Shown one piece after another: positions 1 to 64,000 of a stretch of 64,000 nt of DNA. Made by a program: the position numbers and the translations under genes. The first letter of the stretch is position 1; the number at the start of each line of letters is the position of its first letter. The notes under the pieces were generated by a model. That model ran no database searches, had not been told where the DNA came from, and worked only from the letters and a program-made list of their open reading frames with translations. Source of the DNA: a virus (taxonomy: Duplodnaviria; Caudoviricetes); the IMG/VR virus record IMGVR_UViG_3300009671_000009, positions 64,001 through 128,000 of that record. One strand, 5' to 3'.

Positions 1-2827
1 CGCAGAAGGAATAATTGCTCTGTCAGCCTGTAGATCTGGCGAAATACCTGTAGCACTAGAAGAAGGAAGATGGAATGACGCAGTTCTATTAACGTATAAC
101 TACTCTAGAGCATTTGATGAATTTTATCTAGAAGTTGAAGCGTCGGATACCCCAGAGCAACTTAGTCTTAACAAATCAATTGTAGCTCTATCCGAGACTA
201 CGGGAATTCCAATCGTAGCAACTAATGATTCGCACTATCTTACAAAAGATGATGCTGAGATTCATGAAGTTTTATTAGCTATCCAGACCAACGGTAAAAT
301 GAGCGACCCTAATAGATTTAAGCTAGATAGCGATTGCTATTGGTTTAAAAGCGAAGAAGAAACTCGTGCATATCTTGCAATGTCGATGAAGGAAAATGAT
401 ATTGATACAGCGATAGCTAATACTCTCAAGATAGCAGAACAGTGCAATGTTGAACTAAATCTTGGTACTCCATTGTTCCCGAAAGTCGATATTCCAGAGG
501 GCTTCACTTACGAAGAATATTTAAAACTAGAATCAATTGCTGGTCTTGAAGACAAGATAGCCGAATTCGGGTTAGATCGTGACACGTATGAGGCAAGGCT
601 AAACTACGAACTTGACGTTGTATTAAACGCAGGCCTATCAAGCTACTTCCTAATGGTTCAGGATATTTATCGCCATGCTAAGGAAACTAATATTCCTTAT
701 GGGCCAGGTCGTGGTTCAGCTGCTGGATGCTTAATCTCATATTGTATTGGGATTACTTCTGTTGATCCGATCAAACATAACCTTTCATTCGAAAGGTTCT
801 GGTGTCCTGGTCGGGTAGGATTACCCGATATCGACTGTGACTTTGCACCAGACCGCAGGAAAGATTTGTTTCAGTATATTATAGATAAATACGGTATTGA
901 TCGCTGCGCCCATATAGCTACTTTTGGAACGCTGCATCCAAGAATGTTAGTGCGTGACATCTGTAGAGCTTTGGAGATCTCTCTAGAAGAAGCAGACGCA
1001 ATTGCCAAATCTATTCCAGAGATGATAACCGACAGTGATACTGGAGACAAAATCAACATCACTATTGATAATGCTCTCGAGGAGTCTGAAGAACTAGCTG
1101 CTTGGGCAGATAAATATCCATACTTATTTACAGTAGCTCGCAAACTTGAAAGGCTGCCTAGACATACGTCGGTACACGCCGCAGGCATCATCATAGCCCC
1201 TATCCAGTTGTTTGGTGTAATGCCTCTTATGAGAAACAAGGCAGCCGATGATCCGCTTCCTGTGTCGATGTTCGACATGGGAGATGTAGAGGAACTCGGA
1301 TTCGTAAAGATGGATTTACTTGGTGTTGACGCCTTACGAGTTATCTGGGACACAGTAATGGATGTTAAGTCCAATCACGGAACAAGCATCGATCTTACTA
1401 AGATAGACCTTGAGGATCCAAAAGTCTATCGAAATATATGCGAGCTTAAAAACTTTGGGGTATTCCAGATATCAACAAACGTTGGTAAAGGAATGGTCTC
1501 GCAAGTTCAGCCGTCCAACTTTAATGAGCTAGTTGACATTTTAGCACTAGCTCGCCCAGGCCCAATGAAATCAGGGCAGGACAGAGATTACGTTATGAGA
1601 AAGATAGGGATCCAAGAGGTTGCATATATCAATCCTCTACTTGAGCCTATCTTGAAGAAAAGTTATGGGGTTATGCTTTACCAAGAGCAACTCATGTCAA
1701 TTACCCGTGCGATGGCGGGATTCGATCATATGGGTGCAGACAAATATAGAAAAGCAGTAGCCAAGAAAAAAGCTGATTTAATGATCCCTTTGAAGGAAAA
1801 GTTTCTCCATGGTTGCGATGAACTTAAAACGCTCAGTACTGAGGTCGCAGAAGAACTATGGAACCAAATGGAACGTTATGGCGGCTATTGCTTTAATGAG
1901 TCCCACTCTGTCTCATATGCTTATATAACGTACTGGACTGCATGGTTAAAAACGTATTATCCAGTAGAATTTATGGCTGCTACTTTGACAAATGAGTTCC
2001 GAGGTAGCGGCAACGATAGAGAAGAAAAGATTTTGGAAGCAATGTTTGAATGTAGAAATATGGATATCAAAGTGCTTCCTCCAAACATAAACGAATCCAA
2101 GGATCGATTCCTGACCGTTGATAACAAAACGATTAGGTTCCCTCTCAATGGAGCCAAAGGAGTAGGCGAGTCTGCTATGGTTGCAATAATGGAAAACGCT
2201 CCATATGACTCGTTTGACGACTTCTTTGCAAGGGTTCCAAAGCGAAACTGCAACAAAAAAGTAGTACAGATTATGGTATTAGCGGGAGCATTCGATTCTT
2301 TGTTTCCAGATAGAGTAAAGCTCATGGAGCACTTCTTTGAACTTCGTAAAGAGGATTTCGATCCTGTAGTCAAGGTAGACCGAAACACTCAACTCAGAGT
2401 TCCTAAAGAGTACAACTTCACTGAGCGACTTGAATGGGAAAGGGTTATCCTAGGTGCTTATATCTCTGGTCATCCCCTCGATTGTTTGCAACTAGACAGC
2501 TGGAAATATAAGATGAAAGGAGCAACGGTTACTGTGGCTGGTAAAATCTATAGCCACCGCAAGGTCGAAATCAAGAAAGGCAAAAGCATTGGTAGAGAAA
2601 TGGCTATTGTCAATATCGATACCAAGGAGGGCCAGCTGACTATTGTGTTGTTTCCAGACCAGTTTGAAAAGTTTAAGGGAAAAATCCGTAAGAACTATAT
2701 CATTAAAGTTAAAGGCAAACTAGATGAGAGGAATGGCGAGAGACAAGTAATCGCCTCTGAGGTAACCTTACCAAGGATCCCTGGATTCGAAAAACCAAAA
2801 CAAATCTACGATAAAAATGTGGGGTAA
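1..2827 (+). CDS. dnaE: DNA polymerase III alpha subunit (5'-partial; frame is open from the window start)
   Basis: The upstream in-frame region reads IIALSAC..EI and VATNDSHY (PHP domain). Further motifs: GRGSAAG, PDIDCDF, SVHAAG, KMDLLG, FNESHS and a C-terminal OB fold. Confidence 0.97.
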   Translation, partial: AEGIIALSACRSGEIPVALEEGRWNDAVLLTYNYSRAFDEFYLEVEASDTPEQLSLNKSIVALSETTGIPIVATNDSHYLTKDDAEIHEVLLAIQTNGKMSDPNRFKLDSDCYWFKSEEETRAYLAMSMKENDIDTAIANTLKIAEQCNVELNLGTPLFPKVDIPEGFTYEEYLKLESIAGLEDKIAEFGLDRDTYEARLNYELDVVLNAGLSSYFLMVQDIYRHAKETNIPYGPGRGSAAGCLISYCIGITSVDPIKHNLSFERFWCPGRVGLPDIDCDFAPDRRKDLFQYIIDKYGIDRCAHIATFGTLHPRMLVRDICRALEISLEEADAIAKSIPEMITDSDTGDKINITIDNALEESEELAAWADKYPYLFTVARKLERLPRHTSVHAAGIIIAPIQLFGVMPLMRNKAADDPLPVSMFDMGDVEELGFVKMDLLGVDALRVIWDTVMDVKSNHGTSIDLTKIDLEDPKVYRNICELKNFGVFQISTNVGKGMVSQVQPSNFNELVDILALARPGPMKSGQDRDYVMRKIGIQEVAYINPLLEPILKKSYGVMLYQEQLMSITRAMAGFDHMGADKYRKAVAKKKADLMIPLKEKFLHGCDELKTLSTEVAEELWNQMERYGGYCFNESHSVSYAYITYWTAWLKTYYPVEFMAATLTNEFRGSGNDREEKILEAMFECRNMDIKVLPPNINESKDRFLTVDNKTIRFPLNGAKGVGESAMVAIMENAPYDSFDDFFARVPKRNCNKKVVQIMVLAGAFDSLFPDRVKLMEHFFELRKEDFDPVVKVDRNTQLRVPKEYNFTERLEWERVILGAYISGHPLDCLQLDSWKYKMKGATVTVAGKIYSHRKVEIKKGKSIGREMAIVNIDTKEGQLTIVLFPDQFEKFKGKIRKNYIIKVKGKLDERNGERQVIASEVTLPRIPGFEKPKQIYDKNVG

Positions 2828-2835
2828 CTATTTAA

Positions 2836-5800
2836 TTGAACAGTGTGTTAACTGAAAACGCTCTTGATCTGCTTCGCAAGCGTTACTTTAGGAAGGATCT
2901 TAATGAAACAACATGGTGTCAGCTTGCTGATAGAGTAGCAACTGCCGTCGCCGATGCGGAAACAGATGAACAACTTAAGAAATATTGGAGCGAAAAATTC
3001 TACAACATGATTTACAACCTGGAGTTCCTGCCCAGTACTCCATGTCTGATGAACGCCTATAAAGAATCTCCAGGGCAGTTAAGTTCATGCTTTATCTTGG
3101 ATGTCAAAGATAATATTGAAAGTATCTACGCCGTTAAAGGCGAGTGCGCCAAGATATTCCAAAAGAATGGCGGAGCAGGCCTAAACATGTCAGCGCTCCG
3201 ACCGTCTGGTTCGCAGGTTGAAACCTCTAAAGGTTATAGCTGTGGAGTAGTAGGATTCATGGAAGAATATGATCTTACAGCAGACATTGTAACCAGGAAC
3301 AATACCCGCAAGGGTGCAATGAAAGTTGATCTAAACGACTGGCACCCTGATATCTATGAGTTCATTCATGCTAAGGATGATATTACTAAGTTTAAATGCA
3401 TGAATATCTCAGTAAGCTTATCTGATAAATTCATGCAAGCAGTCCTTGGTAATCAAACCTGGGATCTCAAGTTCCCTGACTACTCCTGGAATAAAGAGAT
3501 TTATGATAACGAATGGTGCGGCGACCTTGATCTTTGGGAAGCCAAAGGATACCCTGTCAGGGTATACAAAACCGTTCTAGCTCGCAATCTCTATTTGGAG
3601 ATCATGGAAAGCGCTTGGAAAACTGGGGAACCAGGGGTTTCTTTTAGAGATGCCATGGATAGGGATAATCCAAACCCACATCTTGGCAAAATAAAAGGTA
3701 CTAATCCTTGTGCTGAATTTACATCTCAGCCCTACAATAGCTGTAACTTGGGAAGTATCAACTTATCCAAAGCTGGCAAGACCAAGGACGAAGTACTTGC
3801 ATGGCTTAAGGTAATGGTGCCGCAAGCTGTAAGATTTTTAGACAACATGATTACAGTTAATAAACTTCCGCTTGCAAAGATCGACAAGTTTACCAAGAGT
3901 GTACGAAGTGTAGGCATGGGGGTTATGGGATTTGCTCACCTGTTGTACAATCTAGGAATTCCGTATAACTCCAAAGAAGGATACGAATTTGCCGACAGAC
4001 TATTTGGATACATTCAAGATTTAGCAACACAGACATCTATTAAACTTGCAGAAGAAAAAGGCGTCTACGACGCATGGACTGGCAGCAATTATGACAAGAG
4101 CGGGATTAAAATCCGTAACAGTAATAGACTCTCGATTGCCCCAACTGGTAGCATCAGTTTTATTGTGAATACCAGTGGAGCAATGGAACCTGTTTTTAGT
4201 TTGGTTATGACCAGACGTACCAATGAAGGATATCTATATCACCAGGTTGACCCAGTGTTGGAATCAGAATTGAAGAAACGTGGACTATATTCTGAATCTC
4301 TACTGCAGAAGATAGCAGACAACTATGGCAGATGTACAGGAATTGCAGAGATACCTGAAGACATACAGAAAGTATTTGTAACAGCCTATGATGTGTCTCC
4401 AGCAGAGCACGTTAAGATGTTGTCTGTGATTCAGAAACACGTAGACTTGTCTGCTTCTAAGTGCGTTGCCAAAGGAACATTAATCCAAACGAACAAAGGA
4501 GTTTTCCCAATTGAAAAGCTTGGCGCTGCTCAAGGAGAAGATGTTTTTGGTGAAGCTCTTTCAGATCTAATGGTTCGAGATCAAAATGGCGATTGGAAAA
4601 AAGTATTAAACCATTATTCTGGTGGCATTAAACCAACCAAGAAAGTTTATCTCGATAACGGACAGGTGTTAGAAGGAACTCATGTTCACAGGATCATGAC
4701 TCGTTCTGGATGGAAGAAACTTTCCGATCTAGCCCAGGGAGATTTGATCAAATGTCGTTTTGCTGATTATAGTCTCGGCGATAGAAAAGGAAGCTTATTA
4801 ATTCAGTTTGAACATGAACTAAACACTAGTGCTAAAGATATAAAGTTCCCAACTGCAATGAGTGAATCTTTAGCGTTGTGGCTGGGAATGTTGGCAGCAG
4901 ACGGTTCGAGTACCGAAAGTTCTGGAGCAGTAGTTCTTACTTGTGCTAATGATGAGGTAGAAAAGCTCTTTTCGTCATTAACATATAAATTATTTGGGCA
5001 ACTGACAAGTGTCGAGTATGATCGGAGAACTGATACAACAAGAGCTTGTAAGTTAACTTCTAGAAATCTTGTAAGATTTGTTCAATCTTTGATAGGAAAA
5101 GGTTGCCGCGATAAGCATATACCAGAGCAGATTTTAAATGGATCTGTGGCCGAGCAAAAAGCTTTCTTGAGAGGACTAACACTTGACGGATACGTTGCGA
5201 AGAGATCTCACAGAAATGAACTTGTAATATACGAGGGATATTCTGAAATCTTATGCGACCAAGCCTTATCGCTATGCTATTTATTAGGAATGGCTCCATA
5301 TAAAAGTACCAAAAAAGTTCCTAGTGGTAGATTGAGCAAGAAAACTTTTGGCTTACATGTTGATTGTAGCTTAATTGAACCACTTGAGACTCATAAACAA
5401 TGTAGATGTGAACCGAAAGACCGAATCGTTGATATTCCAGAGAAACTTAAGATAATTAAGGTATCTGCCAAACATCCAAAATATAATACTTTAAGAACTC
5501 TTAGGCGCAGAAGTTTCACTACAACTGTGGATTCTGTTCTTAATGATTTTGAAGTCGCATACGATATAGATGCTTACTATGTAACTGTCAAATCGGTTGA
5601 AGATGGAGTAGCCGAGGTATATGATATCGAGGTAGAAGATACTCATTCTTACTTGGTTAATGGGATCGTATCTCATAATACAGTCAATCTTCCTAACTCA
5701 GCTACTGTTCAGGACGTAATGGATGTTTACATCGACGCCTGGAAGCAAGGCATTAAAGGAATTACAATCTACCGTGATGGTTGCCGTGACAACCAAGTCC

Positions 5801-6411
5801 TCACCGTAGGAAGTAAGAAGCAAGAGGAAGATCAAAAGGTAACACTAACAACAGATGGTTATGTAGGTGTTGAACCAGCAATGGAAGTAGCCTACGGCAA
5901 GCGCATCAAAGTCAAAACAGGATGTGGACATCTCTGGTTGTTCTTCTTCGTAGATGCAAAACATAACCTAGCTGAGATCTGGTCTCAGGTATCTGGAGGA
6001 GGGTGTAAGGCTAACATTGAAAGCATGAGCAGACTCGTAAGCCTTGCGTTCAGAGCAGGCATAGATCCGAAACATATCCTTGATCAGTTGTCAAGTGCAT
6101 TTTGTAAAACATCAATGGATAATGTAGGATCGAAATCATGTGGACATGTAATAGCCAAACAGATTAGAGAGTTCCTAGATAGCAATGAAACGATCATTCC
6201 TGTTGATAAAAATTTAGTTGATGTAGTAGAAAATCTATTGTATGACATACATCCAGATCCAGAAATTGAAGAGTCTGTGGTGTTCTTCAATGATGAAGAG
6301 CTAGCAGTTGCAGCCTGTTCTACTCAACTAGATCAAGAGGAATGCGACCACGTGTTTGACGGTCAAGGTTGTCAAACGTGTATAAAATGTGGTTATAATA
6401 AGTGTAGTTAA
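2836..6411 (+). CDS. nrdJ: Class II (adenosylcobalamin) ribonucleotide reductase with intein and C-terminal TSCPD-like domain
   Basis: FLPSTP, LSSCF, GEPG, TNPCAE, CNLGSINL, IAPTGSIS, KGITIYRDG motifs and a C-terminal CxxC-G-Y-x-x-C. No R2 gene is adjacent. Confidence 0.93.
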   Translation: MNSVLTENALDLLRKRYFRKDLNETTWCQLADRVATAVADAETDEQLKKYWSEKFYNMIYNLEFLPSTPCLMNAYKESPGQLSSCFILDVKDNIESIYAVKGECAKIFQKNGGAGLNMSALRPSGSQVETSKGYSCGVVGFMEEYDLTADIVTRNNTRKGAMKVDLNDWHPDIYEFIHAKDDITKFKCMNISVSLSDKFMQAVLGNQTWDLKFPDYSWNKEIYDNEWCGDLDLWEAKGYPVRVYKTVLARNLYLEIMESAWKTGEPGVSFRDAMDRDNPNPHLGKIKGTNPCAEFTSQPYNSCNLGSINLSKAGKTKDEVLAWLKVMVPQAVRFLDNMITVNKLPLAKIDKFTKSVRSVGMGVMGFAHLLYNLGIPYNSKEGYEFADRLFGYIQDLATQTSIKLAEEKGVYDAWTGSNYDKSGIKIRNSNRLSIAPTGSISFIVNTSGAMEPVFSLVMTRRTNEGYLYHQVDPVLESELKKRGLYSESLLQKIADNYGRCTGIAEIPEDIQKVFVTAYDVSPAEHVKMLSVIQKHVDLSASKCVAKGTLIQTNKGVFPIEKLGAAQGEDVFGEALSDLMVRDQNGDWKKVLNHYSGGIKPTKKVYLDNGQVLEGTHVHRIMTRSGWKKLSDLAQGDLIKCRFADYSLGDRKGSLLIQFEHELNTSAKDIKFPTAMSESLALWLGMLAADGSSTESSGAVVLTCANDEVEKLFSSLTYKLFGQLTSVEYDRRTDTTRACKLTSRNLVRFVQSLIGKGCRDKHIPEQILNGSVAEQKAFLRGLTLDGYVAKRSHRNELVIYEGYSEILCDQALSLCYLLGMAPYKSTKKVPSGRLSKKTFGLHVDCSLIEPLETHKQCRCEPKDRIVDIPEKLKIIKVSAKHPKYNTLRTLRRRSFTTTVDSVLNDFEVAYDIDAYYVTVKSVEDGVAEVYDIEVEDTHSYLVNGIVSHNTVNLPNSATVQDVMDVYIDAWKQGIKGITIYRDGCRDNQVLTVGSKKQEEDQKVTLTTDGYVGVEPAMEVAYGKRIKVKTGCGHLWLFFFVDAKHNLAEIWSQVSGGGCKANIESMSRLVSLAFRAGIDPKHILDQLSSAFCKTSMDNVGSKSCGHVIAKQIREFLDSNETIIPVDKNLVDVVENLLYDIHPDPEIEESVVFFNDEELAVAACSTQLDQEECDHVFDGQGCQTCIKCGYNKCS
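4462..5679 (+). mobile_element. Intein (406 aa) with LAGLIDADG homing endonuclease inside nrdJ
   Basis: In-frame insertion SASK|CVAKGT...VYDIEVEDTHSYLVNGIVSHN|TVNLP. LAGLIDADG-like blocks WLGMLAADG and FLRGLTLDG. Confidence 0.95.
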
Positions 6412-6412
6412 T

Positions 6413-6463
6413 AAGAGGGGGAGAAATCTCCCTCTTGACTTTTGTAACAAATAATGATAGAAT
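6413..6463 (+). promoter_or_regulatory. Terminator-like hairpin overlapping a sigma70-type promoter for ssb
   Basis: Hairpin AAGAGGGGGA-GAAA-TCTCCCTCTT, then TTGACT-17 nt-TAGAAT (6435-6463). Confidence 0.6.
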
Positions 6464-6500
6464 TAATAAGAGATGGAAATCTATCCAAGGAGAAGTAAAT

Positions 6501-6893
6501 ATGAATAATAACAATTTCATTGGTAGAGTTGCCAACGATCCTATATTCGGCAAAACTAAAACAGGAACTAGCTTCTTGAAATTCAGTCTTGCCGTTGACC
6601 GTCCCGAGAATAGAGACGTCACAGACTTTATGGACGTTATCTTATGGGCAGGCCTCGCAGACTCTGCACAAAAGTACCTACGGAAAGGCCGACTTATCTA
6701 TGTTGGAGGAAGATGGCTCTCTGATAAGTACGAGAAAGATGGAATTACCAGGAAAACCTGGACTCTACACGGACGTGATCTGCAGTACTTAGACAAAGGA
6801 GGAGCAGTAAAGGAAAGTAATATGGAGCCAGCAATGGCAAACAGCTCTCCTGAAACTGACGTAGATCCGTTCAGTCCGTGGGCAGACAACTAA
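6501..6893 (+). CDS. ssb: Single-stranded DNA-binding protein
   Basis: NNFIGRV..DP, FSLAVDR, KYLRKG and an acidic tail. AGGAG SD precedes ATG 6501, so the ORF-track start at 6435 is too long. Confidence 0.92.
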   Translation: MNNNNFIGRVANDPIFGKTKTGTSFLKFSLAVDRPENRDVTDFMDVILWAGLADSAQKYLRKGRLIYVGGRWLSDKYEKDGITRKTWTLHGRDLQYLDKGGAVKESNMEPAMANSSPETDVDPFSPWADN

Positions 6894-6907
6894 GCAAGGA
6901 GGACAGC

Positions 6908-7447
6908 ATGCTTTTAGAAGATCATGAGTACCTTGGAGTCTACTATGATTCAGAGAAAAGAAAAATCTTATTAGTGGGAGATTTCAACGACCGCAACACT
7001 AAGGAAATTGTTTGGGCCTTGCAAGAAATGGAATCTATCGAAAAACGAGATCCGATTGACATGTACATAAACAGCAACGGTGGCAACGTCGATAGCTTCC
7101 TGGCAATCTACGATACAATGCAGGATCTTGAATGCGATGTCAATACTATAGGTATAGGTAAGGTTTACTCAGCAGGGGCGTATTTATTATTATCAGGAAC
7201 AGGTAAGCGTTGTGCTTACACAAACGCACTTATAATGTTACATGAATTATCCGACGTCAACTGTGGTAAAGTTACCGACATGCGTATCTATCAAAACTTC
7301 AATGATAGAGTTCAAGAGAAACTTAATCTAATCGTAGCCAGCCACACAGGTCAGTCGCCAGAAAAAGTAGCAGCTGATATAAAAAGGGATTTATGGCTAA
7401 TGGCCGAAGAAGCAAAAGATTACGGAATTATTGATGAAATTATTTAA
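6908..7447 (+). CDS. clpP: ClpP-family peptidase (divergent copy)
   Basis: YINSNGG, VYSAGA (catalytic Ser), MLHE, RDLWL..EEAKDYGIID. Confidence 0.88.
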   Translation: MLLEDHEYLGVYYDSEKRKILLVGDFNDRNTKEIVWALQEMESIEKRDPIDMYINSNGGNVDSFLAIYDTMQDLECDVNTIGIGKVYSAGAYLLLSGTGKRCAYTNALIMLHELSDVNCGKVTDMRIYQNFNDRVQEKLNLIVASHTGQSPEKVAADIKRDLWLMAEEAKDYGIIDEII

Positions 7448-7477
7448 TTCAGGAAACAATAACAAGGGTGGTTAAAT

Positions 7478-7696
7478 TTGGATGAAGTAGAAGAAATTAT
7501 AAGCGAATTTCGTAAGCTGATTATTAGCCTATATTTTGTTCATCCAGACTCGGACGATATCGCAGCTAAAAAAAGGATTATCGACACCTTACTTGACTTA
7601 ATTAAAGATGAACTAGTAGACAGTTTCAGCTATGAAGAAGGAACTCTAATACTTAAGAACTATATTGTGGATAAGGTGGAAGAACTATTTGGCTAA
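7478..7696 (+). CDS. Hypothetical protein
   Basis: ORF fills the gap between clpP and recA. Confidence 0.6.
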   Translation: MDEVEEIISEFRKLIISLYFVHPDSDDIAAKKRIIDTLLDLIKDELVDSFSYEEGTLILKNYIVDKVEELFG

Positions 7697-8780
7697 AAAG
7701 TCACCAGCAAAAACAAATACTGCCATAAATGGCAATGATAAACTTAAAGCTGCACTCAAGGAGCTAGAATCGAAATACGGAGTAGGAGCAGTTCGTAGAT
7801 ATGGGGATTGCCCAACACAAATTGAACGTACCTCCTCGGGCATTCTCTCTTTAGACCTAGCTTTAGGTGGAGGTTATCCCAGAGGTAGTATTGTAGAAAT
7901 ATTTGGCCCACAAATGGGAGGAAAAACCGTAATAGGTACTTATGGATGTATTGAAATCCAGAAGACAGGTAAGATGGTAGGTCTTTGTGATTTAGAAAAC
8001 ACATTCAATCCTCCAGTGGCAGCAAGAAACGGAATGGATATTGACAATCTGTTTATTGCAAACCCAGAGACAGGAGAACAAGCATTTTCAATCACAGAAG
8101 CATTAGCAAATTCTGGTTCATTTGGCGGCATACTCTTTGATAGTGTAGCTGCAGCTGAACCTGCGCAGGATGCAGCTGGAGAAATGGGTGCCCCCTCTAT
8201 GGGATTACAAGCAAGAATGATGAGCCAGTGTTTGCGACGGCTAAATCCTGTGCTGGCTAAGAATAAATGCACTACATTCTTCATCAACCAAATTCGTGAA
8301 AAGATTGTTATGATGGGGAATCCCGAGATAACTGCAGGAGGAAGAGCATTGCCTTTCTATTCAGCAGTTAGACTCAGTGTTAGAGTTGCGTCATATATCA
8401 ACGCCCTTGGGGTTGAGATTAAAACCCAAGAAGGGGCAATTGGTCACAGAATAAAAGTAAGAGTGATCAAGAACAAGTACTCTCCGCCATTCAAAGAAGC
8501 TGAGTTCAATCTGATCTACGGAGTAGGGATTGACCTTGATGCAGATCTACTCAATGTAGCTACACAGCTAGGAGTAATCAACAGAGCTGGAGGATGGTAC
8601 TCTTACGGGAAACTTAAAGAACAAGGAATTACTAAAATCGTTGACGCAATATACCGCGAAAACTTGTTTGAAGAAATTAAAGAGCAAACTCTTGCCACAA
8701 TTAAAGATATTGGAGGCAGCCAGATTGAATCAGACGAAACGGTGGCTGATGATTCAGAGTTTGATTCAGAAGAGACTTGA
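7689..8780 (+). CDS. recA: RecA recombinase
   Basis: SSGILSLDLALGGGYPRGSIVEIFGP..GGKT, DSVAA, QARMMSQ, FINQIREK, GGRALPFYS. Start taken as TTG 7689. Confidence 0.97.
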   Translation: MAKKSPAKTNTAINGNDKLKAALKELESKYGVGAVRRYGDCPTQIERTSSGILSLDLALGGGYPRGSIVEIFGPQMGGKTVIGTYGCIEIQKTGKMVGLCDLENTFNPPVAARNGMDIDNLFIANPETGEQAFSITEALANSGSFGGILFDSVAAAEPAQDAAGEMGAPSMGLQARMMSQCLRRLNPVLAKNKCTTFFINQIREKIVMMGNPEITAGGRALPFYSAVRLSVRVASYINALGVEIKTQEGAIGHRIKVRVIKNKYSPPFKEAEFNLIYGVGIDLDADLLNVATQLGVINRAGGWYSYGKLKEQGITKIVDAIYRENLFEEIKEQTLATIKDIGGSQIESDETVADDSEFDSEET

Positions 8781-9144
8781 GTTTTTAGAAAAAACAGCAG
8801 GATATCTTCCCTCTAACTTTGGCAGAATGATACGAAATCCTTTGTTAAAAGGGCAAGATATTTCTGCTGTTATTAAATTCTCAATAGGCTACGTAGAAAG
8901 ATCTTGGATAATGTGGCAGGAAGCCGCAAAAAGATCAAAAGCAACCAATCGGGAAAAAGCTCTCTTCCGCGCTGCTACTGTATACGTGTTGGATATGGTA
9001 ACCGATGCTATGGACGCCGAAGACAATAGTCCATCAGATATGTGTTACGCAATTCTTCTGAAGCAGTGCCTACTAGATATTCTATCTGTAATAGATAGCC
9101 TAGACCTTTCTAAAACGGAGAGTAAAGATGACGCAGAATCTTAA
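8749..9144 (+). CDS. Hypothetical protein
   Basis: ORF overlaps the end of recA and the start of uvrD; start is uncertain. Confidence 0.55.
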   Translation: MIQSLIQKRLEFLEKTAGYLPSNFGRMIRNPLLKGQDISAVIKFSIGYVERSWIMWQEAAKRSKATNREKALFRAATVYVLDMVTDAMDAEDNSPSDMCYAILLKQCLLDILSVIDSLDLSKTESKDDAES

Positions 9145-10495
9145 TTCAACACAAGAAGCAGCTGTTAACATAAAAGAAGGGCCAGTGCTAGTATCGGCAC
9201 CTCCAGGGTCAGGAAAATCAAGAATTATAGTACACAGAGTAGCGAGACTAATAGAATCAGATTCAGATCCAGAGAAAATAATGGTGGCTACCTTTACCAG
9301 AAAGGCAGCTACAGAACTTAAAGAGAGAGTAAGCAAAATGGTAGGTTCCGACTTGAAAAAAATGTCTTGCGGAACCTTTCATAGTATATGCTTGAATCTA
9401 CTTAAAAACTTTTCAGACCGCGACTGGCAAGTAATTACTGAAGCCAAGGCGCGAGATGCCGTGTCCATAGGATTAGCACAAGAATGCTTAGACGTTAAGA
9501 CACGAGATATCTTGTTAGATATTTCATATCTGAAGGCTTGGATGATAAGTCCATACGAGGCAATGCTTAGAGCAAAAACCCCTGTGGAAAAGAAGCTTGC
9601 CAAGGTTTATCTAAATTACGAAAATATTCTACAGGAAAACAACTATTTAGATTTTGACAATATTATTATAGAGACTCTTCGGTTGTTTAACAATTATAAA
9701 AACCGCAAGCAAGTCCAAGGAATGTTTGAACATGTAATGGTAGATGAATATCAAGATGTTAATAAGCTACAAGGGGTATTGCTCAGTACTATATCTGAAA
9801 AAAGTAAAAGCGTATTCGCTGTTGGTGATGCATCTCAGGCAATCTACGGATTTATGGGGGCTAACCTAAATGAATTCAGAACATTTCCAACCAGGTATAG
9901 TGGCTGTAAACCAGTATTCCTTGATCTCAACTACCGCTCAAACAAAAATATAGTAGATGTATCTAATTCATTAGTGGTTGGAAGAACATCTAGTTTAATG
10001 AAATCTTTCAATGAGGATGCAGGAGAAAGAATAAAGGTATGCATTGCTGACTCTGTTGAAGACGAGGCATACAAACTAGGAAAGATTATCCCACAGTTAA
10101 GCGGCATCACAGCTATACTTGTCAGAGCAGCTTGGCAACTTCCTCCAATCTTATCAGTACTAGATAAAGCTAAAATAAGATATCGGGTCTTAAGCGATAG
10201 TTCCAGATCAGTTGAGGAAGATGCAGAAAACTATGGAGTCAATGTCTATGTATTGACAATGCATGCCGCAAAAGGACTAGAATTCGATAACGTTATTGTA
10301 GTTGGCCTTGAGGAAGATGTGCTTCCGTATAAAGACGCACTAGACATTGAGGAAGAAAGAAGACTTTTTTATGTTGCAATGACGAGGGCAAAACATAATC
10401 TTTTCATATTTGCATGTGTCAACAGAAATGGAAGAATTTCAAGATTGTCTAGATTTCTTTACGAACTTCCTCGTAATTTAATCGAAAAGATATAG
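9128..10495 (+). CDS. UvrD/PcrA-family SF1 helicase (short, 455 aa)
   Basis: APPGSGKS, TFTRKAA, GTFHS, VDEYQD, VGDASQAIYGF, NYRS, TMHAAKGLEF, EERRLFYVAMTRAK. Confidence 0.93.
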   Translation: MTQNLNSTQEAAVNIKEGPVLVSAPPGSGKSRIIVHRVARLIESDSDPEKIMVATFTRKAATELKERVSKMVGSDLKKMSCGTFHSICLNLLKNFSDRDWQVITEAKARDAVSIGLAQECLDVKTRDILLDISYLKAWMISPYEAMLRAKTPVEKKLAKVYLNYENILQENNYLDFDNIIIETLRLFNNYKNRKQVQGMFEHVMVDEYQDVNKLQGVLLSTISEKSKSVFAVGDASQAIYGFMGANLNEFRTFPTRYSGCKPVFLDLNYRSNKNIVDVSNSLVVGRTSSLMKSFNEDAGERIKVCIADSVEDEAYKLGKIIPQLSGITAILVRAAWQLPPILSVLDKAKIRYRVLSDSSRSVEEDAENYGVNVYVLTMHAAKGLEFDNVIVVGLEEDVLPYKDALDIEEERRLFYVAMTRAKHNLFIFACVNRNGRISRLSRFLYELPRNLIEKI

Positions 10496-10504
10496 GAGGT
10501 CATA

Positions 10505-10927
10505 ATGTTCTATACCAAGAAGAAAGAAGCCGCGTTAAATGCCAAGCTGTCAAATCTAACTCTGAGTGTTCAAAAGATAGAAAGTATGGTTAGGAATTCA
10601 TTTAACGCGATAGCAGAAGAATCGAAACTTAATAATACATACCTTAAAGAGCTAGCTAAAGTTGTTTTAGATATTAATACGATTCTTACAAATGTTAAAG
10701 AGACCGTTTCTTGTATCAAGACAGATGTAGAAGATACATTCAACAGACTTGATGATACGTCTAAGTCTATTACAGATCTAACAGCAGTAATTAATGTCCA
10801 AAGGATGATCGACATGGCTAAGTTTGCTAATGAACTTGAAAGACTTATCAAGGTTGTTGATATTCTTAATGATACAATTCATGAGAATATCCTAGATGGA
10901 GCTACAAGTCTCGGTGATATTACATGA
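10505..10927 (+). CDS. Hypothetical coiled-coil protein
   Basis: AGGAGG SD and a heptad-like helical sequence. Confidence 0.7.
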   Translation: MFYTKKKEAALNAKLSNLTLSVQKIESMVRNSFNAIAEESKLNNTYLKELAKVVLDINTILTNVKETVSCIKTDVEDTFNRLDDTSKSITDLTAVINVQRMIDMAKFANELERLIKVVDILNDTIHENILDGATSLGDIT

Positions 10928-11022
10928 AAAACAAGAAGTGCGGATTGACTGGAAAGCCATGTATAGATGAGAAGTTATCTTGCATGGCTTGTCCTATCAA
11001 TATAAGAACGTAGTGTGGTGGT

Positions 11023-11781
11023 GTGATGATAAATTACAACTGTGCCTTACAATATGCAAGACGCGGATGGTCTGTGTTCCCTCTACAGGGAAAGCTGCCA
11101 CTCAAAGGAAGTCGCGGACTGCTGGATGCATCTCTTGACCCTCACCAGATAAGAGAATGGTTTTACAGTAATCCACACTATAATGTCGGTATCAGAACTG
11201 GCCCAGAAAGCAATATTACAGTCGTAGATATCGATAGCCATGGAGAAACTTCAGGCTTTGATTCCTTAAAGAGATTAGAACTAGAGCATGGCAAAATTGT
11301 TACACGGTCTGTAAAGACAGCTGGCGGGGGCCGCCATCTCTATTTTAAATATCTCGAAGGTTCTACTAATCGAGCAGGAATTCTCCCTGGCATAGACGTT
11401 AGAAGTGCAGGAGGTTATGTGGTCGCGCCCTTCAGCTGCAATCCTGAAGGAAGGATGTATCTGTGGGAAAATAACTTCGCTATCATTGCCGCTCCTAACT
11501 GGCTAGCCAATCTTATCTTAAGGCCCGATGTACTGTACCAACCAGGAGCAGACGCATCTGACGAGCTTGACTACATCCCCATAGGCAAGCGAAACACTTT
11601 GCTCTTTAAAATGCTGTGCGGTCTCCGTTACCACGGCATTCCTATCAAGACTGCCAGGAAGATCGCAAGAACATTTGCTGAAGACTGTGAGGGAGGGTTG
11701 CCAGAGGATGAGATTCAGGCAACTGTCGATAATGTTTATGAACGCTACCAAGTGGGAGTGTTTAAAAAACGCGACAGTTAG
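11023..11781 (+). CDS. Bifunctional primase-polymerase (Prim-Pol) with PriCT-like C-terminus
   Basis: ALQYARRGWSVFPL, NVGIRTG, VVDID, TAGGGRHLYF, IDVRSAGGYVVAP, GKRNTLLF. Confidence 0.9.
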   Translation: MMINYNCALQYARRGWSVFPLQGKLPLKGSRGLLDASLDPHQIREWFYSNPHYNVGIRTGPESNITVVDIDSHGETSGFDSLKRLELEHGKIVTRSVKTAGGGRHLYFKYLEGSTNRAGILPGIDVRSAGGYVVAPFSCNPEGRMYLWENNFAIIAAPNWLANLILRPDVLYQPGADASDELDYIPIGKRNTLLFKMLCGLRYHGIPIKTARKIARTFAEDCEGGLPEDEIQATVDNVYERYQVGVFKKRDS

Positions 11782-11784
11782 ATA

Positions 11785-11813
11785 TTGACACGATATCCAA
11801 AACATGCTATACT
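11785..11813 (+). promoter_or_regulatory. Near-consensus sigma70/sigmaA promoter with extended -10
   Basis: TTGACA-17 nt-TATACT with TG at -15/-14. Confidence 0.85.
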
Positions 11814-11819
11814 GAAGTG

Positions 11820-12055
11820 AGGAACAGGGGGCTTTGCGATGGGGATGCTCATCGATAGCCAACGTGTCCCTAAGTACAATAATCTCGGTTAGCGAACGAT
11901 TAGTTGGTGTCTGCGTGAGCCTCCACAACTTACGTATCAACAGTCGTTTACTACAACTTAATACGTGCAATAGCAGTTCAAAAACGGGTTCTGGTACTCC
12001 AGGCCGAAATGACGATTACCCGAGAGATTCGCAAGGCTTCTCTTTAAGGTTCTGC
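11820..12055 (+). ncRNA. Candidate structured non-coding RNA (~235 nt)
   Basis: Starts just after the promoter. Long-range helix GGGGGCTTTGCGA/TCGCAAGGCTTCT, helix TCTCGG/CCGAGA and a long internal hairpin. Confidence 0.6.
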
Positions 12056-12138
12056 TAAGTGCATTAGTAACACAGAGGAGTGACTCATTTGTCAGCCAGA
12101 GAATAAAAACTTCTAAGTTCATTCTGATTTAATTAGGA

Positions 12139-12177
12139 TGTAGCTCAGATTTTAAATATTGTTCAATCTGAGCTACA
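12139..12177 (+). terminator. 13-bp perfect hairpin, probable terminator or processing signal
   Basis: TGTAGCTCAGATT...AATCTGAGCTACA followed by a T-rich tract. Confidence 0.5.
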
Positions 12178-12192
12178 CAATTCTTTCTATAT

Positions 12193-12267
12193 TGGGACAT
12201 AAGTAAATGGTGATACTAGGGGCCTTATAAGCCCTTATTACAGGTTCGATTCCTGTTGTCCCAACCA
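12193..12267 (+). tRNA. tRNA-Ile(TAT)
   Basis: Cloverleaf TGGGACA/TGTCCCA, anticodon arm GGGGC-CTTATAA-GCCCT, TTCGATT T-loop, CCA end. Confidence 0.88.
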
Positions 12268-12277
12268 ATAATATATA

Positions 12278-12451
12278 ATGGAAAATGTAAACAAAATCTT
12301 AGCAAACGTTAAAGCCTCGATGGCTGTCGAGGGAATAAAACCAAGTGCTTTTGCAGAAAAACTTGGGCGACAACTTTTGATGAATACAATAAGTATTAAA
12401 GAAGCTATCGAAAAAGTTAGGAGACATTACAATATCAATAATGTGGTGTAG
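12278..12451 (+). CDS. VbhA-like (Fic-inhibitor) antitoxin, 57 aa, below the ORF-track cutoff
   Basis: MENVNKILANVKASMAVEGIKPSAFAEKLGRQLLMNTISIKEAIEKVRRHY... contains the (S/T)xxxE(G/N) motif SMAVEG. Confidence 0.7.
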   Translation: MENVNKILANVKASMAVEGIKPSAFAEKLGRQLLMNTISIKEAIEKVRRHYNINNVV

Positions 12452-12526
12452 CTCAGAAAGAGATTGTAGATGTGACATTATGTGTGCTAGTTGTCACAAA
12501 TAGTTCACTATGAAAACGAAATTAAT

Positions 12527-12605
12527 CGGGTACTCGCCTAACTTGGTCATGGCATCTGCTTTGGGAGCAGAAATAATGGCGGTTCAAATCCGTCGTACCC
12601 GACCA
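12527..12605 (+). tRNA. tRNA-Pro(TGG)
   Basis: CGGGTAC/GTACCCG, TCTGC-TTTGGGA-GCAGA, CCA end. Confidence 0.92.
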
Positions 12606-12651
12606 TATAAATTTACAAATAATTAGTGGGTTTACAATAGGGGGGAAACCG

Positions 12652-13794
12652 ATGTTCACTAATATTAAAGCAAAACTATTCGTGCCCCTTTGCAGCGCTC
12701 TCTTGCTGCTGTTCTATACACCTATAGCATTTGCTTGCGATGGGTCCATCGCAAGTATGTGGTCAAGAGGTAGCAAAGTAAGAGAGATTCAGTATTATTT
12801 ACATAAGTTAAACTACTTAAAAGAACAACCAGACGGAATTTACGGCAATATCACTACAGGCGCAGTTAAAACTTTCCAACTAGAAAGCAATCTGGAAGCC
12901 ACTGGCAAGGTAGGACAAATGACCTTCGATGCATTACATCTTGCAAGCGAAGGATCTATTGCTAAAATGGGTTCTAGAGGCAAAACTGTCGCCAAGATAC
13001 AAGACTATCTACAAAAGTTGAATTACATGAAAGATAGCCCCGATGGAATCTATGGTAAAATTACATTGGGGGCGGTTAAATCTTTCCAATTGGAGCACGG
13101 TCTCAAAGCAACTGGAGAAGTAGAGCAAATAACTTTTAATGCATTAAAGGAATCATTCGATAATCAAAATAATTATACCGAATACTTGGTTCAGGCGAAC
13201 GAGACACTGCTTGACATTGCCGAAAATTTCAATTCTTCTGTTGCTGCAATTATGGTACGAAATGATCTTCATAGTAATGAAATAAAAGAAGGTCAAGTGT
13301 TACAAATTCCAATCGGTATCAGATACCGTCACAGGATTACTTCTCGTAGTCGGAATAAATCTCAACCACAAGCTATACCCTGGTCTATAGTAGATAAATT
13401 ATGGAAGCCTGGCGAAAATGCTACGTTAACCGATCTAGATACAGGAGAGAGTTTTACCGTAAAACGTCTAGGTGGTCGTTACCATGCGGATGCTGAGCCA
13501 CTCACGTCTCTTGATGCAAAGACTATGTATAAAATTCTTGGCAATCGCTGGAGCTGGGATCGTCGTGCAATTATAGTTAATCTTTGTACTCTTCAAATTG
13601 CAGCTTCTATGAATGGTATGCCCCACGGCGTACAAAATATATATGGCAACTGGTTTGATGGGCACTTTTGCATTCATTTCTTAGGTAGCAGAGTCCATGT
13701 TAGTTATTCAGTAGACGATCAACATCTATCAAAGATAGAAGAAGCAGAAAATACTTTTGAAATCGACGAAGAAGAAATTATGTCCGTCCTGTAA
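12652..13794 (+). CDS. Secreted cell-wall protein: signal peptide, two PG-binding repeats, LysM, putative catalytic C-terminal domain
   Basis: Hydrophobic N-terminus. Two repeats GSRG..V..IQ..L..L.Y....DGIYG..T..AVK.FQ. LysM YLVQANETLLDIA...N. C-terminal GHFCIHF. Confidence 0.85.
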   Translation: MFTNIKAKLFVPLCSALLLLFYTPIAFACDGSIASMWSRGSKVREIQYYLHKLNYLKEQPDGIYGNITTGAVKTFQLESNLEATGKVGQMTFDALHLASEGSIAKMGSRGKTVAKIQDYLQKLNYMKDSPDGIYGKITLGAVKSFQLEHGLKATGEVEQITFNALKESFDNQNNYTEYLVQANETLLDIAENFNSSVAAIMVRNDLHSNEIKEGQVLQIPIGIRYRHRITSRSRNKSQPQAIPWSIVDKLWKPGENATLTDLDTGESFTVKRLGGRYHADAEPLTSLDAKTMYKILGNRWSWDRRAIIVNLCTLQIAASMNGMPHGVQNIYGNWFDGHFCIHFLGSRVHVSYSVDDQHLSKIEEAENTFEIDEEEIMSVL

Positions 13795-13817
13795 TAAGAT
13801 CAGGCATAAAGAATAAT

Positions 13818-13893
13818 GGAGGCTTAGTATATCGGTTCATTATACTGGACTGTCGATCCAGAGAGACGGGTTCGACTCCCGTAGTCTCCGCCA
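13818..13893 (+). tRNA. tRNA-Asp(GTC)
   Basis: GGAGGCT/AGTCTCC, CTGGA-CTGTCGA-TCCAG, GCCA end. Confidence 0.93.
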
Positions 13894-13916
13894 TAATAAA
13901 TTTTAAGGAAGAAGAA

Positions 13917-14654
13917 ATGATATTCGTTACAGGAGATATGCATGGTGAGCTAGGTATCAGAAAGTTCGCTACAGAATTTTTCCCAGAAGGAAAAGATCTA
14001 ACGAAAAGTGACTACGTAATTATCTGTGGAGACTTTGGTCTGGTCTGGTATCCACCAGAACATCCAGAGTTTAAGAGCCAACAGTATTGGCTTAACTGGT
14101 TAGAATCTAAGCCATGGACTACCTTATTTGTAGACGGAAATCATGAAAATTTCGATATACTTAAAGAAATGCCTGAACAAGAAATGTTCGGTGCCCCAGT
14201 AGGAGTTATCTCCGACTCAATCTTCCATCTTAAGCGTGGCTATATTTATACAATACAAGGCAAAGAATTCTTTACCTTTGGTGGAGGACATTCCATAGAT
14301 AAGGCATGGCGTACGCCAGGTAAATCCTGGTGGGCAGAAGAATTACCCACCAACGACGAATACTTAAGAGGAAGTCAATCTCTCAAGGAAAACGATAGTC
14401 TGGTTGACTTTGTAATAACCCATGCTTGCCCTGGCAAACTAGTTTCCCTTCTCTACGAGAGAAGGGAAAGGTTTGATCCAGAAGACGAAGAAGAACTTCG
14501 CAATTATTTTGATAATATATCAAACACAGTTAATTTTTCACAGTGGTTCTTTGGCCACTACCACACAGATAGACAGATAGATAGTAAGCATTATGCTTTA
14601 TATGATAGTATTGTTGAAATTGGAAGGCAGGACAACGGTGTCGAGCGGTCTTGA
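13917..14654 (+). CDS. Calcineurin-like metallophosphoesterase
   Basis: TGDMHG, CGDFG, DGNHE, ITH, FGHYH. Confidence 0.92.
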   Translation: MIFVTGDMHGELGIRKFATEFFPEGKDLTKSDYVIICGDFGLVWYPPEHPEFKSQQYWLNWLESKPWTTLFVDGNHENFDILKEMPEQEMFGAPVGVISDSIFHLKRGYIYTIQGKEFFTFGGGHSIDKAWRTPGKSWWAEELPTNDEYLRGSQSLKENDSLVDFVITHACPGKLVSLLYERRERFDPEDEEELRNYFDNISNTVNFSQWFFGHYHTDRQIDSKHYALYDSIVEIGRQDNGVERS

Positions 14655-14711
14655 AAACCATCGTGTCGGCGAGGAGTCGGCTACAGAGTTCGATTCTCTG
14701 GCCTTCCGCCA
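14622..14711 (+). tRNA. tRNA-Ser(TGA)
   Basis: GGAAGGC/GCCTTCC, loop CTTGAAA, long variable arm, GCCA end. Overlaps the 3' end of the upstream CDS. Confidence 0.85.
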
Positions 14712-14734
14712 TATGAATATAAAGGAGCAAAATC

Positions 14735-15037
14735 ATGAAACTTTCATGTATGTTAGGACTCCATGACTGGGAAAGATCAAGTATTACATATCATGGCAAT
14801 GTTATTGTAGGAATCTATGGCCAAGTCAAAAGAGTTCCAGGACAAACCTATACTGAAAAATGCACTAAGTGCGGAGCAGAACGAGGAGTCGTTGCTACGC
14901 TTTCTGAAAGGCAATACTTTTCTGCTGACTTTATTAAAAGTCAGATAGCTGATTATGAAGAGACCCAAGATAGTAGCAAACCTATGAAACTTGGAAAGAA
15001 AAATTTAAGCGAAGTAATGAGCAAAATTAAATCTTAA
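14735..15037 (+). CDS. Hypothetical protein (Cys/His motif)
   Basis: AAGGAG SD; C..LGLHDW...CTKCG. Confidence 0.7.
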   Translation: MKLSCMLGLHDWERSSITYHGNVIVGIYGQVKRVPGQTYTEKCTKCGAERGVVATLSERQYFSADFIKSQIADYEETQDSSKPMKLGKKNLSEVMSKIKS

Positions 15038-15053
15038 GAGGAAGGTTGCCAGA

Positions 15054-15659
15054 GTGAAAGAACGATTACCAAAACCTTATTTGATACTAATATTTGTATG
15101 TGTCCTTGTTGCAATACTTGGCATTCATAGACTGTGCGACTCCACTTTCAGAGACGAATTGTCTACCTTTGCTGAGCCTACAACAATTCATAATTATGAA
15201 TATAAGATGTACTCATGTAAGCGATTGTTACATTGGTGGTCTAGAAGGCTGTCCTCTGAACAGATTGCAAACATTAAAACACAACTATCCTTATTAAGAG
15301 AACAATATATCACCAATAAGATAGACGAAATCAATTCAGAACTTGCAAAAACCGACAGAAGTGATTACTCTATTGACTATGACCTTGAACAGCTCAAAGA
15401 ATTCTTAGTGGAAAACAATGTTCGAGACAGTAGAGTCAATTCTCTGGAAAACAAAATTTTATCTGTACGAAAAGAAGAACGTAGCAATGAGGGAGTTAGA
15501 ATCGGCATGACTAAGGAAGAGGTGCTGATGTCTAACTGGGGCATACCCTACGATATAAATAAAACCGTAACGAGATACGGCGTACATGAACAATGGTGCT
15601 ATCGCGGGTATAATTATTTATACTTTGAAAATGGAATCCTTGTTACTGTACAAAATTAA
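15054..15659 (+). CDS. Membrane-anchored hypothetical protein with SmpA/OmlA-like C-terminus
   Basis: N-terminal TM segment; C-terminal IGMTKEEVL..WG.P..IN...EQW.Y...YLYFENG. Confidence 0.65.
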   Translation: MKERLPKPYLILIFVCVLVAILGIHRLCDSTFRDELSTFAEPTTIHNYEYKMYSCKRLLHWWSRRLSSEQIANIKTQLSLLREQYITNKIDEINSELAKTDRSDYSIDYDLEQLKEFLVENNVRDSRVNSLENKILSVRKEERSNEGVRIGMTKEEVLMSNWGIPYDINKTVTRYGVHEQWCYRGYNYLYFENGILVTVQN

Positions 15660-15662
15660 TAT

Positions 15663-15757
15663 GGAGCAGTGACCGAGTTCGGCTGAAGGTAACAGTTTGC
15701 TAAGCTGTAGGGTGAAATTAAGTAGCTCCGTAGGTTCGAATCCTACCTGCTCCGCCA
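15663..15757 (+). tRNA. tRNA-Ser(GCT)
   Basis: GGAGCAG/CTGCTCC, ACAGT-TTGCTAA-GCTGT, long variable arm, GCCA end. Confidence 0.92.
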
Positions 15758-15796
15758 CTATATAAAAGATGAAGTTTGACATAGAGCGTGAATATA

Positions 15797-15870
15797 AGAC
15801 GTGGAGCCAGTAGGACGGGCGTTAGTCTGCAAAACTAATTAAATGGGATCGTTACCCATCACGTCTTCCA
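15797..15870 (+). tRNA. tRNA-Cys(GCA)
   Basis: AGACGTG/CACGTCT, TTAGT-CTGCAAA-ACTAA, U73, CCA end; atypical T-loop ATCGTTA. Confidence 0.85.
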
Positions 15871-15894
15871 AAATTAAGAATAAGGTGGTAATCC

Positions 15895-16302
15895 TTGTCG
15901 TATAAGTATAAAAAGATAAGCGTTAATGGACGTAAGGTTGATGAGCATTGTTATGTAATGGAACAGAAGCTCGGAAGAAAGCTAGAGCGCTGGGAAATTG
16001 TACACCACAAGGACGAAGACAAGCTCAACAACGATCCAGATAATCTGGAGATAAAAATTAAACACACCAAATTTCATTACGATAAGGGCGATTTGCATAG
16101 ACTCACCAAAGAAGACAGGGCGAAAGCAAATGATCCAAAAGGATCAGAAAAATGCAATGCCAAGCTAAGCGAGCAACAAGTTGCATACATTAAACGAAGA
16201 ATAAGCAACGGAGAAGGAGTTCGAGCCTTGGCAAGAGAATATAACGTACACCATACACTTATATCTCAAATTAAAAGGGGCATACTTTATAAACATGTCT
16301 AA
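15895..16302 (+). CDS. HNH homing endonuclease with C-terminal HTH
   Basis: EH..VME..LGRKL..WEIVHHKDEDKLNNDPDNL; NAKLSEQQV..IK...LAREYNV. Confidence 0.85.
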   Translation: MSYKYKKISVNGRKVDEHCYVMEQKLGRKLERWEIVHHKDEDKLNNDPDNLEIKIKHTKFHYDKGDLHRLTKEDRAKANDPKGSEKCNAKLSEQQVAYIKRRISNGEGVRALAREYNVHHTLISQIKRGILYKHV

Positions 16303-16308
16303 AAGAAG

Positions 16309-17304
16309 GTGATTGCTATAGGTATTCATCGTAATTGCAAGCAATGCCAAATAGAATTCCTGTTTCGGGCTGCAGAACAAGCTCTAAATAATAATCAGCA
16401 AGATATGTATGCCTTCGCAATGAAGATGATTTATAAAATTGAAGGCAAGCTCGCAGAGTGGGACAAAGGAAGTGACTGCTGTGAGAACAGCAATCCAATA
16501 CATTAAAGAGAATAACATAGAGAGTATCGATGTTACTGATCCTCAAACTATGGCAATATGTTCAAGGTGTGGACGGTTTTCTGCCCTACACCAAACTTTT
16601 GTAGACAACCAAGGAACTTTCTATTGCTCCATATGCGCAAAGGAGGTTAATTCAAATGTCAAGACTACCGCTTAATTGCTTAGACGTAATTGATAGAGAG
16701 TTGCGCTTACTAAAGCCTGTAACTATGCTCGAAGGTACTAAACTTTATGTAGAATTAATCAATGGGTTTGAGCTATTCAACACAACCCACTATCATAATT
16801 ATGAAACATTCTCAGATGGATGGAGAATCACAGACGGTAAAATTGCGGCTGAAGGAGAAGATCTGCTAGACGCAGTTAGGGCATTCCGCGAAAAGTTTCT
16901 AAAAGAAAAAGACAATCCTCCAGTGTTGGTATCTGTTACAATAGGAGACACTACCATCAAAGATATGGAGATAGAAGAAGCAAGATTGCTGGCAAGAATC
17001 TTGCGGAAGAACAATATTCAGTGCGAATTCGGAAAGCAGCAGTAACATGATATTCGACTTTAATCAATTAGATACTGAGATGTGCATAATCAGTTTGCAG
17101 ATTGGCAACACAATAACACAACAAATAGAAATGCCTACAGTGTTTGCCCAATCACATTTTATGCAGCTTATTGTGCAACTCAGACAGGATCCAAGACCAA
17201 TGAAAGTGGTGTGTACCAAAGAAGAGTACACAAGAAATGGGAGAAGGTTAATAAATAGCCTAGCATTTGAGAACAAGGCATTTGTAGATTCGAACGGGAA
17301 GTGA
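16309..17304 (+). CDS. Run of four small hypothetical ORFs (16309-16506, ~16439-16675, 16656-17045, 17047-17304)
   Basis: Tightly packed, overlapping start/stop codons; no recognisable family. Confidence 0.55.
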
Positions 17305-17660
17305 TTAAGATGTTCAAAGCATGGGTTGACGATTGCAGACTAGCACCATTTGGGTGGATACATCTACCTAATTACAATATGACTATAAAGTTTATGATGA
17401 GAACTAAAGGCAATGTATCAGTCTTATCTCTTGATCACGATCTGGGCGAAAAGAAAACAGGCTATGACATTTTGTTATGGATGATCGATAATAATTGGTG
17501 GCCTGCCGATGAGATTAGGATACATACTGCTAACCCTGTTGGAAGAGACAACATGACCTATGCAATTAACAGGCACAGTCCATTTGTTATGAAAAGATTT
17601 GTTGAGTTCGATGAACACGGTAACGCGTTTTGGCGTTCCGTTAGAAAGGAAGCGGTCTAA
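17301..17660 (+). CDS. Cyclic-phosphate-processing receiver-like domain protein
   Basis: WVDDCR..P.GW, LSLDHDLG...GYD, IHTANPVG..NM. Confidence 0.8.
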   Translation: MIKMFKAWVDDCRLAPFGWIHLPNYNMTIKFMMRTKGNVSVLSLDHDLGEKKTGYDILLWMIDNNWWPADEIRIHTANPVGRDNMTYAINRHSPFVMKRFVEFDEHGNAFWRSVRKEAV

Positions 17661-18007
17661 TGGCCAAGCTTGCAAGAATAGAATACAGAGATGATACTTT
17701 TGTAAATGCTACATATCTACTGGATATTCCAAAAGATATTCCGTGGAAACTTGTAGCAACAATCGTTAATCCTATTTATGATTTTGATACACTTCCAAGA
17801 AAACTCAATGGAATGGTAAACGAACATGAGCTATCGTGGTTTGTGAATGATATCCGACGAGTGTATGTAGGGGTGTCTAACATAACAGAAGAAGGAGCTA
17901 GGCTTCCAACCACAGCCTTAACACTACAGAGAATATTCGACACTATCTGTGATAAGTTTTCTGAATTTCACAAACTGTATTTGGTTTGTGAGAAAGCATT
18001 CAAATAA
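17660..18007 (+). CDS. Hypothetical protein
   Basis: Translationally coupled ORF (TAATG). Confidence 0.6.
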   Translation: MAKLARIEYRDDTFVNATYLLDIPKDIPWKLVATIVNPIYDFDTLPRKLNGMVNEHELSWFVNDIRRVYVGVSNITEEGARLPTTALTLQRIFDTICDKFSEFHKLYLVCEKAFK

Positions 18008-18008
18008 T

Positions 18009-18135
18009 GGGGTAGATCTAGGATTCGATGGGGTTCGGTGACTGCGTGTAGATGAAAAATGCCCTTGGAGAAAACATCGATAGTAGCCATGTAGCTGGAC
18101 TTTAGACTGGGGTTCGACTCCCCACTACTCCACCA
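18009..18135 (+). ncRNA. ssrA: Minimal tmRNA-like RNA (tRNA-like domain plus helix 2 only, 127 nt)
   Basis: 5' end GGGGTAGATCTAGGATTCGATGGGG and 3' end GACTGGGGTTCGACTCCCCACTACTCCACCA match tmRNA ends. G3:U70 pair, A73, no D-stem. Confidence 0.8.
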
Positions 18136-18152
18136 AATAATAGGAGTTCAAT

Positions 18153-18365
18153 ATGTACGAATATACTATAACTATATCTTTAACTCTCACTCTTCCAGAC
18201 AACCCCACATTTGAAGACATCAGTAGAGCAGTTGAAGGCGATCCAGATAATGCCAGATATAAAATTTTTGAAAACTCAACGGAGAATACAAAGGTTGGAA
18301 GAGCAGAAACTCCAAACCCTTATTATAGGAACAAATCGGAATGTAGCCCAACGGCAGAGGCATAG
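18153..18365 (+). CDS. Hypothetical protein (3' end overlaps tRNA-Leu)
   Basis: AGGAG SD before ATG. Confidence 0.55.
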   Translation: MYEYTITISLTLTLPDNPTFEDISRAVEGDPDNARYKIFENSTENTKVGRAETPNPYYRNKSECSPTAEA

Positions 18366-18412
18366 AGCTTAAGCCTCTAAAAGTGTGAGTTCGAATCTCA
18401 CTATTCCGACCA
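18337..18412 (+). tRNA. tRNA-Leu(TAA), short variable loop
   Basis: CGGAATG/TATTCCG, TAGAG-CTTAAGC-CTCTA, ACCA end. Confidence 0.85.
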
Positions 18413-18419
18413 TAATATT

Positions 18420-18456
18420 TAGGCAAGCGTGAGTTCAAATCTCACTCCGCCTACCA
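18420..18456 (+). pseudogene. tRNA remnant or minihelix (T-arm, 3' acceptor strand and CCA)
   Basis: TAGGC-AAGC-GTGAG-TTCAAAT-CTCAC-TCCGCCT-ACCA; D and anticodon arms are absent. Confidence 0.7.
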
Positions 18457-18457
18457 T

Positions 18458-18532
18458 GGGCCGATAGCTGAGATGGATTAGCGCCTGCCTGAAGAGCAGG
18501 AGAGGTCGGTTCAATTCCGACTTGGCCCACCA
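18458..18532 (+). tRNA. tRNA-Phe(GAA)
   Basis: GGGCCGA/TTGGCCC, CCTGC-CTGAAGA-GCAGG, ACCA end. Confidence 0.93.
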
Positions 18533-18627
18533 TCTATGGAGATGATTTATTATTATTTGTGCAATTTGATTTTCGTTTTGACCATTGGTACGATGGTTCT
18601 AAATGTCCTGGATTTAAGGAGAAAAAA

Positions 18628-19023
18628 ATGCCAACAAAACAAGTTATTGTTATTAGAAAAGATTTAAATATGCGTAAGGGCAAAATCGCATCTCAGGCAG
18701 CACATGCTTCTATCAAAGTTTTCTTTGATAGAATGGAAAAAGCTCCTTGGGTTTTTCCCGAGCCTTGCTATCTAACAGTAGTTACCGAAGCAATGGCAGA
18801 ATGGATAAATGGATTATTCACTAAGATTTGCGTTTATGTAGAATCAGAAGAAGAACTATTGAATCTTTATAACAAAGCCAAAGAATCAGGAATTCCTTGT
18901 TCTTTAATTCAAGACGCAGGTCTTACCGAATTTGGAGGAGTTCCTACTTATACTTGTATCGCAGTAGGCCCAGACTATAATGAACGAGTAGATGAAATAA
19001 CAGGAGGTTTACCGCTCTTATGA
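18628..19023 (+). CDS. pth2: Peptidyl-tRNA hydrolase, Pth2 type
   Basis: [63 protein letters not shown] before ATG 18628. Confidence 0.93.
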
Positions 19024-19628
19024 ACTTAGTCCCGATGGTAGTTGAACAGAAAGGTCAAGGAGAACGTGCCTATGATATCTTCTCCAGGTTATTAAAAGAT
19101 CGAATTGTATTTATTAACGGCCCAATCTCTATCCAAATGAGCGACTTAATTGTAGCTCAGTTATTATTTCTTGATTCGGAAGAACAAGGGAAGCCTATTA
19201 ATGTATACATTAACTCCCCAGGCGGGGAGATTGTAGGTGGCATGGCGATTCATGACACAATGAAACTGGTAAAGTCGCCAGTTCATACAACCTGCCTAGG
19301 ACTAGCTGCATCCATGGGCGCATTTCTTTTAGCTTCAGGCGACAAAAGATTTGCAACTCCCAATGCAGAAATAATGATACATCAACCAAGTGGTGGCGCT
19401 GAGGGCCAAGCATCTGACATTCTCATTTCAGCCAAGCACATTCTTCAAAACAAAGAAAAGCTGAACAAACTATTATCAGATTATACAAATCAACCACTTG
19501 GACAAATAGAGCGCGACGTTGAGAGAGACTACTGGTTAACACCAGAGGAAGCAAAAGAGTACGGAATTATCGATGAAATTTTAATTCCTCAACCGAAGAT
19601 AGATTATAGAAAGTTTCAAATAAAATAA
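19020..19628 (+). CDS. clpP: ATP-dependent Clp protease proteolytic subunit
   Basis: [44 protein letters not shown]. Confidence 0.96.
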
Positions 19629-19629
19629 T

Positions 19630-19706
19630 GGGAGCGTAGCCCAGAGGCAGGAGGCAAATGTCTTAGAAGCATTTCAGGGTGAGTTCGAATCTCGCCGCTC
19701 CCACCA
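19630..19706 (+). tRNA. tRNA-Leu(TAG), short variable loop
   Basis: GGGAGCG/CGCTCCC, AATGT-CTTAGAA-GCATT, ACCA end. Confidence 0.88.
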
Positions 19707-19721
19707 TTATATCATCTAAAG

Positions 19722-20408
19722 GTGATTACAACGAGAATAAAATATACAAAAGATATATTAGATAGACTAGCAGCTGAATGTACGTCTATGAGACAACTAT
19801 TAACAAAACTAGGTCTTGCATTCACTGGTGGAAACTACTCTCATCTTAAAAAGAGATTAGCCCATTTCAATGTAGATATATCACATTTTAAAGGACAGTC
19901 TTGGGCTAAAGGATTGCCTGGTAAGAAGGGTAAACCTTCTGATTATTTAATTTACGGTAAGGAAGTAAAGTCATCCAGGATTAAATAATATCTTATAAGA
20001 GACGGATTGAAAGAACACAAATGCGAGTCTTGCAACTTGTCTGATTGGTTAGGCAAACCTATACCTCTAGAACTTCACCACATTGATGGAGATAGAAAAA
20101 ATAATTGTATTGATAATTTACAACTTCTTTGCTTGAATTACCACGGACTGACAAACAATTATTCTGGAAAAGCCAATAAAAAGCCAGTTAAACATTGGGA
20201 GATTGTTATGACCAACCTGGAAACTATCATGCAAAATAAAGGACTCGTAGAGACCGCAGTATTTAAGTATCTTGAAACAGAATACTGTCCTAAAGATTTT
20301 GGACTCATGGGAAACCCGAGTACATGTATGGGAAAATGTATTCCGTGTTGGCTAAAAGCTTTAGAATTAAAAGAATACCCCGAGGATAATTATAAACCAA
20401 AGAGGTGA
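19722..20408 (+). pseudogene. HNH endonuclease interrupted by an in-frame TAA (19986-19988)
   Basis: Two ORFs in the same frame: ...SSRIK*YLIRDGLKEHKCESC...LELHHIDGDRKNN..NLQLLCLNYH. The CxxC motif is also degraded. Confidence 0.75.
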
Positions 20409-21115
20409 CAATCATGCAAGAGCTGAATATAATCATAAGAAATGAGTTCACACCACAAGAAATGGATCTTATACATCATTTGTTTGGCGATGAGCCCGTG
20501 GTTTTTCTTGATGAGAAAGCTGATATGTATGATTGTTTAATCATGCTAGGGGTCTTCCCGTCTAAAGGCGAAGCGCGGAAGAACTGGAAACGTACTGGGA
20601 AAGAAATAACTCCAGGCTACAATGAGTTCCGTGGCATAGGCAAATCAAAGAAGGCCCTCTTTATATGGAATCCAGTAGATACACGAGGTGTGGCGCAATG
20701 AGCACAAAACGTTATAATTGCTGGGACAATCCCGATAACAGACAAACAAAAGTATTGGAAATCTTATCCAAACGTACAGGAGTAGACACTACGACTGTAC
20801 ATAAAGTACTACGAGCTCACCATGACTACTATATGGATGAGATTGAAAGAGTTCTTGGTAATAACAACTACGGAGACGTACATGAAAACAATTGATGTTT
20901 TGCATATCACACCAGAAGAATATCAAAAATATCTTCAAGTAGAGAAAGAACGTGCCGAATATAAATTCTGGCACGATCAACTAAAATATCAGGACGATCA
21001 GTTTATAATTGCGCTTAAGAAAATACACTCCTATGATGGCGACAGTGAAGATGCTCTAAAACTAAAAGAAATTGCCGCAAAAGTTCTGTGGGATACTATA
21101 TGGGGTTTATACTAA
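20405..21115 (+). CDS. Three small hypothetical ORFs
   Basis: Overlapping start/stop packing (20405-20701, ~20698-20895, ~20882-21115). Confidence 0.5.
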
Positions 21116-21231
21116 GGAGAATGCGATAATGTTCTGGATAGGTTTAGTTATAGGAATTATAGTCGCTCTGTTGGCAGTTGCAATTGTCATTGTTAAGGCA
21201 TTCAGTGGCAGTATAAGATGGTAACATATAT

Positions 21232-21386
21232 GGGAGTATAGCAGAACGGCATATGCGCCAGCTTGAGATGCCCTGGACTACTTCGGTCTACTTACAGAAG
21301 AAGATAGGCATTCGGCTTTGAATGATGTTGTGGCCACCGCAAATCTCTATTCTAAACTAATAGATCTAAGCTTAGGAGAAACATGA
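21232..21386 (+). pseudogene. 5' half of a tRNA-Leu(GAG) fused to the 3' fragment of a DEDDh exonuclease gene (deletion scar)
   Basis: GGGAGTA-TA-GCAG..TGC-G-CCAGC-TTGAGAT-GC, then the frame ALDYFGLLTEEDRHSALNDVVATANLYSKL..* (HxAxxD ExoIII motif). Confidence 0.65.
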
Positions 21387-21483
21387 GTATAGCATTATTA
21401 AAAATAATAGGTATATCAACTATGACACTTGGAGTCATACTATTAGTAATCGGCGCAATAAAATTAAGCAAGGTGTAATAAGA

Positions 21484-21570
21484 CGGGTAGTGGTGGAATT
21501 GGCAGACTCGCAGCGTTGAGGGCGCTGTGTTCGCAAGGACGTGTGGGTTCAAGTCCCACCTACCCGACCA
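21484..21570 (+). tRNA. tRNA-Leu(GAG)
   Basis: CGGGTAG/CTACCCG, CAGCG-TTGAGGG-CGCTG, long variable arm, ACCA end. Confidence 0.93.
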
Positions 21571-21605
21571 TATAAAAGTTTAGGAGCAAACTCCTAATTA
21601 AATCA

Positions 21606-21714
21606 GAGGAGGAGAATGCCATGAAATTGTAGATTGGCTATACTTAGGTATGTAGACCACCTCCCTAGTGATTTTAATTTGCTGTGTTAAACAAAAAATT
21701 AAAACTAAAGGGAG
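21606..21714 (+). promoter_or_regulatory. Leader peptide with two internal amber codons (MKL*IGYT*VCRPPP*) plus an SD-sequestering hairpin
   Basis: GAGGAGGAG SD, ATG 21621, TAG at codons 4, 9 and 16, then TGA. CTCCC-TAG-tga-TTTTAATTT pairs with AAATTAAAA-CTA-aa-GGGAG, the SD of the ORF at 21724. Confidence 0.75.
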
Positions 21715-21723
21715 AAATGAATT

Positions 21724-22065
21724 ATGTCTATAAAGAAAGAATTCAAAAACTACGTATCTGAACAAATTAAGTCAAACAATTCCTGGTTCGTTAGAGCCAA
21801 TGCTGCCCGCATCGAATCGATGTGTCGGGCTGCGATCAATAGATCATCCTATGGATTTCATTGTGATGACAAACAAGGTCAACCTTCAAACTATCTTGTA
21901 AAAGAAGGCAAGGTTATCTTCATTGAACAAAAGCCAAACACAGAGATTGGTGATGGATGCTGCCACCCGCTCTATCGCTCAATCTTCAACAGAGCTAATG
22001 ACATCATTACTGATGCCAAGAAAAGCTTTGTACCTTCTATGGCTTCGGAGGTAATCAACCAATGA
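21724..22065 (+). CDS. Hypothetical protein, first gene after the amber leader
   Basis: AGGGAG SD; stop overlaps the next start (ATGA). Confidence 0.8.
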   Translation: MSIKKEFKNYVSEQIKSNNSWFVRANAARIESMCRAAINRSSYGFHCDDKQGQPSNYLVKEGKVIFIEQKPNTEIGDGCCHPLYRSIFNRANDIITDAKKSFVPSMASEVINQ

Positions 22066-22343
22066 AGTTATATGTACTAATCGATGAGCAGTATGATGCC
22101 AGCTATCGTGCAGTACAGGGTGCCCATGCGGTTGCGGAGTATTTGCTCCGCAATCCTGGGTCTTCCTGGCAAAATCACACACTGGTTTTTCTAAAGACTC
22201 CGTGTCTTGAAAGATGGACAGATCGTCTTCGTGAAAGCGATAAAGATTTTACATCGTTTGTAGAGCCAGATGTTGGTTACAAAATTACCGCCATCGCTTG
22301 TCTTGATGACGGGTAGATTTTTAGAAAGGTAAAACTAAATTAA
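22062..22343 (+). CDS. Short Pth2-like protein; TAG at 22314-22316 possibly read through to TAA 22343
   Basis: LYVLI...RAVQGAHAVAE...W.N.TLVFL...FVEPDVG.KITAIAC. After the TAG the frame continues IFRKVKLN, resembling a Pth2 C-terminus. Confidence 0.7.
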
Positions 22344-22512
22344 TGTCAGGACACTGGATAACATTAAGAAAACATCATAAAACATATCTAAGTAGCGAAA
22401 AAGATTATATATCTCCATTAATAGGAGTGATATTTGTAGCACTTATCTTGATCTTGCCATTCGTCATGGCAACATTTTTAGGTAAGTAACACGATTAATG
22501 TGATACAGTTTA

Positions 22513-22712
22513 TGGCGGCGGCGTGGATTGGACACGCAAGGAGAACAGCCCGAATTCCCCTGTGGTCAAGACTGTCAACTCCTAAAAGACGATGGCTACC
22601 TAGCCCGTAAGGGGGCTGCAATCAGCTTAATAGCGTTGATCACTACGTAATGTGGGCAAACTCGTCAATAAAAGGTTGGAATCCCTTAGCCAGAATCGAA
22701 GCTGACCCGCCA
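22513..22712 (+). ncRNA. tRNA-like RNA with greatly expanded anticodon domain (~200 nt)
   Basis: Closing stem TGGCGG/CCGCCA, D-like arm GCGTG-GATTGGA-CACGC, AAGG/CCTT stem, T-like arm GCCAG-AATCGAAG-CTGAC. Confidence 0.55.
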
Positions 22713-22737
22713 ATATTTATATTATGGAGGAAAGTAA

Positions 22738-22989
22738 ATGGTTATCTTAGGAAGTAAAGTGAAAGACACACTAACTGGATTCTCTGGTATTGCAACAGCA
22801 AGAACAGAGTGGCTCTATGGGTGTGCTAGAATTTCAATCGAGCCGACTGAGCTAAAAGACGGTAAACCCATCGAAGCCCAATGGTTTGATGAACAGCGCG
22901 TTGAGGTAATTAAAGAATTGGCTCCGACTGTCAGCAAAGATAGTAGCGCTACCAGTGGTGGGCCACAAAGAGATCCTCATTACCGATAA
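22738..22989 (+). CDS. Conserved-looking small phage protein
   Basis: GGAGG SD; LGSKVKD.LTGFSG.ATARTEWLYGC....P..GGP. Confidence 0.75.
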   Translation: MVILGSKVKDTLTGFSGIATARTEWLYGCARISIEPTELKDGKPIEAQWFDEQRVEVIKELAPTVSKDSSATSGGPQRDPHYR

Positions 22990-22998
22990 CAAAAAGGA

Positions 22999-23598
22999 GT
23001 GATTGAAATGGGCGAGATGGCTGATTATTATTTATCAAGTGAAGATGAAAGTATCTACGATGAGCCTCCATATGCTGGTTCGTCAGGCCCTTGCCCAAGA
23101 GATCCCTCGCGGTCATTCCCTTTCTCTACCAGAGAAGAGCCTAGTCGTGCAAAACCAGATCCTCTGGCGCTGTTAAAACAATTAAGACCTATTGTTGTAG
23201 AATCTATAGACTACGCCCAACGTGAGGGTGGCAGTACAGCATACGAAGAGATGTTGTTAAAACAAATAGATACACTGATTCCAAGAAAGGAAGAAACCTT
23301 TCACTGTCCATGTGATTTCACAAAGAGGACAAAGCCCACTGGGGTAAGTGACAAGCAACGGTACGCCATCGAGGTAATTGAAGAGATTACTGGAGATGAA
23401 TTTGAAGGCACTACAAGCAAGGAAGCATGGCTCTTTATTAAAAAACACGAAGGAGCCTATACAGCATATAAAAAGAATAAGAAGTCACCAAGCTGTCGTC
23501 TGAATCGAGTGAGCACATTCGATATTGCAGAAGATCCTAGTGACGATGGTTGTTTTAATGATTACAACGATGATTATCATTTTGATGATATCTTTTAA
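22999..23598 (+). CDS. Hypothetical protein
   Basis: AAGGAG SD; MGEMADY start motif. Confidence 0.65.
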   Translation: MIEMGEMADYYLSSEDESIYDEPPYAGSSGPCPRDPSRSFPFSTREEPSRAKPDPLALLKQLRPIVVESIDYAQREGGSTAYEEMLLKQIDTLIPRKEETFHCPCDFTKRTKPTGVSDKQRYAIEVIEEITGDEFEGTTSKEAWLFIKKHEGAYTAYKKNKKSPSCRLNRVSTFDIAEDPSDDGCFNDYNDDYHFDDIF

Positions 23599-23673
23599 GG
23601 TCAAGTAGTTCAGTGGTAGAACGGAAGCCTCTAAAACTTCATGTCGTGGGTTCAATCCCCACCTTGACCACCA
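23599..23673 (+). tRNA. Amber suppressor tRNA (anticodon CTA)
   Basis: GGTCAAG TA GTTC AGTGGTA GAAC G GAAGC CTCTAAA ACTTC ATGTC GTGGG TTCAATC CCCAC CTTGACC A CCA. Anticodon at 23631-23633; C31-A39 mismatch. Confidence 0.9.
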
Positions 23674-23679
23674 AAACAT

Positions 23680-23713
23680 GTCAGAGTAGCTCAGTCGGTA
23701 AGAGCGGCAGACT
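23680..23713 (+). pseudogene. 5' half of a tRNA truncated at the anticodon loop
   Basis: GTCAGAG TA GCTC AGTCGGTAA GAGC G GCAGA CT abuts the stop of the opposite-strand HNH gene. Confidence 0.7.
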
Positions 23714-24302
23714 AGTTCAGTTGAAATATTCCATTGTCGTATTCCCAGTGACAATTAGGACATAGTGCCATTAAATTGTTTATATCGTTTATTTCAACAA
23801 TTAGAGCATCGTTACTGAATAAAGATACAGGTTTAATATGACATACTTCAGCGAAATGTGAGTAGCCGCATCTTATACACACTAAAGGCTTGCCGCTTGC
23901 TTTATATATTCTATATGCATGTGCTCTAATTATCTTTCTAGCCCGTTCGTATTTGTGTTTATTTAGCATATCGCCTTTTGTTCTATACGGCATTGTGCTA
24001 TGCAACAAACAATCGTCACACTTTTTGTATTTATATGTTCCAGAGTATTGTATTTCTTTACTACAAGTACTACAATATTTTTTAACTTTGTTTCTTGATA
24101 CCCCAGCGTTATTAAAAGACGCAGCACAACTCTGAGAACAAAAATTTTTTCTCTTTACTGCAGCAAGTTTTTGACCTTCCTTTGGTATCATAGGTTTACC
24201 ACAGTTTTTACACAATTTGGGATTTTGCAGGTAAGCGTCTCTTATCTTCTTTGCTTTAGCTTTACCTCCAAAATGCCCACTTTTAGATTTTCCTATTAAC
24301 AT
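23712..24302 (-). CDS. Zn-finger HNH homing endonuclease, inverted relative to its neighbours
   Basis: CKNCG..FCSQSC, CIRCG...EVCHIKP...NDINNLMALCPNCH. GAGGTG SD lies 6 nt before ATG 24302. Confidence 0.88.
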   Translation of the reverse strand: MLIGKSKSGHFGGKAKAKKIRDAYLQNPKLCKNCGKPMIPKEGQKLAAVKRKNFCSQSCAASFNNAGVSRNKVKKYCSTCSKEIQYSGTYKYKKCDDCLLHSTMPYRTKGDMLNKHKYERARKIIRAHAYRIYKASGKPLVCIRCGYSHFAEVCHIKPVSLFSNDALIVEINDINNLMALCPNCHWEYDNGIFQLN

Positions 24303-24399
24303 TATAACCACCTCACTGTTATTATATGGTGGTTACTTGAACATGATAGTCAAAATATCAAATAATGTTTCAAGACGATGTTCTATTAAATAGTTAAAT

Positions 24400-24656
24400 A
24401 GCTTGGGTGGCGGAATAAATAGCTAGGCGCATGCGTGCAAATAGCTAGGCTTGTAATGCCAGTAGACGCTTAAACGGTAGACAGGATAGGGGAAGTTGCC
24501 CTCTAATTAGGTGGGAGCGTGGTGCAAGCTCCATAATTGCCGAGAAACGATAACCGTGCGCTTTTGAGTACCACACACTCCTCGCAAGAGTAGCAGCATA
24601 GTAGCTTGCACGGTTGAAATGCCTGTCATGTGAGGTGAAAATCCTCACCCCAAGCT
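24400..24656 (+). ncRNA. tRNA-like RNA with expanded D-loop and anticodon domain (~255 nt)
   Basis: AGCTTGGG/CCCAAGCT acceptor-like stem, TG-GCGGAAT...GTAGACGC D-arm ends, GACAGG/CCTGTC stem, GTGAGG-TGAAAAT-CCTCAC T-like arm. Confidence 0.65.
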
Positions 24657-24664
24657 TATAATTT

Positions 24665-24759
24665 TGCTGGCAAAACACACAAAGGGAGCGGTTAGCTATA
24701 GTAGACCACAAAGTGCCGCGGTGATGATGGAACCCTAAAGAGCAAGCCGTGGGCCAGCA
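24665..24759 (+). ncRNA. Candidate small structured RNA (~95 nt)
   Basis: TGCTGGC/GCCAGCA closing stem, CCGCGGT/GCCGTGG inner stem, followed by a T-tract. Confidence 0.4.
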
Positions 24760-25175
24760 TTTCTTTTTTTAAAGGTGATTTATTTGAATCTTAAACCAGA
24801 CATAAACTTTCTGTTTGATGTAGATGATGTGGAATCGCTTAGAAATCTGTATGATGATCTTGTAGATGATCTTAGCAATCTATATCGTCCTATAGGAAGT
24901 GACTGGGCTAAAGACAAAAATAAAAGGCTATGGGATATCATTCATCCCTACTTGGTGATTCGTGGATACAAATATTCAATAGAAAACAAGGTGTGCCAAA
25001 TATACAAGAAGTTATACGAAACTAACTCTATATAAAGAGAGGGTATTACAATGAACGAACTTATAAATACAGTAGTAGCAAGCGTTCTAGGAGGACTTTG
25101 TTTTGTAATACTATTAAAGCTTATCGATTGGGCTGAAGTTTTTGTATGCTGGGCTCGTCATAAGTTACATAAAGA

Positions 25176-26411
25176 TTGAGGGTGATTAAAATTCCTGGTG
25201 TAAGCGTAAAAGATTTTTTAATTGATATTCCTGCTGTTCAAGCAACTACCAAAAGAAGAGCCGCTCCGAAGAAAGATCCAGAGTACTCGTTAGTGCTGCA
25301 GAACAACACTGACTTTGTAATAAATAGAAAAACCAAAACAACCGATAGAACCTTAGCTTACTTAATAAGCCAAGGCTTATTTTATGTCCGAGATAATAAA
25401 ACTCAGAAGGTAGAACCGTTATCGCTGAGGAACTATAAAATGTTCTTCGCTCCTGTATATGATCATCAGTTAAGTTATCTAACAGAAGTTAAGTGGTGGA
25501 GTCACTCGCCCCGCCGAATGGAGTCCAAAGCAATAAAGATCATCGGCGATCAATCTATGCAGAAGATGTACCAGCACGGGCTATACGTTGAAAGCCATCA
25601 AGCAGCTAATTGGAAAGAAAACTTTGAGAACAACACAAAACTGTTTCAATATTGTTACGATGTATGTAATAAGTCTGATGTTAACAGATTCGAATTTGAG
25701 AACATTATGGCTTTTGCAACCAAGATTGAACAGAAAATCAACTTCAATAATGCAAAGCATTTTATAGATTCAGTAGGAGAATCCTCAATTAGGTTTAGCC
25801 TAGGAACTGTATACTACCGTGACGACCAGAAGAACTTAATTGGAGCCATAGATACATATAACCTTGACTTCAGCAGATGTATTGAATATTTACTCTTTGA
25901 TCTGTACACTCAAGGTATCTTGATACTGAACACTGCTGTTCTCAATGACTACATTGATTATCTGAGGATGCAAAACAACATGTACGGCAAGATTAAAGAT
26001 AAGTATCCAGCCTATCTTAAGACCGAACATGATATTATGGCCCTAAAGATATCGACGTATGAGAAACATAAGAAGGATTTGTTGGTGTTTAACAATTCAG
26101 ATCTATTCAAGAACCTTGAATACAAGAAGGGCGACTATTGCATTTTACTTCCAAAAACATCTGCTGACATAGTCGATGAAGGAGTAAACCAAAGTCATTG
26201 TGTTGCTTCATATGTTGATAAAGTGGCCCGCGGTGAAACTCTAATTGTTTTCTTGAGAAATAAAGAGACACCAGATAAATCGTTAGTTACCATTGAGGTC
26301 AAGGATGACGGGATCACACAAGCCCGAGGGTTTGCAAATCGTGGGGTTAACGAAGAAGAGGATAAATTCATTACAGAGTGGGCGAAAGAGAAGTCTCTAG
26401 CCTACAAGTAG
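25176..26411 (+). CDS. PcfJ-like domain protein
   Basis: C-terminal YPAYLKTEHD...LPKTSADIVDEG..QSHCVASY...IVFLR....P..SLVTIEV...QARG..N. Confidence 0.8.
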   Translation: MRVIKIPGVSVKDFLIDIPAVQATTKRRAAPKKDPEYSLVLQNNTDFVINRKTKTTDRTLAYLISQGLFYVRDNKTQKVEPLSLRNYKMFFAPVYDHQLSYLTEVKWWSHSPRRMESKAIKIIGDQSMQKMYQHGLYVESHQAANWKENFENNTKLFQYCYDVCNKSDVNRFEFENIMAFATKIEQKINFNNAKHFIDSVGESSIRFSLGTVYYRDDQKNLIGAIDTYNLDFSRCIEYLLFDLYTQGILILNTAVLNDYIDYLRMQNNMYGKIKDKYPAYLKTEHDIMALKISTYEKHKKDLLVFNNSDLFKNLEYKKGDYCILLPKTSADIVDEGVNQSHCVASYVDKVARGETLIVFLRNKETPDKSLVTIEVKDDGITQARGFANRGVNEEEDKFITEWAKEKSLAYK

Positions 26412-26640
26412 GAGGTCTTGTTGTTGTATAAAGTAAACACAATCATTATTGACTCATCAGCCGACGTGCGTGGGCTAGCTGAGCTACACCTTGACACTCT
26501 TCCAGAGTTAAATGCCCAATTATTCTTGTGGTGCTTTCCTCAGTTCAGGGGATTTGTACCAGAAGAAACAGAATACGTAACAGCAATTGCGATAGTTGAG
26601 TTGACACCAACAGCGGCTATCATGCTAGTTTTGGTATAAA

Positions 26641-26715
26641 GCGCTATAGCCTAGCGGAACAGGCACTGGTTTACGGAACCAGCAACGGCGGGTTCGAATC
26701 CTCCTAGGCGCTCCA
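26641..26715 (+). tRNA. tRNA-Arg(ACG), acceptor stem one base short
   Basis: CTGGT-TTACGGA-ACCAG, GGTTCGAATCC, CCA end. 5' GCGCTA versus 3' TAGGCGC leaves a bulge. Confidence 0.78.
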
Positions 26716-26734
26716 TTATATAAGGAGAAAATAC

Positions 26735-27400
26735 ATGCCAAAGAAAAAGAAAACGCTTCCGACTGAACACGTTGTCATTATCTTAGACAAGAGTGGCTCA
26801 ATGGGAACAGTTCGTGACGTAACAATTAGTGGCTTCAATGAACAAATCCAAACTCTGAAATCAGCAGCAGAAGAAAAGAATATCTTGCTTACAATGTACG
26901 CTTTCAATCATGCTGTAACAAAACTCTTTGAAGAGAAACCTATTGGCGAAGTCGAAGAGTTAACCCGAGATGATTATGTTCCTGCAGGGATGACAGCAAT
27001 GCTTGATGCAGTAGGCCTTGCCATTGACAACATGAAATCATATCTCGATGGTAACACCGAAGACTGTGTTTTGTTTGTCATCATGAGTGACGGCGAAGAG
27101 AACAACTCTAAAGTTCAGACATGGACTTCAGTTGCCGAGAGAATCCAAGAGCGACAAGGAACCAAAAAGTGGACATTCACTTATATGGGGTCTAACCAAG
27201 ACTTATCCAAGATTAGGGAAACCTTCCATCTGCCGAAAGATAATGTCCGTTCCTATGTTAGCGATGCCGCAGGAACAAAGAGTGCTCACACAATCATGTG
27301 TCACGGATTAAGTTCCTACATGTATCGTGGTCATGCTAGCGCATCAGCTAGTTTCTATGATGGCAACACAAAATCGGTAGACGACGAAGAAAACAAGTAA
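26735..27400 (+). CDS. von Willebrand factor A domain protein
   Basis: MIDAS motif ILDKSGSM, GMTAMLDAVG, MSDGEENNS, WTFTYMG. Confidence 0.92.
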   Translation: MPKKKKTLPTEHVVIILDKSGSMGTVRDVTISGFNEQIQTLKSAAEEKNILLTMYAFNHAVTKLFEEKPIGEVEELTRDDYVPAGMTAMLDAVGLAIDNMKSYLDGNTEDCVLFVIMSDGEENNSKVQTWTSVAERIQERQGTKKWTFTYMGSNQDLSKIRETFHLPKDNVRSYVSDAAGTKSAHTIMCHGLSSYMYRGHASASASFYDGNTKSVDDEENK

Positions 27401-27405
27401 AAATT

Positions 27406-27672
27406 ATACAGGAGTACAGTGTTCGTAGTGGAAGCGGATGATTGCGGGTAAGAGGTTATAGGCGTAAGGCCATTCTCGCCGTTAATAGAGCTACGAAAGG
27501 GAGACCGAAGAGACTCAACCCGATACATCGGTCTGACAGGTAGGGTAGGCCTGTCAAAAAATAGCTGATCCACCATGTGTGGAAGCAGTCACGGTTACGT
27601 CTCTTATTGACAAGAGGCGCATCCAGCCAGGAGGCTACAGTAGCTCTAGACAACGCTGTAGCCTTTCTGTAT
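27406..27672 (+). ncRNA. Candidate large structured RNA or cis-regulatory leader (~267 nt)
   Basis: Ends pair (ATACAGGAG/CTTTCTGTAT; TACAGTGTT/AACGCTGTA), with many internal helices and an alternative terminator-like hairpin. Confidence 0.6.
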
Positions 27673-27685
27673 TTGGGAGGTACAT

Positions 27686-28210
27686 ATGAAAGCACTTGTT
27701 TTAACCCGAGGAGTACCTGGTTGTGGAAAGTCAACATGGTTAAAAGATAATAACCTGATGCCGTTTGTGGTATCATCTGATACAATCCGTTTGATGTATC
27801 ATTCACCCATCATGACTACAGATGGAAGCCTTGCTATTAGTCAAGAGTTTGATTCAGTAGTATGGAGAACACTTGAAAATGTTGTCTCCTTTAGGATGAT
27901 GAATGATTGTTTCACCATTATTGACGCATGTCATTCTAAACCAAGCGACTTTACTAAGCACTATACTGCTGTAAAGTTTTATAACTATAAGATCTACTGT
28001 CTTGACTTTACTGACGTACCTCTTGAGGTCGCCAAAACCAGGAATAGTAATCGACTTCTAACTCCAGAGGAATCTTTCCGATACGTACCAGAAAAAGTAA
28101 TAGAAAAATTCTACGAAAGAATGAATACTCCACCACCATTAGAAGTAGAAGTAATCAAGCCTGAGAACTTTTGGGATTTATTCATTAACTTCAAAAATCT
28201 TTTAAGGTAG
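27686..28210 (+). CDS. P-loop kinase (polynucleotide kinase / AAA_33-like)
   Basis: GVPGCGKSTW, SSDTIR, IIDA, AKTRNSNR, VPEKVI. Confidence 0.87.
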   Translation: MKALVLTRGVPGCGKSTWLKDNNLMPFVVSSDTIRLMYHSPIMTTDGSLAISQEFDSVVWRTLENVVSFRMMNDCFTIIDACHSKPSDFTKHYTAVKFYNYKIYCLDFTDVPLEVAKTRNSNRLLTPEESFRYVPEKVIEKFYERMNTPPPLEVEVIKPENFWDLFINFKNLLR

Positions 28211-28212
28211 TA

Positions 28213-28241
28213 TTGCATTTGGCTATCATATATGTTATAAT
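28213..28241 (+). promoter_or_regulatory. Sigma70-type promoter
   Basis: TTGCAT-17 nt-TATAAT with extended TG. Confidence 0.7.
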
Positions 28242-28277
28242 ATAGATAGAATCTCACATAAAGGAGAAATGATTTAG

Positions 28278-28898
28278 TTGAACGAAAATCTGTACAAGAA
28301 ACTGGCCCTGGTGAAGAAAAAGCTAGGCGATGTTCCTAAAACAGGCTGGAATGATTTCCAGAATTACGCTTATCACACAGAATCTGACGTTCTTAGCGCA
28401 TTAAAACCGCTATTAGATGAAGTTGGTCTGGACATTATCCCGAGTCTTGATTGGGATCACAGCGATAAGTTGCCTCCGATTTACCGTGAGGGAGATATCA
28501 CCACTGTGTTAACGAAGTACACTATCGTTGACAGCGATACTGGTGAAAACTTTGTCTGCTATTGGGCAGGCCAAGGACAAGACAAAGCCGACAAAGGCGG
28601 CAACAAAGCCTTTACTTCAGCTGGTAAGTATTTCTTAATCAAGCTGTTCAGAATCGCAACCGATGAAGATGCAGATAAAGAAGGTGCTGTTAATACCCCA
28701 CCTGCCAGGACTTCTACTGTAGCTGCACAAAATGCCCGTGGACATGCATCCGCTGCTGCTCCATTTAGTCCTGTTACAAGTGGAGATACATGTAAATCCT
28801 GTGGTAAATCAGTGCCACCTGGAGTTGCAAGCTTCTCTAAAAACAAACATGGCGATATCTACTGCATGGATTGCCAAAAGAAAGTCGCAAAAGGTTAA
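28278..28898 (+). CDS. ERF-family ssDNA annealing protein with C-terminal Zn finger
   Basis: LYKKL..V...VPKTGWNDFQNYAY, GQGQDKADKG..KA.T.A.KY, CKSCG...YCMDCQ. Confidence 0.85.
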   Translation: MNENLYKKLALVKKKLGDVPKTGWNDFQNYAYHTESDVLSALKPLLDEVGLDIIPSLDWDHSDKLPPIYREGDITTVLTKYTIVDSDTGENFVCYWAGQGQDKADKGGNKAFTSAGKYFLIKLFRIATDEDADKEGAVNTPPARTSTVAAQNARGHASAAAPFSPVTSGDTCKSCGKSVPPGVASFSKNKHGDIYCMDCQKKVAKG

Positions 28899-28908
28899 CT
28901 CCTTTTTC

Positions 28909-28936
28909 AGCCTGGGTGAAATATCCCAGGCTTTTT
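28909..28936 (+). terminator. Rho-independent terminator
   Basis: AGCCTGGG-TGAAATAT-CCCAGGCT followed by TTTT. Confidence 0.7.
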
Positions 28937-29124
28937 ATTTATAAGGTGAACACAATGAACTATGACGATAGCACTGAACAAGAGATTAATATGCAGAATG
29001 TGGTAGAGTTGCTTAGAGAGCTAAGTCCTGACGACAGACTGAAAGTATTTAGATATTTCTGTACCAGATGCGGTAGTACTGATTCATATTGCCAATGCTG
29101 GAATGACGAGTAGGAGGCGACGCT

Positions 29125-29778
29125 TTGATTAAGATACTTAATAAACCTTTATCGGAATTTGAAACAGATTTCTTAGCTATAAGCCTACAATGGTATCCAG
29201 GATTGATTAAACTTCCGTCGCCATTTGTAGCAGGCGGTTTTATGAGAGAAATAGTTTCTGGAGGGAAACCGTCAGATATGGATTTGTTCTTTAGGAACGA
29301 GGACTGCTTCAATACTTCAGCAAAGATTGTTCAGGCAGATCCAAGCTATTTTATGTCATGCGAATCCGAAGTAGCTCTTACATTCGACCGAAGAGAAACT
29401 CCCGAAAATCGCGTTCAACTAATACGCAGTAATTTTGGCGGCCCAGAAAAAATTCTAAAAGACTTTGATTTCAAGATGTGTATGATAGGTCTCGATTACG
29501 TAACCAGATCTGTATATTACTTTGATAATGTTCTTGAGCACATCGAAAAGAAGATCATGGCTTTTAATTCAGATTCCAAAACTGAGTTCAATGTATCGTC
29601 ACTCAAGAGATTGGTGAAGTTTGCCTCCAGAGGATATACTATATCCAATGAAGATTTAAAATCATTTGCTGAAGCTATAGCAAAACTAGGAGTAGACGGA
29701 ATCCGCAGAAAGAAAAAAATCACGGTACGAGATGAGAACGGTAACGAGATTGAAGATGCAGTACCTGATTATACATAA
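29125..29778 (+). CDS. Nucleotidyltransferase-fold protein (CCA/poly(A)-polymerase head-like)
   Basis: FVAGGFMR...PSDMDLFF, VQLI, FDFKMCM, RLVKFASRGY. Confidence 0.7.
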   Translation: MIKILNKPLSEFETDFLAISLQWYPGLIKLPSPFVAGGFMREIVSGGKPSDMDLFFRNEDCFNTSAKIVQADPSYFMSCESEVALTFDRRETPENRVQLIRSNFGGPEKILKDFDFKMCMIGLDYVTRSVYYFDNVLEHIEKKIMAFNSDSKTEFNVSSLKRLVKFASRGYTISNEDLKSFAEAIAKLGVDGIRRKKKITVRDENGNEIEDAVPDYT

Positions 29779-29789
29779 GAGGTGAGAAG

Positions 29790-30071
29790 ATGCCCTGGAA
29801 AAGAGAATGGTTTGATAACGAACTCTATATGGAGTACAATGGTGTTAAAGTATATCATGCCTATAAAGGAGATGAGCATAGCGATCCATTCACATTTTGG
29901 TTTTGTCTAGATCCTGCCAGTGATCAATATTCAGAAGATGTATTTGACATCAGATCAATAGCAAAAGCCCTTATAATTGTAGGGTACGAAAACATTGACG
30001 ATATTGTTCGCAAAGGTATCGATGCAGGTATTATTACCCAGGATAAGATTATCTTGCCAAATGAAACGTAA
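29790..30071 (+). CDS. Hypothetical protein
   Basis: GAGGTG SD. Confidence 0.6.
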   Translation: MPWKREWFDNELYMEYNGVKVYHAYKGDEHSDPFTFWFCLDPASDQYSEDVFDIRSIAKALIIVGYENIDDIVRKGIDAGIITQDKIILPNET

Positions 30072-30082
30072 TATGTTATAAT
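30054..30082 (+). promoter_or_regulatory. Sigma70-type promoter for sbcD/sbcC
   Basis: TTGCCA-17 nt-TATAAT with extended TG. Confidence 0.7.
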
Positions 30083-30099
30083 GACTAAGAGGTGGTAAT

Positions 30100-31248
30100 G
30101 TGAAGATTCTTTGTGCACCAGACCTTCATTGTTGGTGGACTACATACGAAAAATATCCTGGTAACAAAATGCCAGCTCGTCTTCAGGAATGGCGAGATGT
30201 TTCAAGCTATATGGTATATCTTGCAGAGCTTCATGGATGCGAACTAGCTTTGTTTCCTGGCGATTACTTTATAGAATCTACTCCTTTGCCGCAAGCTATG
30301 GATGAAGTGATAGACTTATTCTCTGCTTTTGAAGCCAAAGGTATCAAAGTAGTAGGAATTAAAGGTAATCACGACGACATTGGAGTAGACCAGACATCAT
30401 TCGTTGATGTTATTGCTAAGATGAATTCGACATGGGGAATAACAAAGCCCACATTTGTTGAGTTCGAAGACGTTGCCATTGTTTGTTTGCCATTTATGAA
30501 AAACTCCGAAATATTGTCTGGTGGTTCAGTTAGAAATTGTTCAGAAGCTTTGATAGAAGAAGTAAGAGAGCTAAAGATTGCTAGCGAATATGATAAAGTA
30601 ATTTTACTGGCTCACTATGGAACTGACATTTCTGTATTCGCAAATGGATGGGTTCCTAAAAAACAAGTAGAACCTGTATTGTCAATCGAGTATCTTGCCC
30701 ACATGGGATTTAAAGCTTGCGTTCTAGGGCACATACATAAGCCACAAGATTTGTGGGCGAATCCACCTATTTTCCATACTGGAGTTCTAACGTATGGCAA
30801 GTCCGACGAGGGACTGTATCAATCTTGTGTCACGATACTTGATACTGACACGTGGACGAAATTCGAGGAACCGCTACCTGTTACACCTATTACAAATGTT
30901 GTGCTTTCGAAAGAATCCATGGAGGACTTCGAGAGTTGTATGTGGATGGAAGAGATTCCCGAAATAAACGGCCACATTGTTACTGTTAATTATCCGATTT
31001 CAGAAGAACGTCTAAGGTTTGTGAACAATCAACAGATCGTAGATGCCTTACAGTTAGCAGGAGCCGACTTCATAGAAGGAATTCACCCGCATATTATTAA
31101 GCACAATAGACAACGCAACATCGAAATAAACGAACAAACAGATGAGGTTGAATCATTTAAGCGATGGTATGACGAAATAGGCGAAGCACCAGAACTCAAA
31201 GACCAGGTCTCAGCTTTATTCAAAGAGATCCTAGAGGAAGCGAGGTAG
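30100..31248 (+). CDS. sbcD: SbcD/Mre11-like nuclease
   Basis: PDLH, PGDYF, GNHD, LAH, LGHIHKPQ; lies upstream of the SbcC-like gene. Confidence 0.87.
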   Translation: MKILCAPDLHCWWTTYEKYPGNKMPARLQEWRDVSSYMVYLAELHGCELALFPGDYFIESTPLPQAMDEVIDLFSAFEAKGIKVVGIKGNHDDIGVDQTSFVDVIAKMNSTWGITKPTFVEFEDVAIVCLPFMKNSEILSGGSVRNCSEALIEEVRELKIASEYDKVILLAHYGTDISVFANGWVPKKQVEPVLSIEYLAHMGFKACVLGHIHKPQDLWANPPIFHTGVLTYGKSDEGLYQSCVTILDTDTWTKFEEPLPVTPITNVVLSKESMEDFESCMWMEEIPEINGHIVTVNYPISEERLRFVNNQQIVDALQLAGADFIEGIHPHIIKHNRQRNIEINEQTDEVESFKRWYDEIGEAPELKDQVSALFKEILEEAR

Positions 31249-31253
31249 AGGTA

Positions 31254-31673
31254 TTGTCTAAGAAAAAAGAGGGCAAGACAAACGAAAAGGCCAAGGCACC
31301 TAAACCACTAAAGGAAGAAAAGAAGGCTAGAGCTCCTAGGAAACCAAAGACTCCGCCTGTCCCGAAAGTGGCAGAGTACAACGCTGAAGGAAAAGAGATC
31401 TGCCCTGCTTGTAAAGAAAGAAAGTTTAAAGTCCAAGACTGTGACTCAGCAGGAGACGGCAACATAAAGTTCACAGTAAAGTGCCCATGTGGGCACGTGT
31501 TTTCATATTTAAGAAATGTTAAGACTATGTATGTATCAAAGCCTGGAGGGATAGATAGTGGATCTGCTGAAGTTGCAGCTACAAAACTTCGCGAGCTACC
31601 AGAACGAGGAAATAGATCTGCAAGGAATACACGTAGCAGGTCTGCTGGGGCCAAACGGAAGCGGAAAAAGTAG
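31254..31673 (+). CDS. Basic Zn-ribbon protein overlapping the start of sbcC
   Basis: CPAC...CPCGH, Lys-rich; GAGGT SD. Confidence 0.5.
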   Translation: MSKKKEGKTNEKAKAPKPLKEEKKARAPRKPKTPPVPKVAEYNAEGKEICPACKERKFKVQDCDSAGDGNIKFTVKCPCGHVFSYLRNVKTMYVSKPGGIDSGSAEVAATKLRELPERGNRSARNTRSRSAGAKRKRKK

Positions 31674-33771
31674 CTTTATAGAATCTATATTGTGGTCACT
31701 TTATGGTGAGAGTCCAAAAGGTAGCAAACGAGATGCAGATAATTTTGTCCGCACAGGAACAGACGAGTGTACTGTTGTTGTTGATTTTTCTATTGGCAGA
31801 CATGTGTATCGGGTTCTACGAAGCTGGAACAAAAAAGAGCGCAAAGGTAGACTTGGTTTCTTTGTTTATCAAGAAGACTGGGAGCCCCGCGGCAAAAATG
31901 CTAAAGAATCTCAAGCAGAGATAGAAAAGGTTCTGCGGATGGACTATAAGACATTCGTAGCAACCGTAATTCAAGTTCAAGATAAGAAGACAGAATCGTT
32001 CACCGATTGCAGCGATGCTGATCGCAAGGCAATCCTTGCTTCAATTCTCGGTTTGGATACCTGGGAGAGAGTCGCCAAGATAGCATCTGACAAGGTTAAA
32101 ATGCTTAACCTAGATAAGGCTAAACACGAACGGGATGTAGAATACTATCAGCAATTAGCAGGAACTCATGACGATCTTATTAATGAAGTTGCATGGAACA
32201 ATCGCGAACTAAGAAATCTCGAAGACCAACTGAAACAAGTAAGAGAAGCGCTTGAAGTTGCAAAAGCTGATCTCAACCGAAATGTAGACCTTGATAAAGA
32301 GTATGTTGATCTTATCGATAGGCATAATGAGATACAAAATGAAAACGTATTCAAGTCTGAGACTTACAACAAAAAAGTCACGGAACAAATGTTAGCTATC
32401 TCTGGCGTCTGCGACAAAATTAGAGAACAGGAAAACAAAATTTCTGAACTAAGTGAATTCATCAAGAGTAACGATCAGGCAGTGCTTGATTGTGCTGAAT
32501 ATGAACATTCACTTCAGGTGATAGAAAATATAAAGCCTCAAGTTGATGAATATCACGAGGCCGAGAATCAAATTAAATTTCTTACTCAACAGCTAGAATA
32601 CCTAAGTAAAGAACTTGAGGAAAAAACTAACAACGCAGAACTAATCAGAAGTGTACCTTGTGCAGAGGAAGCTAAACGTTCATGCCCTCTGATGCAGAAT
32701 GCATGGGAGTGTTTCAACAAAATAGAGCCGCTTCTGAAGGAGCGTTCTGATACCAAGAAAAAGCATGAAGCATTAACAGAGAAACTTTCAGTTCTAAAGC
32801 CTATGCTGGATGATTACGTAGAACATGAATCTAAAGTAAAGCAACTTAGCTATGCTGTTGATGCAATCGATAAAGGAAATGCTGCCTTAGACAACAAAAG
32901 AAACGCATGTACTTTACTAACAGAGTACCAAAAACTTCTCGAGGAAAAATCACAAGCCCTTGACGAAGCAACAACAGAACGTGAAGAGTATAATGCACAG
33001 TATCAACTTAAGATTCAACGCATCAAGGATAGACTAGAAGAAATTCAGGCGATAATGACTCCGCAGACGACCCAAGAAGATCAAATAAGTCTACTCACTG
33101 AAGAACAACAAACCCTTGAGGTACAAATAGAAAACAAAAGATACACAGCTGGAGCTCTTCGAAATCAATTAACTGCTGCCGAGAACGCCAAAGAATCTCT
33201 AAGCATTTCATTCGGAGAATTAGTTTCTACTAATAATAAGATTGAACTGTATAAGATCATTGAAAAATCTGCGGGCAAAAAAAGAGGAGTTCCATCGCTT
33301 ATTGTCGAAAATGCAATTCCAGAGATTGAAGCGTTAGCCAATAACTTGTTGGCCCGTGTATCAAATGAGAGATTTTCTGTTAGGTTTGAAACTCAAATGG
33401 AATCAAAAACTACAAAGAATGTCCAAGACGTATTGAAGATAATCGTTATGGATGACGGAGAGGCAAGAGCCTTTCAAACCTATTCTGGGGCACAAAGATT
33501 TATCTTAGATTTTGCAATACGTGTTGCAATTAGTAAATTTTTAGCTCACAGATCTGGAACAGAAATAAAAATCCTCATAATCGATGAAGGATTATCGACT
33601 CTAGATGATATTAACTTCCCTAAAGTAATTGAAGTTATTAACGAAATAGCTCAAGATTTCGATAAAGTGCTAATAGTAACTCACATCAACAAGCTGAAAT
33701 CTCTTCTACCTCAGAAAATAATTTTCTCGTCCGTAGGAAAATGGACTAGAGTAACAGTTCAAGGAGAATAA
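31558..33771 (+). CDS. sbcC: SbcC/Rad50-like SMC ATPase
   Basis: GPNGSGKSS, coiled coil with central Cys pair, YSGAQ signature, IIDEG, VTH. Confidence 0.92.
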   Translation: MDLLKLQLQNFASYQNEEIDLQGIHVAGLLGPNGSGKSSFIESILWSLYGESPKGSKRDADNFVRTGTDECTVVVDFSIGRHVYRVLRSWNKKERKGRLGFFVYQEDWEPRGKNAKESQAEIEKVLRMDYKTFVATVIQVQDKKTESFTDCSDADRKAILASILGLDTWERVAKIASDKVKMLNLDKAKHERDVEYYQQLAGTHDDLINEVAWNNRELRNLEDQLKQVREALEVAKADLNRNVDLDKEYVDLIDRHNEIQNENVFKSETYNKKVTEQMLAISGVCDKIREQENKISELSEFIKSNDQAVLDCAEYEHSLQVIENIKPQVDEYHEAENQIKFLTQQLEYLSKELEEKTNNAELIRSVPCAEEAKRSCPLMQNAWECFNKIEPLLKERSDTKKKHEALTEKLSVLKPMLDDYVEHESKVKQLSYAVDAIDKGNAALDNKRNACTLLTEYQKLLEEKSQALDEATTEREEYNAQYQLKIQRIKDRLEEIQAIMTPQTTQEDQISLLTEEQQTLEVQIENKRYTAGALRNQLTAAENAKESLSISFGELVSTNNKIELYKIIEKSAGKKRGVPSLIVENAIPEIEALANNLLARVSNERFSVRFETQMESKTTKNVQDVLKIIVMDDGEARAFQTYSGAQRFILDFAIRVAISKFLAHRSGTEIKILIIDEGLSTLDDINFPKVIEVINEIAQDFDKVLIVTHINKLKSLLPQKIIFSSVGKWTRVTVQGE

Positions 33772-34137
33772 ATGAAAAAGATAATTATCGGCAAATGCCA
33801 ACTACAAAACACAGATGCTCAAGCGGTAGAAGTTCCAAAGGGATCTAAAATACTTTCAGTTGTTGGAGAAGTTGAACAGATCGGCGGCGGACTTGAATTG
33901 GTTAACGGTCAAAAAGCTGCCCGCATGAGCTTGGTGGCATTCATTGCCTTTGATCCAGACGAAGAAGAAATGGAAACTCTTGTTATCTACACGCTAGGAT
34001 TAGGCGTAGGTCTTGAACTCCCAGACACAGCAGAGTATGCTTGTAACTGCTCCATCATGGGAGGGAAGCTTGTATTCCACTTCTTCACAGATAAACTAAG
34101 AGAGGAAGATCTATTAGATGAAAGTTCAGTATCCTGA
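33772..34137 (+). CDS. Hypothetical protein
   Basis: AGGAG SD; resembles a common small phage beta-rich protein. Confidence 0.65.
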   Translation: MKKIIIGKCQLQNTDAQAVEVPKGSKILSVVGEVEQIGGGLELVNGQKAARMSLVAFIAFDPDEEEMETLVIYTLGLGVGLELPDTAEYACNCSIMGGKLVFHFFTDKLREEDLLDESSVS

Positions 34138-34563
34138 TTACCACGGGGTACAAAGAACCTTCGAAACTAATGCTCCGATTCTGTTGGTAGATTTTCGACG
34201 GGACATGTACAGACGGAAATCACTTTGATGACTTTTCGCTGTACACTCCCGAAGCACTAAACTGTAAAGAGGTACCTCAACGATTAGAATTATCAATGTG
34301 TACCTTAATACTTTGGACTTGCCGTACTAGCCCACTTCTACAACAAGCTATCAAGTGGCTTGGTCATCGTAAGATTCCGTTTCATTTTGTCAATAAAGAG
34401 GTGCCATGGTCTGAATACCCCAACGAATTTAGAGGGCTATTATATTGACGACCGCAACATAGGCGAATTCCCAGGCTGGCTAGAAGTAGAGCGCCTAGTT
34501 TACTTGCACCCGTATTTTGAAAGCATCACGAGGAGGAACGTGCTTGAAAGTAGAGCTAATTAG
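34118..34563 (+). pseudogene. HAD-like phosphatase broken by two frameshifts
   Basis: ILLVDF/DGT (frameshift at gattttcgac), LILWTCR..LQQAIKWL, then a second shift to YYIDDRNIG.FPGW. Confidence 0.7.
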
Positions 34564-35233
34564 ATACACAGTTAAACCAGAAGAAGCGATGGCAATAGCG
34601 GCGAGTACATGCTATCGCTCAGTTCCAAAAGATAAGGTAGTAGAACATTGTATTCTTTCTGGACATGAAGCTATTTCTGAGTTTGGGGATTTTCATTTCT
34701 TGGTTAGCGGCGTTAGCCGCGCATTGACGCATCAGCTAGTGCGACATAGGTTGGCTTCATTTGCTCAGGAATCCCAAAGATATGTAAGCATGGATGAATT
34801 TAATTATGTTGTACCACCATCTGTTCAGAAAGATAATGAGTCGTATGTTAAATTCAAAATGATGATGGACGAAATTCTTAGTTGTTATACAGACTTGCAG
34901 AACAGAGGAATTCCAAATGAAGACGCAAGATTTGTACTTCCGAATGCATGCACTTCGAAAATCAATGTCAAAATGAATTTTAGAGAGATCATGCATGCCT
35001 GTGCAGAACGCGAATGTAGTAGAGCCCAATGGGAAATCCGAGCTCTATTCAAAGAGATTCACAGGCAGGTAGCAGAAGTATCTCCATTCCTTGGAAAGTA
35101 CTTAGGGCCAAAATGTTTTCGCCTTGGATATTGTCCAGAATTACGTGAGTCTTGTGGCCTGAGACCGAGGAAGACAGACCTCTTCGGTGCTTACGAATGG
35201 TGGGTACGACAAGATAAACCTTCACTTAACTAA
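34544..35233 (+). CDS. thyX: FAD-dependent thymidylate synthase
   Basis: GHEAISE, VSRALTHQLVRHRLASFAQESQRYV, EDARFVLPN, AQWEIR. Confidence 0.96.
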   Translation: MKVELIRYTVKPEEAMAIAASTCYRSVPKDKVVEHCILSGHEAISEFGDFHFLVSGVSRALTHQLVRHRLASFAQESQRYVSMDEFNYVVPPSVQKDNESYVKFKMMMDEILSCYTDLQNRGIPNEDARFVLPNACTSKINVKMNFREIMHACAERECSRAQWEIRALFKEIHRQVAEVSPFLGKYLGPKCFRLGYCPELRESCGLRPRKTDLFGAYEWWVRQDKPSLN

Positions 35234-35255
35234 TAAACGAAAAGGAGGAATTAAA

Positions 35256-36023
35256 ATGAAATCTATCGAATCACTATACACTAACGTTCCATGGTCTAAA
35301 GGGAAAGTAATTCTCATGGCCTATGCAGGATCGATAGCTTATGGAACTAACACACCAACATCTGACATTGATCTGAGAGGTATTTTAATTCCTCCACAAG
35401 ATTTTTATTACGGATTGGACAGTTTCGAAAGCTATCATTCACCTGAAGGGGATCGAACAGAAGACGACGTTGTTGTATATTCGATAAAGAAGTATGCAAA
35501 TCTCGCGCTTCAAAACAATCCTAATGTTCTTGAAATGTTATTCACTAATCCGAAACATTACACAATTTTAAATCGTTTCGGCAGAGAGCTATGCCGTGCC
35601 AGATATAATTTTTTATCAAAGAAAACTTTCAATACATTTAGTGGTTACGCCTTGGCTCAGCTCCATCGAATGACACAAAACGAAGGAAAGCCTACCCATG
35701 GGCAAGGCAACCCTGAACGTCAAAAGATCCGTGAACAATTTGGCTACGATACCAAAGCGGCAATGCATTTGGTTCGACTCATGCGCATGGGCCTTGAGAT
35801 TCTCAGAGATGGAAATCTAATAGTTCATCGGCCTGACGCAGAAGAGTTACTAGACATCAAGAGAGGGAAATATACTCTTCAAGAAATAGTAGAAGAACAC
35901 GATAGACTCTATGAGCAAATGAAGTATTGGAAAGAAGCTTCCGACCTACCTGAAAAGCCAAATAGAGACAAAGTCAATTCGTTCATAATTGAATTAACCA
36001 AGGAGTTCCTAGGAGGTAAGTAA
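35256..36023 (+). CDS. Predicted nucleotidyltransferase (Nuc-transf / RlaP-like)
   Basis: GSIAYGTNTPTSDIDLRG, NPNVLEML, YDTKAAMHLVRL, LLDIKRG. Confidence 0.88.
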   Translation: MKSIESLYTNVPWSKGKVILMAYAGSIAYGTNTPTSDIDLRGILIPPQDFYYGLDSFESYHSPEGDRTEDDVVVYSIKKYANLALQNNPNVLEMLFTNPKHYTILNRFGRELCRARYNFLSKKTFNTFSGYALAQLHRMTQNEGKPTHGQGNPERQKIREQFGYDTKAAMHLVRLMRMGLEILRDGNLIVHRPDAEELLDIKRGKYTLQEIVEEHDRLYEQMKYWKEASDLPEKPNRDKVNSFIIELTKEFLGGK

Positions 36024-36478
36024 TGGGCAAGTGTCAGTATCATCCATGTCATGATCTGGAAAACATAGACTGTCGCCTGTGTTACTGTCCCTTTTATGAC
36101 TATTGCCAGAAGCTACCTACGCATGAGAGACGCCCACGCGGGGTAGCTGGCTACTGGCTAGACCGATCAAGCTTAGGACTTGAACCTGTCTGGGCTTGTG
36201 AGTTATGCGAAATACCACATATAAGAGATGTAGCTGAATACTATGAAAAGAATAAATCCAGCTACAGCATGGAAGATCTTTTCAATGACTGTATGGACAT
36301 TTACAGTGAAGCCATGTATAGAATTCGTAATGTTGTATTTAGGATAGTAATCAAAACAAAGGGCGGCTGGATGTTCTTAAGGCCGCGGCATAGATCTCAC
36401 GGGTCTGCTACTGCACACCTTAAAGAGATCAGCGCAATACATCCAGAGGCATATATCGAAGAAGTTCCTTATGATTAA
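36023..36478 (+). CDS. Cysteine-rich small domain protein
   Basis: CQYHPCH....DCRLCYCPFY..C...VWACELCEIPH. Confidence 0.8.
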   Translation: MGKCQYHPCHDLENIDCRLCYCPFYDYCQKLPTHERRPRGVAGYWLDRSSLGLEPVWACELCEIPHIRDVAEYYEKNKSSYSMEDLFNDCMDIYSEAMYRIRNVVFRIVIKTKGGWMFLRPRHRSHGSATAHLKEISAIHPEAYIEEVPYD

Positions 36479-36522
36479 TCTGTCTTTATATTTTATATAA
36501 TTCTCCGAAAGGGTGATTTACT

Positions 36523-37623
36523 TTGATTAAGACCGCCAAAGGCGACCGTGTTTTCATTGACATAGAAAATCATTTCATTGAGCGTTTCAATCCGCTCACA
36601 GGATTTTATGTCCGTAGTGGAGTTATCGCAAATAAACAGGACACGGGCGTTGATCCGTTTATGAGATGTGCTCCTGGATTATTAGATATAGGGATAATGG
36701 GTCATTGTACTCATGCCCATTTATGTACAGTCGGATGTTATCAGGGTGGAACAGGTAACTGCAAACCCAACATGACACTAGATAACTACAGAAAGATCAT
36801 TGATCAATCTAAAGAATTCTTGTTCCAAGTAGCTCTGGGTGGTCACGGAGACCCGAACAAGCATGAGAACTTTGGGGAGATCCTTGAATATACTCGTAGC
36901 AACGAAATCGTCCCTAACTACACTACAAGTGGATTTAACTTAACAGACGAAGAAGTTGCACTAACTAAACGTTTTTGCGGAGCTACAGCAGTTTCATGGT
37001 ATCGTCGAGATTACACGTTAGATGCCATTCGTCGATTCCTCGAAGCAGGATGCAAGACGAATATCCACTATGTTCTGGGAAATGACAGTATCGATGAAGC
37101 CATTGAAAGATTAGAGCAAGGTACTTTCCCTGAAGGAATCAATGCTGTCATTTTCCTTTTACATAAGCCTGTAGGCTGTGGAAGACAAGAAAGTGTTCTA
37201 CAACCTGGCGACCCAAAAGTTAAAAAGTTTTTTGAAATCGTAGATACATGCAATTTCAAACACAAGATAGGCTTTGACTCTTGTACTGTCCCAGGATTAA
37301 TTAACAACACCGAACGAATAAATCAGGATAGTTTCGATACCTGCGAGGGCGGCAGACATTCTGCTTACATTACTCCAGACATGATGATGCTTCCGTGTTC
37401 GTTCGACAATCAGAGTTATGCCTGGGCTGTCAGCTTAGATAGTTACACAGTGCAAGAAGCATGGAAAAGCTCAGAGTTCGACAACTTTCGTAGTCATTTC
37501 CGCAATGCATGTTCTGGCTGCAAAGACAGACAGCTATGTATGTCAGGCTGTCCAATCGTTCCCCAAATAGTATTATGTAATAGAGAAGAGCGAACTGAAA
37601 GATGCGCAAAGTTTGTGGTATAG
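36523..37623 (+). CDS. Radical SAM protein with SPASM domain
   Basis: CTHAHLCTVGCYQ (Cx5Cx3C variant), VALGGHGDP, NYTTSG; SPASM CEGG...PCSF...CSGC..RQLCMSGCP. Confidence 0.9.
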   Translation: MIKTAKGDRVFIDIENHFIERFNPLTGFYVRSGVIANKQDTGVDPFMRCAPGLLDIGIMGHCTHAHLCTVGCYQGGTGNCKPNMTLDNYRKIIDQSKEFLFQVALGGHGDPNKHENFGEILEYTRSNEIVPNYTTSGFNLTDEEVALTKRFCGATAVSWYRRDYTLDAIRRFLEAGCKTNIHYVLGNDSIDEAIERLEQGTFPEGINAVIFLLHKPVGCGRQESVLQPGDPKVKKFFEIVDTCNFKHKIGFDSCTVPGLINNTERINQDSFDTCEGGRHSAYITPDMMMLPCSFDNQSYAWAVSLDSYTVQEAWKSSEFDNFRSHFRNACSGCKDRQLCMSGCPIVPQIVLCNREERTERCAKFVV

Positions 37624-37744
37624 GATACAAAATTATAGAGTCTAAGGCACACAATCTTAGACTCTATGCCGTATGGTACAAACAGATGCCCATCTGTTAG
37701 TGGATGGAAATTCAAATATTGCAATCGAGAGGAGAGGATCGCAT

Positions 37745-37993
37745 ATGAAAGTACGCTCTGATTTCGTAACAAACTCATCTAGCTCTAGCTTTGTGATAGC
37801 CAAATATCTGTTGAGTGAATATCAACTTGATCAATTAGTTGAATATTCTTGCTCTGACAAGAACACTGATGGCTGGAGAATTACACAAGACGACAATTAC
37901 GTCGATGGATTCACTATGATGGATAACGATGCCATTAATGAATTCTTTGATAAAATTGGCATTAAGCCAGAACACGTGAGGTGGGGCGAATGA
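37745..37993 (+). CDS. TNSSSSS-motif protein 1
   Basis: MKVRSDFVTNSSSSSFVIA; GAGGA SD. Confidence 0.85.
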   Translation: MKVRSDFVTNSSSSSFVIAKYLLSEYQLDQLVEYSCSDKNTDGWRITQDDNYVDGFTMMDNDAINEFFDKIGIKPEHVRWGE

Positions 37994-38379
37994 AAATACG
38001 ATGTGATTTTGTGACAAACTCTAGCAGTTCTAGCTTTATTATAGCAGTTGATCCTGCAAAGTTTGGAACTACCAAAGATGAATTCGTCAGATGCGTTACT
38101 TTATATGCATCAGTATTTGGGATTAAGCCAGTTATTATAGCCGATAAGGAAAAAGTAGACAATCTCTTTTTACAAGACTGGGGTTGTAAAGATCAGTCAC
38201 TTGAAGAAGTCATTGAAGAAAACGGTCTTGCTGACAGATACAACAATTTTGTTGATGCTATCAATAAAGACATGGTTCTGATAGAACAAGAGATCGAACA
38301 AGGAGATTGCGACAGACCATGGATTCTAGAGAAGGCAGAAAAAGAAGGTCTTCTTAAAGTTCTTGATGGAGAATACTAA
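37990..38379 (+). CDS. TNSSSSS-motif protein 2
   Basis: MKIRCDFVTNSSSSSFIIA. Confidence 0.85.
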   Translation: MKIRCDFVTNSSSSSFIIAVDPAKFGTTKDEFVRCVTLYASVFGIKPVIIADKEKVDNLFLQDWGCKDQSLEEVIEENGLADRYNNFVDAINKDMVLIEQEIEQGDCDRPWILEKAEKEGLLKVLDGEY

Positions 38380-38711
38380 TGAAAACGAGACTCGATTTTG
38401 TTACTAATTCTAGTAGCTCTAGTTTTATTGTAGCGACTAAGCTCAAAGTACCTTCTGATGAGTCAAAGAAACTCATTAAAGAGGTAGCCTATGCAATGGG
38501 AGCACACGAAATAGCACTGGAACTGGCCGACCTAGAAGAATTTTTTGAAGAAATTTGTGGTTCAAAAGATCGCTGGGGGCTGTACGAAAAGAGAGCTTAT
38601 GAAGAAGCTATAGCGTTAATTTCCCAGGGGAATATCATTTATACCACAAGCATTTCAAGTGACGATCCGACGTATACTCTTCGTGGTCAGGTGCTATACT
38701 GTTATTGTTAA
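38379..38711 (+). CDS. TNSSSSS-motif protein 3
   Basis: MKTRLDFVTNSSSSSFIVA. Confidence 0.85.
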   Translation: MKTRLDFVTNSSSSSFIVATKLKVPSDESKKLIKEVAYAMGAHEIALELADLEEFFEEICGSKDRWGLYEKRAYEEAIALISQGNIIYTTSISSDDPTYTLRGQVLYCYC

Positions 38712-38720
38712 GGAGGAAAA

Positions 38721-39053
38721 ATGAAAGTAAGGATTGATTTTGTAACGAATTCTAGCAGCTCTAGTTTTATTATTCTAGGAATGTATGCTAGCGACTGGAA
38801 AGAATTAGGGTTGCCTCTTGAGGAAGAGTCAGATTATGACAGTCCACAAGTAAGCGATGAATTCTTCGAGACAGTTTATGACGGAGATAGTGATACTTAC
38901 TCTATCTCGATCAGTAATCTGGTTAGACAAATGCACAGTCACAGTATTAATGATCTCAAACAAATGTATGTAGATAAAGTTAAAGAACTATACGGTAAGG
39001 AAATTTCTACCAAAGATGTAAGCTTTGACTTTGGAGGATGGTACAATGGCTAA
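38721..39053 (+). CDS. TNSSSSS-motif protein 4
   Basis: MKVRIDFVTNSSSSSFIIL. Confidence 0.85.
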   Translation: MKVRIDFVTNSSSSSFIILGMYASDWKELGLPLEEESDYDSPQVSDEFFETVYDGDSDTYSISISNLVRQMHSHSINDLKQMYVDKVKELYGKEISTKDVSFDFGGWYNG

Positions 39054-39387
39054 GATTAGAACGGACTTTGTCACTAATAGCTCAAGTTCTAGTTTTGTAA
39101 TTGCACTTCGCGAAGATGTAACTGTAGATGACATCAGGGAACTTTTCAACATAGAAGATATCAAAAAGTTCCTTGAGGATTATTACGATGAAGAAAATTA
39201 TACACCAGAAGAAGTTTTAGATGATATTGTGTCTATGCTTATGAGAGATGCCAAACATGGTATTCATCTGGGAAATTGGAAAGTATCTGCCTCAGAATTT
39301 TCCAATGAAGGGGAACCTCATATATCGTATTTCTATGAGAGTGGATATATCGATACTGATAAAATTAAGGTGCGTGGTTTCTATTGA
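39046..39387 (+). CDS. TNSSSSS-motif protein 5
   Basis: MAKIRTDFVTNSSSSSFVIA. Confidence 0.85.
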   Translation: MAKIRTDFVTNSSSSSFVIALREDVTVDDIRELFNIEDIKKFLEDYYDEENYTPEEVLDDIVSMLMRDAKHGIHLGNWKVSASEFSNEGEPHISYFYESGYIDTDKIKVRGFY

Positions 39388-39947
39388 AATACCGTTTAGA
39401 TTTCGTAACAAATTCAAGTTCATCAAGTTATACTTGCGACATCTGTGGACATACCGATTCTGGATGGGACATTAGTGTTTCGGAGTGCAGCATGTTTGAA
39501 TGCGAAGAAGGGCATATACTATGTACCAGACATGCGAAACCCGTTGAGACAGAAAGCCTTCGTGCCTTTCTTACAGAGGAAATAACGAACTCAAAATCCC
39601 AAAGTGAAGCCAGACTAATCTCACCACCAGAAGAAAAACCTTCTTGGTTCAGCGAAAAGAATGAAAGAAGAGATCTAGCTGAGTATATAAAATTGCTAGA
39701 AGAGCTTCCAGCTATGGACAAAAATGACATGATGGAAATAGCACGAGATTGCTATAGCTGGGATTGTGAACGTCCAAGTGCATTTTGTCCACTGTGCCAG
39801 TTAGAGGCTATCTCGTCCGACGATGTGCTTCTATATCTCGCAAAGAAGCACAATGTTTCCAAGGCATCTGTTTTGGCAGAAGTCAAAGAGATGTTCGGCT
39901 CTTACGCTGATTTCAAGAGGTATTTGAGAAATGAAGACAAGAAGTGA
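39384..39947 (+). CDS. TNSSSSS-motif protein 6 (Cys-rich)
   Basis: MKYRLDFVTNSSSSSYTCDICG...CEEGHILC..H...CPLC. Confidence 0.85.
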   Translation: MKYRLDFVTNSSSSSYTCDICGHTDSGWDISVSECSMFECEEGHILCTRHAKPVETESLRAFLTEEITNSKSQSEARLISPPEEKPSWFSEKNERRDLAEYIKLLEELPAMDKNDMMEIARDCYSWDCERPSAFCPLCQLEAISSDDVLLYLAKKHNVSKASVLAEVKEMFGSYADFKRYLRNEDKK

Positions 39948-40236
39948 CTTCGTCACCAATTCTAGCTCGTCAAGTTTCATTATTGCCACCAAAGGAAATC
40001 TAACAGAGGCAGAATTTATGGATCGCTTCGGCGTCCCTAAGGAAGAATACGGGTGTACACAAGAAGAAATTGAACAATATTGGGGCAAAATTCTTGATCT
40101 TTTAGATAAAGGATTTATTGTCTCTGAGGGAGACGCTTGGAGTGATGGCGGCGAAATCGAGGCAATGATCTGCAATGCGCCACATCGTATAATCGAAAAA
40201 GACGATTTATATATCGAATTCGGTGGCGGATATTAA
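39931..40236 (+). CDS. TNSSSSS-motif protein 7
   Basis: MKTRSDFVTNSSSSSFIIA. Confidence 0.85.
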   Translation: MKTRSDFVTNSSSSSFIIATKGNLTEAEFMDRFGVPKEEYGCTQEEIEQYWGKILDLLDKGFIVSEGDAWSDGGEIEAMICNAPHRIIEKDDLYIEFGGGY

Positions 40237-40237
40237 T

Positions 40238-40260
40238 AGGCTGGGGGCAACTCCAGCCTT
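40238..40260 (+). terminator. Hairpin closing the TNSSSSS array
   Basis: AGGCTGGGG-GCAA-CTCCAGCCT. Confidence 0.6.
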
Positions 40261-40290
40261 GCTCATTAAACTATAAAGGAGATGTTATAA

Positions 40291-40818
40291 GTGGGTTTAG
40301 ATATGTATCTGTACAAGACTAAGAAAATAAAAGACATGACAAGCCAAGAGTATGAAACAGTTGATGATTTTGTATCCAAGCAAAAACTAACTAGCGACAC
40401 GGATATTGACCTTGAGAAAGAATTGAATATCGCAGGAGCTAACGAGCTTAAGCAATGTATTGATACTAGAGGACAATACATTAGCTGGCAATCTATTTTT
40501 GAAGAAGTTGGATACTGGAGAAAATCAAATCAAATCCATAATTGGTTTGTTGATAATGTCCAAGGTGGCGAAGATGAATGCAGACCGCACCTAGTTTCTA
40601 TTGATGACTTAAAGAAGCTGCGGGATCTTTGCAATCAGGTATTACAAGATCCTTCAAAAGCACCAGAGCTTTTGCCGACATTATCTGGCTTCTTCTTTGG
40701 TGGCACAGAATACGACGAATGGTATTTTAATGATCTCAAAGAAACTATCAATATTATTGACAAAGCACTTGGATCAGTAAGCGAAGAAGATACTTTTGTA
40801 TACCGATCATCCTGGTAA
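40291..40818 (+). CDS. Conserved phage hypothetical protein (MGLDMYL / YWRK.NQIH family)
   Basis: MGLDMYL...GYWRKSNQIHNWFV..VQ.G.D.C...LLPT..GFFFGGTEYDEWY...YRSSW. Confidence 0.8.
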   Translation: MGLDMYLYKTKKIKDMTSQEYETVDDFVSKQKLTSDTDIDLEKELNIAGANELKQCIDTRGQYISWQSIFEEVGYWRKSNQIHNWFVDNVQGGEDECRPHLVSIDDLKKLRDLCNQVLQDPSKAPELLPTLSGFFFGGTEYDEWYFNDLKETINIIDKALGSVSEEDTFVYRSSW

Positions 40819-41439
40819 GAAAGGCTAACAACAATGGCAAAATTTAGAGTTCCAATTTGGTGGTATGAATTACACAGCTATGATTTCATCATCGAAGCTA
40901 ACGACAAACGCGACGCACAAGAAAGAGCCATGCGTAAATTCCAATCGGGAGATTTCGATCCGAAGAGAACCTTCAGCGATTATGGCGAATACGGCATAGA
41001 CGAAATTACGGAGGTCAAATAGTGAAATACGAAGATCTTTCTGAATCACAAAAGGATTTTTGTGCAGAGTTAACTGCGGATTTTGAAGATGAGTTCTATA
41101 TTAATATAGACCGCGCATTATCTTCTGGTGCATTATCAGAAGAGGATATGAAAGAGCTATCTTTCATACAAGCAATTTTTATCATTACTGCAAGATCTTT
41201 CAACACGAGATCTCCGCGAGTGAATTCGATTGTTGACAACTTGCGTAACTTTATCTGAAAGGAGATCCCAAATGATCTGTCCAAATTGCAATGCCGACAT
41301 CAATGACTATGAAGTCTACTGTCCTGTATGTGACATCGATCTAACCGAAGTCAATTTCTTTGACGGCGATACTGAGTTGGTTGAGCAAATAGCAGAGGTG
41401 TAAGCCTCTGCCCGCAATTATATATAGAGGTGATTTATA

Positions 41440-42030
41440 ATGGGTTTAAGAGAAGACATCTTAAGTTGCAGAGCTTGCAGTCTATGGGATACATACAAAC
41501 AAAATGTTCCCTTTGAAGGGAACACGGAAGCAGAACTAATGTTTATCGGCAGAGATCCAGGCGATGTGGAAGTTAAGCTCCTTAGACCTTTTGTTGGCCC
41601 AGCAGGGCAAGTATTTCGTCAAGACATACTTGCATCGGTTGGAATACCAGAAAACCAGGTTTATATTTCCAACATAGTATGCTGCCGACCCAGAGGTAAC
41701 GTTGCCACTAGTAGAGATCTGTCATGGCCTTGTGCCGATAGGCATGTCAGAAGAGCCATTGGGGAAATACAACCGAAAGCAATTGTGACACTTGGTAAAG
41801 AAGCAACAGAATATGCACTCGGGTATATAATCCCGTCCATGGGAGGAACTAGAGGTAAGTTGTTGTATTTCAAAGGAACTAAAATACCTGTAATTCCCAC
41901 ATGGCATCCATCATATATACTAAGGCTCCAAAGTATTAACCCAACTGAGGCAGAGCTTCGTAGGACGCAGTCGATAAATGATATACTTACTGCTTTACAG
42001 TATTGCGAAAAGTTACGTAGTATGGTATAA
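41440..42030 (+). CDS. Uracil-DNA glycosylase family 4 ([4Fe-4S])
   Basis: CRACSL, FIGRDPG..E....RPFVGPAG, NIVCCRP..N, TWHPSY. Confidence 0.9.
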   Translation: MGLREDILSCRACSLWDTYKQNVPFEGNTEAELMFIGRDPGDVEVKLLRPFVGPAGQVFRQDILASVGIPENQVYISNIVCCRPRGNVATSRDLSWPCADRHVRRAIGEIQPKAIVTLGKEATEYALGYIIPSMGGTRGKLLYFKGTKIPVIPTWHPSYILRLQSINPTEAELRRTQSINDILTALQYCEKLRSMV

Positions 42031-42031
42031 T
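42003..42031 (+). promoter_or_regulatory. Sigma70-type promoter for dam
   Basis: TTGCGA-17 nt-TATAAT with extended TG. Confidence 0.65.
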
Positions 42032-42053
42032 ATAGCTATGATGGGAGGGAAAC

Positions 42054-42875
42054 ATGAAACCGTTTTTAAAATGGGCTGGAGGAAAATATAGATTAGTAGA
42101 CCTAATAGTAAAATCTTTAGGTCAAGGAAACCGCCTAATAGAACCTTTCGCTGGCAGCTGTGCTGTTTCATTAAATACTAATTATAACTCATATTGGATT
42201 AATGATGTTAATAATGACTTAATATCTTTGTATTCAATAATTGTGGGAGATGATTCTGGGTTTAATTCTTTGATTAAATGTATCGAACGATGGTTTAATA
42301 ATGGAAATAATCCAGCTACATATTATCAGGCCAGAAATCAATTCAATCAGGAGAAAAATCTTATTGATAAAGCGGCCTTATTTATATATTTAAATAGACA
42401 TTGTTTTAATGGACTGTGTCGTTACAATCTTAAAGGTCAATTTAATGTGCCATTTGGAAAATACAAAACGATTCATTATCCTGTAGAGGAGCTACAAACA
42501 TTCCGTTCTAAGTTACAAAACGCAAAGTTTACCTGTTGTGACTTTAGAGATGTAATGTCTAACGCCGATAAGGGTGATGTGATATATTGTGACCCGCCAT
42601 ATGTTCCTATTAGCAAGACATCAAATTTCACTGCCTATGCACCTGGGATATTTGGCCCTGCAGACCAACGGGACTTAGTTACTTTAGCCGAAGAAGTAAG
42701 TGGACGAGGAATTACGGTTGTCATATCTAATCATTATAATGAAGCAACTAAAGAGCTGTATAAAAATTCAGAAATGATTGTTTTCCCAGTCAACAGATCA
42801 ATTAGTTGTAACGCCAATAACAGACAAGCGGTCGAAGAAATTTTGGCTGTTTATAAACAGGAGGCCAAGACATGA
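42054..42875 (+). CDS. dam: Dam-family DNA adenine methyltransferase
   Basis: FLKWAGGK, EPFAGS, LNRHCFNGLCRYN..FNVPFG, YCDPPY. Confidence 0.95.
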   Translation: MKPFLKWAGGKYRLVDLIVKSLGQGNRLIEPFAGSCAVSLNTNYNSYWINDVNNDLISLYSIIVGDDSGFNSLIKCIERWFNNGNNPATYYQARNQFNQEKNLIDKAALFIYLNRHCFNGLCRYNLKGQFNVPFGKYKTIHYPVEELQTFRSKLQNAKFTCCDFRDVMSNADKGDVIYCDPPYVPISKTSNFTAYAPGIFGPADQRDLVTLAEEVSGRGITVVISNHYNEATKELYKNSEMIVFPVNRSISCNANNRQAVEEILAVYKQEAKT

Positions 42876-43351
42876 ATCAAGGACGAACAGCCAATATGCA
42901 AGGTGCCAATCTAGAAGGAATTGTAATTGACACTATGTGTCGTAAAGGCCTTGCTTTAGTTAATTATGTCGATTGGATTAAACGTCCACAAAAGTATGGC
43001 GAAGAACTTCTTTTAAAGAACGTTCCATATACGTCTATATATGGGCATGAAGGCCGTACGGAATTTAAAATTAAATCTTGCCGATATGGCGAATATAGAA
43101 TTGAATGCAAATGGCAACAAGTCGCTGGAAGCGTAGATGAAAAATTCCCGTATGTTTATTTAAATTGTGTAGAAAGTCTACCAGAAAAAAATATAATTAT
43201 CTTAGTGGATGGTGGTGGAGCCAAAGATGGTGCCGTTCGTTGGCTAAAGAGCGCAGCTGCTAACAAATTATTTATCAAGGATATTGATAAAAATATAAAA
43301 GTAATGGATCTACGTGATTTTATTGTATGGGCAAATACAAATTTTAGGTAG
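42872..43351 (+). CDS. PD-(D/E)XK nuclease coupled to dam
   Basis: GRTEF...RIECKWQQVAGSVDEKFPY; ATGA overlap with dam. Confidence 0.75.
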   Translation: MNQGRTANMQGANLEGIVIDTMCRKGLALVNYVDWIKRPQKYGEELLLKNVPYTSIYGHEGRTEFKIKSCRYGEYRIECKWQQVAGSVDEKFPYVYLNCVESLPEKNIIILVDGGGAKDGAVRWLKSAAANKLFIKDIDKNIKVMDLRDFIVWANTNFR

Positions 43352-43687
43352 GAGAGAATACACTGTTGACTAATAAAAACATTATCATCAGAAAGACTCC
43401 GTTTGTAGCTGACTACGATCTTAGCGACGATGTCATTGCTTTTATACAAGCCTGGTCAGCCATGATAGACTGGAACAAATATAAAGCAATTATCTTTGTT
43501 GATGTTGCAAACATTTTCTTCTTGTTGTTTAGTATCAAAAATGATGCGCTGGAAAATTGCTACGTCGCAAAGCTGATAGAAGATCTATGGTACATGGAAC
43601 TTGATCGGGTAAAAACATGGGATCGTATTAATAACCTAATATCGATTCTTGAAACGAAAAACGAAATAACACTAGGAGGTTTCTTTA

Positions 43688-44098
43688 ATGGCATACCAGG
43701 AAACTCATAAAAAAGTAGAGTTCCGCATTAAGCCTTGGGTAATCCGTTTGGCTCAATGGGTCTTAATTGGTGCTCTCTTTGTGGGGCCTGTTGTTACACT
43801 GTTACTTTCTGTTAAAGATAAGGCAACAATACGCAAAGAATTTGCGGTAGAGATTGGAGAATATCAACTCACAATCAAAGATAACAAAAGGGAAATCGCT
43901 CAGCTAAAATCCCAAATCGCTGAGCTTGACAAAGAAAAGATTGAAATCTCCACAGAGCTTAAGGTGAAAGACAAGTTGGTACAGCAATTATTAAACAAGA
44001 TTTCGGAATTAGAAAGATCTCGTAAAGTGATTAATGTGCCTGATGGCTCTGTGTTAAAAATAGAAAGTCAAAAAGTGGAAGGGCATGATCAGCAATAG
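43688..44098 (+). CDS. Single-TM coiled-coil protein
   Basis: Hydrophobic WVLIGALFVGPVVTLLL followed by heptads. Confidence 0.65.
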   Translation: MAYQETHKKVEFRIKPWVIRLAQWVLIGALFVGPVVTLLLSVKDKATIRKEFAVEIGEYQLTIKDNKREIAQLKSQIAELDKEKIEISTELKVKDKLVQQLLNKISELERSRKVINVPDGSVLKIESQKVEGHDQQ

Positions 44099-44133
44099 AT
44101 CATGCCTTAGCCCACATTCTAAAGGAGACAACG

Positions 44134-44748
44134 ATGAGTAAAGAAAACGAATTAGTTTTATGTTTGGACGGAGTACCTCCCTTTGTAGGCGTGGTAGAAG
44201 ACTATAAGTTTGAAGCCGATCCAAAATACATGTCTTTTCAAAGACGTGGCGACTGTGAAACCGACGAGACCAAACGTCAGATTATTCCCTACATAATAGT
44301 ATTAGACGAGGATGAGGGTAACAAGCTTACGGTACTCACCTACAAACGTGGACGTCAAGGCAACGAAGAGAGGCTTCATGATCTATATACCTTCGGAGTA
44401 GGAGGACACATCAATACTGGAGATGTAGTCTTTAATGGAAGTGACACAGTTATGAACGCTGTGTTTCGGGAAATCGAAGAAGAAATAGGTCTGAATTCTG
44501 AAGACTTTAGCTTTATAAGTCACATAGGATGGGTTGCATTAGACTCAACTCCAGTAGATAAAGTGCATCTTGGAAAGATTTATATTGCAGTTATCGAAAA
44601 GGGATCTATACCCAAAATCAAACCCGAAGCAGGGGCTTTTGAAGAAACGAAGTTCATGGGTCTAGAAGAGCTGGGAGCGCTAAACCTGGAAGGTTGGTCA
44701 CGAGCCATTCTTCCAGAAATAAAAAAATTGATAACATCCAAGATATAA
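44134..44748 (+). CDS. NUDIX-family phosphoesterase
   Basis: RQIIPY, EERLH....GVGGHIN, REIEEEIG, VDKVHLG, LEGWS. Confidence 0.87.
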   Translation: MSKENELVLCLDGVPPFVGVVEDYKFEADPKYMSFQRRGDCETDETKRQIIPYIIVLDEDEGNKLTVLTYKRGRQGNEERLHDLYTFGVGGHINTGDVVFNGSDTVMNAVFREIEEEIGLNSEDFSFISHIGWVALDSTPVDKVHLGKIYIAVIEKGSIPKIKPEAGAFEETKFMGLEELGALNLEGWSRAILPEIKKLITSKI

Positions 44749-45504
44749 AAATGTACGGTGGGCACCGATGCAGGGAAGACGTGGCTATGATACAGTCGGT
44801 GTAAGCGCCGATGGCAAACAATCCTCAACCGTCTAAGTCCTGCACTGTTTGATATCTATGGAGGAGACTTCAGGGATGAAATAATCCGAAGACTTGAAAG
44901 GATGATGCAATGTGAGTGAAGCGCTAAACAAAGTAGATGATTATGCAAGATCTGTTCTCAGAGAATTGTTAGATCAGTGCACTCCTGCACAGCAGGACTT
45001 GTTTAGAAGGCTATACATATCAATGCCAGAGACAATGCCTCCAGATAAACTAAGATGGGCGATTATACAATGTGAAAACACTGTCAAGTCGAACAAACTG
45101 AAGACAGAGGAGAAACAATGAAACAAATCACAACCTTTGAAGGATATTACGACGAGGAAGCTGGCTGGGAATTTGATATGCCAATCATAATGGTTCTTCC
45201 CACTTTTAGATGGGGAGAAGGCGGGAACTCTGGACACGTAGATAGTATGGTTGAAGACTATCTAATCGACTGGGGATGCGATGGTCAGCAACCAGAAGAC
45301 GAGTCATGTGATGATTTCGAAATGTCTATAATTAAAGAAGAGTTCGAAGCAGCCAAGGAAGGAAAACCAAAGAGTCCTGGTCAGTCTTACTGGAAGCGTG
45401 TCATCGAATGGGATCCAGACGATGAAGATTGTAATTGGAAAACTCTAGAATCAATAGGATGAGGTATTAGTGAACAACGAGACAAGGTTGCATCCGAAAA
45501 GAAC

Positions 45505-45669
45505 ATGAAGAAAGTAGCGCAGCTTGACTTAAACAATAATGTTATTGCAATATATAACAGTATTAAGGATGCAGCAAAATCAATAGGGTGTAATCAGTGC
45601 GGCATCTCTGCCTGCATCACTGGTAGACAAAAAATGTCACATGGATACTTATGGAAAGAGGCAAAGTAG
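45505..45669 (+). CDS. Stand-alone NUMOD1 DNA-binding domain (homing endonuclease remnant)
   Basis: MKKVAQLDLNNNVIAIYNSIKDAAKSIG...ISAC.TG...GYLWK; below the ORF-track cutoff. Confidence 0.65.
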   Translation: MKKVAQLDLNNNVIAIYNSIKDAAKSIGCNQCGISACITGRQKMSHGYLWKEAK

Positions 45670-45671
45670 TA

Positions 45672-46343
45672 ATGAATTTGGGAGTAATTGGCAAACTGGG
45701 AAGTGGCAAGACCACGGCTGCAAATTTTATAATTGACAACTACGGTTACATAAGATTGAGTCTTGCAACGCCCATTAAAGAGATTATGAAAGAGTACCTA
45801 GATATCAAAGACAAAACAGATCCAAGATATCGTAAGGTGGCTCAAACAATTGGAACAGATTGGTTTCGATCAATCGACGATAAAGTATGGGTTAAACACC
45901 TGATGAAGAGAGCTGGGCGACTCAAGAACAAAAGCGTTGTATGTGATGATGTTCGATTCTTGAATGAAGCAGAAACACTCTTAGGCAATCGATGGGTTTT
46001 AATTTACTTAGATTGTCCGCTTGAGATTCGCAAAGCAAGATGTATTGATCGCGATGGCACCTTTGATGATGCTACGGTCAATCACCCTTCTGAGACAGGC
46101 GTTGACGATATAATGAAACAATTTGGAAATGATCCGTTCCTGATTACGGTTGATGCTAGCGGTACTGTTGAGAATACCAACAACGGTCTTAGAGCAGCAC
46201 TAGCAAAACTAGGCATCCGTCCATTGCCAGATTGGTTCATTAAACTTAAGAAAGGAGATTTGAAAAATTGGCTATCGAAGACTGGGGGGCAAAAGCTGCA
46301 CTCTATGAAAACAAAGTTAAGGCAATTCGTATCCTCCCTATGA
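45672..46343 (+). CDS. Deoxynucleoside monophosphate kinase-like P-loop protein
   Basis: GKLGSGKTT, ATPIKE, R...QTIGT, DDVRFLNE, HPSE. Confidence 0.85.
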   Translation: MNLGVIGKLGSGKTTAANFIIDNYGYIRLSLATPIKEIMKEYLDIKDKTDPRYRKVAQTIGTDWFRSIDDKVWVKHLMKRAGRLKNKSVVCDDVRFLNEAETLLGNRWVLIYLDCPLEIRKARCIDRDGTFDDATVNHPSETGVDDIMKQFGNDPFLITVDASGTVENTNNGLRAALAKLGIRPLPDWFIKLKKGDLKNWLSKTGGQKLHSMKTKLRQFVSSL

Positions 46344-46714
46344 TGGATGGTCAGGAAATTCGTGAAGTAGTTGCATCCATGGATGAAGTACTTAACGAGG
46401 CTTTCTTTGACCTCAGTGAAGTCCAGGCTGATTACGAAGAACTTAATTCCATCCTTCAAACCAGAATCGCAGAATTGTTTCTGCAAGGAAAAGATACTCC
46501 TGATCCAGGAGCGCGGGGTGGCGGCGGAATGAGTGACGAGAAAGCAAAAGCTTTCTCGAGAGCACAAGCTGCCGAAGAAGGATTAGTTGCAATGAAGCTT
46601 GAAGCTGAACGTAAATTAACTTTCATGGAGAACGTAATCAATCTCATGAAAGAGAAACGTGCCCTCTTAACTGTGAGCTATGGAACTGTAAAAATTGAAT
46701 CTCAATTGAGCTAA
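46268..46714 (+). CDS. Hypothetical coiled-coil protein
   Basis: AAGGAG SD before TTG. Confidence 0.6.
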   Translation: MAIEDWGAKAALYENKVKAIRILPMMDGQEIREVVASMDEVLNEAFFDLSEVQADYEELNSILQTRIAELFLQGKDTPDPGARGGGGMSDEKAKAFSRAQAAEEGLVAMKLEAERKLTFMENVINLMKEKRALLTVSYGTVKIESQLS

Positions 46715-46981
46715 AAGTTATAGGAGAGAGCAACATGATCGTTTCTAAACATGCGATAAGACGACTCAAAGATCATGCGCTGGTGCCAAAGACCATGGAT
46801 GGTCACAAGGCCCGCGAATTCATCAAGAAAAGAATCAACAGATATACTAGAAATATCTATGTAAATAAAAAAACTCTAGCCAGAGTACATATTACAGATA
46901 AATTTACAGCAATCATGTACGGTTCTAGAGTAGTAACAATCTATCCTAACGATCAGATTGATAAGGAGCGAATGTTAGAGA

Positions 46982-47467
46982 ATGGACAACTGCGACAAGT
47001 ACTGTAGTTGTCGCAACAGCGGCAAAGCATGCAGTCGATGTAGAATGTATGCACTATACAGACCTAAGCGTGATGCCAAGGTTAAGAGTAAGTCTAAGAA
47101 AGAAGGTATGTCTTTCCAAACAAAAGTCCAACAGAGACACATGGATGTTACTGGAGAACTAGGAAGGCAGACACCTAACTCTGGAGCTATTTGGTCTGAT
47201 CCTGGAGATTATGTTACTGAAAAAGATCTGGTTGAGTGCAAAGAAAGAAAACTTAATGCCAGAGGTGAGAAGAGCTTCACTATTACCCAAACTATCTTGG
47301 AAAAGATAGACGAAGAGGCAGGCAGCTCCAAGAACGGCATAGTCGCTTTTGGCTTCAAAGGAGACGACGAAGTTTATTGCATTGCAAAGTACGACCTTTG
47401 GTTAGCCCTAGTACAACAAATAAAACTACTACAAAGCGAGCTTGATAAATATGAACGACCTGAATAA
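46982..47467 (+). CDS. Hjc-like PD-(D/E)XK Holliday junction resolvase
   Basis: TPNSGA....GD.....VECK; N-terminal Cys cluster. Confidence 0.7.
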   Translation: MDNCDKYCSCRNSGKACSRCRMYALYRPKRDAKVKSKSKKEGMSFQTKVQQRHMDVTGELGRQTPNSGAIWSDPGDYVTEKDLVECKERKLNARGEKSFTITQTILEKIDEEAGSSKNGIVAFGFKGDDEVYCIAKYDLWLALVQQIKLLQSELDKYERPE

Positions 47468-47831
47468 AATGCAGGGTGGACGAGACCTTGACATAATGGT
47501 GGCCGAAACTTTATTCGGATCTAAACCTGATCCACGACACGGGTGGTATGGTTGGCAACCTAGGCCTTGTGCCGAAGCCGATGACTGGCAAGAAATAGAT
47601 CGTTTGCCTAAATACTCGACGGACATAGGTTTGGCAATCTTGGTATTAAATCGAATTAAGCAGATTGCAGATAGTGTGTCGATTGAAAGTACCAAGTACG
47701 GAAACTGGAAAGTCACAATTTCCAGAGTCCACGGAAGTTCAGACAGTAGCGTTCAACAACACGATGCTTTTCTCCCCGCGGCAATATGCAAAGCAGCAAT
47801 CATATTTTATATTAATTATGGAGGGAAATAA
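47442..47831 (+). CDS. Phage ABA-sandwich-like domain protein
   Basis: GRDLD..VAE, LPKYSTDI..A..V, PAAICKAA. Confidence 0.7.
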   Translation: MINMNDLNKMQGGRDLDIMVAETLFGSKPDPRHGWYGWQPRPCAEADDWQEIDRLPKYSTDIGLAILVLNRIKQIADSVSIESTKYGNWKVTISRVHGSSDSSVQQHDAFLPAAICKAAIIFYINYGGK

Positions 47832-48820
47832 TGCCATTACTTGAGGAAACGTTTATTAGATGTCTGAGCTGTGGTCACCCGTATTTCGTCGAAGCCCACG
47901 AACTTCTTTTACGCAAAGAACCTGTGAGATACTCTGATGATTACAACAGGGCAGAACTAGTTGTAGAAAATAGAAAGCTTATCTACAAGTGTTCTAAGTG
48001 CGGCGAAGTTCTTAACCGTGACGCAGCAGCAAAGAAGGCTGAGGCTGCAAGGAATAGTTTTGCGCCACCAAAGGTGGTACGCTATCCACAACCTGATAGT
48101 TCTTCTGGAGATCCAGACGCTGGTAAAACTACAACATCATAACGAAAGGGGCTGATAATCAGCCCCTAAATAAACATAAGAGGTGCAACTAGCAATTTAT
48201 GTATGAACAAAAAAGAGAACTGTTTAAAAAGGATTTCGATGATGAACTAAGAAAAGCACTGGGCAAGCCGAAAGAAAAGAGACCTGGTCAGCCTGTATCT
48301 CCAGTAGATCAGGACACTGAAAAGGAAAAGTTTGCAGTACAAATGGGAATACATGAGATAGAATCAATATCTCAGGCTATTCAAGAGTTTACAGATAAGG
48401 CAAAGGATTGTATAGTAGCTAGCCAGATTCTCAATGAACTTAGCCAGTTTGAAGAGGGTCTTGAATATACAAGACGTGTGCTCTGCTGGGACTTTAACCC
48501 TTTAACGCTTATAGCGAAAGAAGGGCCTAACTCTTACCGCAATCTGCTGTATTTTAGAAAGCAACTGATAACAGATCTGCTTAATAAATATGATAGGGGG
48601 TACTTCACTGAAGAAGATTCCAACTGAAGAAAAGGTAAGTTTAATACTCGACAAGTTCCCTGCTGCGGCAGACGATGATCGTCTTCTGATTTTGTTACTG
48701 TGGAAGATCTATGATGGCCTTGAAATACCTACCGAATTAATTAAAGAAATCTTGCTACATGGTACAATGCCTGAAAGTATCACAAGAGCAAAGCGCAAAT
48801 GCAAAAGTAAGACTCGATAG
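47831..48820 (+). CDS. Three hypothetical ORFs (47831-48142 Zn ribbon, 48199-48627, ~48590-48820)
   Basis: ORF packing; CxxC pairs in the first ORF. Confidence 0.55.
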
Positions 48821-49116
48821 TTGAGTCAATTTCGGAGGGATATGTATTAAAGTCTTAAGACCTGTACTCAATAATTTTGTAGTTGATATAGCCCTTTTTA
48901 CTAGGGAGCCTCATGGAAAACGATAGCGATAGATGTGCCAAGAAAACTTCTGAACTAGTCAGGATGCTGGCAAATACTCAAGCTTGTAAAAAGCCTAGGA
49001 TCTATGAGACTCCAATTATAATGTGGTATGCAACTAAAAGGAATTTACACAGAAAATAAATTCAGATTGCATATTATGTATCACCTTGGTTATACTATAT
49101 CCAGGAGGAATGTAAT

Positions 49117-49707
49117 ATGCCTGGAAGACGATTCACAGAAGAAGAACGGAAAACAATACTGGAAGGTTGGTTTGATCCCAAGAACAGAAAAGAGATATGC
49201 CAAAAGCTACAACGTACAGAAGGTACTTGTGCGTTTGAATACTACAGGATGCTTAGAAAGCGTGGGATATCTCCCGCTGAATACAAGAAAAGTCTGCTTG
49301 ATCAAAGTGTAATTCAGAGAGTCCAAGAGAATTCCAAAGCCGATAACAAAGATTTTCTTGTGTTGCAACTGGAGAATCTTATAACTCTTATAAAACAAAA
49401 AGAACCTGTTAATATACAGGTTCTTTTACAGGAGAACTTAGTCCTGAAGAGCAAAGTTGCGAGCTTAGAAACAAAGCTCAATGAAGTGCAGTCTACGCTT
49501 AAAAGCGAAAGAGAGGCATATCAGAAAACCTACAAGGAACTCGACTACTGGCTCAATCAATACTTTAACTTGACTAGCATCGAGAAACTGGCTAGCCTTA
49601 AAGATTTCCTTCCTAGGGTCAAAACAGTTGTCGATAAATACGGCACCGTGGTGGGCCTAGTAAAAGAAGGAGATCTTCATCCGATGCTCAAGGTATCAAC
49701 TAGCTGA
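49117..49707 (+). CDS. HTH/Myb-like N-terminus plus coiled coil, putative transcription regulator
   Basis: RRFTEEE...ICQKLQRTEGTC...YY. Has its own promoter TTGCAT-18 nt-TATACT (49067-49096) and an AGGAGG SD. Confidence 0.65.
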   Translation: MPGRRFTEEERKTILEGWFDPKNRKEICQKLQRTEGTCAFEYYRMLRKRGISPAEYKKSLLDQSVIQRVQENSKADNKDFLVLQLENLITLIKQKEPVNIQVLLQENLVLKSKVASLETKLNEVQSTLKSEREAYQKTYKELDYWLNQYFNLTSIEKLASLKDFLPRVKTVVDKYGTVVGLVKEGDLHPMLKVSTS

Positions 49708-50406
49708 CCAGCACGTATCATGGTAATCGCACCACTTACATTCATAGCTGCTCTTGATGTATTCACGTCGAGGCAGCTCTTTTTTTGTAACGCAATCGTT
49801 CACCATGACAACCTTTTCGAGGAGACGTTTTCCAAACTCGGGATCATAATCAACCAGGAACTCTAAAATTTCCTGGTTATTTTTATTCTCGATAAATATT
49901 AATCCATAAGGTATCTTGAGGAGTTCCATGTATAACTGAATCTGAGCATAGTAATCAGGATTAGGTTCATTGCTCTTGACCATCTGGGCAAACTTCTTGT
50001 CATTAGCACTTTTTAGCTCAACAATGGCAACATCATCCACGCCAGGTATAATGTCTTTAGTCGTAATGATAGAATCCAATCTCCCAGATATTCTAAGCTC
50101 AGGAACCTTAATAGGAAACTCATTTGCTACAAGTATCCCCATTTCTTCAAACCATGTCTGATACCTTTCATGCATTGAATTGCCGTTCTCCATTATCCGT
50201 ATAAGTTTCGGCTCTTTTGGAGGTTTTGGATATCCAAGCATATCATACACTATGTAACGTGAACATTTGTTGGCACTAGAGGGATAGAATCTTGGGCCTT
50301 CCAGCTCTGTCTTCTTCGCTCTTTCGACGTTAGATTTAGCATCCTTGTCTAATAAGTGGCTTGCAATTTTAGCAGCTAATAGTTTTTGTGAAATTATCAT
50401 AATCAA
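49696..50406 (-). CDS. Cas4-like PD-(D/E)XK exonuclease
   Basis: FYPSSANKCSR, G..MH, SGRLD, VELKS, QIQLYM, CKWCDY...C. Confidence 0.85.
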   Translation of the reverse strand: MIMIISQKLLAAKIASHLLDKDAKSNVERAKKTELEGPRFYPSSANKCSRYIVYDMLGYPKPPKEPKLIRIMENGNSMHERYQTWFEEMGILVANEFPIKVPELRISGRLDSIITTKDIIPGVDDVAIVELKSANDKKFAQMVKSNEPNPDYYAQIQLYMELLKIPYGLIFIENKNNQEILEFLVDYDPEFGKRLLEKVVMVNDCVTKKELPRREYIKSSYECKWCDYHDTCWSAS

Positions 50407-50529
50407 TATCTTCTCCTTATAGATATTATTATATGCGTTTCATTGTTAGTCAACGAATAAATTTCATAGAAAAGAATAGAATAAATATGGGCACTATCCC
50501 CTTTGTCCAAGACAAAGGTGCCCAATAGA

Positions 50530-50559
50530 AAAGCCAGGGTCGGGTCACCCTGGCTTTTT
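50530..50559 (-). terminator. Terminator after the glycan cluster
   Basis: AAAAGCCAGGGT-CGGGTC-ACCCTGGCTTTT inverted repeat. Confidence 0.7.
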
Positions 50560-51273
50560 AAATGTAGCTAACTGAGCTAAGTTCATAATGTGATCACAAC
50601 ATACAGACGTGTTTGCCCATATGGTAAATCTCTTAGCTTTAGCGTCTTCGCAGAATGTTATGTCTTCACCTTGACGATGGTATCCATACCTTACTCCAGC
50701 TTCTAATACTCTCCTAGATATGAGATAAACTGCCCCCGTAACATCGCACTTAAATAGAGAGTTCTTTGGAAAATCAAAATAATGTCTTATAGTACCAGCT
50801 TTGTTCTTCATGAGTATATTAGGATATCTTTTGGAAGCATCATTCCATATTTGTGCTGCAACAATATCTTTATCTGATTTCAAAAGTTCATTAAGAGTCT
50901 CAGGTTGAACCAATATATCAGAGTCAACACTAAACAGGTAATCTGCTCGTGAACGCAACGCGGTGTCTAAGAACTTGTTCCTAACAATCGATAGCGTATG
51001 ATAGATTTTTTCTCGAACGTAATGAGTACGCTCATCTGGGATTTGTCCTTGGTTACAGTGCACAACAATTGTTGAGCTGTATTCTTCTCCATATTCTGCA
51101 AGCCATTTATTAATGATGCTTTCTGAAGCATCTCTTGAATCGTTAATCACGAAACAAAGAATGATCTTTTTTTTATCATAGTTAAGATTATAGATGTGTT
51201 CCAGATAAGTTGGTAGTATCCATGCCCTATCTCTGACGGGTGCCCCCACCATAACTGTAGGTGTCTTATCCAT
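50545..51273 (-). CDS. GT2/GT-A glycosyltransferase
   Basis: GAPVRDRAW.L, RN...DYLFSVDSD, TGAVYLISR, GEDITFC. Confidence 0.88.
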   Translation of the reverse strand: MDKTPTVMVGAPVRDRAWILPTYLEHIYNLNYDKKKIILCFVINDSRDASESIINKWLAEYGEEYSSTIVVHCNQGQIPDERTHYVREKIYHTLSIVRNKFLDTALRSRADYLFSVDSDILVQPETLNELLKSDKDIVAAQIWNDASKRYPNILMKNKAGTIRHYFDFPKNSLFKCDVTGAVYLISRRVLEAGVRYGYHRQGEDITFCEDAKAKRFTIWANTSVCCDHIMNLAQLATFKKPG

Positions 51274-51275
51274 AT

Positions 51276-52382
51276 TTAAGCAGCTCCACTTTTAAGATAT
51301 TCTAGCACAAAATCTATAATTTTCTCGCTAGCATGTCCATCCCCATAGGGACTTACTGCCTTAGCCATTTGTTCATACTGAAATGTATTAGTAAGCAAAC
51401 GGGCTGCCGTTAGGCCAAAGGCCATAGGGTGGCACAATCTCGCAACCCCTGCTTTAATTCCCTCTGTTCTCTCTGTGCTTTCGCGTATAACAATAACAGG
51501 TTTTCCAAGCGAAGGAGCCTCTTCTTGTATTCCTCCAGAGTCAGTAATAACTAACTTACATCGCGCCATTACATGGGTTAATTGTCGATAATTCATAGGA
51601 GTAGTGAGCATTATCTTAGAGTGATTGGATAATTTCCTATATACCATCTCTTTTACGTTTGGATTCGGATGTACAGGGAAAACAATATAACACCCAGTAC
51701 TTCTAACTAAATCTAATATCTCATTACATATCTGTTCTATATACTTGAAGTTTTCGCGCCTGTGCGCCGTAACTAAAACAATGTCGCCCTTTACGCCGTC
51801 AACAGGACAGACTTCTGAGTCAGATGAAGTATTGACAACATCAAGAAATGCATCTATACCGGTATTGCCAGTAACAACAATAGTTTTTTCGGGAATTCCT
51901 TCTTTGATAAGGTTGTCGCGCGACTCTATTGTTGGAGCAAAATGATGCATTGCTAATGGGGATATCATTCTCCTGTGAGCTTCCTCTGGGAAAGGATCAT
52001 AACGATACGTCCTAAGACCGGCTTCAACATGTCCAATCGGAATGTTTCTATAAAATCCAGCCAATGCTCCGAAAAATGCTGAAGAAGTATCTCCCTGTAC
52101 CAAAATATAGTCAGGTTTTTCTGTCACGATAACGTCATCTAATCTAGTAATAAGTCGTCTCCCAAGCATAGCAAGGCTTTGGCCATGCATCGTACCTAAT
52201 ACATCAAGGTCGTAATCTGGTTTGATATGGAATACATCAAGAGCAGACTTAAGCATTTCTGATGAATGTTGCCCAGTGGATACTGTGACCACGCCAATCT
52301 TGCGTTTCTTTAGTTCTTTAATAATAGGCGCCATTTTTATTGCCTCTGGCCTTGTGCCAAATACTGCCATTATTCTTTTCAT
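51276..52382 (-). CDS. wecB: UDP-N-acetylglucosamine 2-epimerase (non-hydrolysing)
   Basis: FGTRPEAIKMAP, TGQH, QGDT, GHVEAGLRT, TAHRREN, TDSGGIQEEAPSLGKP, PYGDG. Confidence 0.96.
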   Translation of the reverse strand: MKRIMAVFGTRPEAIKMAPIIKELKKRKIGVVTVSTGQHSSEMLKSALDVFHIKPDYDLDVLGTMHGQSLAMLGRRLITRLDDVIVTEKPDYILVQGDTSSAFFGALAGFYRNIPIGHVEAGLRTYRYDPFPEEAHRRMISPLAMHHFAPTIESRDNLIKEGIPEKTIVVTGNTGIDAFLDVVNTSSDSEVCPVDGVKGDIVLVTAHRRENFKYIEQICNEILDLVRSTGCYIVFPVHPNPNVKEMVYRKLSNHSKIMLTTPMNYRQLTHVMARCKLVITDSGGIQEEAPSLGKPVIVIRESTERTEGIKAGVARLCHPMAFGLTAARLLTNTFQYEQMAKAVSPYGDGHASEKIIDFVLEYLKSGAA

Positions 52383-52485
52383 TATATGTTACCTACTTGT
52401 TTAAGAAGTTCTGCAGTTCTCTCGCCAGACCTTCCTCAATCTCTCCGTACAGTCCGCCAATACGGACAAAGTTAATAGACTTCAT
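52382..52485 (-). pseudogene. Internally deleted third paralog of the polyol-phosphate transferases
   Basis: N-terminus MKSINFVRIGGLYGEI joined out of frame to C-terminus GRSGERTAELLKQVGNI*, matching the ends of the two intact paralogs. Confidence 0.7.
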
Positions 52486-52487
52486 GC

Positions 52488-53390
52488 TTAAATGCTTCCT
52501 CCCGCTAGTTTTAGTAGCATGCTGGCACTTTCTTTTCCAGATTTACCTCGTAATTTTTGTGGGAAAATATCTTCTATGAAATCTTGTGTTGTCTTATCTA
52601 TGCCTTTCTTGTATGCCAACCTAACAAGTTCACATAGATCCTTCATGTTTGTTGCATGGTAACCGATTTTATTTTTATATATATAATCTTCGAAAGAATT
52701 GTTATAAGTTTTCTGTATGTAGTCTTTAACAAGCCAATCTGGAAAAACAACAGGCTTGCCTAAAGACCATGCTTCATAAATGATGCTACTACAATCGCTA
52801 ATTACAACATCTGCATTTGCTAATCCTTGTAGCGTAACTACACCTTTAGCGTTAGCTGGATGCAAAGATGTTATGGTTTTAAACTCTTTAGGCATATTTC
52901 CAAGTAGTTGCATAAAGTTAGGATAAGCTGATGCACCTTTCCTGCTAGTCCATCCTGGTAAGTTATGTGTGGGTGCATATAACACAACAGGCTTATCGCT
53001 GCTTTCCTTAACAATCTCTCCTTGAAAAATAGGGTCTAGTTTTGTATATCCAACAACTAGAATTTTGCTTTTATTTAACCCTTGGCGGATCATTTTGTTT
53101 ACCCACGATGGTCCTGAAACACAAACGTAGTCAAATACTTTTACTTTACTAGCGTTTCTCCAATTCTTATCTGCTATCCCATGAGAAATAAAAACATTTG
53201 TACCCGTCACATTGATCTTCTTGAAATAATTTATGGGGTCTAAAAAGAAATGCACATTAATTGCATTCTTCATGCAATCGTTCGTTTCATAAAACTCAGG
53301 CAGGTATTTTTCGATAGGATCAATTAAGCTTCTAACTACACCTAGGTAGAATGCGCCTGTGTTCTTCATAACGAAATTAATAGGCTTCAT
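52488..53390 (-). CDS. CDP-glycerol/ribitol phosphotransferase-like protein (TagF/TarL fold)
   Basis: ISHGIADK, GYTKLD, VLYAPTHN, LHP, ADVVISDCSSIIYEAWSLGKPV. Confidence 0.8.
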   Translation of the reverse strand: MKPINFVMKNTGAFYLGVVRSLIDPIEKYLPEFYETNDCMKNAINVHFFLDPINYFKKINVTGTNVFISHGIADKNWRNASKVKVFDYVCVSGPSWVNKMIRQGLNKSKILVVGYTKLDPIFQGEIVKESSDKPVVLYAPTHNLPGWTSRKGASAYPNFMQLLGNMPKEFKTITSLHPANAKGVVTLQGLANADVVISDCSSIIYEAWSLGKPVVFPDWLVKDYIQKTYNNSFEDYIYKNKIGYHATNMKDLCELVRLAYKKGIDKTTQDFIEDIFPQKLRGKSGKESASMLLKLAGGSI

Positions 53391-53394
53391 CTGG

Positions 53395-54021
53395 CTATAC
53401 ACCTCTTACTCTGATGTTTTGACCATCAATCAAATCACCGTTGTCAACTAGAAAGGAAACTATATCTGCTACATCTTCAGGTTGCATGATACTTGTTTGA
53501 TCTTCATCTGGAGCGAGCTTCTTCCTAAGTGCAGTAGCACACCTTCCAGGAGAAAGACAATATACTTTGATACCATAAGGACTTAGTTCCTCTGACATTG
53601 TTGCAGAAAAATTAATCACGGCTGCCTTGGCTGCAGCATACGCACTCCAACCAGGTTGCGCCCTCATTCCTGCGGTAGAAGCAATATTGATAATCTTACC
53701 TCCGACGTTCTTAGCATGTTTGACAAATTCACGCGTGCAAAAGAACGTACCGCTTAGATTGGTATTAATGGTTTGATACCATTCCTCGTCTGTTATTTCA
53801 AGCAACCCTTTTGGCTCTACGAATCCTGCACAATTAACAAGCACCGACGGAATTCCGTGAAACTTGACTATCTCGCTGAATAAGAAACTTACATCCCAAG
53901 GACTGGTTACATCAAACCCAGCTGATCTTGATAAGTTCCACACTTGATGTGTCTCTGACAATTTTTTAGATATAGCAAGACCTATGCCGCTACTGCCTCC
54001 TGTTACAACCGCTATCTCCAT
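53395..54021 (-). CDS. Short-chain dehydrogenase/reductase
   Basis: TGGSSGIG, NCAG, NIAS, YAAAK, SPGRCAT. Confidence 0.92.
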   Translation of the reverse strand: MEIAVVTGGSSGIGLAISKKLSETHQVWNLSRSAGFDVTSPWDVSFLFSEIVKFHGIPSVLVNCAGFVEPKGLLEITDEEWYQTINTNLSGTFFCTREFVKHAKNVGGKIINIASTAGMRAQPGWSAYAAAKAAVINFSATMSEELSPYGIKVYCLSPGRCATALRKKLAPDEDQTSIMQPEDVADIVSFLVDNGDLIDGQNIRVRGV

Positions 54022-54649
54022 AAAGAATCGCCTCCGCTAATCTGAAGTCCAATGGTGTTGTTATTTTAATGTTATGCTCTAGTCCTTTTATAACTGCAGG
54101 TGAAATCCCGAATACATCTTTGAGTAAACTTGAATCATCAGTATAAGTCTTGTCAGCTAAAAAGTGTGCTCCAGACAATATTCTTCTGTCGAACACTTGT
54201 GGAAGTTGTACATTAAATACTGTATCCCGCGAAGGGAACAGTTCCGACGATGTATCATACAATGTAAAGTTCAAACTTTCAATTGGAATTACTGCTGTGT
54301 CGTCTATCGACAATAGTTCGCGCACATGTTCCTTTGTTATAAAAGGTCTAACAGCTTCGTGAATTATGACTCGGTCTGTTTGGCAATAAACAAGAGCATT
54401 CTTAACAGATTCTTGTCTGGTGTCTCCGCCTTCGATAACGACTGCCTTTGATATTTTATATTGATCAATATATGTCTGTACTCTATTGTCCCTAGACGCA
54501 ACAATAATCCGCGATATCTCTTCCATAGACTCAAACAATTCTAATGGATAAACCACAATAGGTTTGCCGCCCAACAGGTAAAACTGTTTTGGATATGATA
54601 GCCCCGATCTCAAGCCTAATCCTGCAGCAAGTAAAATAACATCAAACAT
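53990..54649 (-). CDS. IspD/TarI-family cytidylyltransferase
   Basis: LLAAGLGLR...PKQF, GGDTRQESV, IHEAVRPF, QLPQVF, TDD, NIKITTPLD. Confidence 0.92.
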   Translation of the reverse strand: MFDVILLAAGLGLRSGLSYPKQFYLLGGKPIVVYPLELFESMEEISRIIVASRDNRVQTYIDQYKISKAVVIEGGDTRQESVKNALVYCQTDRVIIHEAVRPFITKEHVRELLSIDDTAVIPIESLNFTLYDTSSELFPSRDTVFNVQLPQVFDRRILSGAHFLADKTYTDDSSLLKDVFGISPAVIKGLEHNIKITTPLDFRLAEAILYGDSGCNRRQ

Positions 54650-55514
54650 TTGCTATACTCCTTAGAAGTGAAGCAGTCTCTGCTCCAGATTTGCCTCTCA
54701 AAGAAGAAGGTAATATACCTTCCATGAACTTGGTAACAGCAGGAGAAAGAGAATTTCTTAAGCCGTACGTTATCATTCTCATTAGTTCGCTTTCGTTGTT
54801 GGCATGCAGGCCGAGCCTGCCATTGAATACTTGAGATTCAAGGCTGGATCCTCTGACCAAACTGGGCCTTAATAGCCATGAAGGGAATACTACTTGTTTA
54901 CCTAAAGCCCATGCTTCATATAATGTACTTCCAGAGTCCGCCACAACAACGTCGGCATTTACTAACTTTTGCAAGGTCGGTTCATGATTATCGCTGTTAG
55001 CTGGATGCAGGGAAGTAAGAACCTCATACCCCTTCTTGGTGAGCATCTCAAAAAATCTAGCAAGGTGAGGATAACTAGACATTTTAGGATTGGAATTGTG
55101 GGTAGGTGCCCACAGTATTCTTTTTTTGGCCGAGGGTGTTTTAACAATCTTACTTTGAAATATAGGATCAAGCTTTGCATATCCGTTAACTAGAATTTTG
55201 TTTCTAGGGATGCCGTCTTTCAGCATTTTATCTACCCATGTTGGCCCAGACACACAAACATAGTCAAATCTTGATACGCTGCGTCCATCTCTATATCTCT
55301 TATCTGCTATACCGTGAGACATAAAAACCATAGTTCCAGTTTCTCTATACAACCAATTTTCTACAAAGAAAGTAACATTGATTGCATCAGGCTCAGGAAC
55401 AGTAGTCACGGTCGCTTCTGGCAAATGTTCTAAGATTGGATTAATCATGCTTTTGATTATCTTTTCATACGGCCCACCGACAGCAAGCAAGTTTATTTTT
55501 TTCACAGTGCTCAC
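54642..55514 (-). CDS. CDP-glycerol/ribitol phosphotransferase-like protein (paralog)
   Basis: MSHGIADK, GYAKLD, ILWAPTHN, LHP, ADVVVADSGSTLYEAWALGK. Confidence 0.8.
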   Translation of the reverse strand: MSTVKKINLLAVGGPYEKIIKSMINPILEHLPEATVTTVPEPDAINVTFFVENWLYRETGTMVFMSHGIADKRYRDGRSVSRFDYVCVSGPTWVDKMLKDGIPRNKILVNGYAKLDPIFQSKIVKTPSAKKRILWAPTHNSNPKMSSYPHLARFFEMLTKKGYEVLTSLHPANSDNHEPTLQKLVNADVVVADSGSTLYEAWALGKQVVFPSWLLRPSLVRGSSLESQVFNGRLGLHANNESELMRMITYGLRNSLSPAVTKFMEGILPSSLRGKSGAETASLLRSIANV

Positions 55515-55517
55515 TCC

Positions 55518-56165
55518 TCATAGTCCACTTTGCTTCACTAGGTTTGTCACCGTAGTATGCATGTAGTTGTTTGTTTGACTTACAACAACATTGCCCACTC
55601 TCTTTTCAGGCGATAAGACAGCTAAAGCAAGACCCCCTACGTATGTATTTCTAAAGAGATCTCCAGTTACAAAGTCTGTTTCAATTTTATGTACATGTGG
55701 ATTGCCATTCCAGTCGGCATCCACAAAGGCTTGCCTGGTTTCTGGATACCACGAATCATGTCCCATAATTATCATGTCATGGTTTACATGTAACTTAAGC
55801 AGGTTATTAATATCTGCCAATACTGTTTTATAAGAATGATCTCCATCAACCATTGCGAAATCAACACATACACCGTTGGTATTTAACTCGGATACCAAAG
55901 CTGGCAATGTCTCTTTGGAATCGCCTTCAATCCATTTAGCATTTGGATATAAAGACTTGTCAAGGTTTGAATGGTTTATATCTAAAGAATACACTGTATC
56001 AAAATTTCGGCATAAAACTCTAAGGAACCCACCCTTGTAGCTTCCAATTTCTATTGCTACTTTCTTCCTGGGAATCTTGTTAAATAAATAGAAGATTGTC
56101 ATCCTCTCAGCAAAGCTCATCTGCCATAATATATCTTGCGTAAAGATCTCATTTATATCTATCAT
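55518..56165 (-). CDS. Class I SAM-dependent methyltransferase (Methyltransf_24-like)
   Basis: IEIGSYKGG, GDS, VDGDHSY, GHDS. Confidence 0.85.
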   Translation of the reverse strand: MIDINEIFTQDILWQMSFAERMTIFYLFNKIPRKKVAIEIGSYKGGFLRVLCRNFDTVYSLDINHSNLDKSLYPNAKWIEGDSKETLPALVSELNTNGVCVDFAMVDGDHSYKTVLADINNLLKLHVNHDMIIMGHDSWYPETRQAFVDADWNGNPHVHKIETDFVTGDLFRNTYVGGLALAVLSPEKRVGNVVVSQTNNYMHTTVTNLVKQSGL

Positions 56166-56812
56166 TGAACCCTTATCCTTTCCTGAATCCGTGTACCTGG
56201 AAGCCAACTTCCAGCAAACATATGATAAGTGTAAGCTTCTGGAGTCACTATAGGTTGTAGCTTGGCATGGTTAAAACTGCAAAAGGTACTTACTGGAAAT
56301 ATGACAACTCCGTCCTGCAAGTAAATTCTACCGTTCTCTTTTTTAATCATTAAAGGCCAAGAAAGGTCTGTGATCAGTTTGGTATTTGGCGATACACGAT
56401 GCGGATCAAAATCGGTACTATCATAGTAGTCAAGCATTGTCTTTACCCATGGGTGCCCAAGTTCGCTACCCATGGTGGCGGTAACCCAAAGCTTTTCTGT
56501 CTCACATCCAGTAAATGCCCGAAGCGATAAAAACCCATCTAAGGGTTTAACCACTTCTACGTCAGAGTCTAGATAGATTCCTCCTTCGTTGTACAGCGCC
56601 CACATTCTTAGATAATCAGTTACAAATGCAAACTTCTTGGCATCGTATGCTTTTTTAGCATATGGATGAGCACTAAGATCAAAGTTCTTTTCGTTCCACT
56701 CTTTAAATACATACCCGCGGAGGTGTCTTGACCAGCTACTTATGCATCTCTGTATCAATGGAGACTTTGGAGCTGAACCGAACCAGCAAGTATGAACGAT
56801 TTTAGGAATCAT
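56162..56812 (-). CDS. GT32 (DXD sugar-binding) glycosyltransferase
   Basis: MIPKIVHTCWFG, CISSW, EWNE, FVTDYLR...GGIYLDSD, HMFAGSW. Confidence 0.92.
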   Translation of the reverse strand: MIPKIVHTCWFGSAPKSPLIQRCISSWSRHLRGYVFKEWNEKNFDLSAHPYAKKAYDAKKFAFVTDYLRMWALYNEGGIYLDSDVEVVKPLDGFLSLRAFTGCETEKLWVTATMGSELGHPWVKTMLDYYDSTDFDPHRVSPNTKLITDLSWPLMIKKENGRIYLQDGVVIFPVSTFCSFNHAKLQPIVTPEAYTYHMFAGSWLPGTRIQERIRVQ

Positions 56813-57600
56813 CTGACCACTCTCCTATATTCATCAGCCCATTTGTTCCAGATCTGATAGAAGGGAGCTTTAGTGCTACCAGTCCACGGTTTAGTTTCTT
56901 TAGATCCAGCAAAGTGCATTATCTTTATATCCTCTGGCTTGATACCAAGTCCTGTAGATAAAGATACGTTATATGCAAGGTCTACTGTCTTTACCCTGCC
57001 TTTGCATGTCATGTTTATGACGTCCTGATCATGACAGCCATAAAGCTTGGCATTTATTTCTTTTAGCCATGTGTCACATAAGCTGAGATTTCTTATCTCT
57101 TTCCAGTTAAAAAGCATTACGCCTGCGTTGAGGTATGGATCTTTTTCTGTAAGACCTATGTTGTATAACATATATTTGTATTGTGGTAAATATATTCCAC
57201 TATCAATTACTCCTGCAATCAAGTTATCTTCAAGATCCATATTAAAGAAATCGGACAGATTCCCATTGACTATTGCATCCGCATCGATATAAAGAATTCT
57301 ATCGTCTGTAATTATCTTGGGTAGTACTAGTCGATATAGGGTATATTTTGTAAACCGCCCGTCAACATTAACGGTACTTGGAACAAACTCATTATACAGT
57401 TTTTCTACATTTAAGTATATATACTCATAGCCTTCACCGAAGGTTTTTTGAACTTTGGAAAATTCATTCAAAGTAGATTCACTGAGGAGATCAGAAACCA
57501 AGTACACCTTGACAGGCGCAGGATTGTTTTTGAATATCGCGTATAACTCAACTGCTACTGCTTTTGCCCAGTCTTCGCTAAACACCAATACAATGTTCAT
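56809..57600 (-). CDS. GT8 glycosyltransferase
   Basis: YRL..P, RILYIDAD, YLNAGVML.N, HDQDVIN, MHFAG..KPW. Confidence 0.93.
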   Translation of the reverse strand: MNIVLVFSEDWAKAVAVELYAIFKNNPAPVKVYLVSDLLSESTLNEFSKVQKTFGEGYEYIYLNVEKLYNEFVPSTVNVDGRFTKYTLYRLVLPKIITDDRILYIDADAIVNGNLSDFFNMDLEDNLIAGVIDSGIYLPQYKYMLYNIGLTEKDPYLNAGVMLFNWKEIRNLSLCDTWLKEINAKLYGCHDQDVINMTCKGRVKTVDLAYNVSLSTGLGIKPEDIKIMHFAGSKETKPWTGSTKAPFYQIWNKWADEYRRVVR

Positions 57601-57602
57601 TA

Positions 57603-58004
57603 TTATTTCTCCTTGCTGCGTAGTGTATCTTTTCTGCCTGACTTAACAATCCTCATTTTTATGTACTCAACAGAAAGCTCTTTGGTGTAATCGATACATA
57701 TAAGAGTAATACCAAGCTTCTTACAGAGTTCTTTTTTGAGACGGTCACAAGTCTTCAGATATTCAAATTGTTTTTTGTTTTTGAAGAAAAACTTGGAGTA
57801 CCTGCTATGTTGTTTGCCCTGATGCTCAAAGGCAATCTTGAGATCTGGATAGTAAATGTCTAATTGGAGGGGCTGTTTCTTGGGGCTGACAAGAAAAGAA
57901 TAGTAACCATTTCTAATATAATATTCTCCAGGATAGATTTTCTCTAAGATTTTGAATAGTCTACCTTCTCTGACGGGTTTAACTCTTTTGCTCATTGGCT
58001 TCAC
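57603..58004 (-). CDS. Vsr/DUF559-like endonuclease
   Basis: LQLDIYYPDLKIAFEHQGKQH...D..K...C...GITLI.I. Confidence 0.75.
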   Translation of the reverse strand: MKPMSKRVKPVREGRLFKILEKIYPGEYYIRNGYYSFLVSPKKQPLQLDIYYPDLKIAFEHQGKQHSRYSKFFFKNKKQFEYLKTCDRLKKELCKKLGITLICIDYTKELSVEYIKMRIVKSGRKDTLRSKEK

Positions 58005-58782
58005 TCAACAATCCAAGCTGCCTTGCTTTAATCATTACCTTCTCTACAGCAGCTCGTCGTTTCAGCCATATCGAATTTCTATGAAAGCCTAGCTTGTTAG
58101 CAATTTCTGTTTCGGTCATGTTGTCAAGATAATATAGTTTAAGTATTAACCTTTCGAGAGGAAGAAGATCTTCAAACGGATCGCCACAAGTGAGCCCATA
58201 AATCCAACTATTGCTGAGTTCTTCTGTGTTGTTAGACGCTAATTTTTCATCAAGATTAACTACGTTACATGATGATTTTGCTACCGTCTTAAATAGTTCA
58301 TCATCAAAATCTCCGATGACTGCAGTGCTTATAGGGTTTTGTAATACTTTCTTAACAAGTCTTGATACTTCGTAAGGAAACGAAGCCGCAATATATGCGC
58401 AAAATCCTTTGTCTACTTTGTACTTATGTACAGACTTTAGAAATATAACAATAAAGTCATGATATAGATCTTCTTCAAATATTTGATTATGTGCACTGTT
58501 AATTATGTATAATGCCTTATATGCAACTTCTCTGGTTTTCTTTGATTGGAAATGTCTTTTGAGACCCGCTCTGACTTTTTGGTCAGCAATGAACAAACTT
58601 ATAAAATGACGGGATTCATAGTCACTGAAATCAAGCACTCCCTTTTTGATGATCTTGATGTATTTGTTGAACAACGGAGCAAACATTTCTATGAGCTGGT
58701 TGCCTGCTTCTTCACATTCTCCGCCCTGATATCGCTTCACTAGGTTTTCAATTTGTTCATAGCGCTCTTCTGAAAAGATCAT
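57979..58782 (-). CDS. Sigma70-family RNA polymerase sigma factor (phage type)
   Basis: Region 2-like EDLYHD....FLKSV.KY....F.AYI and region 4 LERLILKLYY...TETEIANKLG..R. Confidence 0.75.
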   Translation of the reverse strand: MIFSEERYEQIENLVKRYQGGECEEAGNQLIEMFAPLFNKYIKIIKKGVLDFSDYESRHFISLFIADQKVRAGLKRHFQSKKTREVAYKALYIINSAHNQIFEEDLYHDFIVIFLKSVHKYKVDKGFCAYIAASFPYEVSRLVKKVLQNPISTAVIGDFDDELFKTVAKSSCNVVNLDEKLASNNTEELSNSWIYGLTCGDPFEDLLPLERLILKLYYLDNMTETEIANKLGFHRNSIWLKRRAAVEKVMIKARQLGLLSEANEQKS

Positions 58783-59074
58783 GACTCGTCATCCTCTTCG
58801 TCGTCTTCGTCGATAAACTCTTCATCATCTTCCAGTAACTGTAAACCCTCAAGTAAACCTTCGATATCCAACTCTTCATCGTCGTCACAAATCTCGTCTT
58901 CTACAACAAACCCAAGATTCTTTTCTCTAAATCTATTTCTGTCGTTTTCTGTATTGCTCACATAGACCGAATATAAGGTGCCCACTACTTTTTCAAGGAG
59001 TTGTTCATCTACTAGCCTCTTTAGGTCTTCGACGCTATCTACCCTGAAACCTACGTTATGAATATGGAACTCAA

Positions 59075-59569
59075 TCATGATGCTTCCTCCTCTTGAAAGA
59101 AGAAGGCTAAGCCTATAGATATTGCATCCGACACATCTTCTGGAAGATCGCCCTCCAGATTGAGTCTTTCTTTTATGGCTGCTTTAACTTCTGACTTAGA
59201 TGCGTTGCCCTTTTTTGCTTTCTTCTTTGCCGTCTTATTGTTGATAACAATTAGTTCCTTTTTCCTCTGTTCGGCAAGAAGCATAATAACGCCCCGTGCC
59301 CAAGACAAAGCCTTGATTGTATTTACATTAGATCCCAAAAACTGATCCTCAACTGCAACAGCATCAACTTCATTTGCCTCCATAATATCTATTAGCGCAT
59401 CGTATAGATCCTTGAGGCGACGCGATGTTGGTCTTGAAGCAGGAGAATGGATAAGGCCACGCGACAAAACTTTAAGATCGCGTGTTACTACTGCGAAACC
59501 TGTGTTTACGGTTGCTGCATCTAGCGCAAGTATAGTGTTTATGATTTTAGGCAATCTCTTCTTCGGCAT
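59075..59569 (-). CDS. ruvC: RuvC Holliday junction resolvase
   Basis: ILALDAATVNTGFAV, VAVEDQF, ARGVI, GNASKSEV, DVSDAISIG. Confidence 0.92.
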   Translation of the reverse strand: MPKKRLPKIINTILALDAATVNTGFAVVTRDLKVLSRGLIHSPASRPTSRRLKDLYDALIDIMEANEVDAVAVEDQFLGSNVNTIKALSWARGVIMLLAEQRKKELIVINNKTAKKKAKKGNASKSEVKAAIKERLNLEGDLPEDVSDAISIGLAFFFQEEEAS

Positions 59570-60122
59570 TGTAAGTCCATCCTTTGTACGATTTGTATTT
59601 GCCAGAAATAAGCCGATACAGACAGCCTCTGTCTATTTTGTTTTCTCTACAAAACCTAGCAATGTTTGTAATTACAATAGGATCGCCACTAGGATCTCGA
59701 AATCCGTGATAACTACTCCAGTGCGTAGCCTTACCTTTATGAGATTCCGACAATCTTTGTTTAGTTAGCTCAGAGAGTGGCGGATATTTCCTGCCCTTCG
59801 GACTTGGTGGTTTTGCAGCTACAGGATTAATGTTATAACCTCGGGTTAGATTACAACAATCTAGCATATCGATCCACCACTGCTCTCTCGTCAAAAGTAC
59901 GCTCTCATTACATACAACTTCAAGTATACTGAATACAAACGCAGCTGGATTTTTGTTCCAGCTACGTTGTAAATGTAGAGAATGGTGCTTTCCAGTATTT
60001 AGATCAGACCGATGATTTTTCCACCGATGCCTGATGTCTGAAGCACTTCCAATATAAACTTTGCCGTTAAGAGTATTTTCAATACAATATATTCCTGATA
60101 CCTTACTCTTCTTCCTTGTCAT
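59547..60122 (-). CDS. GIY-YIG homing endonuclease with NUMOD3
   Basis: SGIYCIEN..NGKVYIGS...R...H, LQRSWNK, REQWWID, GYNI, LSELTKQRLSESHKG. Confidence 0.92.
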   Translation of the reverse strand: MTRKKSKVSGIYCIENTLNGKVYIGSASDIRHRWKNHRSDLNTGKHHSLHLQRSWNKNPAAFVFSILEVVCNESVLLTREQWWIDMLDCCNLTRGYNINPVAAKPPSPKGRKYPPLSELTKQRLSESHKGKATHWSSYHGFRDPSGDPIVITNIARFCRENKIDRGCLYRLISGKYKSYKGWTYNAEEEIA

Positions 60123-60552
60123 CTTTGCCGTCTCCAGGTGTTTCTTCTTGAACTTCTGGTTTGTTGTTATCTTCTACAACCTGAAACTCAGCGCCGATGT
60201 CTTCGATAATTTTCATTATCTTCATTTGGGTGCCTCCCCACTATTGTTTGTTGACTGGACTATGTGTTTCTGCATCAACATTTTGATGTACTCACTGACA
60301 TAAGTAAGCAATCCGTGAGCAGCTATAAGATCTCCTTGGAGATTAACCATTGGGCCATTGTTGGTAATGGCAGCTTCAATGATACAGATAGCATTAATTT
60401 GTTGTTCCGCTGGCACTTCTTCAACTTTCTCTGCTTCGATATCGATTACATCAGAATCAGAAGCTTCTTCTTTTTGTTTTAATAAAGCGCCTCTTAGTGC
60501 ATCAAGTTCTTCTAGGGTTTTGTCGATTGATTTTTTCTCCATTGTCTTCTCC

Positions 60553-61296
60553 TTATTTCCATACAGTACAATAATTTTTGTAATAACATGAGTTACAAAG
60601 GTAACTCTCTTTTGGATAAAACAGTCCACGGGAAATAGACTTTACAACCTGATCCACTGTAGTGGCCATTCTATCATAGTGCTCTGGCAATCTGTGAGTC
60701 ACGAAAATACGATTGCTTCTTAAGTAGTGAGCAGCAATTCTCTGCTCCTTTGCTCCGAACAATGTTCGGAAAGCATATGAGGTCAATGACAGGTTCAGGT
60801 CATAATCGACGTTCCATTGCGTAGGCAACTGGCTTCCTGTCTTGTAGTTGACAATTTCTATTACTCTTCGTGGCCCATCTTGTAACTCTCTAACTAATTC
60901 GATAATACCAGAAACTTCGTGGTCTCCGATATTAACTACAAACTCCTGTTCAATGGCAAGCGGCATTCCTGGGGCAGTGCAACTGGATTTATAGAAGTTA
61001 TCTACCATCGGTAATGCTTTGTGTCCTGCCTCTGCTCTATCGTTTTTTGGAGTGAGTATGTACTCCATAGGATCCATTTCACCATACCACAAGCTGTTCC
61101 ATTTTTTCTTAATGGAATCAAGATGAGGAATATCTTTATTCATAATCCGATAGTAGAAGTAGTAGATCAGTCGATGTATTTTGTCATTTAGCTCTTGGTT
61201 GACACCTGCATCTTCAGGAATACCATCAGTGTATTTGAACTGATAGTAGAGAGGACATTTGCGATAGCTGTGTATCTCCGCAACACTTATCTTCAC
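60553..61296 (-). CDS. PD-(D/E)XK (RecB/AddB-like) nuclease-fold protein, catalytic motif degenerate
   Basis: SVAEI..Y.KCP..Y, IEQEF, SGIIELV, IVNYKTG (normally GxID and DYKT), CNSCYYKNYC. Confidence 0.75.
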   Translation of the reverse strand: MKISVAEIHSYRKCPLYYQFKYTDGIPEDAGVNQELNDKIHRLIYYFYYRIMNKDIPHLDSIKKKWNSLWYGEMDPMEYILTPKNDRAEAGHKALPMVDNFYKSSCTAPGMPLAIEQEFVVNIGDHEVSGIIELVRELQDGPRRVIEIVNYKTGSQLPTQWNVDYDLNLSLTSYAFRTLFGAKEQRIAAHYLRSNRIFVTHRLPEHYDRMATTVDQVVKSISRGLFYPKESYLCNSCYYKNYCTVWK

Positions 61297-61327
61297 TGTT
61301 TATTTCACCTATAAATATTATATGCTA

Positions 61328-61876
61328 TTACACTATTGCAATTGGATTAAAAACAATTATCCGTTTTTTGATAGTGTCATTGATAAATTCCTGATTGAAA
61401 TCGCCGTATGCATATTCTACTGCAGTGTTTCTAGGATGAATATTTGTATTTTGTCGATCTGTGTCGTAAGCCCAAACTAATAGCTGTGCGCTATGATGAC
61501 AAGCGTTATGTAGATCTGTATAATGACTATCGCTTGCAAAATTGAAATGTATATACCTTTGTTCAGGCGAAATACAGTCAAGGATGTTCTGGGTTCCCTG
61601 AATTACAGTAGATATTAAACGGTCTTTGTCATATGTATCGATACAGTTGATAATGTGGGTAGCGTCAGCTACTGCTAGCTCGACAAAGTAAATGTCTTCG
61701 ACGCTACCCAAGTAGAAGTTGAAGCGGGAATTGCTATGAAGATACCTAAGTTTTTCCATAGAGCCTGTAGACAGATTGTCTATAGCTGTGACGTGCGCAT
61801 CTGGGAATTCATCTAGTATGAACTTAGATACTTCGCTGCCAACATTGCCAGCTCCACCAAATATAGCTACCTTCAT
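61328..61876 (-). CDS. NAD-dependent epimerase/dehydratase-like protein, short or truncated
   Basis: GGAGNVGS, IDNLSTG, GTQNIL; only 182 aa with no YxxxK. Confidence 0.7.
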   Translation of the reverse strand: MKVAIFGGAGNVGSEVSKFILDEFPDAHVTAIDNLSTGSMEKLRYLHSNSRFNFYLGSVEDIYFVELAVADATHIINCIDTYDKDRLISTVIQGTQNILDCISPEQRYIHFNFASDSHYTDLHNACHHSAQLLVWAYDTDRQNTNIHPRNTAVEYAYGDFNQEFINDTIKKRIIVFNPIAIV

Positions 61877-61889
61877 AGCTTACTCCTCC

Positions 61890-62225
61890 TTAGCCTTCTA
61901 CGGTCGCAATAATATCCTTTTCATGTAGCACAAGATACTTAGTGCCATCTATTGTGATATCAAAACCTGCATACCTTGGGAACACTACTGTTTTTCCTAC
62001 CGAGATCTCTGGGTTTACTGGCCGTTTAACGAATGTCCTGACAACATTATCGCCCTCAAGTTTATACCTTTCAGTATAGACACCGTCACCGACCCCTACT
62101 ACTTTACCAAAGATACCAGTTAATTGCTGCTTTTTTCTAAACTCTTCTGGAATATAGAATGATCCGATTTTTTCCTCTGCTTCTTGAACCTCAACAATAA
62201 CCTGCGCACCTTTAAGTTGAATCAT
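61890..62225 (-). CDS. groES: Co-chaperonin GroES
   Basis: VIVE...E.KIGSFYIPE, GKVVGVGDG, VGKTVVFPRYAG.DI.IDG.KYLVLHEKDIIA. Confidence 0.9.
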   Translation of the reverse strand: MIQLKGAQVIVEVQEAEEKIGSFYIPEEFRKKQQLTGIFGKVVGVGDGVYTERYKLEGDNVVRTFVKRPVNPEISVGKTVVFPRYAGFDITIDGTKYLVLHEKDIIATVEG

Positions 62226-63188
62226 TACTGTTTGCCCTCCACACGTTGTTTTCTCTCTAGTTCTTCTAGTGCTTTTCGTTGAGCCTCAGCACGTGCAGCT
62301 GCCTCTTTGCTAGCTTGCTCTGCAAGCTCAATATTCTTGGTTCTGCGACATCCAGTATGCTCGCGGCGTTCTCTGTCTCCAGGCATTGTATCGTCGTTAT
62401 TGGCAGTTGATAGATCAAGAATCTCTTTGCCGCAAATCTTACAATATACTGGAATGCTCTCTTGTTTCATGAACTGATCAATCATTATCCGTTCATGTTC
62501 TGTGTAGTTGGTTTTTGGGTTATTAAAATTTCGTGCCATTTGTTTAATTGCTCCTCACTTGGTCTTGTATAGTGCCACCAATAGTCATAGACATCGGTGA
62601 TATTGTTGCCATAGAACAGCTTAACCATATGCGCCTTCCATGGCGTAAGTCCATTATTTTTCTTGTGGATCTCTGGTTTGTCCTCTACTGGCGTTCTCAT
62701 GGAAAAGCTCCTTTAGTTGTTGTTTAATATCGTCGGGAAGTTTCATTTCAAAGTTTTCACGACGGATCATTAAGGCAATGTCTGATTCTTTATGCGTGCA
62801 TTTATCTACGCTGTAGATACACCTTAGACAACGCTGATAACGATGAGGCGCAGCAGCACGACATTTGTTGCATAACGGACACTGCTCAAGCCATTCGCAC
62901 TCAAATTCAATTATCGGCATCGGCTTCAGCACTTTCTAATACTATTTCTTCATTGTTATTGAAATCTTCGGCTCTAACTAACTCTGCAGTAGCCTTGCTT
63001 CTTTCTTCCGCTTTACTATCGGCATATTTTACAAATCCATTGGCGATAAGCTTTGCTTTAATCCATGCGATTTTCCGCCGATTGTGACGTGACAATGCGG
63101 ACCTTTCGTGAGAAAACTCGTCTTCCATTAGCTCGCGAAATACTTGATGAGCCATAGCCCTCTTTGTTGCTCTACTTACTGTACTCAA
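62225..63188 (-). CDS. Four small hypothetical ORFs
   Basis: 62225-62539, 62485-62700, 62654-62932 (Cys-rich) and 62907-63188, with overlapping packing. Confidence 0.55.
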
Positions 63189-63220
63189 TATGTATCCTCC
63201 TACACCTTAATTAGTTGCTT

Positions 63221-64000
63221 TTACAACAATTGTGCTGCCAAACCTGAGAGTCTTGATCGCTCTGCTTTCTTTAGTGTTACATGAGCGAATTCTTTTTGGC
63301 CTTTAAACCTCTCAACTGTATAAACGAGACCATTGTTTTGACTGTCCAAGTACGGATGGTCAATTTGATGGGGATCACCAATTAATATAACTTTTGTTCC
63401 TTCCCCTGCTCTAGATATCAGAGTTTTAACTTCATTCGGAGTAAGATTTTGCACTTCATCTACTATAATAAATAATTGCGGCAAACTTCTTCCTCTGATG
63501 TAAGTTAACGATGAAAGCTCGACTTGCTTTTTCTCAATGAGTTCCTGCAGGGCATCTTCTGAGCCAAGCATATACTCGAAAGCGTCATAGGCGCTTCCCA
63601 TCCATGGAGCTAGCTTCTCGTCTAGTTCTCCAGGCAGTGCCCCCATGTCTTTGCCGATTGGCACGATAGATTTGTAGTAAATCACTTTGTTGTATACATT
63701 GTTGTCTACTGCTTGAGCACCGCCAGCTGCCAAAGCCAAAAGTGTCTTACCTGTTCCTGCGCTTCCTATTCCTGTAACCAACTGAATCTTTGGGTCAAGC
63801 AATGCTTCCATGAAGAAGATTTGCTCGAGATTTCTTGGGCTAACATCCCACGGTTTATAATCTGTATATTGCAATGCTATAAAGTTTCCATTGCAATATT
63901 TGGCAAGCGCAGTATGTTTTTTGTTACATTCATCCTTTAAGACTATGAATTCATTCTCATAGAACTCCTCATCTTCAAGACAAGGTAGTTTCTTATCTTG
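63221..64000 (-). CDS. phoH: PhoH-family ATPase (5'-partial)
   Basis: GSAGTGKT, LPGELDEK..PW, YIRGRS, VDEVQNLT, RAGEGTK..GD..QID. Frame is open to the window end. Confidence 0.95.
   Translation of the reverse strand, partial: QDKKLPCLEDEEFYENEFIVLKDECNKKHTALAKYCNGNFIALQYTDYKPWDVSPRNLEQIFFMEALLDPKIQLVTGIGSAGTGKTLLALAAGGAQAVDNNVYNKVIYYKSIVPIGKDMGALPGELDEKLAPWMGSAYDAFEYMLGSEDALQELIEKKQVELSSLTYIRGRSLPQLFIIVDEVQNLTPNEVKTLISRAGEGTKVILIGDPHQIDHPYLDSQNNGLVYTVERFKGQKEFAHVTLKKAERSRLSGLAAQLL

What the first reader, a model, noticed from the sequence alone, without database searches (positions are those of the whole stretch)
18009..18135. Mini-tmRNA: intact alanyl-tRNA-like domain with no mRNA-like domain
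Seen: both tmRNA termini are present (GGGGTAG..GGATTCGA and GAC-TGGGG-TTCGACT-CCCCA-CTACTCC-ACCA), with G3:U70 and A73. A long helix 2 forms (GGGGTTCGG/CTGGACTTT and CTGCGTG/CATGTAG), closed by only about 39 nt. Known: bacterial tmRNAs are about 350 nt with pseudoknots and a tag ORF; tag-less versions are known from jakobid mitochondria; the TLD binds SmpB and is charged by AlaRS. Inference: this RNA might sequester SmpB and inhibit host trans-translation, or accept nascent chains without adding a degradation tag. A Pth2 and a ClpP are encoded within 1.5 kb. A deletion remnant is possible, but both strands of helix 2 are retained.
Basis: partly seen in the sequence, partly recalled or inferred. 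Interest (0 to 1): 0.82.

Follow-up and report, generated by a model that had tools for sequence, protein, structure and literature searches.

The report
Phage mini-tmRNA without tag message
A 224-kb phage carries a real 127-base miniature of the bacterial ribosome-rescue RNA (tmRNA) that keeps the alanine-accepting end but has no tag message; one such phage RNA is published, and many phages carry similar ones that probably interfere with the host's rescue-and-tagging system.

Summary
Window 18009-18135 (+) matches Rfam tmRNA over its whole model (60.6 bits, cut-off 47), with 286 central model positions replaced by 39 nt. It has G3:U70, A73, encoded CCA, a T arm, the tmRNA D-loop analogue and helix 2, but no pseudoknots. 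ARAGORN calls no tag.

It is not an assembly artefact or a sporadic deletion. Three assemblies carry it unchanged. A strain about 2% diverged keeps the length, and its two changes preserve base pairs. A distant phage (L069) has a mini-tmRNA in the same position upstream of Pth2.

Pattern scans of IMG/VR gave 104 distinct phage mini-tmRNAs of 67-140 nt. All have G3:U70 and A73, although the patterns did not require them. Eight of them, including this one, show strong covariation. Neither this phage nor 32 other mini-bearing records encode SmpB.

The kind is already published once (mycobacteriophage DS6A, 83 nt), and this scan has found it repeatedly on other DNA. My best reading is a host-charged, host-SmpB-dependent competitor of tmRNA that prevents tagging. 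Function is untested. Interest is moderate: a new variant of a known kind.

The parts
18009..18015 (+). Acceptor stem, 5' strand (GGGGTAG). G3 pairs with U70 (18129).
   Evidence: Sequence; Rfam alignment.
18016..18028 (+). D-loop analogue with the conserved GGATTCGA. G19 and A20 form the tandem G.A pairs with A98 and G97.
   Evidence: Rfam alignment; column conservation in A5.
18029..18038 (+). Helix 2, proximal 5' strand (positions 21-30). Pairs with 18095-18104.
   Evidence: MFE fold; all 10 pairs of this helix covary in the 8-sequence alignment. A strain variant, A>G at 18099, turns U-A into U-G.
18042..18048 (+). Helix 2, distal 5' strand (CTGCGTG). Pairs with CATGTAG at 18088-18094.
   Evidence: MFE fold. 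A strain variant, A>G at 18089, turns U-A into U-G.
18049..18087 (+). 39-nt cap of helix 2. It has a predicted small hairpin (GATG 18051-18054 with CATC 18075-18078) whose loop starts AAAAATGCC. It stands in place of PK1, the tag frame and PK2-4.
   Evidence: The motif is shared with minis G033, L186, L149, L165, L130 and L069. My model R1 did not align this part.
18088..18104 (+). Helix 2, 3' strands. CATGTAG is the conserved tmRNA helix-2 motif; CTGGACTTTA follows it.
18108..18124 (+). T arm: stem TGGGG/CCCCA, loop TTCGACT.
18125..18135 (+). Acceptor 3' strand (CTACTCC), discriminator A73 (18132) and encoded CCA (18133-18135).
   Evidence: In a strain about 2% diverged, similarity ends right after 18132, so that copy has no encoded CCA.
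17660..18007 (+). Orphan 115-aa ORF whose stop codon lies 1 nt before the RNA gene.
   Evidence: Its only hit among 5.8 billion proteins is itself.
18559..19023 (+). Pth2-type peptidyl-tRNA hydrolase, 0.4 kb downstream. It is the only Pth2 in the genome.
   Evidence: PF01981, 1e-33. The order mini-tmRNA, then Pth2, then tRNA-Leu(tag) recurs in L069.
19020..19628 (+). ClpP protease subunit, overlapping the end of Pth2.
   Evidence: PF00574, 4.5e-73.

Best explanation
This is a working phage gene for a CDS-less mini-tmRNA. Shown: it is a tmRNA tRNA-like domain plus helix 2 with no pseudoknots, it is conserved, and the phage has no SmpB. Inferred: it is transcribed with the surrounding tRNA/ORF array on the + strand and cut out by the tRNA-processing enzymes. 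Where CCA is not encoded, the phage's own CCA-adding-type enzyme or the host's could add it. Host AlaRS charges it with alanine through G3:U70 and A73, and host SmpB binds it. It then competes with the host's full-length tmRNA for SmpB and for stalled ribosomes. Because it has no usable tag message, the net result is that stalled chains are not given a degradation tag. I favour the version in which the charged RNA enters the ribosome and receives the chain, after which the peptidyl-RNA is released and hydrolysed, possibly by the neighbouring Pth2. I favour this over a passive sponge because alanine identity is strictly conserved in this class.
For: Rfam tmRNA hit at 60.6 bits against a cut-off of 47, end to end. 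All tRNA-like-domain elements are present. The gene is identical in three assemblies. A strain about 2% diverged keeps the length, and its two substitutions both turn U-A into U-G in helix 2. L069 has a 108-nt mini-tmRNA 0.5 kb upstream of Pth2 and tRNA-Leu(tag), the same order as here. In 8 minis including this one, 96.7% of cells pair and 22 of 28 pairs have changes on both sides; the covariation score is 0.773 against 0.185 for shuffles (0 of 500 reach it) and at most 0.173 for slid partners. In 104 distinct phage minis, pair 3:70 is G:U in 104 and the discriminator is A in 104, though the search patterns left the 3' strand free. SmpB is absent from this complete genome and from 32 other mini-bearing records. 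A CCA-adding-type enzyme is encoded in the genome. Contigs of one metatranscriptome library cover 17743-18284 at 100% identity; this is weak evidence. Literature: DS6A's TLD-only tmRNA, and a similar molecule reported to inhibit tmRNA in E. coli, perhaps by titrating SmpB (PMC4131195, PMC11915505).
Against: Nothing shows a mature RNA, charging, SmpB binding or an effect on tagging. The RNA-library contigs have the same depth as neighbouring ORFs and could derive from DNA. The host is unknown, and no close full-length parent tmRNA was found. According to PMC4131195, the published inhibition did not need charging, which fits a sponge as well. The link to Pth2 may only reflect the clustering of translation genes in tRNA arrays and shared ancestry: only 2 of 24 records found without reference to Pth2 carry it. 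The covariation alignment was fitted to the model, which favours the structure.
Confidence: 0.45

Rival explanations
1. Passive SmpB sponge. The RNA only binds and sequesters host SmpB (and perhaps AlaRS or EF-Tu) and never takes part in peptidyl transfer, which shuts down host trans-translation.
For: [quoted passage not shown] There is no phage SmpB here or in 32 other mini-bearing records. The base of helix 2 and the D-loop analogue are kept.
Against: G3:U70 and A73 are invariant in 104 of 104 distinct minis. A pure sponge would not obviously need them.
Confidence: 0.25
2. A very small but complete tmRNA. GCC at 18061-18063, preceded by an A-rich run, would be a resume codon opening a 14-codon frame (ALGENIDSSHVAGL) that ends at TAG 18103-18105. 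Tagged chains might then go to the phage ClpP.
For: The A-rich run plus GCC resembles the Rfam pre-resume consensus, and six other minis share it. The frame exists, and ClpP lies 0.9 kb downstream.
Against: ARAGORN finds no tag. There is no PK1, and the frame runs into the 3' strand of helix 2, where its stop lies. Of about 10 minis with the motif, only 4 have an in-frame stop before the T arm, about what chance gives. Loop lengths among homologues differ by amounts that are not multiples of 3. One of the two strain changes is non-synonymous in this frame. The loop is closed at both ends, so it is hard to thread as a message (inference).
Confidence: 0.08
3. A decaying remnant of a full-length phage tmRNA, with no function.
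For: Some distant Pth2-carrying phages have full-length tmRNAs 1-5 kb from Pth2 (G029, G003, G035), so an internal deletion is the likely origin. The substitution rate in the RNA (2 in 127) is close to that of the upstream ORF.
Against: Every tRNA-like-domain element is intact. Both strain substitutions preserve pairing. Same-architecture minis sit in the same position in L069, and near Pth2 in L186 and L165. Covariation is strong and alanine identity is invariant across the class. One phage (G035) keeps both a full tmRNA and an 81-nt mini.
Confidence: 0.07
4. A tRNA-shaped RNA that acts outside trans-translation. It could be an RNase P processing signal that separates the flanking messages, or a decoy for a host defence that senses or cuts tRNA or tmRNA.
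For: It lies 1 nt after one ORF and 17 nt before the next, with no promoter or terminator signal above background. The same array holds a second acceptor/T-arm minihelix at about 18420-18456. Earlier notes from this scan describe other non-decoding tRNA look-alikes near phage Pth2 genes; these are leads only.
Against: A processing signal or generic decoy would not need tmRNA-specific features (the GGATTCGA loop, the G.A pairs, helix 2 with CATGTAG) or strict alanine identity.
Confidence: 0.12

Closest known systems
'TLD-only' (CDS-less) tmRNA of Mycobacterium phage DS6A (tmRNA Website tmID 11587; Hudson, Lau and Williams 2014, PMC4131195; PMC11915505)
   Same: Both are phage-encoded, with an intact alanine-type tRNA-like domain, a stub of helix 2, no pseudoknots and no tag frame. 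I located the DS6A RNA at JN698994 28478-28560 (83 nt). It scores 40.8 bits on my model R1, and the window's RNA scores 41.1.
   Different: This RNA is 127 nt against 83. Its helix 2 is about 17 bp in two segments and keeps the conserved CATGTAG motif, and its 39-nt cap carries an A-rich run plus GCC. It sits in the tRNA array of a 224-kb phage next to Pth2 and ClpP, whereas DS6A is a 60.6-kb temperate mycobacteriophage. The two share no sequence outside the universal tRNA-like domain.
Standard bacterial and phage tmRNA (Rfam RF00023; phage examples of 349-404 nt found here in G029, G013, G035, G043, G046 and G003)
   Same: Both share the tRNA-like domain, the G.A pairs at the base of helix 2, helix 2 with CATGTAG, and dependence on SmpB supplied in trans. 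In three phages the full-length gene also lies within 5 kb of Pth2.
   Different: This RNA lacks PK1-PK4, helix 5 and a supported tag frame. 286 of the 374 model positions are replaced by 39 nt.
Tag-less tmRNAs of jakobid mitochondria and some plastids (PMC11915505; my own knowledge for jakobids)
   Same: They are also reduced to the alanine-accepting tRNA-like part, without a message.
   Different: Those are organellar, much shorter (about 65 bp in the plastid cases) and lack a long helix 2. They work with a nucleus-encoded SmpB as the organelle's own system, not as a virus-borne competitor.
Minihelix-Ala / acceptor-T-arm minihelices (AlaRS model substrates; my own knowledge)
   Same: Charging depends on G3:U70 in an acceptor stem stacked on a T arm. 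A natural 37-nt example turned up in a related phage (L103:1501-1537).
   Different: The window's RNA also has the tmRNA D-loop analogue and helix 2, the parts that SmpB contacts.

Membership tests
tmRNA (Rfam RF00023) | Score at or above the curated gathering threshold over the full model | tested here: met
   60.6 bits against 47, model positions 1-374, E 3e-21.
tmRNA (Rfam RF00023) | Alanine identity: G3:U70, A73, 3' CCA | tested here: met
   Read from the sequence. Invariant in 104 of 104 phage minis.
tmRNA (Rfam RF00023) | T arm, plus a D-loop analogue without a D stem or anticodon arm; G.A pairs at the base of helix 2 | tested here: met
   Rfam alignment. ARAGORN calls no tRNA here. U21-A96 stands in place of the consensus C-G.
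tmRNA (Rfam RF00023) | Pseudoknots PK1-PK4 | tested here: not met
   286 model positions are replaced by 39 nt, and the fold shows only a small hairpin there.
tmRNA (Rfam RF00023) | Tag reading frame with a resume codon and stop codon(s) | tested here: inconclusive
   A 14-codon frame from GCC to TAG exists, but ARAGORN finds no tag, and neither the frame nor the stop is conserved among minis that share the motif.
tmRNA (Rfam RF00023) | Charged by AlaRS, bound by SmpB, active in trans-translation | not testable with these tools
   Needs biochemistry. SmpB is not encoded by the phage.
CDS-less 'TLD-only' phage tmRNA (DS6A type) | Phage-encoded; intact tRNA-like domain; central domain reduced to a short stem-loop; no tag | tested here: met
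   DS6A's RNA and this one score alike on model R1.
CDS-less 'TLD-only' phage tmRNA (DS6A type) | Inhibits endogenous tmRNA when expressed | not testable with these tools
   Reported in PMC4131195 and PMC11915505 (citing Mao et al. 2009) for a similar molecule and for the DS6A form. Not tested for this RNA.
Core 107-110-nt phage mini-tmRNA subfamily (G033, L149, L186, L165, L069; my model R1) | Inner hairpin GC-GA-CG ... CG-AAA-GC capping a 10-bp helix 2 | tested here: not met
   R1 aligns only the tRNA-like domain and the 10-bp helix 2 of the window's RNA (41.1 bits against 80-116 for members) and skips the inner part. Only the GA(U/C)GA(A/U)AAAUGCC stretch resembles G033. I read it as a relative by position (synteny with L069), not a member by structure.
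tRNA-Ala | Cloverleaf with D arm and anticodon arm | tested here: not met
   No ARAGORN tRNA call and no Rfam tRNA hit at this place.
Permuted (two-piece) tmRNA (Rfam RF04321) | Acceptor piece encoded ahead of the coding piece | tested here: not met
   The 5' and 3' ends are in standard order and no RF04321 hit appears in the window. For contrast, Stenotrophomonas phage Yut2 gives 119 bits on RF04321.

The most novel reading that the evidence does not exclude
The mini-tmRNA and the neighbouring Pth2 form a phage-encoded, tag-free ribosome-rescue pathway. Ala-mini-tmRNA with host SmpB takes the nascent chain from a stalled ribosome. The peptidyl-mini-tmRNA then leaves the ribosome for want of a message, and Pth2 hydrolyses it. 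Ribosomes are freed, and phage proteins escape the host's degradation tag.
Probability: 0.2. Interest if true: 0.8.

Novelty: new variant of a known kind. Interest (0 to 1): 0.5.

Why it matters
Trans-translation is the main ribosome-rescue and protein-tagging system of bacteria, and it is a drug target. The papers I could search describe a single phage RNA of this sort (DS6A), and the usual phage annotation tool, ARAGORN, does not call this one. This example shows a longer architecture, a conserved position beside a peptidyl-tRNA hydrolase gene, and membership of a class of at least a hundred distinct phage RNAs in which alanine identity never varies. That makes two questions directly testable with a natural molecule. 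Do phages switch off or re-route host tagging? And how much of tmRNA is needed to engage SmpB and the ribosome? This scan has reached the same general conclusion several times on other DNA, so the value of this case lies in the variant and its gene neighbourhood, not in a first discovery.

Tried and rejected
1. Close relatives by DNA. Distant blastn against 50,697 phage records found only tRNA matches. The upstream ORF has no relative in IMG/VR or among 5.8 billion proteins. PolIII alpha found one 8-kb fragment.

2. A strict same-length pattern in IMG/VR gave 0 hits. My first regex on 80 Pth2 loci found nothing, but it was too strict: model R1 later found L069.

3. Host or parent tmRNA. A scan of 185,579 species genomes with the 3' end gave 78 hits, mostly full-length Lachnospiraceae tmRNAs, Cardinium and tRNAs. 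None resembles helix 2, so I name no host and no parent.

4. A metagenome scan for GGATTCGA ... CATGTAG ... T arm found no RNA built like the window's.

5. Tag frame: rejected as unsupported (see rivals).

6. Stenotrophomonas phage 'tmRNA' hits turned out to be ordinary permuted two-piece tmRNAs, not minis.

7. Pth2 as a general partner of minis: it is present in only 2 of 24 records found without reference to Pth2, so the link holds at most for this phage group.

8. Promoter and terminator scan: counts equal the shuffles, so there is no dedicated signal.

9. Runs with small word shares, and parts of the stretch without cover, say nothing about habitat or absence.

10. The 45-48-nt RF00023 hits in other Pth2 phages (L102, L109-L112, L118) are 3' tmRNA fragments or T arms, not minis.

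Full report
**What is there.** The window is bases 64001-128000 of a 224,466-bp IMG/VR virus record with direct terminal repeats, rated complete. Rfam's tmRNA model (RF00023) hits window 18009-18135 on the + strand at 60.6 bits (gathering score 47, E 3e-21). The match spans the whole model, but 286 central positions are replaced by 39 nt. It is the only hit above the cut-off in the genome.

Read from the sequence, the RNA has:
- a 7-bp acceptor stem with G3:U70;
- discriminator A73 (18132) and an encoded CCA (18133-18135);
- a T arm with loop TTCGACT;
- the tmRNA D-loop analogue GGATTCGA;
- the tandem G.A pairs at the base of helix 2, followed by U21-A96 where the consensus has C-G;
- a two-segment helix 2 (positions 22-30 with 87-95, and 34-40 with 80-86), whose distal 3' strand is the conserved CATGTAG motif.

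The MFE fold reproduces these helices. ARAGORN tRNAs in the window but no tmRNA. The folding energy is no better than that of shuffles (z = 0.70).

**Context.** The gene lies in a + strand array of small ORFs and tRNAs (12-27 kb of the window). It starts 1 nt after the stop codon of an orphan 115-aa ORF and ends 17 nt before the next ORF.
- Upstream is a cREC_REC-domain protein.
- Downstream come tRNA-Leu(taa), a minihelix-like element, tRNA-Phe, Pth2 (18559-19023), ClpP (19020-19628) and tRNA-Leu(tag).
- Promoter-like and terminator-like sites are no more frequent than in shuffles, so the RNA is most likely cut out of a long transcript.
- The complete genome has no SmpB, one Pth2, a CCA-adding-type nucleotidyltransferase and no RtcB.
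- The nearest cultured phages by PolIII alpha are Moorella phage MTATph1 (39%) and Bacillus jumbo phages (about 36%). Runs that hold the stretch come from bioreactors and sludge. A Bacillota-type host is likely but not shown.

**Artefact or sporadic deletion?** Three assemblies (IMG/VR, ENA ERZ795066 and JGI 3300019237) carry the gene and its flanks without a single difference. They may not all come from different samples.

An activated-sludge run holds a strain with 18 differences over 17300-18132. Its mini-tmRNA has the same length. Its only internal changes, A>G at 18089 and at 18099, both turn a U-A pair of helix 2 into U-G. Similarity ends exactly after the discriminator, so that copy has a different downstream neighbour and no encoded CCA.

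Contigs of one metatranscriptome library cover 17743-18027 and 18026-18284 at 100% identity, at depths like those of the ORFs beside them. This shows presence in an RNA library, not a mature RNA.

**Relatives.** No close relative of the phage is on hand, so I used Pth2 to collect large phages (80 loci). I then searched 47 of their whole records with RF00023:
- Six carry full-length tmRNAs (349-404 nt).
- One carries a 278-nt reduced form.
- Two carry minis: G033 (109 nt, 52 bits) and G035 (81 nt, 55 bits).
- G035 also has a full 349-nt tmRNA.

A covariance model (R1) built from four 107-110-nt minis found a further one that Rfam had missed. It is at L069:3371-3478 (79.9 bits), 0.5 kb upstream of that phage's Pth2 (52% identical to the window's), which is followed by tRNA-Leu(tag). 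The window has the same order. In L186 and L165, Pth2 lies 3.5 and 4.4 kb from the mini, in the same tRNA array.

Full-length tmRNAs also lie 1.1-4.7 kb from Pth2 in G035, G029 and G003 (coordinates). The simplest history is a full-length phage tmRNA near Pth2 that was cut down and then kept in several lineages.

**The class.** They gave 104 distinct sequences in which acceptor pairs 1, 2 and 4-7 form.
- Lengths run from 67 to 140 nt. 72 fall in the 80-89-nt bin (most often 82 nt) and 22 are 100 nt or longer.
- Pair 3:70 is G:U in 104 of 104 and the discriminator is A in 104 of 104, although the patterns left the 3' strand free. Pairs 5-7 vary freely.
- In an alignment of eight minis including the window's, 96.7% of cells pair and 22 of 28 pairs change on both sides. 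The covariation score is 0.773, against 0.185 for shuffles (0 of 500 reach it) and at most 0.173 for slid partners. All 10 pairs of helix 2 covary. The alignment was fitted to the model, which favours the structure.
- None of 32 mini-bearing records encodes SmpB.

These are therefore selected, alanine-type, SmpB-less RNAs, not debris.

**The 39-nt cap and the tag question.** The cap holds a small predicted hairpin (GATG with CATC) whose loop starts AAAAATGCC. Similar A-rich runs followed by GCC or GCA sit in the apical loops of G033, L186, L149, L165, L130 and L069. They resemble either the stretch before the resume codon or the 3' side of PK1 in standard tmRNA.

From GCC, a 14-codon frame runs to a TAG inside the 3' strand of helix 2. 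I do not think it is a tag, for these reasons:
- ARAGORN finds none.
- Only 4 of about 10 motif-bearing minis have an in-frame stop, about what chance gives.
- Loop lengths among homologues differ by amounts that are not multiples of three.
- One of the two strain changes is non-synonymous in this frame.
- R1 does not align this part of the window's RNA.

What the shared motif does is unexplained.

**Mechanism.** Shown: a tmRNA tRNA-like domain with helix 2, no pseudoknots, no supported tag, no phage SmpB, conservation and covariation.

Inferred from established knowledge of tmRNA: processing by RNase P, charging by AlaRS through G3:U70 and A73, and SmpB binding to the tRNA-like domain. The RNA would then compete with host tmRNA. 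Because alanine identity never varies, I favour a charged RNA that enters stalled ribosomes and takes the chain without adding a tag, with release and hydrolysis perhaps helped by Pth2 (confidence 0.45). A passive SmpB sponge comes second (0.25); that is the published idea for DS6A (PMC4131195). A remnant (0.07), a tiny true tag (0.08) and a role outside trans-translation (0.12) remain possible.

**Comparison with what is known.** The papers I could search describe one phage RNA of this kind, DS6A's 'TLD only' tmRNA (PMC4131195, PMC11915505). I located it at JN698994 28478-28560 (83 nt). It scores 40.8 bits on R1, and the window's RNA scores 41.1. Surveys of phage tmRNAs relied on ARAGORN (PMC7162821, PMC9004378), which does not call the window's RNA. 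The window's RNA differs from DS6A's in its long two-part helix 2, in its cap motif, and in sitting beside Pth2 and ClpP in a jumbo-phage tRNA array.

Earlier follow-ups of this same scan reached the same general conclusion on other phages. Those notes are leads, not evidence. Taken together, this is a new variant of a known kind, of moderate interest.

Noticed in passing
window 18420-18456: A roughly 37-nt acceptor/T-arm minihelix lies between tRNA-Leu(taa) and tRNA-Phe: 5-bp stem TAGGC/GCCTA, T arm GTGAG/CTCAC, ending in CCA. It has no G3:U70. It may be a tRNA 3' remnant or a separate mini tRNA-like RNA just upstream of Pth2.
   Followed up: partly
window 23599-23673: A tRNA with anticodon CTA (ARAGORN labels it tRNA-Pyl; 68.5 bits on Rfam tRNA). 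That makes it an amber-reading tRNA in a genome whose ORFs in this region look normal under table 11.
   Followed up: no
L103:1501-1537 (G001, the phage with the most similar Pth2 in the list, 63%): A 37-nt natural 'minihelix-Ala': 7-bp acceptor GGGCACG/CGTGTCC with G3:U70, a T arm, and A73. It has no D-loop analogue and no helix 2.
   Followed up: partly
G035 (L093:1501-1849 minus strand, and L121:1501-1581): One complete 115-kb phage carries both a full 349-nt tmRNA (1.1 kb from its Pth2) and an 81-nt mini-tmRNA about 83 kb away. This argues that the two forms do different jobs.
   Followed up: partly
Most share a layout of helix 2 (7-8 bp) capped by a small CCGC/GCGG-type hairpin.
   Followed up: partly
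L432:6088-6222 (metagenome contig PPYE01046245.1, 100 kb): An E. coli-type tmRNA with a clean internal deletion (135 nt: tRNA-like domain, helix 2 and PK1, then straight to AAGCATGTAG). It could be natural, a construct or an assembly error.
   Followed up: no
L425, L431, L433, L434, L438 and others (metagenome contigs): Sequences with GGATTCGA, a helix-2-like region, CTAAACATGTAG, a T arm and a CGCCTCC acceptor 3' strand, but no matching acceptor 5' strand 8-17 nt upstream of GGATTCGA. I could not place them among standard, permuted or mini forms.
   Followed up: no
L300 (Patescibacteria MAG contig), 72 nt: A tRNA-like gene whose ends are nearly identical to the window's mini-tmRNA (GGGGTAGATCT ... 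GGGGTTCGATTCCCCACTACTCCACCA), but with a short anticodon-arm-like hairpin between them.
   Followed up: no
window 18493-19023: The Pth2 reading frame is open back into tRNA-Phe (the stop-to-stop frame starts at 18493). Start calls differ: GTG at 18559 here, and the equivalent of 18628 in the ENA gene call.
   Followed up: no
L424 (Stenotrophomonas phage Yut2, PV130723.1 67.9-68.4 kb): The GenBank 'tmRNA' feature overlaps two tRNA features. Rfam reads the region as a permuted two-piece tmRNA (RF04321, 119 bits).
   Followed up: partly
window 2836-6411: The ribonucleotide reductase large subunit is interrupted by an intein with a LAGLIDADG domain (Pfam Intein_splicing, LAGLIDADG_3).
   Followed up: no
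window 17301-17660: A cREC_REC (cyclic-phosphate-processing receiver) domain protein (PF20274, 2e-22) lies two genes upstream of the mini-tmRNA, yet the genome has no RtcB.
   Followed up: no

What the first reader, a model, noticed from the sequence alone, without database searches (positions are those of the whole stretch)
21606..23673. Candidate amber-readthrough-gated translational switch: TAG-containing leader peptide, anti-SD hairpin, Pth2-like operon and a tRNA(CUA)
Seen: a strong SD (GAGGAGGAG) precedes ATG 21621, which reads ATG AAA TTG TAG ATT GGC TAT ACT TAG GTA TGT AGA CCA CCT CCC TAG TGA = MKL*IGYT*VCRPPP**. All three in-frame stops are TAG, backed by a TGA. The last Pro codons and the final stop form the left arm of a hairpin (CTCCC-TAG-tga-TTTTAATTT / AAATTAAAA-CTA-aa-GGGAG) that buries the SD of the next gene (21724). 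That gene is coupled to a Pth2-like gene, and a complete tRNA with anticodon CTA lies at 23599-23673. Known: PPP and RxPP motifs stall ribosomes, and stalled leader ribosomes open SD-sequestering hairpins (erm/cat-type translational attenuation). Inference: only a ribosome that reads through both UAGs reaches RPPP and melts the hairpin. The operon would then be ON only when UAG termination is weak, through suppressor tRNA or loss of RF1 activity. This would be a stop-codon-fidelity sensor controlling a peptidyl-tRNA rescue module in a phage that otherwise uses code 11.
Basis: partly seen in the sequence, partly recalled or inferred. Interest (0 to 1): 0.92.

Follow-up and report, generated by a model that had tools for sequence, protein, structure and literature searches.

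The report
Stop-codon-gated leader sensing suppressor tRNA
A 224-kb phage with the normal genetic code starts a small operon with a tiny leader gene that holds UAG stop codons, so the operon, which encodes a miniature peptidyl-tRNA-hydrolase-like protein, is probably switched on only while the phage's own UAG-reading tRNA overrides that stop; I found no published natural switch of this kind.

Summary
Comparative data support its main idea. The leader (21621-21671) is kept in all relatives of the downstream gene. Its frame survives 3-nt indels, and changes are synonymous or conservative. One or two in-frame TAGs remain, each followed by a purine. The leader ends in Pro-Pro plus a stop inside the 5' arm of a hairpin. 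That hairpin pairs with the Shine-Dalgarno site of gene A, and its upper stem differs in sequence between relatives.

Gene B (22062-22343) has a Pth2 fold. It carries its own conserved TAG at codon 85, followed by eight conserved codons that match the C-terminus of distant homologs, so TAG is decoded in this clade.

Among 80 distant phage loci with a B homolog, 68 have a tRNA(CUA) just downstream. Forty-four have a leader of the form Met, 1-6 codons, TAG, 3-10 codons, Pro-Pro, stop. In 27 of 27 distinct leaders the Pro-Pro-stop is in frame with the TAG.

The genome otherwise uses TAG as an ordinary stop (57 of 301 genes). Nothing is experimental: gating by hairpin opening is inferred, and the function of A and B is unknown. 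This scan has noted the same cassette type on other genomes. I found no publication describing it.

The parts
21606..21614 (+). Shine-Dalgarno site of the leader (GAGGAGGAG), 6 nt before its ATG
   Evidence: An SD-like purine run is kept in all relatives.
21621..21671 (+). Leader ORF: 15 sense or TAG codons, then TAG and TGA
   Evidence: The frame is kept through 3-nt indels in relatives, with synonymous or conservative changes. The same leader class occurs in 44 of 80 distant loci.
21630..21632 (+). First in-frame TAG (codon 4), followed by A
   Evidence: It is codon 3 in L002, L001 and L018, and is TGG in L003/L004. The base after the first TAG is a purine in 27 of 27 distinct leaders.
21645..21647 (+). 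Second in-frame TAG (codon 9), followed by G
   Evidence: Invariant in all five close variants.
21654..21665 (+). Arg-Pro-Pro-Pro codons. The last two Pro codons form the anti-SD CCUCC
   Evidence: Pro-Pro before the stop is the most conserved peptide feature of the class.
21661..21714 (+). Hairpin that sequesters the SD of gene A. The lower stem pairs 21661-21666 with 21709-21714, and the upper stem pairs 21672-21680 with 21696-21704
   Evidence: Six lineages fold the same way with different upper-stem sequences, as do 27 distinct leaders in distant loci.
21724..22065 (+). Gene A, 113 aa, function unknown
   Evidence: Homologs P0001-P0004 plus L018 and L015. The AF2 model has pLDDT 88.7 and no fold match.
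22062..22343 (+). Gene B, a mini Pth2-like protein: 84 codons, TAG 22314-22316, 8 more codons, then TAA 22341-22343, which overlaps the next ATG
23599..23673 (+). tRNA with anticodon CUA and an encoded CCA
   Evidence: It is linked to gene B in L001, L013 and L015 and in 68 of 80 distant loci.

Best explanation
This is a leader-peptide translational switch whose input is UAG read-through. By default the SD of gene A is locked in a hairpin. Ribosomes start at the strong leader SD but are released by RF1 at UAG codon 4 (or codon 9), about 30 nt (or 15 nt) short of the hairpin. When the phage's tRNA(CUA) outcompetes RF1, ribosomes read both UAGs. They then reach Arg-Pro-Pro-Pro plus the stop, which lie on the 5' arm of the hairpin. 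They pause there because peptide-bond formation and termination after Pro-Pro are slow, and this keeps the SD of gene A free. A is then translated, and B follows by ATGA coupling. B needs a third read-through event, at codon 85, to gain its last conserved segment. The operon is therefore made in full only while amber suppression is active. Shown by comparison: the leader frame runs through TAG, TAG is decoded in gene B, the hairpin geometry is conserved, and the tRNA is linked to gene B. Inferred: the stall, hairpin opening as the on-step, the timing, and what A and B do. My guess is that they handle a product or by-product of the suppressor tRNA.
For: (1) Five close leader variants and one distant one keep SD, ATG-AAR, in-frame TAG(s), Pro-Pro and a stop. 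The two indels are both 3 nt. Changes are third-position synonymous or conservative (Val/Ile, Tyr/His/Phe, Cys/Tyr). (2) All six fold into a hairpin that pairs the leader end with the next gene's SD, with dG -15 to -25 kcal/mol, z -2.8 to -7, and unrelated upper-stem sequences. (3) Gene B has TAG at codon 85 in all five close lineages. The next 8 codons are conserved with synonymous changes, end at TAA, TGA or TAG, and align to the C-terminus of homologs that have a sense codon there. (4) tRNA(CUA) lies downstream of B in the window, L001, L013 and L015 and in 68 of 80 distant loci, mostly within 1-430 nt. (5) Forty-four of 80 distant loci carry a TAG and Pro-Pro-stop leader upstream of the operon, against a background of 0.008 per 900 nt. 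(6) In 27 of 27 distinct leaders the Pro-Pro-stop is in frame with ATG and TAG; the base after TAG is a purine in 27 of 27; the terminal stop is TAA in 22, TGA in 3 and TAG in 2. (7) In most of 27 distinct leaders the Pro-Pro and stop bases pair with the SD or AUG of the next gene. (8) TAG is otherwise an ordinary stop here (57 of 301 genes) and there is no recoded region. (9) RxPP with x = Gly, Ala, Ser or Pro is a known arrest core (PMC12992588). Multiplexed UAGs and a 3' purine context are known to sharpen or favour suppression (PMC6412442).
Against: There is no experiment. Expression, charging and the amino acid of the tRNA are unknown. The Pro-Pro codons are confounded with the anti-SD, because CCUCC read in this frame gives Pro-Pro, so a stall need not be selected for. 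The Arg of RPPP is not conserved across the class, and EF-P may relieve a plain PPP pause. Two serial UAGs make full read-through rare unless suppression is efficient. Thirty-six of 80 distant loci lack the Pro-Pro form under my scan (some have TAG leaders without Pro-Pro), and 12 of 80 show no tRNA(CUA) downstream on the same strand (three of these have one upstream). An efficient suppressor would also extend the 57 TAG-terminated phage genes and the host's. Many of the 80 loci are near-identical, so there are about 18-27 independent lineages, not 80.
Confidence: 0.6

Rival explanations
1. The leader is translated through UAG, but control does not work by opening the SD hairpin. Early release at UAG could leave naked RNA for Rho or RNases, giving transcriptional polarity or decay. 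Alternatively, the short peptide itself could be the product.
For: The synthetic amber-in-leader switch works through an unmasked rut site (PMC6412442). RNA contigs over the leader and gene A have higher depth than those downstream (weak evidence, contigs only).
Against: The hairpin that pairs the leader end with the SD or AUG of the next gene is kept across lineages whose sequences have otherwise diverged. A pure Rho or decay model does not need this. The peptides vary too much apart from Pro-Pro to look like a functional product.
Confidence: 0.15
2. The UAGs are real stops and the element is a lambda bar-like minigene (SD, ATG, one or two codons, stop). It would release short peptidyl-tRNAs, placed before a Pth-like gene. 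The conserved sequence downstream of it would be RNA structure only.
For: Relatives read ATG-AAG-TAG behind a strong SD. The operon encodes a Pth2-fold protein and the phage carries a full PTH2.
Against: In 27 of 27 distinct leaders the Pro-Pro-stop is in frame with the TAG. 3-nt indels and synonymous changes keep the frame. In L003/L004 the first TAG is TGG and in L015 it is codon 20. TAG is decoded in gene B of the same operon.
Confidence: 0.08
3. The sensor reports release-factor-1 activity rather than the tRNA. It would turn on when the host's RF1 is depleted or inhibited during infection, with the tRNA only a helper.
For: Read-through at UAG depends on the ratio of RF1 to tRNA, so the sequence cannot tell the two apart. 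prfB is a precedent for sensing a release factor through an in-frame stop (established knowledge).
Against: The tight, widespread linkage is to tRNA(CUA) (68 of 80 loci). I did not look for a release-factor gene or an RF1 inhibitor here.
Confidence: 0.1
4. These are relics of a TAG-recoded ancestor or chance features with no regulatory role.
For: Some B homologs sit in recoded phages such as Lak and carry in-frame TAG or TGA.
Against: TAG lies at codon 2-8 of a roughly 10-codon leader in dozens of lineages, which is far above any codon frequency. The terminal stops avoid TAG. This genome has no other in-frame TAG that I could find.
Confidence: 0.04

Closest known systems
erm/cat-type leader-peptide translational attenuation
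   Same: A short uORF with its own SD. The next gene's SD is locked in a hairpin whose 5' arm lies at the uORF end, and a ribosome held there frees the SD.
   Different: The input there is a drug-bound ribosome. Here it would be whether the ribosome gets past in-frame UAG codons, which depends on a suppressor tRNA competing with RF1.
RAPP/RGPP (RxPP) regulatory arrest peptides: ApdA, ApdP, ApcA, SecM (PMC7897499, PMC10951233, PMC12992588)
   Same: A C-terminal Arg-x-Pro-Pro core upstream of the regulated gene. The window has Arg-Pro-Pro-Pro, and some relatives have Arg-Gly-Pro-Pro or Arg-Ser-Pro-Pro.
   Different: Those peptides are longer, mostly secreted or membrane proteins that monitor Sec/YidC, and their Arg is irreplaceable. 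Here the leaders have 8-20 codons, Arg is often absent, and the gate is a stop codon.
prfB (RF2) autoregulation through an in-frame UGA
   Same: An early in-frame stop codon reports the activity of the machinery that reads that stop.
   Different: prfB escapes by +1 frameshifting within the gene itself. Here read-through by a dedicated tRNA in a separate leader controls the downstream genes.
Code-change modules of stop-codon-recoded phages (Borges et al., 10.1101/2021.08.26.457843)
   Same: A phage-encoded suppressor tRNA, with in-frame stops proposed to delay expression until the tRNA is made.
   Different: In those phages recoding covers many late genes, and the module is tRNA, synthetase and release factor. 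Here the genome is standard-code and TAG gating is confined to one leader and one gene. That paper mentions neither a hydrolase nor a leader.
Synthetic amber-in-leader switches for unnatural amino acids (reviewed in PMC6412442)
   Same: A UAG placed in a leader peptide makes downstream expression depend on a charged tRNA(CUA). Several UAGs raise the on/off ratio.
   Different: Those switches are engineered and act on transcription through a rut site. This one is natural and built around an SD hairpin.
Lambda bar minigenes and Pth
   Same: A strong SD, ATG, one or two codons and a stop, in a phage, with a link to peptidyl-tRNA hydrolase.
   Different: The frame is conserved beyond the stop, so this is more than a minigene.

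Membership tests
Leader-peptide translational attenuator (erm/cat type) | Short uORF with its own ribosome-binding site upstream of the regulated gene | tested here: met
Leader-peptide translational attenuator (erm/cat type) | SD or start codon of the regulated gene paired in a hairpin whose 5' arm lies at the uORF end | tested here: met
Leader-peptide translational attenuator (erm/cat type) | Conditional ribosome pause in the uORF switches the gene on | not testable with these tools
   Needs toeprinting, reporters or ribosome profiling.
RAPP-like (RxPP) arrest peptides | Arg-x-Pro-Pro core with an essential Arg | tested here: inconclusive
   The window has Arg-Pro-Pro-Pro; x = Pro is reported as partly permissive. 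Many leaders of the class lack Arg (Lys-Pro-Pro, Val-Pro-Pro, Asn-Pro-Pro).
RAPP-like (RxPP) arrest peptides | Arrest refractory to EF-P, with Pro-tRNA in the A site | not testable with these tools
   Biochemical.
PTH2 (PF01981) for gene B | Pfam score above the gathering cut-off | tested here: not met
   No Pfam hit at E <= 0.1. There is only phrog_3668 'hydrolase' at 3.5e-5, a profile hit to a PDB peptidyl-tRNA hydrolase at E 1.2e-3, and a 40%-identical homolog that carries PF01981.
PTH2 (PF01981) for gene B | Pth2 fold | tested here: met
   Model pLDDT 92.3. The top PDB matches are almost all Pth2 (2zv3, 1xty, 3erj, 1q7s), with TM 0.7-0.8.
PTH2 (PF01981) for gene B | Catalytic residues and hydrolase activity | tested here: inconclusive
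   A near-invariant Asp aligns with the Asp of the Pth2 D-A-G motif, and Arg sits where Pth2 has Lys. Activity is untested.
Stop-codon-recoded phage (TAG reassigned) | In-frame TAG in many genes and low coding density under code 11 | tested here: not met
   Coding density is 0.9-1.0 under code 11 over most of the genome, reading TAG as sense gives no extra gain over reading TGA as sense, and 57 of 301 genes end in TAG.
Stop-codon-recoded phage (TAG reassigned) | Phage-encoded suppressor tRNA(CUA) | tested here: met
Lambda bar-type minigene | SD, ATG, one or two codons and a stop, with nothing functional in frame beyond | tested here: not met
   The frame beyond the TAG is conserved.

The most novel reading that the evidence does not exclude
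Leader, mini-Pth2 and tRNA(CUA) form a self-referential code-switch circuit shared by many large phages, including Lak and cultured Stenotrophomonas jumbo phages. The mini-Pth2 would be a dedicated partner of natural amber suppression, either recycling or proofreading the suppressor tRNA or tipping its competition with RF1. Because its synthesis requires read-through, the circuit would give positive feedback and commit the infected cell sharply to a UAG-reading state. It could be a stepping stone from the standard code to a recoded genome.
Probability: 0.25. Interest if true: 0.9.

Novelty: new variant of a known kind. Interest (0 to 1): 0.8.

Why it matters
How phages switch a standard-code cell to reading a stop codon, and how they time it, is an open question in work on recoded phages. 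This leader would be the first natural regulatory element that reads out suppressor-tRNA activity. It also points to a small Pth2-fold protein, so far unannotated, as the most constant companion of phage tRNA(CUA). It is compact at about 110 nt and directly testable with reporters. It resembles switches that synthetic biologists have had to engineer.

Tried and rejected
Gene A found no relatives in viral contigs. Exact scans for the conserved leader block found nothing in viral contigs and only chance hits inside unrelated genes in metagenome contigs.

Rfam gave no family over the leader, the hairpin or the two GC-rich non-coding stretches, even at E <= 5. A sigma-70-like match at 21616-21644 is not conserved in relatives, where its second hexamer changes at positions 1 and 6, so I dropped the promoter idea.

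A palindrome around the second TAG showed all four base combinations at its symmetric positions, so it gives no support for an operator or a helix. MAFFT with RNAalifold could not align the diverged upper stems, so I folded each sequence on its own instead.

Gene A has no Pfam or PHROG family and no PDB fold by Foldseek or VIA-align (best Z 5.8, within noise). The Atlas gave only chance-level leads. A is not detectably related to gene X, the small gene that sits upstream of B in distant loci (hhalign probability 0.5%).

Estimating recoding from 6-kb loci was too noisy to use. A genome-wide scan for other ATG-x-TAG gene starts gave nothing convincing. Laid RNA runs are contigs only, so parts without cover and contig ends carry no weight. 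I did not use complex prediction, because I make no binding claim.
Full report
**Observation**

- A strong SD (GAGGAGGAG, 21606-21614) lies six bases before ATG 21621.
- The frame then runs Met-Lys-Leu-TAG-Ile-Gly-Tyr-Thr-TAG-Val-Cys-Arg-Pro-Pro-Pro-TAG-TGA. The in-frame TAGs are at 21630, 21645 and 21666.
- The last Pro codons and the terminal TAG (CUCCCU, 21661-21666) pair with AGGGAG (21709-21714), the SD of gene A at ATG 21724.
- Above this is a 9-bp A/U stem pairing 21672-21680 with 21696-21704. The hairpin has dG -17.3 kcal/mol and z -4.2 against dinucleotide shuffles. The wider 165-nt region has z -3.2.
- Gene A (21724-22065, 113 aa) overlaps gene B (ATG 22062) by ATGA.
- ARAGORN and Rfam both call a tRNA with anticodon CUA at 23599-23673 (68.5 bits).

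**Genome context**

The window is bases 64001-128000 of a complete 224,466-bp virus record with direct terminal repeats. The record has 40% G+C and 24 tRNA genes.
- Long ORFs under code 11 cover 0.9-1.0 of most 10-kb bins. Reading TAG as sense adds no more cover than reading TGA as sense.
- In a simple gene set, 57 of 301 genes end in TAG, mostly with short in-frame extensions. TAG is therefore an ordinary stop in this phage.
- A true PTH2 gene (PF01981, 116 bits) lies at window 18559-19023. An Rfam tmRNA match of only 127 nt lies at 18009-18135.

**Close relatives of the operon**

Gene A has only four homolog clusters among 5.8 billion proteins (65-99% identity). Gene B has more. Their contigs (L001-L005, L013-L015, L017, L018) all keep the A-B pair.

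The leader is kept in every one.
- L002/L013/L014, L001 and L018 read Met-Lys-TAG, then four or five codons, then TAG, then (Val/Ile)-(Cys/Tyr)-Arg-Pro-Pro-Pro and TAA.
- L003/L004 have TGG in place of the first TAG, keep the second TAG, and continue three codons past Pro-Pro.
- The more distant L015/L017 have 19 codons, TAG, then 12 codons ending Ala-Pro-Pro-TAA.
- The two indels among the close variants are both 3 nt.
- Substitutions are third-position synonymous (Gly, Thr and Pro codons) or conservative (Val/Ile, Tyr/His/Phe, Cys/Tyr).

This is the pattern of a translated frame, and it can only be translated if TAG is read.

**Hairpin**

Each of the six lineages folds so that the leader's last codons pair with the SD of the next gene, under an upper stem of 9-14 bp. 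The free energies are -15 to -25 kcal/mol, with z -2.8 to -7. The upper-stem sequences are unrelated between lineages, so MAFFT could not even align them. The pairing is conserved but the sequence is not.

**Gene B**

- Pfam finds nothing. PHROGs gives a weak 'hydrolase' match.
- In all five close lineages the ORF stops at TAG after codon 84. The frame continues for eight codons of the type Ile-Phe-Arg-Lys-x-Lys-Leu-Asn, with synonymous differences, and ends at TAA, TGA or TAG.
- In the window the final TAA (22341-22343) overlaps the ATG of the next ORF.
- This extension aligns with the C-terminus of more distant homologs, which have a sense codon where the window has TAG: Lys in L015, and mostly Glu, Arg or Lys in others.
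- Read through, the 93-residue protein is modelled at pLDDT 92.3. Its top PDB matches are almost all Pth2 enzymes, with TM 0.7-0.8.
- A profile of the family hits a PDB peptidyl-tRNA hydrolase at E 1.2e-3.

So 'Pth2-like' holds at the level of fold. Family membership by Pfam score is not met, and activity is unknown. The conserved extension is independent evidence that TAG is decoded in this clade.

**The wider family**

A search of IMG/VR with the B alignment returned 80 loci from large phages, at 37-51% identity.
- In 68 of them a tRNA(CUA) lies on the same strand downstream of B, 1-1615 nt away and mostly under 430 nt. CUA is the commonest anticodon in these loci (72 of 576 tRNAs).
- The tRNAs are diverse: 44 distinct sequences including the window's, and several have long variable arms.
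- Gene A is absent from these loci. Another small gene, X, precedes B and is not detectably related to A.
- Just upstream of X, 44 of 80 loci have a short ORF of the form Met, 1-6 codons, TAG, 3-10 codons, Pro-Pro, stop. The same pattern occurs 8 times in the other 893 kb scanned, which is 0.008 per 900 nt.
- Further loci have TAG leaders without Pro-Pro.
- Among 27 distinct sequences with ATG, an early TAG and a later CCN-CCN-stop, the Pro-Pro-stop is in frame in all 27, with none in the other two frames. The base after the TAG is A (15) or G (12). The terminal stop is TAA in 22, TGA in 3 and TAG in 2.
- In most of 27 distinct leaders, which include the window clade, the spacer forms a strong hairpin in which the Pro-Pro and stop bases pair with the SD of the next gene. 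Where there is no SD, they pair with its AUG.

The stricter pattern hits the window's own 224-kb genome only at this leader. B homologs also occur in Lak megaphages and in cultured Stenotrophomonas phages CM1 and RAS14. In RAS14 the Pth2-like ORF continues upstream of its annotated GTG start to an ATG-AAG-TAG.

**Mechanism**

My best reading is a translational attenuator gated by UAG read-through.
- Without suppression, RF1 releases the ribosome at codon 4 or 9. A ribosome at 21630 cannot reach the stem base at 21661, so the SD of A stays paired.
- With suppression, ribosomes reach Arg-Pro-Pro-Pro plus the stop on the 5' arm. RxPP cores with x = Gly, Ala, Ser or Pro are reported arrest sequences, and RAPP-type arrest resists EF-P (PMC12992588). 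Termination after poly-Pro is reported to be inefficient (PMC6412442). A paused ribosome would hold the hairpin open, A would be translated, and B would follow by coupling.
- Two UAGs in series, plus the third in B, should sharpen the response, as in engineered multiplexed-UAG switches.

Three things are shown by comparison: the frame through TAG, the hairpin geometry and the tRNA linkage. Three are inferred: the pause, the direction of control and the physiological role.

**RNA**

Four bioreactor metatranscriptome runs hold this stretch at 100% identity. Contigs over the leader and gene A have depths of 18-85, against 2-8 for contigs further downstream. These are contigs, not reads, so this is only a hint that the leader-A RNA is abundant. 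It says nothing about translation.

**Comparison with what is known**

The closest known systems are erm/cat-type attenuators (same architecture, different input) and RAPP-like arrest peptides (partly the same core). Others are prfB (a stop codon used as a sensor), the code-change modules of recoded phages, engineered amber-in-leader switches, and lambda bar minigenes.

Searches of the held literature found no natural leader gated by a suppressor tRNA and no Pth2-suppressor pairing. The main recoding paper and the theta-ribozyme paper mention neither. Earlier notes of this scan describe the same cassette type on other genomes, including Acidobacteria and other large phages, and likewise found no publication. 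A note on this window had already proposed the read-through of gene B. I reached that independently and tested it.

**Caveats**

- Nothing here is experimental.
- Pro-Pro is confounded with the anti-SD sequence.
- Arg is not conserved across the class.
- Many of the 80 loci are close relatives of each other.
- The amino acid inserted at UAG is unknown.
- A suppressor active enough to pass two UAGs would also extend many ordinary TAG-terminated genes.
- Gene A has a confident model (pLDDT 88.7) but no recognisable fold.

**Verdict**

I put the gated-attenuator reading at about 0.6, and most of the remainder on variants of the same idea.

Noticed in passing
window 18009-18135: An Rfam tmRNA match (60.6 bits, above the gathering score) spans only 127 nt, far shorter than a normal tmRNA. 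It sits among tRNA genes and next to a true PTH2 gene.
   Followed up: no
window 18559-19628: A true PTH2 gene (PF01981, 116 bits) at 18559-19023 is followed, with overlap, by a 202-aa ORF. The counterpart of that ORF in L013/L014 carries the CLP_protease family. The phage therefore has both a full Pth2 and the mini Pth2-like gene B.
   Followed up: partly
window 23681-24770: Seven bases after the tRNA(CUA) there is what looks like the 5' half of another tRNA (acceptor, D arm and the start of the anticodon stem). It breaks off where an HNH endonuclease gene on the minus strand (23712-24311, PF13391) begins. A roughly 450-nt GC-rich stretch without an ORF follows (24312-24770). I saw no 3' half and Rfam gave no match.
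   Followed up: no
window 22490-22737: A GC-richer stretch of about 250 nt without an ORF lies between the small ORF after gene B and the next gene. Its first bases recur directly after gene B in L002/L013. It has no Rfam family, even at E <= 5.
   Followed up: no
L101 (Stenotrophomonas phage RAS14, OP752703.1) 1941-2800: The annotated 'hypothetical protein', which ends in a Pth2-like domain, is in frame with an upstream ATG-AAG-TAG behind an SD-like AAAGGA. The real start may therefore be gated by a UAG at codon 3. This is a cultured phage.
   Followed up: partly
L054, L078-L080 (match regions near 3000-3100): In these loci the B homolog is interrupted by TGA exactly where relatives have a conserved Trp, although a tRNA(CUA) follows the gene. 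These may be TGA-recoded phages that also carry an amber suppressor.
   Followed up: no
L055 2590-2640 and L095 2582-2650: These leaders have two Pro-Pro units. The first is followed by TAG plus a purine and the second by TAA, as if there were two successive gates.
   Followed up: partly
window 21619-22184: In three of the four metatranscriptome runs, the higher-depth RNA contig over the leader and gene A ends at 22122-22184, just inside gene B, and lower-depth contigs take over. This could be a transcript end, a processing site or an assembly effect.
   Followed up: no
window 28269-28898: ATG-ATA-TAG lies directly before the TTG start of a 206-codon ORF, in the same frame. The TAG is followed by T, unlike the leaders, so this is probably chance.
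   Followed up: no

What the first reader, a model, noticed from the sequence alone, without database searches (positions are those of the whole stretch)
36523..40260. Radical SAM/SPASM enzyme followed by seven tandem proteins sharing an N-terminal MKxRxDFVTNSSSSS[FY] tag
Seen: seven consecutive, mostly translationally coupled ORFs (82-187 aa) have an almost invariant 16-residue N-terminus. Their bodies are acidic and do not align by eye, and several end in Gly/aromatic tails (GEY, GGWYNG, RGFY, GGGY). The Ser run uses mixed codons (TCT/AGC/AGT/TCA/TCG), so conservation is at protein level and is not a DNA repeat. The array directly follows a radical SAM/SPASM gene and ends at a hairpin. Known: SPASM-domain radical SAM enzymes modify peptides and proteins (e.g. 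anSME converts Ser/Cys to formylglycine; RiPP maturases), and Ser-containing beta-turns self-cleave in pyruvoyl enzymes. Inference: a phage-encoded maturase with a diversified family of substrates marked by a shared recognition or modification motif. I know of no characterised function for this arrangement.
Basis: partly seen in the sequence, partly recalled or inferred. Interest (0 to 1): 0.88.

Follow-up and report, generated by a model that had tools for sequence, protein, structure and literature searches.

The report
Radical-SAM enzyme with seven tagged proteins
A 224-kb phage encodes an iron-sulfur "radical SAM" enzyme followed by seven unrelated small acidic proteins that all start with the same 16-residue serine-rich tag. 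Enzyme and tag travel together in many phages, in a conjugative element and in bacterial defence islands, and I found no description of them, so this is probably an undescribed way of chemically marking whole proteins.

Summary
A SPASM-domain enzyme (36523-37623) is followed by seven tightly packed genes (37745-40236). Their products share only M-K-x-R-x-D-F-V-T-N-S-S-S-S-S-[FY] at the very N-terminus. The tag is conserved at protein level, and the bodies are acidic and unrelated.

The enzyme has the fold of peptide-modifying radical SAM/SPASM maturases (SuiB Z 26.5). Its first cluster motif is Cx5Cx3C, not CX3CX2C.

Enzyme and tag are almost obligately linked:
- 73 of 80 viral enzyme loci carry tag genes, all on the enzyme's strand.
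- 12 of 12 near-complete tag-bearing phages carry the enzyme.
- 71 of 80 bacterial loci carry tag genes.

The tag also heads proteins of up to 911 aa (LRR) in defence islands. It occurs in a conjugative element and, as GFVSNSSSSS, in cultured T4-like Klebsiella and Escherichia phages.

Tag variants change in concert within a genome. Each paralogue has one-per-genome orthologues elsewhere, so this is a set of distinct clients, not a recently diversified family.

Best reading (about 0.6): tag-directed radical modification of whole proteins, chemistry unknown. I found no description in Pfam, NCBIfam, PADLOC or the searchable literature. This scan has already found the same system on other DNA several times.

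The parts
36523..37623 (+). SPASM-domain, radical-SAM-fold enzyme (366 aa). N-terminal Cys triad C62-x5-C68-x3-C72. SPASM cysteines C254, C274, C292, C330, C333, C339, C343, C352.
   Evidence: PF13186 at 24.7 bits (cut-off 21.5). phrog_7293 at 3.8e-25. AF2 model pLDDT 93. SuiB Z 26.5, rmsd 3.1 A, 320 residues aligned. Cys positions and spacing.
37634..37668 (+). 14-bp stem, 7-nt loop hairpin in the spacer between the enzyme gene and the first tag gene
   Evidence: RNA fold of 37620-37745, (z = -2.27). Function not tested.
37745..37993 (+). Tagged protein 1 (82 aa, pI 4.45, starts MKVRSDFVTNSSSSSF). Its subfamily is seen in 31 other loci.
   Evidence: Purine-rich RBS (GAGAGGAGAGGA) a few bases before the ATG.
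37990..38379 (+). Tagged protein 2 (129 aa, pI 4.40, ends DGEY). Its subfamily is seen in 30 loci.
38379..38711 (+). Tagged protein 3 (110 aa, pI 4.84, ends YCYC). No body relative among the fetched loci.
38721..39053 (+). Tagged protein 4 (110 aa, pI 4.31, ends GGWYNG). Its subfamily is seen in 20 loci.
39046..39387 (+). Tagged protein 5 (113 aa, pI 4.48, starts MAKIRTDFVTNSSSSSF, ends RGFY). Its subfamily is seen in 9 loci. It gives the best match to phrog_7397.
39384..39947 (+). Tagged protein 6 (187 aa, TTG start, pI 4.91, 9 Cys including CxxC pairs right after the tag). Its subfamily is seen in 34 loci.
39931..40236 (+). Tagged protein 7 (101 aa, pI 4.30, ends GGGY)
   Evidence: AF2 model of low confidence.
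40238..40259 (+). 9-bp stem, GCAA-loop hairpin that closes the array. It is not followed by a T-run.
   Evidence: The consensus terminator scan did not call it.

Best explanation
This is a two-part protein-modification system. One SPASM-type radical SAM enzyme serves a set of otherwise unrelated client proteins, and each client carries the same portable 16-residue N-terminal tag.

Proposed mechanism (inferred, not shown):
- The basic/aromatic half of the tag (M-K-x-R-x-[DG]-[FY]-V) docks on the enzyme the way a RiPP leader docks on SuiB-type maturases.
- The invariant T-N-S-S-S-S-S-[FY] segment lies at the SAM/[4Fe-4S] site.
- A 5'-deoxyadenosyl radical abstracts a hydrogen there. The two SPASM auxiliary clusters take up the electron.
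- The product is either an oxidised Ser (formylglycine-like, as in anSME) or a carbon-carbon or ether cross-link to a flanking residue (as in SuiB).
- The change gives every client a shared property needed for its own, different job.

Because the system sits in phage non-structural regions, in a conjugative element and in defence islands, those jobs are most likely in phage-host or element-host conflict.

Shown: the anatomy, the linkage, the portability of the tag and the enzyme fold. Inferred: that the tag is the substrate, the chemistry, and the biological role.
For: Linkage:
- 3 of 3 loci picked through a tag protein have the enzyme (54-58% identity) beside 2-7 tag genes.
- 73 of 80 IMG/VR loci picked through the enzyme hold tag genes within 10 kb. 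All 270 tag genes are on the enzyme's strand, and at least 4 of the 7 empty loci are cut within about 500 bp after the enzyme gene.
- 28 of 34 further tag-bearing viral records have the enzyme, including 12 of 12 that are at least 90% complete.
- 71 of 80 bacterial loci hold tag genes, again all on the enzyme's strand.
- Among the 80 bacterial loci no other neighbour is common, apart from an XRE-type HTH gene in 21.

Portability of the tag:
- In 269 of 270 tag genes a start codon (ATG, TTG or GTG) lies five codons before [DG]6.
- It heads at least 14 body groups with no profile-profile similarity.
- It heads proteins from 82 to 911 aa, including an LRR_5 protein.

Constraint at protein level: mixed codons. 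T9, N10 and S11-S13 are 270 of 270.

Concerted evolution of the tag within a genome:
- 57 loci have D at position 6 in all tags, 24 have G in all tags, and 1 is mixed.
- Three body subfamilies occur with D in some genomes and G in others.
- Both tagged proteins of phage Miro carry G6 and S9.

Enzyme:
- AF2 model pLDDT 93.
- Best structural matches are peptide/protein maturases: SuiB Z 26.5, SkfB 23.6, CteB 22.3, anSME 21.4, PqqE 21.0, ChlB 20.7.
- Three N-terminal Cys and all SPASM Cys are conserved across 60 homologues.

Weak hint of expression: 100%-identical contigs over the enzyme and tag genes in four metatranscriptome libraries of four studies.
Against: - No chemistry was or can be shown here.
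- The first cluster motif is non-canonical (Cx5Cx3C here, Cx7Cx6C in 129 of 133 relatives) and Pfam PF04055 does not match. SAM cleavage is therefore not certain.
- The low-confidence AF2 model puts SSSFIIA into the first core strand of client 7. Part of the 'tag' may thus be structural.
- C-termini are subfamily-specific and enriched in Gly, His and Tyr. The N-terminus may therefore not be the only constrained end.
- The all-G6 loci are closely related phages. The concerted change thus rests on few independent lineages.
- Co-occurrence shows a functional link, not an enzyme-substrate relation.
Confidence: 0.6

Rival explanations
1. The conserved N-terminus is a structural or ligand-binding element: the first strand plus a Ser-rich anion- or metal-binding loop, possibly closed by the conserved C-terminal end. 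It would belong to one very divergent small fold. The enzyme would make or load a small molecule or cofactor that these proteins carry, sense or neutralise. They would be partners, not substrates.
For: - The AF2 model places residues 13-20 in a core beta-strand with an alpha/beta body.
- Atlas models of different clusters superpose at TM 0.68-0.85.
- Many members share an 'LDDW-x-V ... SNE' core.
- C-termini are conserved within subfamilies and enriched in HH, G and Y.
Against: - Profile-profile comparison finds no relation between 14 body groups.
- The tag also heads a 911-aa LRR protein and proteins of 200-310 aa.
- Residues 1-11 are modelled as disordered (low confidence).
- The closest structural relatives of the enzyme act on peptides or proteins.
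Confidence: 0.17
2. The tag is a sorting signal, like the T4 capsid-targeting sequence of the internal proteins. It would send diverse cargo proteins into the virion or another compartment. The enzyme would be needed only indirectly.
For: The logic is the same as the T4 internal-protein locus (own knowledge): an invariant short N-terminal tag on variable small proteins in a large phage. Arrays of 3-8 occur in large phages.
Against: - The pair also occurs as a one-client cassette in bacterial chromosomes, in a conjugative element and in defence islands with no virion genes nearby.
- The array lies among DNA- and RNA-metabolism genes, not in a structural module.
- Strict linkage to a radical SAM-fold enzyme is not explained.
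Confidence: 0.05
3. The tag processes itself. An N-to-O acyl shift or Asn cyclisation at Asn10-Ser11 or within the Ser run cleaves off a short peptide and leaves a new reactive N-terminus (pyruvoyl-like or Ser). The enzyme would act before or after this step, or the released modified peptide would be the real product with the bodies as carriers.
For: T-N-S-S-S-S-S is invariant. Asn-Ser and Ser-Ser junctions are the cleavage sites of inteins and pyruvoyl enzymes (own knowledge). There is no direct evidence here.
Against: - If one identical peptide were the product, 2-10 different conserved bodies per genome would be unexplained.
- No protease or exporter is conserved nearby.
- Self-cleavage would not need a dedicated enzyme.
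Confidence: 0.1

Closest known systems
SuiB/StrB with precursor SuiA (streptide Lys-Trp cyclase; PDB 5V1Q, 5V1S, 5V1T)
   Same: Best structural match over nearly the whole enzyme (Z 26.5, rmsd 3.1 A, 320 residues, model 4-354). Both have a SPASM domain with two auxiliary-cluster Cys sets. In both, a conserved N-terminal element of the substrate gene is encoded next to the enzyme.
   Different: - Only 15-17% identity.
- No CX3CX2C motif.
- The clients are 82-911-aa proteins, not a ~30-residue peptide.
- No protease or exporter is nearby.
- The tag has no Trp.
Anaerobic sulfatase-maturating enzymes (anSME, AtsB) with sulfatases
   Same: A SPASM radical SAM enzyme that modifies a Ser or Cys in a short motif near the N-terminus of a whole protein (own knowledge). 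Structural match Z 21.4.
   Different: The clients lack the C/S-x-P/A-x-R motif and any sulfatase domain. The clients are unrelated to each other. There is an extra N-terminal beta domain (residues 1-50) that the anSME alignments (model residues 49-355) do not cover.
One-enzyme, many-precursor RiPP systems (for example ProcM with prochlorosin precursors); own knowledge
   Same: One enzyme serves many genes that share a near-identical N-terminal recognition element with dissimilar remainders.
   Different: Here the invariant part most likely holds the modified site itself. The variable part is a folded protein domain with orthologues across genomes, not a hypervariable core peptide.
T4 internal proteins with the capsid-targeting sequence; own knowledge
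   Same: A short invariant N-terminal tag on diverse small proteins in a large phage.
   Different: No dedicated enzyme is involved in T4. The present tag also occurs outside phages.
Radical SAM-SPASM peptide-processing modules of VMAP ternary conflict systems (Kaur et al. 2020, PMC7159879)
   Same: A SPASM radical SAM enzyme predicted to modify a gene-encoded effector peptide within prokaryotic conflict systems.
   Different: There the conserved motif (FxSxx) is described in a C-terminal peptide that a metallopeptidase processes, next to vWA-MoxR and AP-ATPase genes. No such partners were among the common neighbours of the 80 bacterial loci. Whether the two are related was not tested.

Membership tests
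Radical SAM superfamily (PF04055) | CX3CX2C cluster motif | tested here: not met
   The window enzyme has Cx5Cx3C. 129 of 133 relatives have Cx7Cx6C. Phage Miro has Cx7Cx2C. Three Cys are always present.
Radical SAM superfamily (PF04055) | Partial TIM-barrel core like solved radical SAM enzymes | tested here: met
   AF2 pLDDT 93. Foldseek E 2.9e-13 to SuiB. VIA Z 26.5 to 12 against dozens of radical SAM structures.
Radical SAM superfamily (PF04055) | Match to the Pfam model; SAM-binding GGE-type motif | tested here: inconclusive
   No PF04055 hit at E <= 1. 2 of 120 close homologues carry it precomputed. An invariant L-G-G-x-G-[DN] and P-N-[YF]-T-[ST]-S-G are present, but their role was not tested.
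SPASM domain (PF13186 / TIGR04085) | CX2CX5CX3C plus upstream and downstream Cys for two auxiliary clusters; model match | tested here: met
   PF13186 at 24.7 bits against a cut-off of 21.5. TIGR04085 at 26.3 against 27, just under. C330-x2-C333-x5-C339-x3-C343, C352, C274 and C292 are invariant.
RiPP biosynthetic cluster (SuiB/CteB/SkfB type) | Short precursor peptide (leader plus core) | tested here: not met
   Clients are 82-187 aa here and up to 911 aa elsewhere.
RiPP biosynthetic cluster (SuiB/CteB/SkfB type) | Leader protease and/or exporter in the cluster | tested here: not met
   Among the 80 bacterial loci the only recurrent neighbours are tag genes and an XRE HTH gene. Of the window's neighbours only the enzyme, the tag genes and RlaP recur in other loci.
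RiPP biosynthetic cluster (SuiB/CteB/SkfB type) | RiPP recognition element (PqqD-like domain) | tested here: inconclusive
   The enzyme has a conserved three-stranded N-terminal domain of about 50 residues. The SuiB alignment spans model 4-354. No PqqD-family hit.
anSME-sulfatase pair | C/S-x-P/A-x-R motif in a sulfatase-domain substrate | tested here: not met
   The tag is TNSSSSS[FY] without P-x-R. No Pfam domain in the window's clients or in 10 subfamily representatives.
Mycofactocin (MftC) / PQQ (PqqE) maturases | Equivalog score; partner MftB/PqqD; C-terminal core residues | tested here: not met
   TIGR03962 at 26 bits against a cut-off of 265. TIGR02109 at 24 against 381. No such neighbour. 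A C-terminal Tyr occurs in only 18% of clients.
T4-type capsid-targeting sequence | Restricted to virion cargo of phages and cleaved by the prohead protease | tested here: not met
   The tag occurs in an ICE and in chromosomal defence islands. Cleavage is not testable here.
Known anti-phage defence families (PADLOC-DB) | Match to a defence-system model | tested here: not met
   No hit below E 0.01 for the enzyme or any client.

The most novel reading that the evidence does not exclude
The tag plus enzyme is a general 'radical tag'. It would be a previously unknown post-translational modification that mobile elements and defence islands install on the N-terminus of dozens of unrelated proteins. 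It would act as a common activation or arming step, for example by creating a reactive or cross-linked N-terminus, and so tie the activity of all clients to one Fe-S/SAM-dependent enzyme.
Probability: 0.35. Interest if true: 0.9.

Novelty: new variant of a known kind. Interest (0 to 1): 0.8.

Why it matters
If the tag is the substrate, this is a portable, genetically encoded handle by which one radical SAM enzyme modifies whole proteins of any fold. SPASM enzymes are otherwise known mainly for short peptides and sulfatases.

The system is abundant:
- The enzyme family has 373 representatives of 50%-identity clusters at E <= 1e-30.
- More than 4,000 proteins of each partner were scored in the 90% clusters.

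It sits in phages, a conjugative element and defence islands, so it probably matters in phage-host conflict, mostly among anaerobes.

It can be tested at the bench. More than 170 cultured T4-like phages of Klebsiella, Enterobacter, Cronobacter, Citrobacter and Escherichia carry a distant enzyme and two tagged proteins. A short transferable tag with a dedicated enzyme could also become a protein-labelling tool.

Tried and rejected
- Complex prediction of enzyme (A4), three 4Fe-4S, SAM and client 7 (A3): no verdict. It is not used as evidence either way.
- AF2 of client 7: mean pLDDT 57. This is too poor for a fold search, so none was run on it.
- blastn of the whole locus against cultured phages: no match.
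- tblastn of client 5 against cultured phages: no match. The low-complexity filter and body divergence probably hide the tag. The pattern search was what found the Miro tags.
- PDB sequence search with the enzyme or its profile: only spurious PPR or IMPDH hits plus weak SPASM-region hits to PqqE, anSME and BtrN.
- Pfam, NCBIfam and PADLOC on the clients: nothing meaningful.
- ESM Atlas: only 'hypothetical protein' clusters, mostly viral.
- Search for longer fused forms: only 3 hits, one of them LRR_5.
- Literature searches on motif strings and on SPASM/phage/anti-defence terms: nothing on this system.
- Glycyl-radical idea (Gly-aromatic tails as the radical site): rejected. The C-termini differ between subfamilies (SHH, HMG, LSY, GRDG) and only the N-terminus is invariant.
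- HAD, PIN, vWA-MIDAS or P-loop readings of the motif: considered from memory and dropped. The residue patterns do not fit, and the bodies are unrelated.
- RNA-library contigs leave 40226-41000 uncovered in all four runs. No DNA run was laid for comparison, so this is no finding.
- The consensus terminator scan did not call either hairpin.


Full report
WHAT IS THERE

The window is bases 64001-128000 of a 224,466-bp viral record with direct terminal repeats. On the + strand a 366-aa gene (36523-37623) is followed by seven genes (37745-40236).
- Placing each start at the codon that precedes the motif gives products of 82, 129, 110, 110, 113, 187 and 101 aa.
- All begin M-K-x-R-x-D-F-V-T-N-S-S-S-S-S-[FY]. 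Gene 5 has one extra Ala, and gene 6 uses a TTG start.
- A degenerate pattern for DFVTNSSSSS hits these seven places and nothing else in the genome. The control pattern gives 0 hits.
- Only 39% of same-residue codon pairs use the same codon, and Ser is written with five codons from both codon boxes. So the conservation is at protein level and this is not a DNA repeat.
- The genes overlap by 1-17 nt or lie 9 nt apart.
- A 14-bp hairpin sits between the enzyme gene and gene 1. A 9-bp hairpin closes the array.
- The products are acidic, with pI 4.30-4.91.

THE ENZYME

Sequence models:
- Pfam sees only the SPASM domain.
- NCBIfam gives weak, far sub-threshold hits to several peptide-modifying radical SAM/SPASM maturases.
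- PHROGs puts it in phrog_7293, of unknown function.

Cysteines:
- The N-terminal triad is C62-x5-C68-x3-C72. In relatives it is mostly Cx7Cx6C (129 of 133) and never CX3CX2C.
- The SPASM cysteines, including C330-x2-C-x5-C-x3-C343, are invariant in 60 homologues.

Structure:
- An AF2 model built from those homologues has pLDDT 93.
- It matches SuiB best: Foldseek E 2.9e-13, and VIA Z 26.5, rmsd 3.1 A, 320 residues over model 4-354.
- The next matches are SkfB, CteB, anSME, PqqE and ChlB.

By fold the enzyme is therefore a peptide/protein-modifying radical SAM/SPASM enzyme. It has an unusual first cluster motif and a small conserved N-terminal beta domain.

LINKAGE OF ENZYME AND TAG

Both partners are large families, with more than 4,000 scored proteins each in the 90%-identity clusters. 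The enzyme profile finds 373 representatives of 50%-identity clusters at E <= 1e-30.
- Three loci chosen through a tag protein were a Lacrimispora genome, a contig binned as Kaiserbacteria and a 162-kb phage contig. All three have the enzyme next to 2-7 tag genes.
- Of 80 IMG/VR loci chosen through the enzyme, 73 have tag genes within 10 kb. All 270 tag genes are on the enzyme's strand. At least 4 of the 7 empty loci end within about 500 bp after the enzyme gene.
- Of 34 further viral records chosen through the tag pattern, 28 have the enzyme. These include 12 of the 12 that are at least 90% complete.
- Of 80 bacterial loci, mostly Clostridia, 71 have tag genes. Usually there is one, a ~125-aa protein directly upstream of the enzyme, and in 21 loci an XRE-type HTH gene lies downstream.
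- Among the bacterial loci nothing else is conserved nearby. Of the window's neighbours only an RlaP nucleotidyltransferase recurs, in 19 of 83 loci.

THE TAG IS PORTABLE

- Over 270 viral tag genes the logo is M-K-[IVFL]-R-x-[DG]-[FY]-V-T-N-S-S-S-S-S-[FY]-[IV]-[ICL]. T9, N10 and S11-S13 never vary, and a start codon sits at the same distance in 269 of 270.
- With the tag removed, the seven window proteins give no BLAST hit to each other.
- 14 body groups give no profile-profile similarity (highest probability 17%).
- Five of the seven bodies have orthologues in 9-34 other loci, about one per locus. The array is therefore a set of distinct old clients and not a recent tandem expansion.
- No Pfam domain was found in the window's clients or in ten subfamily representatives.
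- The tag also heads a 911-aa LRR_5 protein and proteins of 209-310 aa.

CONCERTED CHANGE

Among loci with two or more tags, 57 have D at position 6 in all tags, 24 have G in all tags, and one is mixed. Three body subfamilies occur with D in some genomes and G in others.

In the cultured Klebsiella phage Miro, both tagged proteins (CPT_Miro114 and CPT_Miro119) read MKIRSGFVSNSSSSSF. That is G6 and S9 in two unrelated bodies. This fits a tag matched to one genome-specific partner. The all-G loci are close relatives, so the number of independent events is small.

WHERE IT OCCURS

- The window's phage is found in bioreactor, sludge, manure and landfill samples.
- In Butyrivibrio the cassette lies between a restriction-modification pair, a Schlafen-type helicase and a PIN gene on one side, and a PIF1 helicase and a type IV coupling protein on the other. 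That is a conjugative element.
- One metagenomic operon (tagged LRR protein, an untagged 326-aa gene, two further tagged proteins, enzyme) lies beside GmrSD, HEPN and HIRAN genes. Another (enzyme, tagged protein, two giant LRR proteins) lies beside BREX genes.
- Among cultured phages, a distant enzyme (26-28% identity, Cx7Cx2C) is found in 171 T4-like records. The two Miro-type tagged proteins are found in 175 and 174 records with essentially the same genus breakdown. These phages form one clade, so this counts as one further lineage. It does give a bench model.

HOW IT MOST LIKELY WORKS

The strict linkage, the enzyme fold, the position and invariance of the tag, its portability and its concerted change are best explained by tag-directed radical modification of whole proteins (confidence about 0.6). 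I propose three steps:
- The basic/aromatic half of the tag docks on the enzyme.
- The T-N-S-S-S-S-S-[FY] segment is presented to the SAM cluster.
- The outcome is Ser oxidation (anSME-like) or a cross-link (SuiB-like).

None of this chemistry is shown.

Rivals:
- The N-terminus is a structural or ligand-binding element and the proteins are partners of the enzyme (0.17).
- The tag self-cleaves, or a released peptide is the product (0.10).
- The tag is a virion-sorting signal (0.05). Its occurrence outside phages argues against this.

The role in conflict between mobile elements and hosts is inferred only from context and from the small acidic nature of the clients.

COMPARISON WITH WHAT IS KNOWN

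The enzyme is a new family within the SPASM radical SAM enzymes. The system works like leader-guided RiPP maturation or sulfatase maturation, but it fails the membership tests of both:
- no short precursor peptide;
- no protease or exporter;
- no sulfatase motif;
- equivalog scores far below cut-off.

Kaur et al. 2020 (PMC7159879) predicted SPASM radical SAM enzymes that modify effector peptides in VMAP conflict systems. Their motif and their partners differ from what is seen here.

No paper in the searchable library mentions the motif or the pairing. Earlier notes of this scan describe the same pairing on other genomes. Two of their leads were checked here:
- Tags in cultured T4-like Klebsiella phages: confirmed.
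- A defence-island form with large repeat proteins: partly confirmed, as LRR proteins beside BREX and GmrSD. The NLR or Avs2 link was not tested.

EXPRESSION

Four metatranscriptome libraries from four studies hold 100%-identical short contigs over the enzyme and tag genes. DNA carry-over cannot be excluded, so this is only a weak hint.

VERDICT

This is a real, strongly non-random feature. It is a member of a widespread enzyme-plus-portable-tag system for which I found no description. Its mechanism is inferred, and it can be tested in cultured phages.

Noticed in passing
window 12193-26715: Cluster of 11 tRNA genes on the + strand. One has a CUA anticodon (23599-23673; ARAGORN labels it tRNA-Pyl), so it is a candidate amber-suppressor tRNA. 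The genes studied here are intact under code 11.
   Followed up: no
window 34517-36478: Directly upstream of the enzyme lie ThyX (PF02511), an RlaP 'RNA repair pathway' nucleotidyltransferase (PF10127) and a Cys-rich PF04071 protein. An RlaP homologue lies within 10 kb of the enzyme in 19 of 83 other loci. One such phage also has RtcB, NADAR and a CCA-adding enzyme nearby.
   Followed up: partly
window 37634-37668: A strong 14-bp hairpin lies between the enzyme gene and the first tag gene. It might set the ratio of enzyme to clients. Its conservation in other loci was not examined.
   Followed up: no
all tagged proteins of fetched loci (298 distinct): The last residue is G (62), H (54) or Y (53), far above body composition (G 5.5%, H 1.7%, Y 5.9%). 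Endings are subfamily-specific: SHH, HMG, DLSY, GRDG. The counts are not phylogenetically independent, and the meaning is unknown.
   Followed up: partly
L056 8931-10023 and L052 8886-9999: Just upstream of the enzyme in a gut-phage clade lie four tandem ~95-100-aa paralogues. They share a motif of the type K-V-G-x-x-Y/V-R-V/I-R/K-S/Q-W-x-x-M-x-K/R-E-F/Y-G. This is a second, different small-protein array.
   Followed up: no
L288 (Klebsiella phage Miro 66800-72200): The two tagged genes CPT_Miro114 and CPT_Miro119 flank a 738-aa protein annotated as holding a von Willebrand factor A domain (CPT_Miro117). vWA proteins are core parts of the conflict systems in which Kaur et al. predicted SPASM enzymes. 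A link was not tested.
   Followed up: no
window ~49700-50500: Gene orientation and GC skew switch sign here. Genes upstream are on the + strand and genes from 49696 on are on the - strand.
   Followed up: no
L209, L206 and other bacterial loci: Some bacterial genomes carry phage-like arrays of 3-10 tag genes, among them the complete genome of Clostridiales bacterium CCNA10 with 5. These are probably prophages, which was not checked.
   Followed up: no
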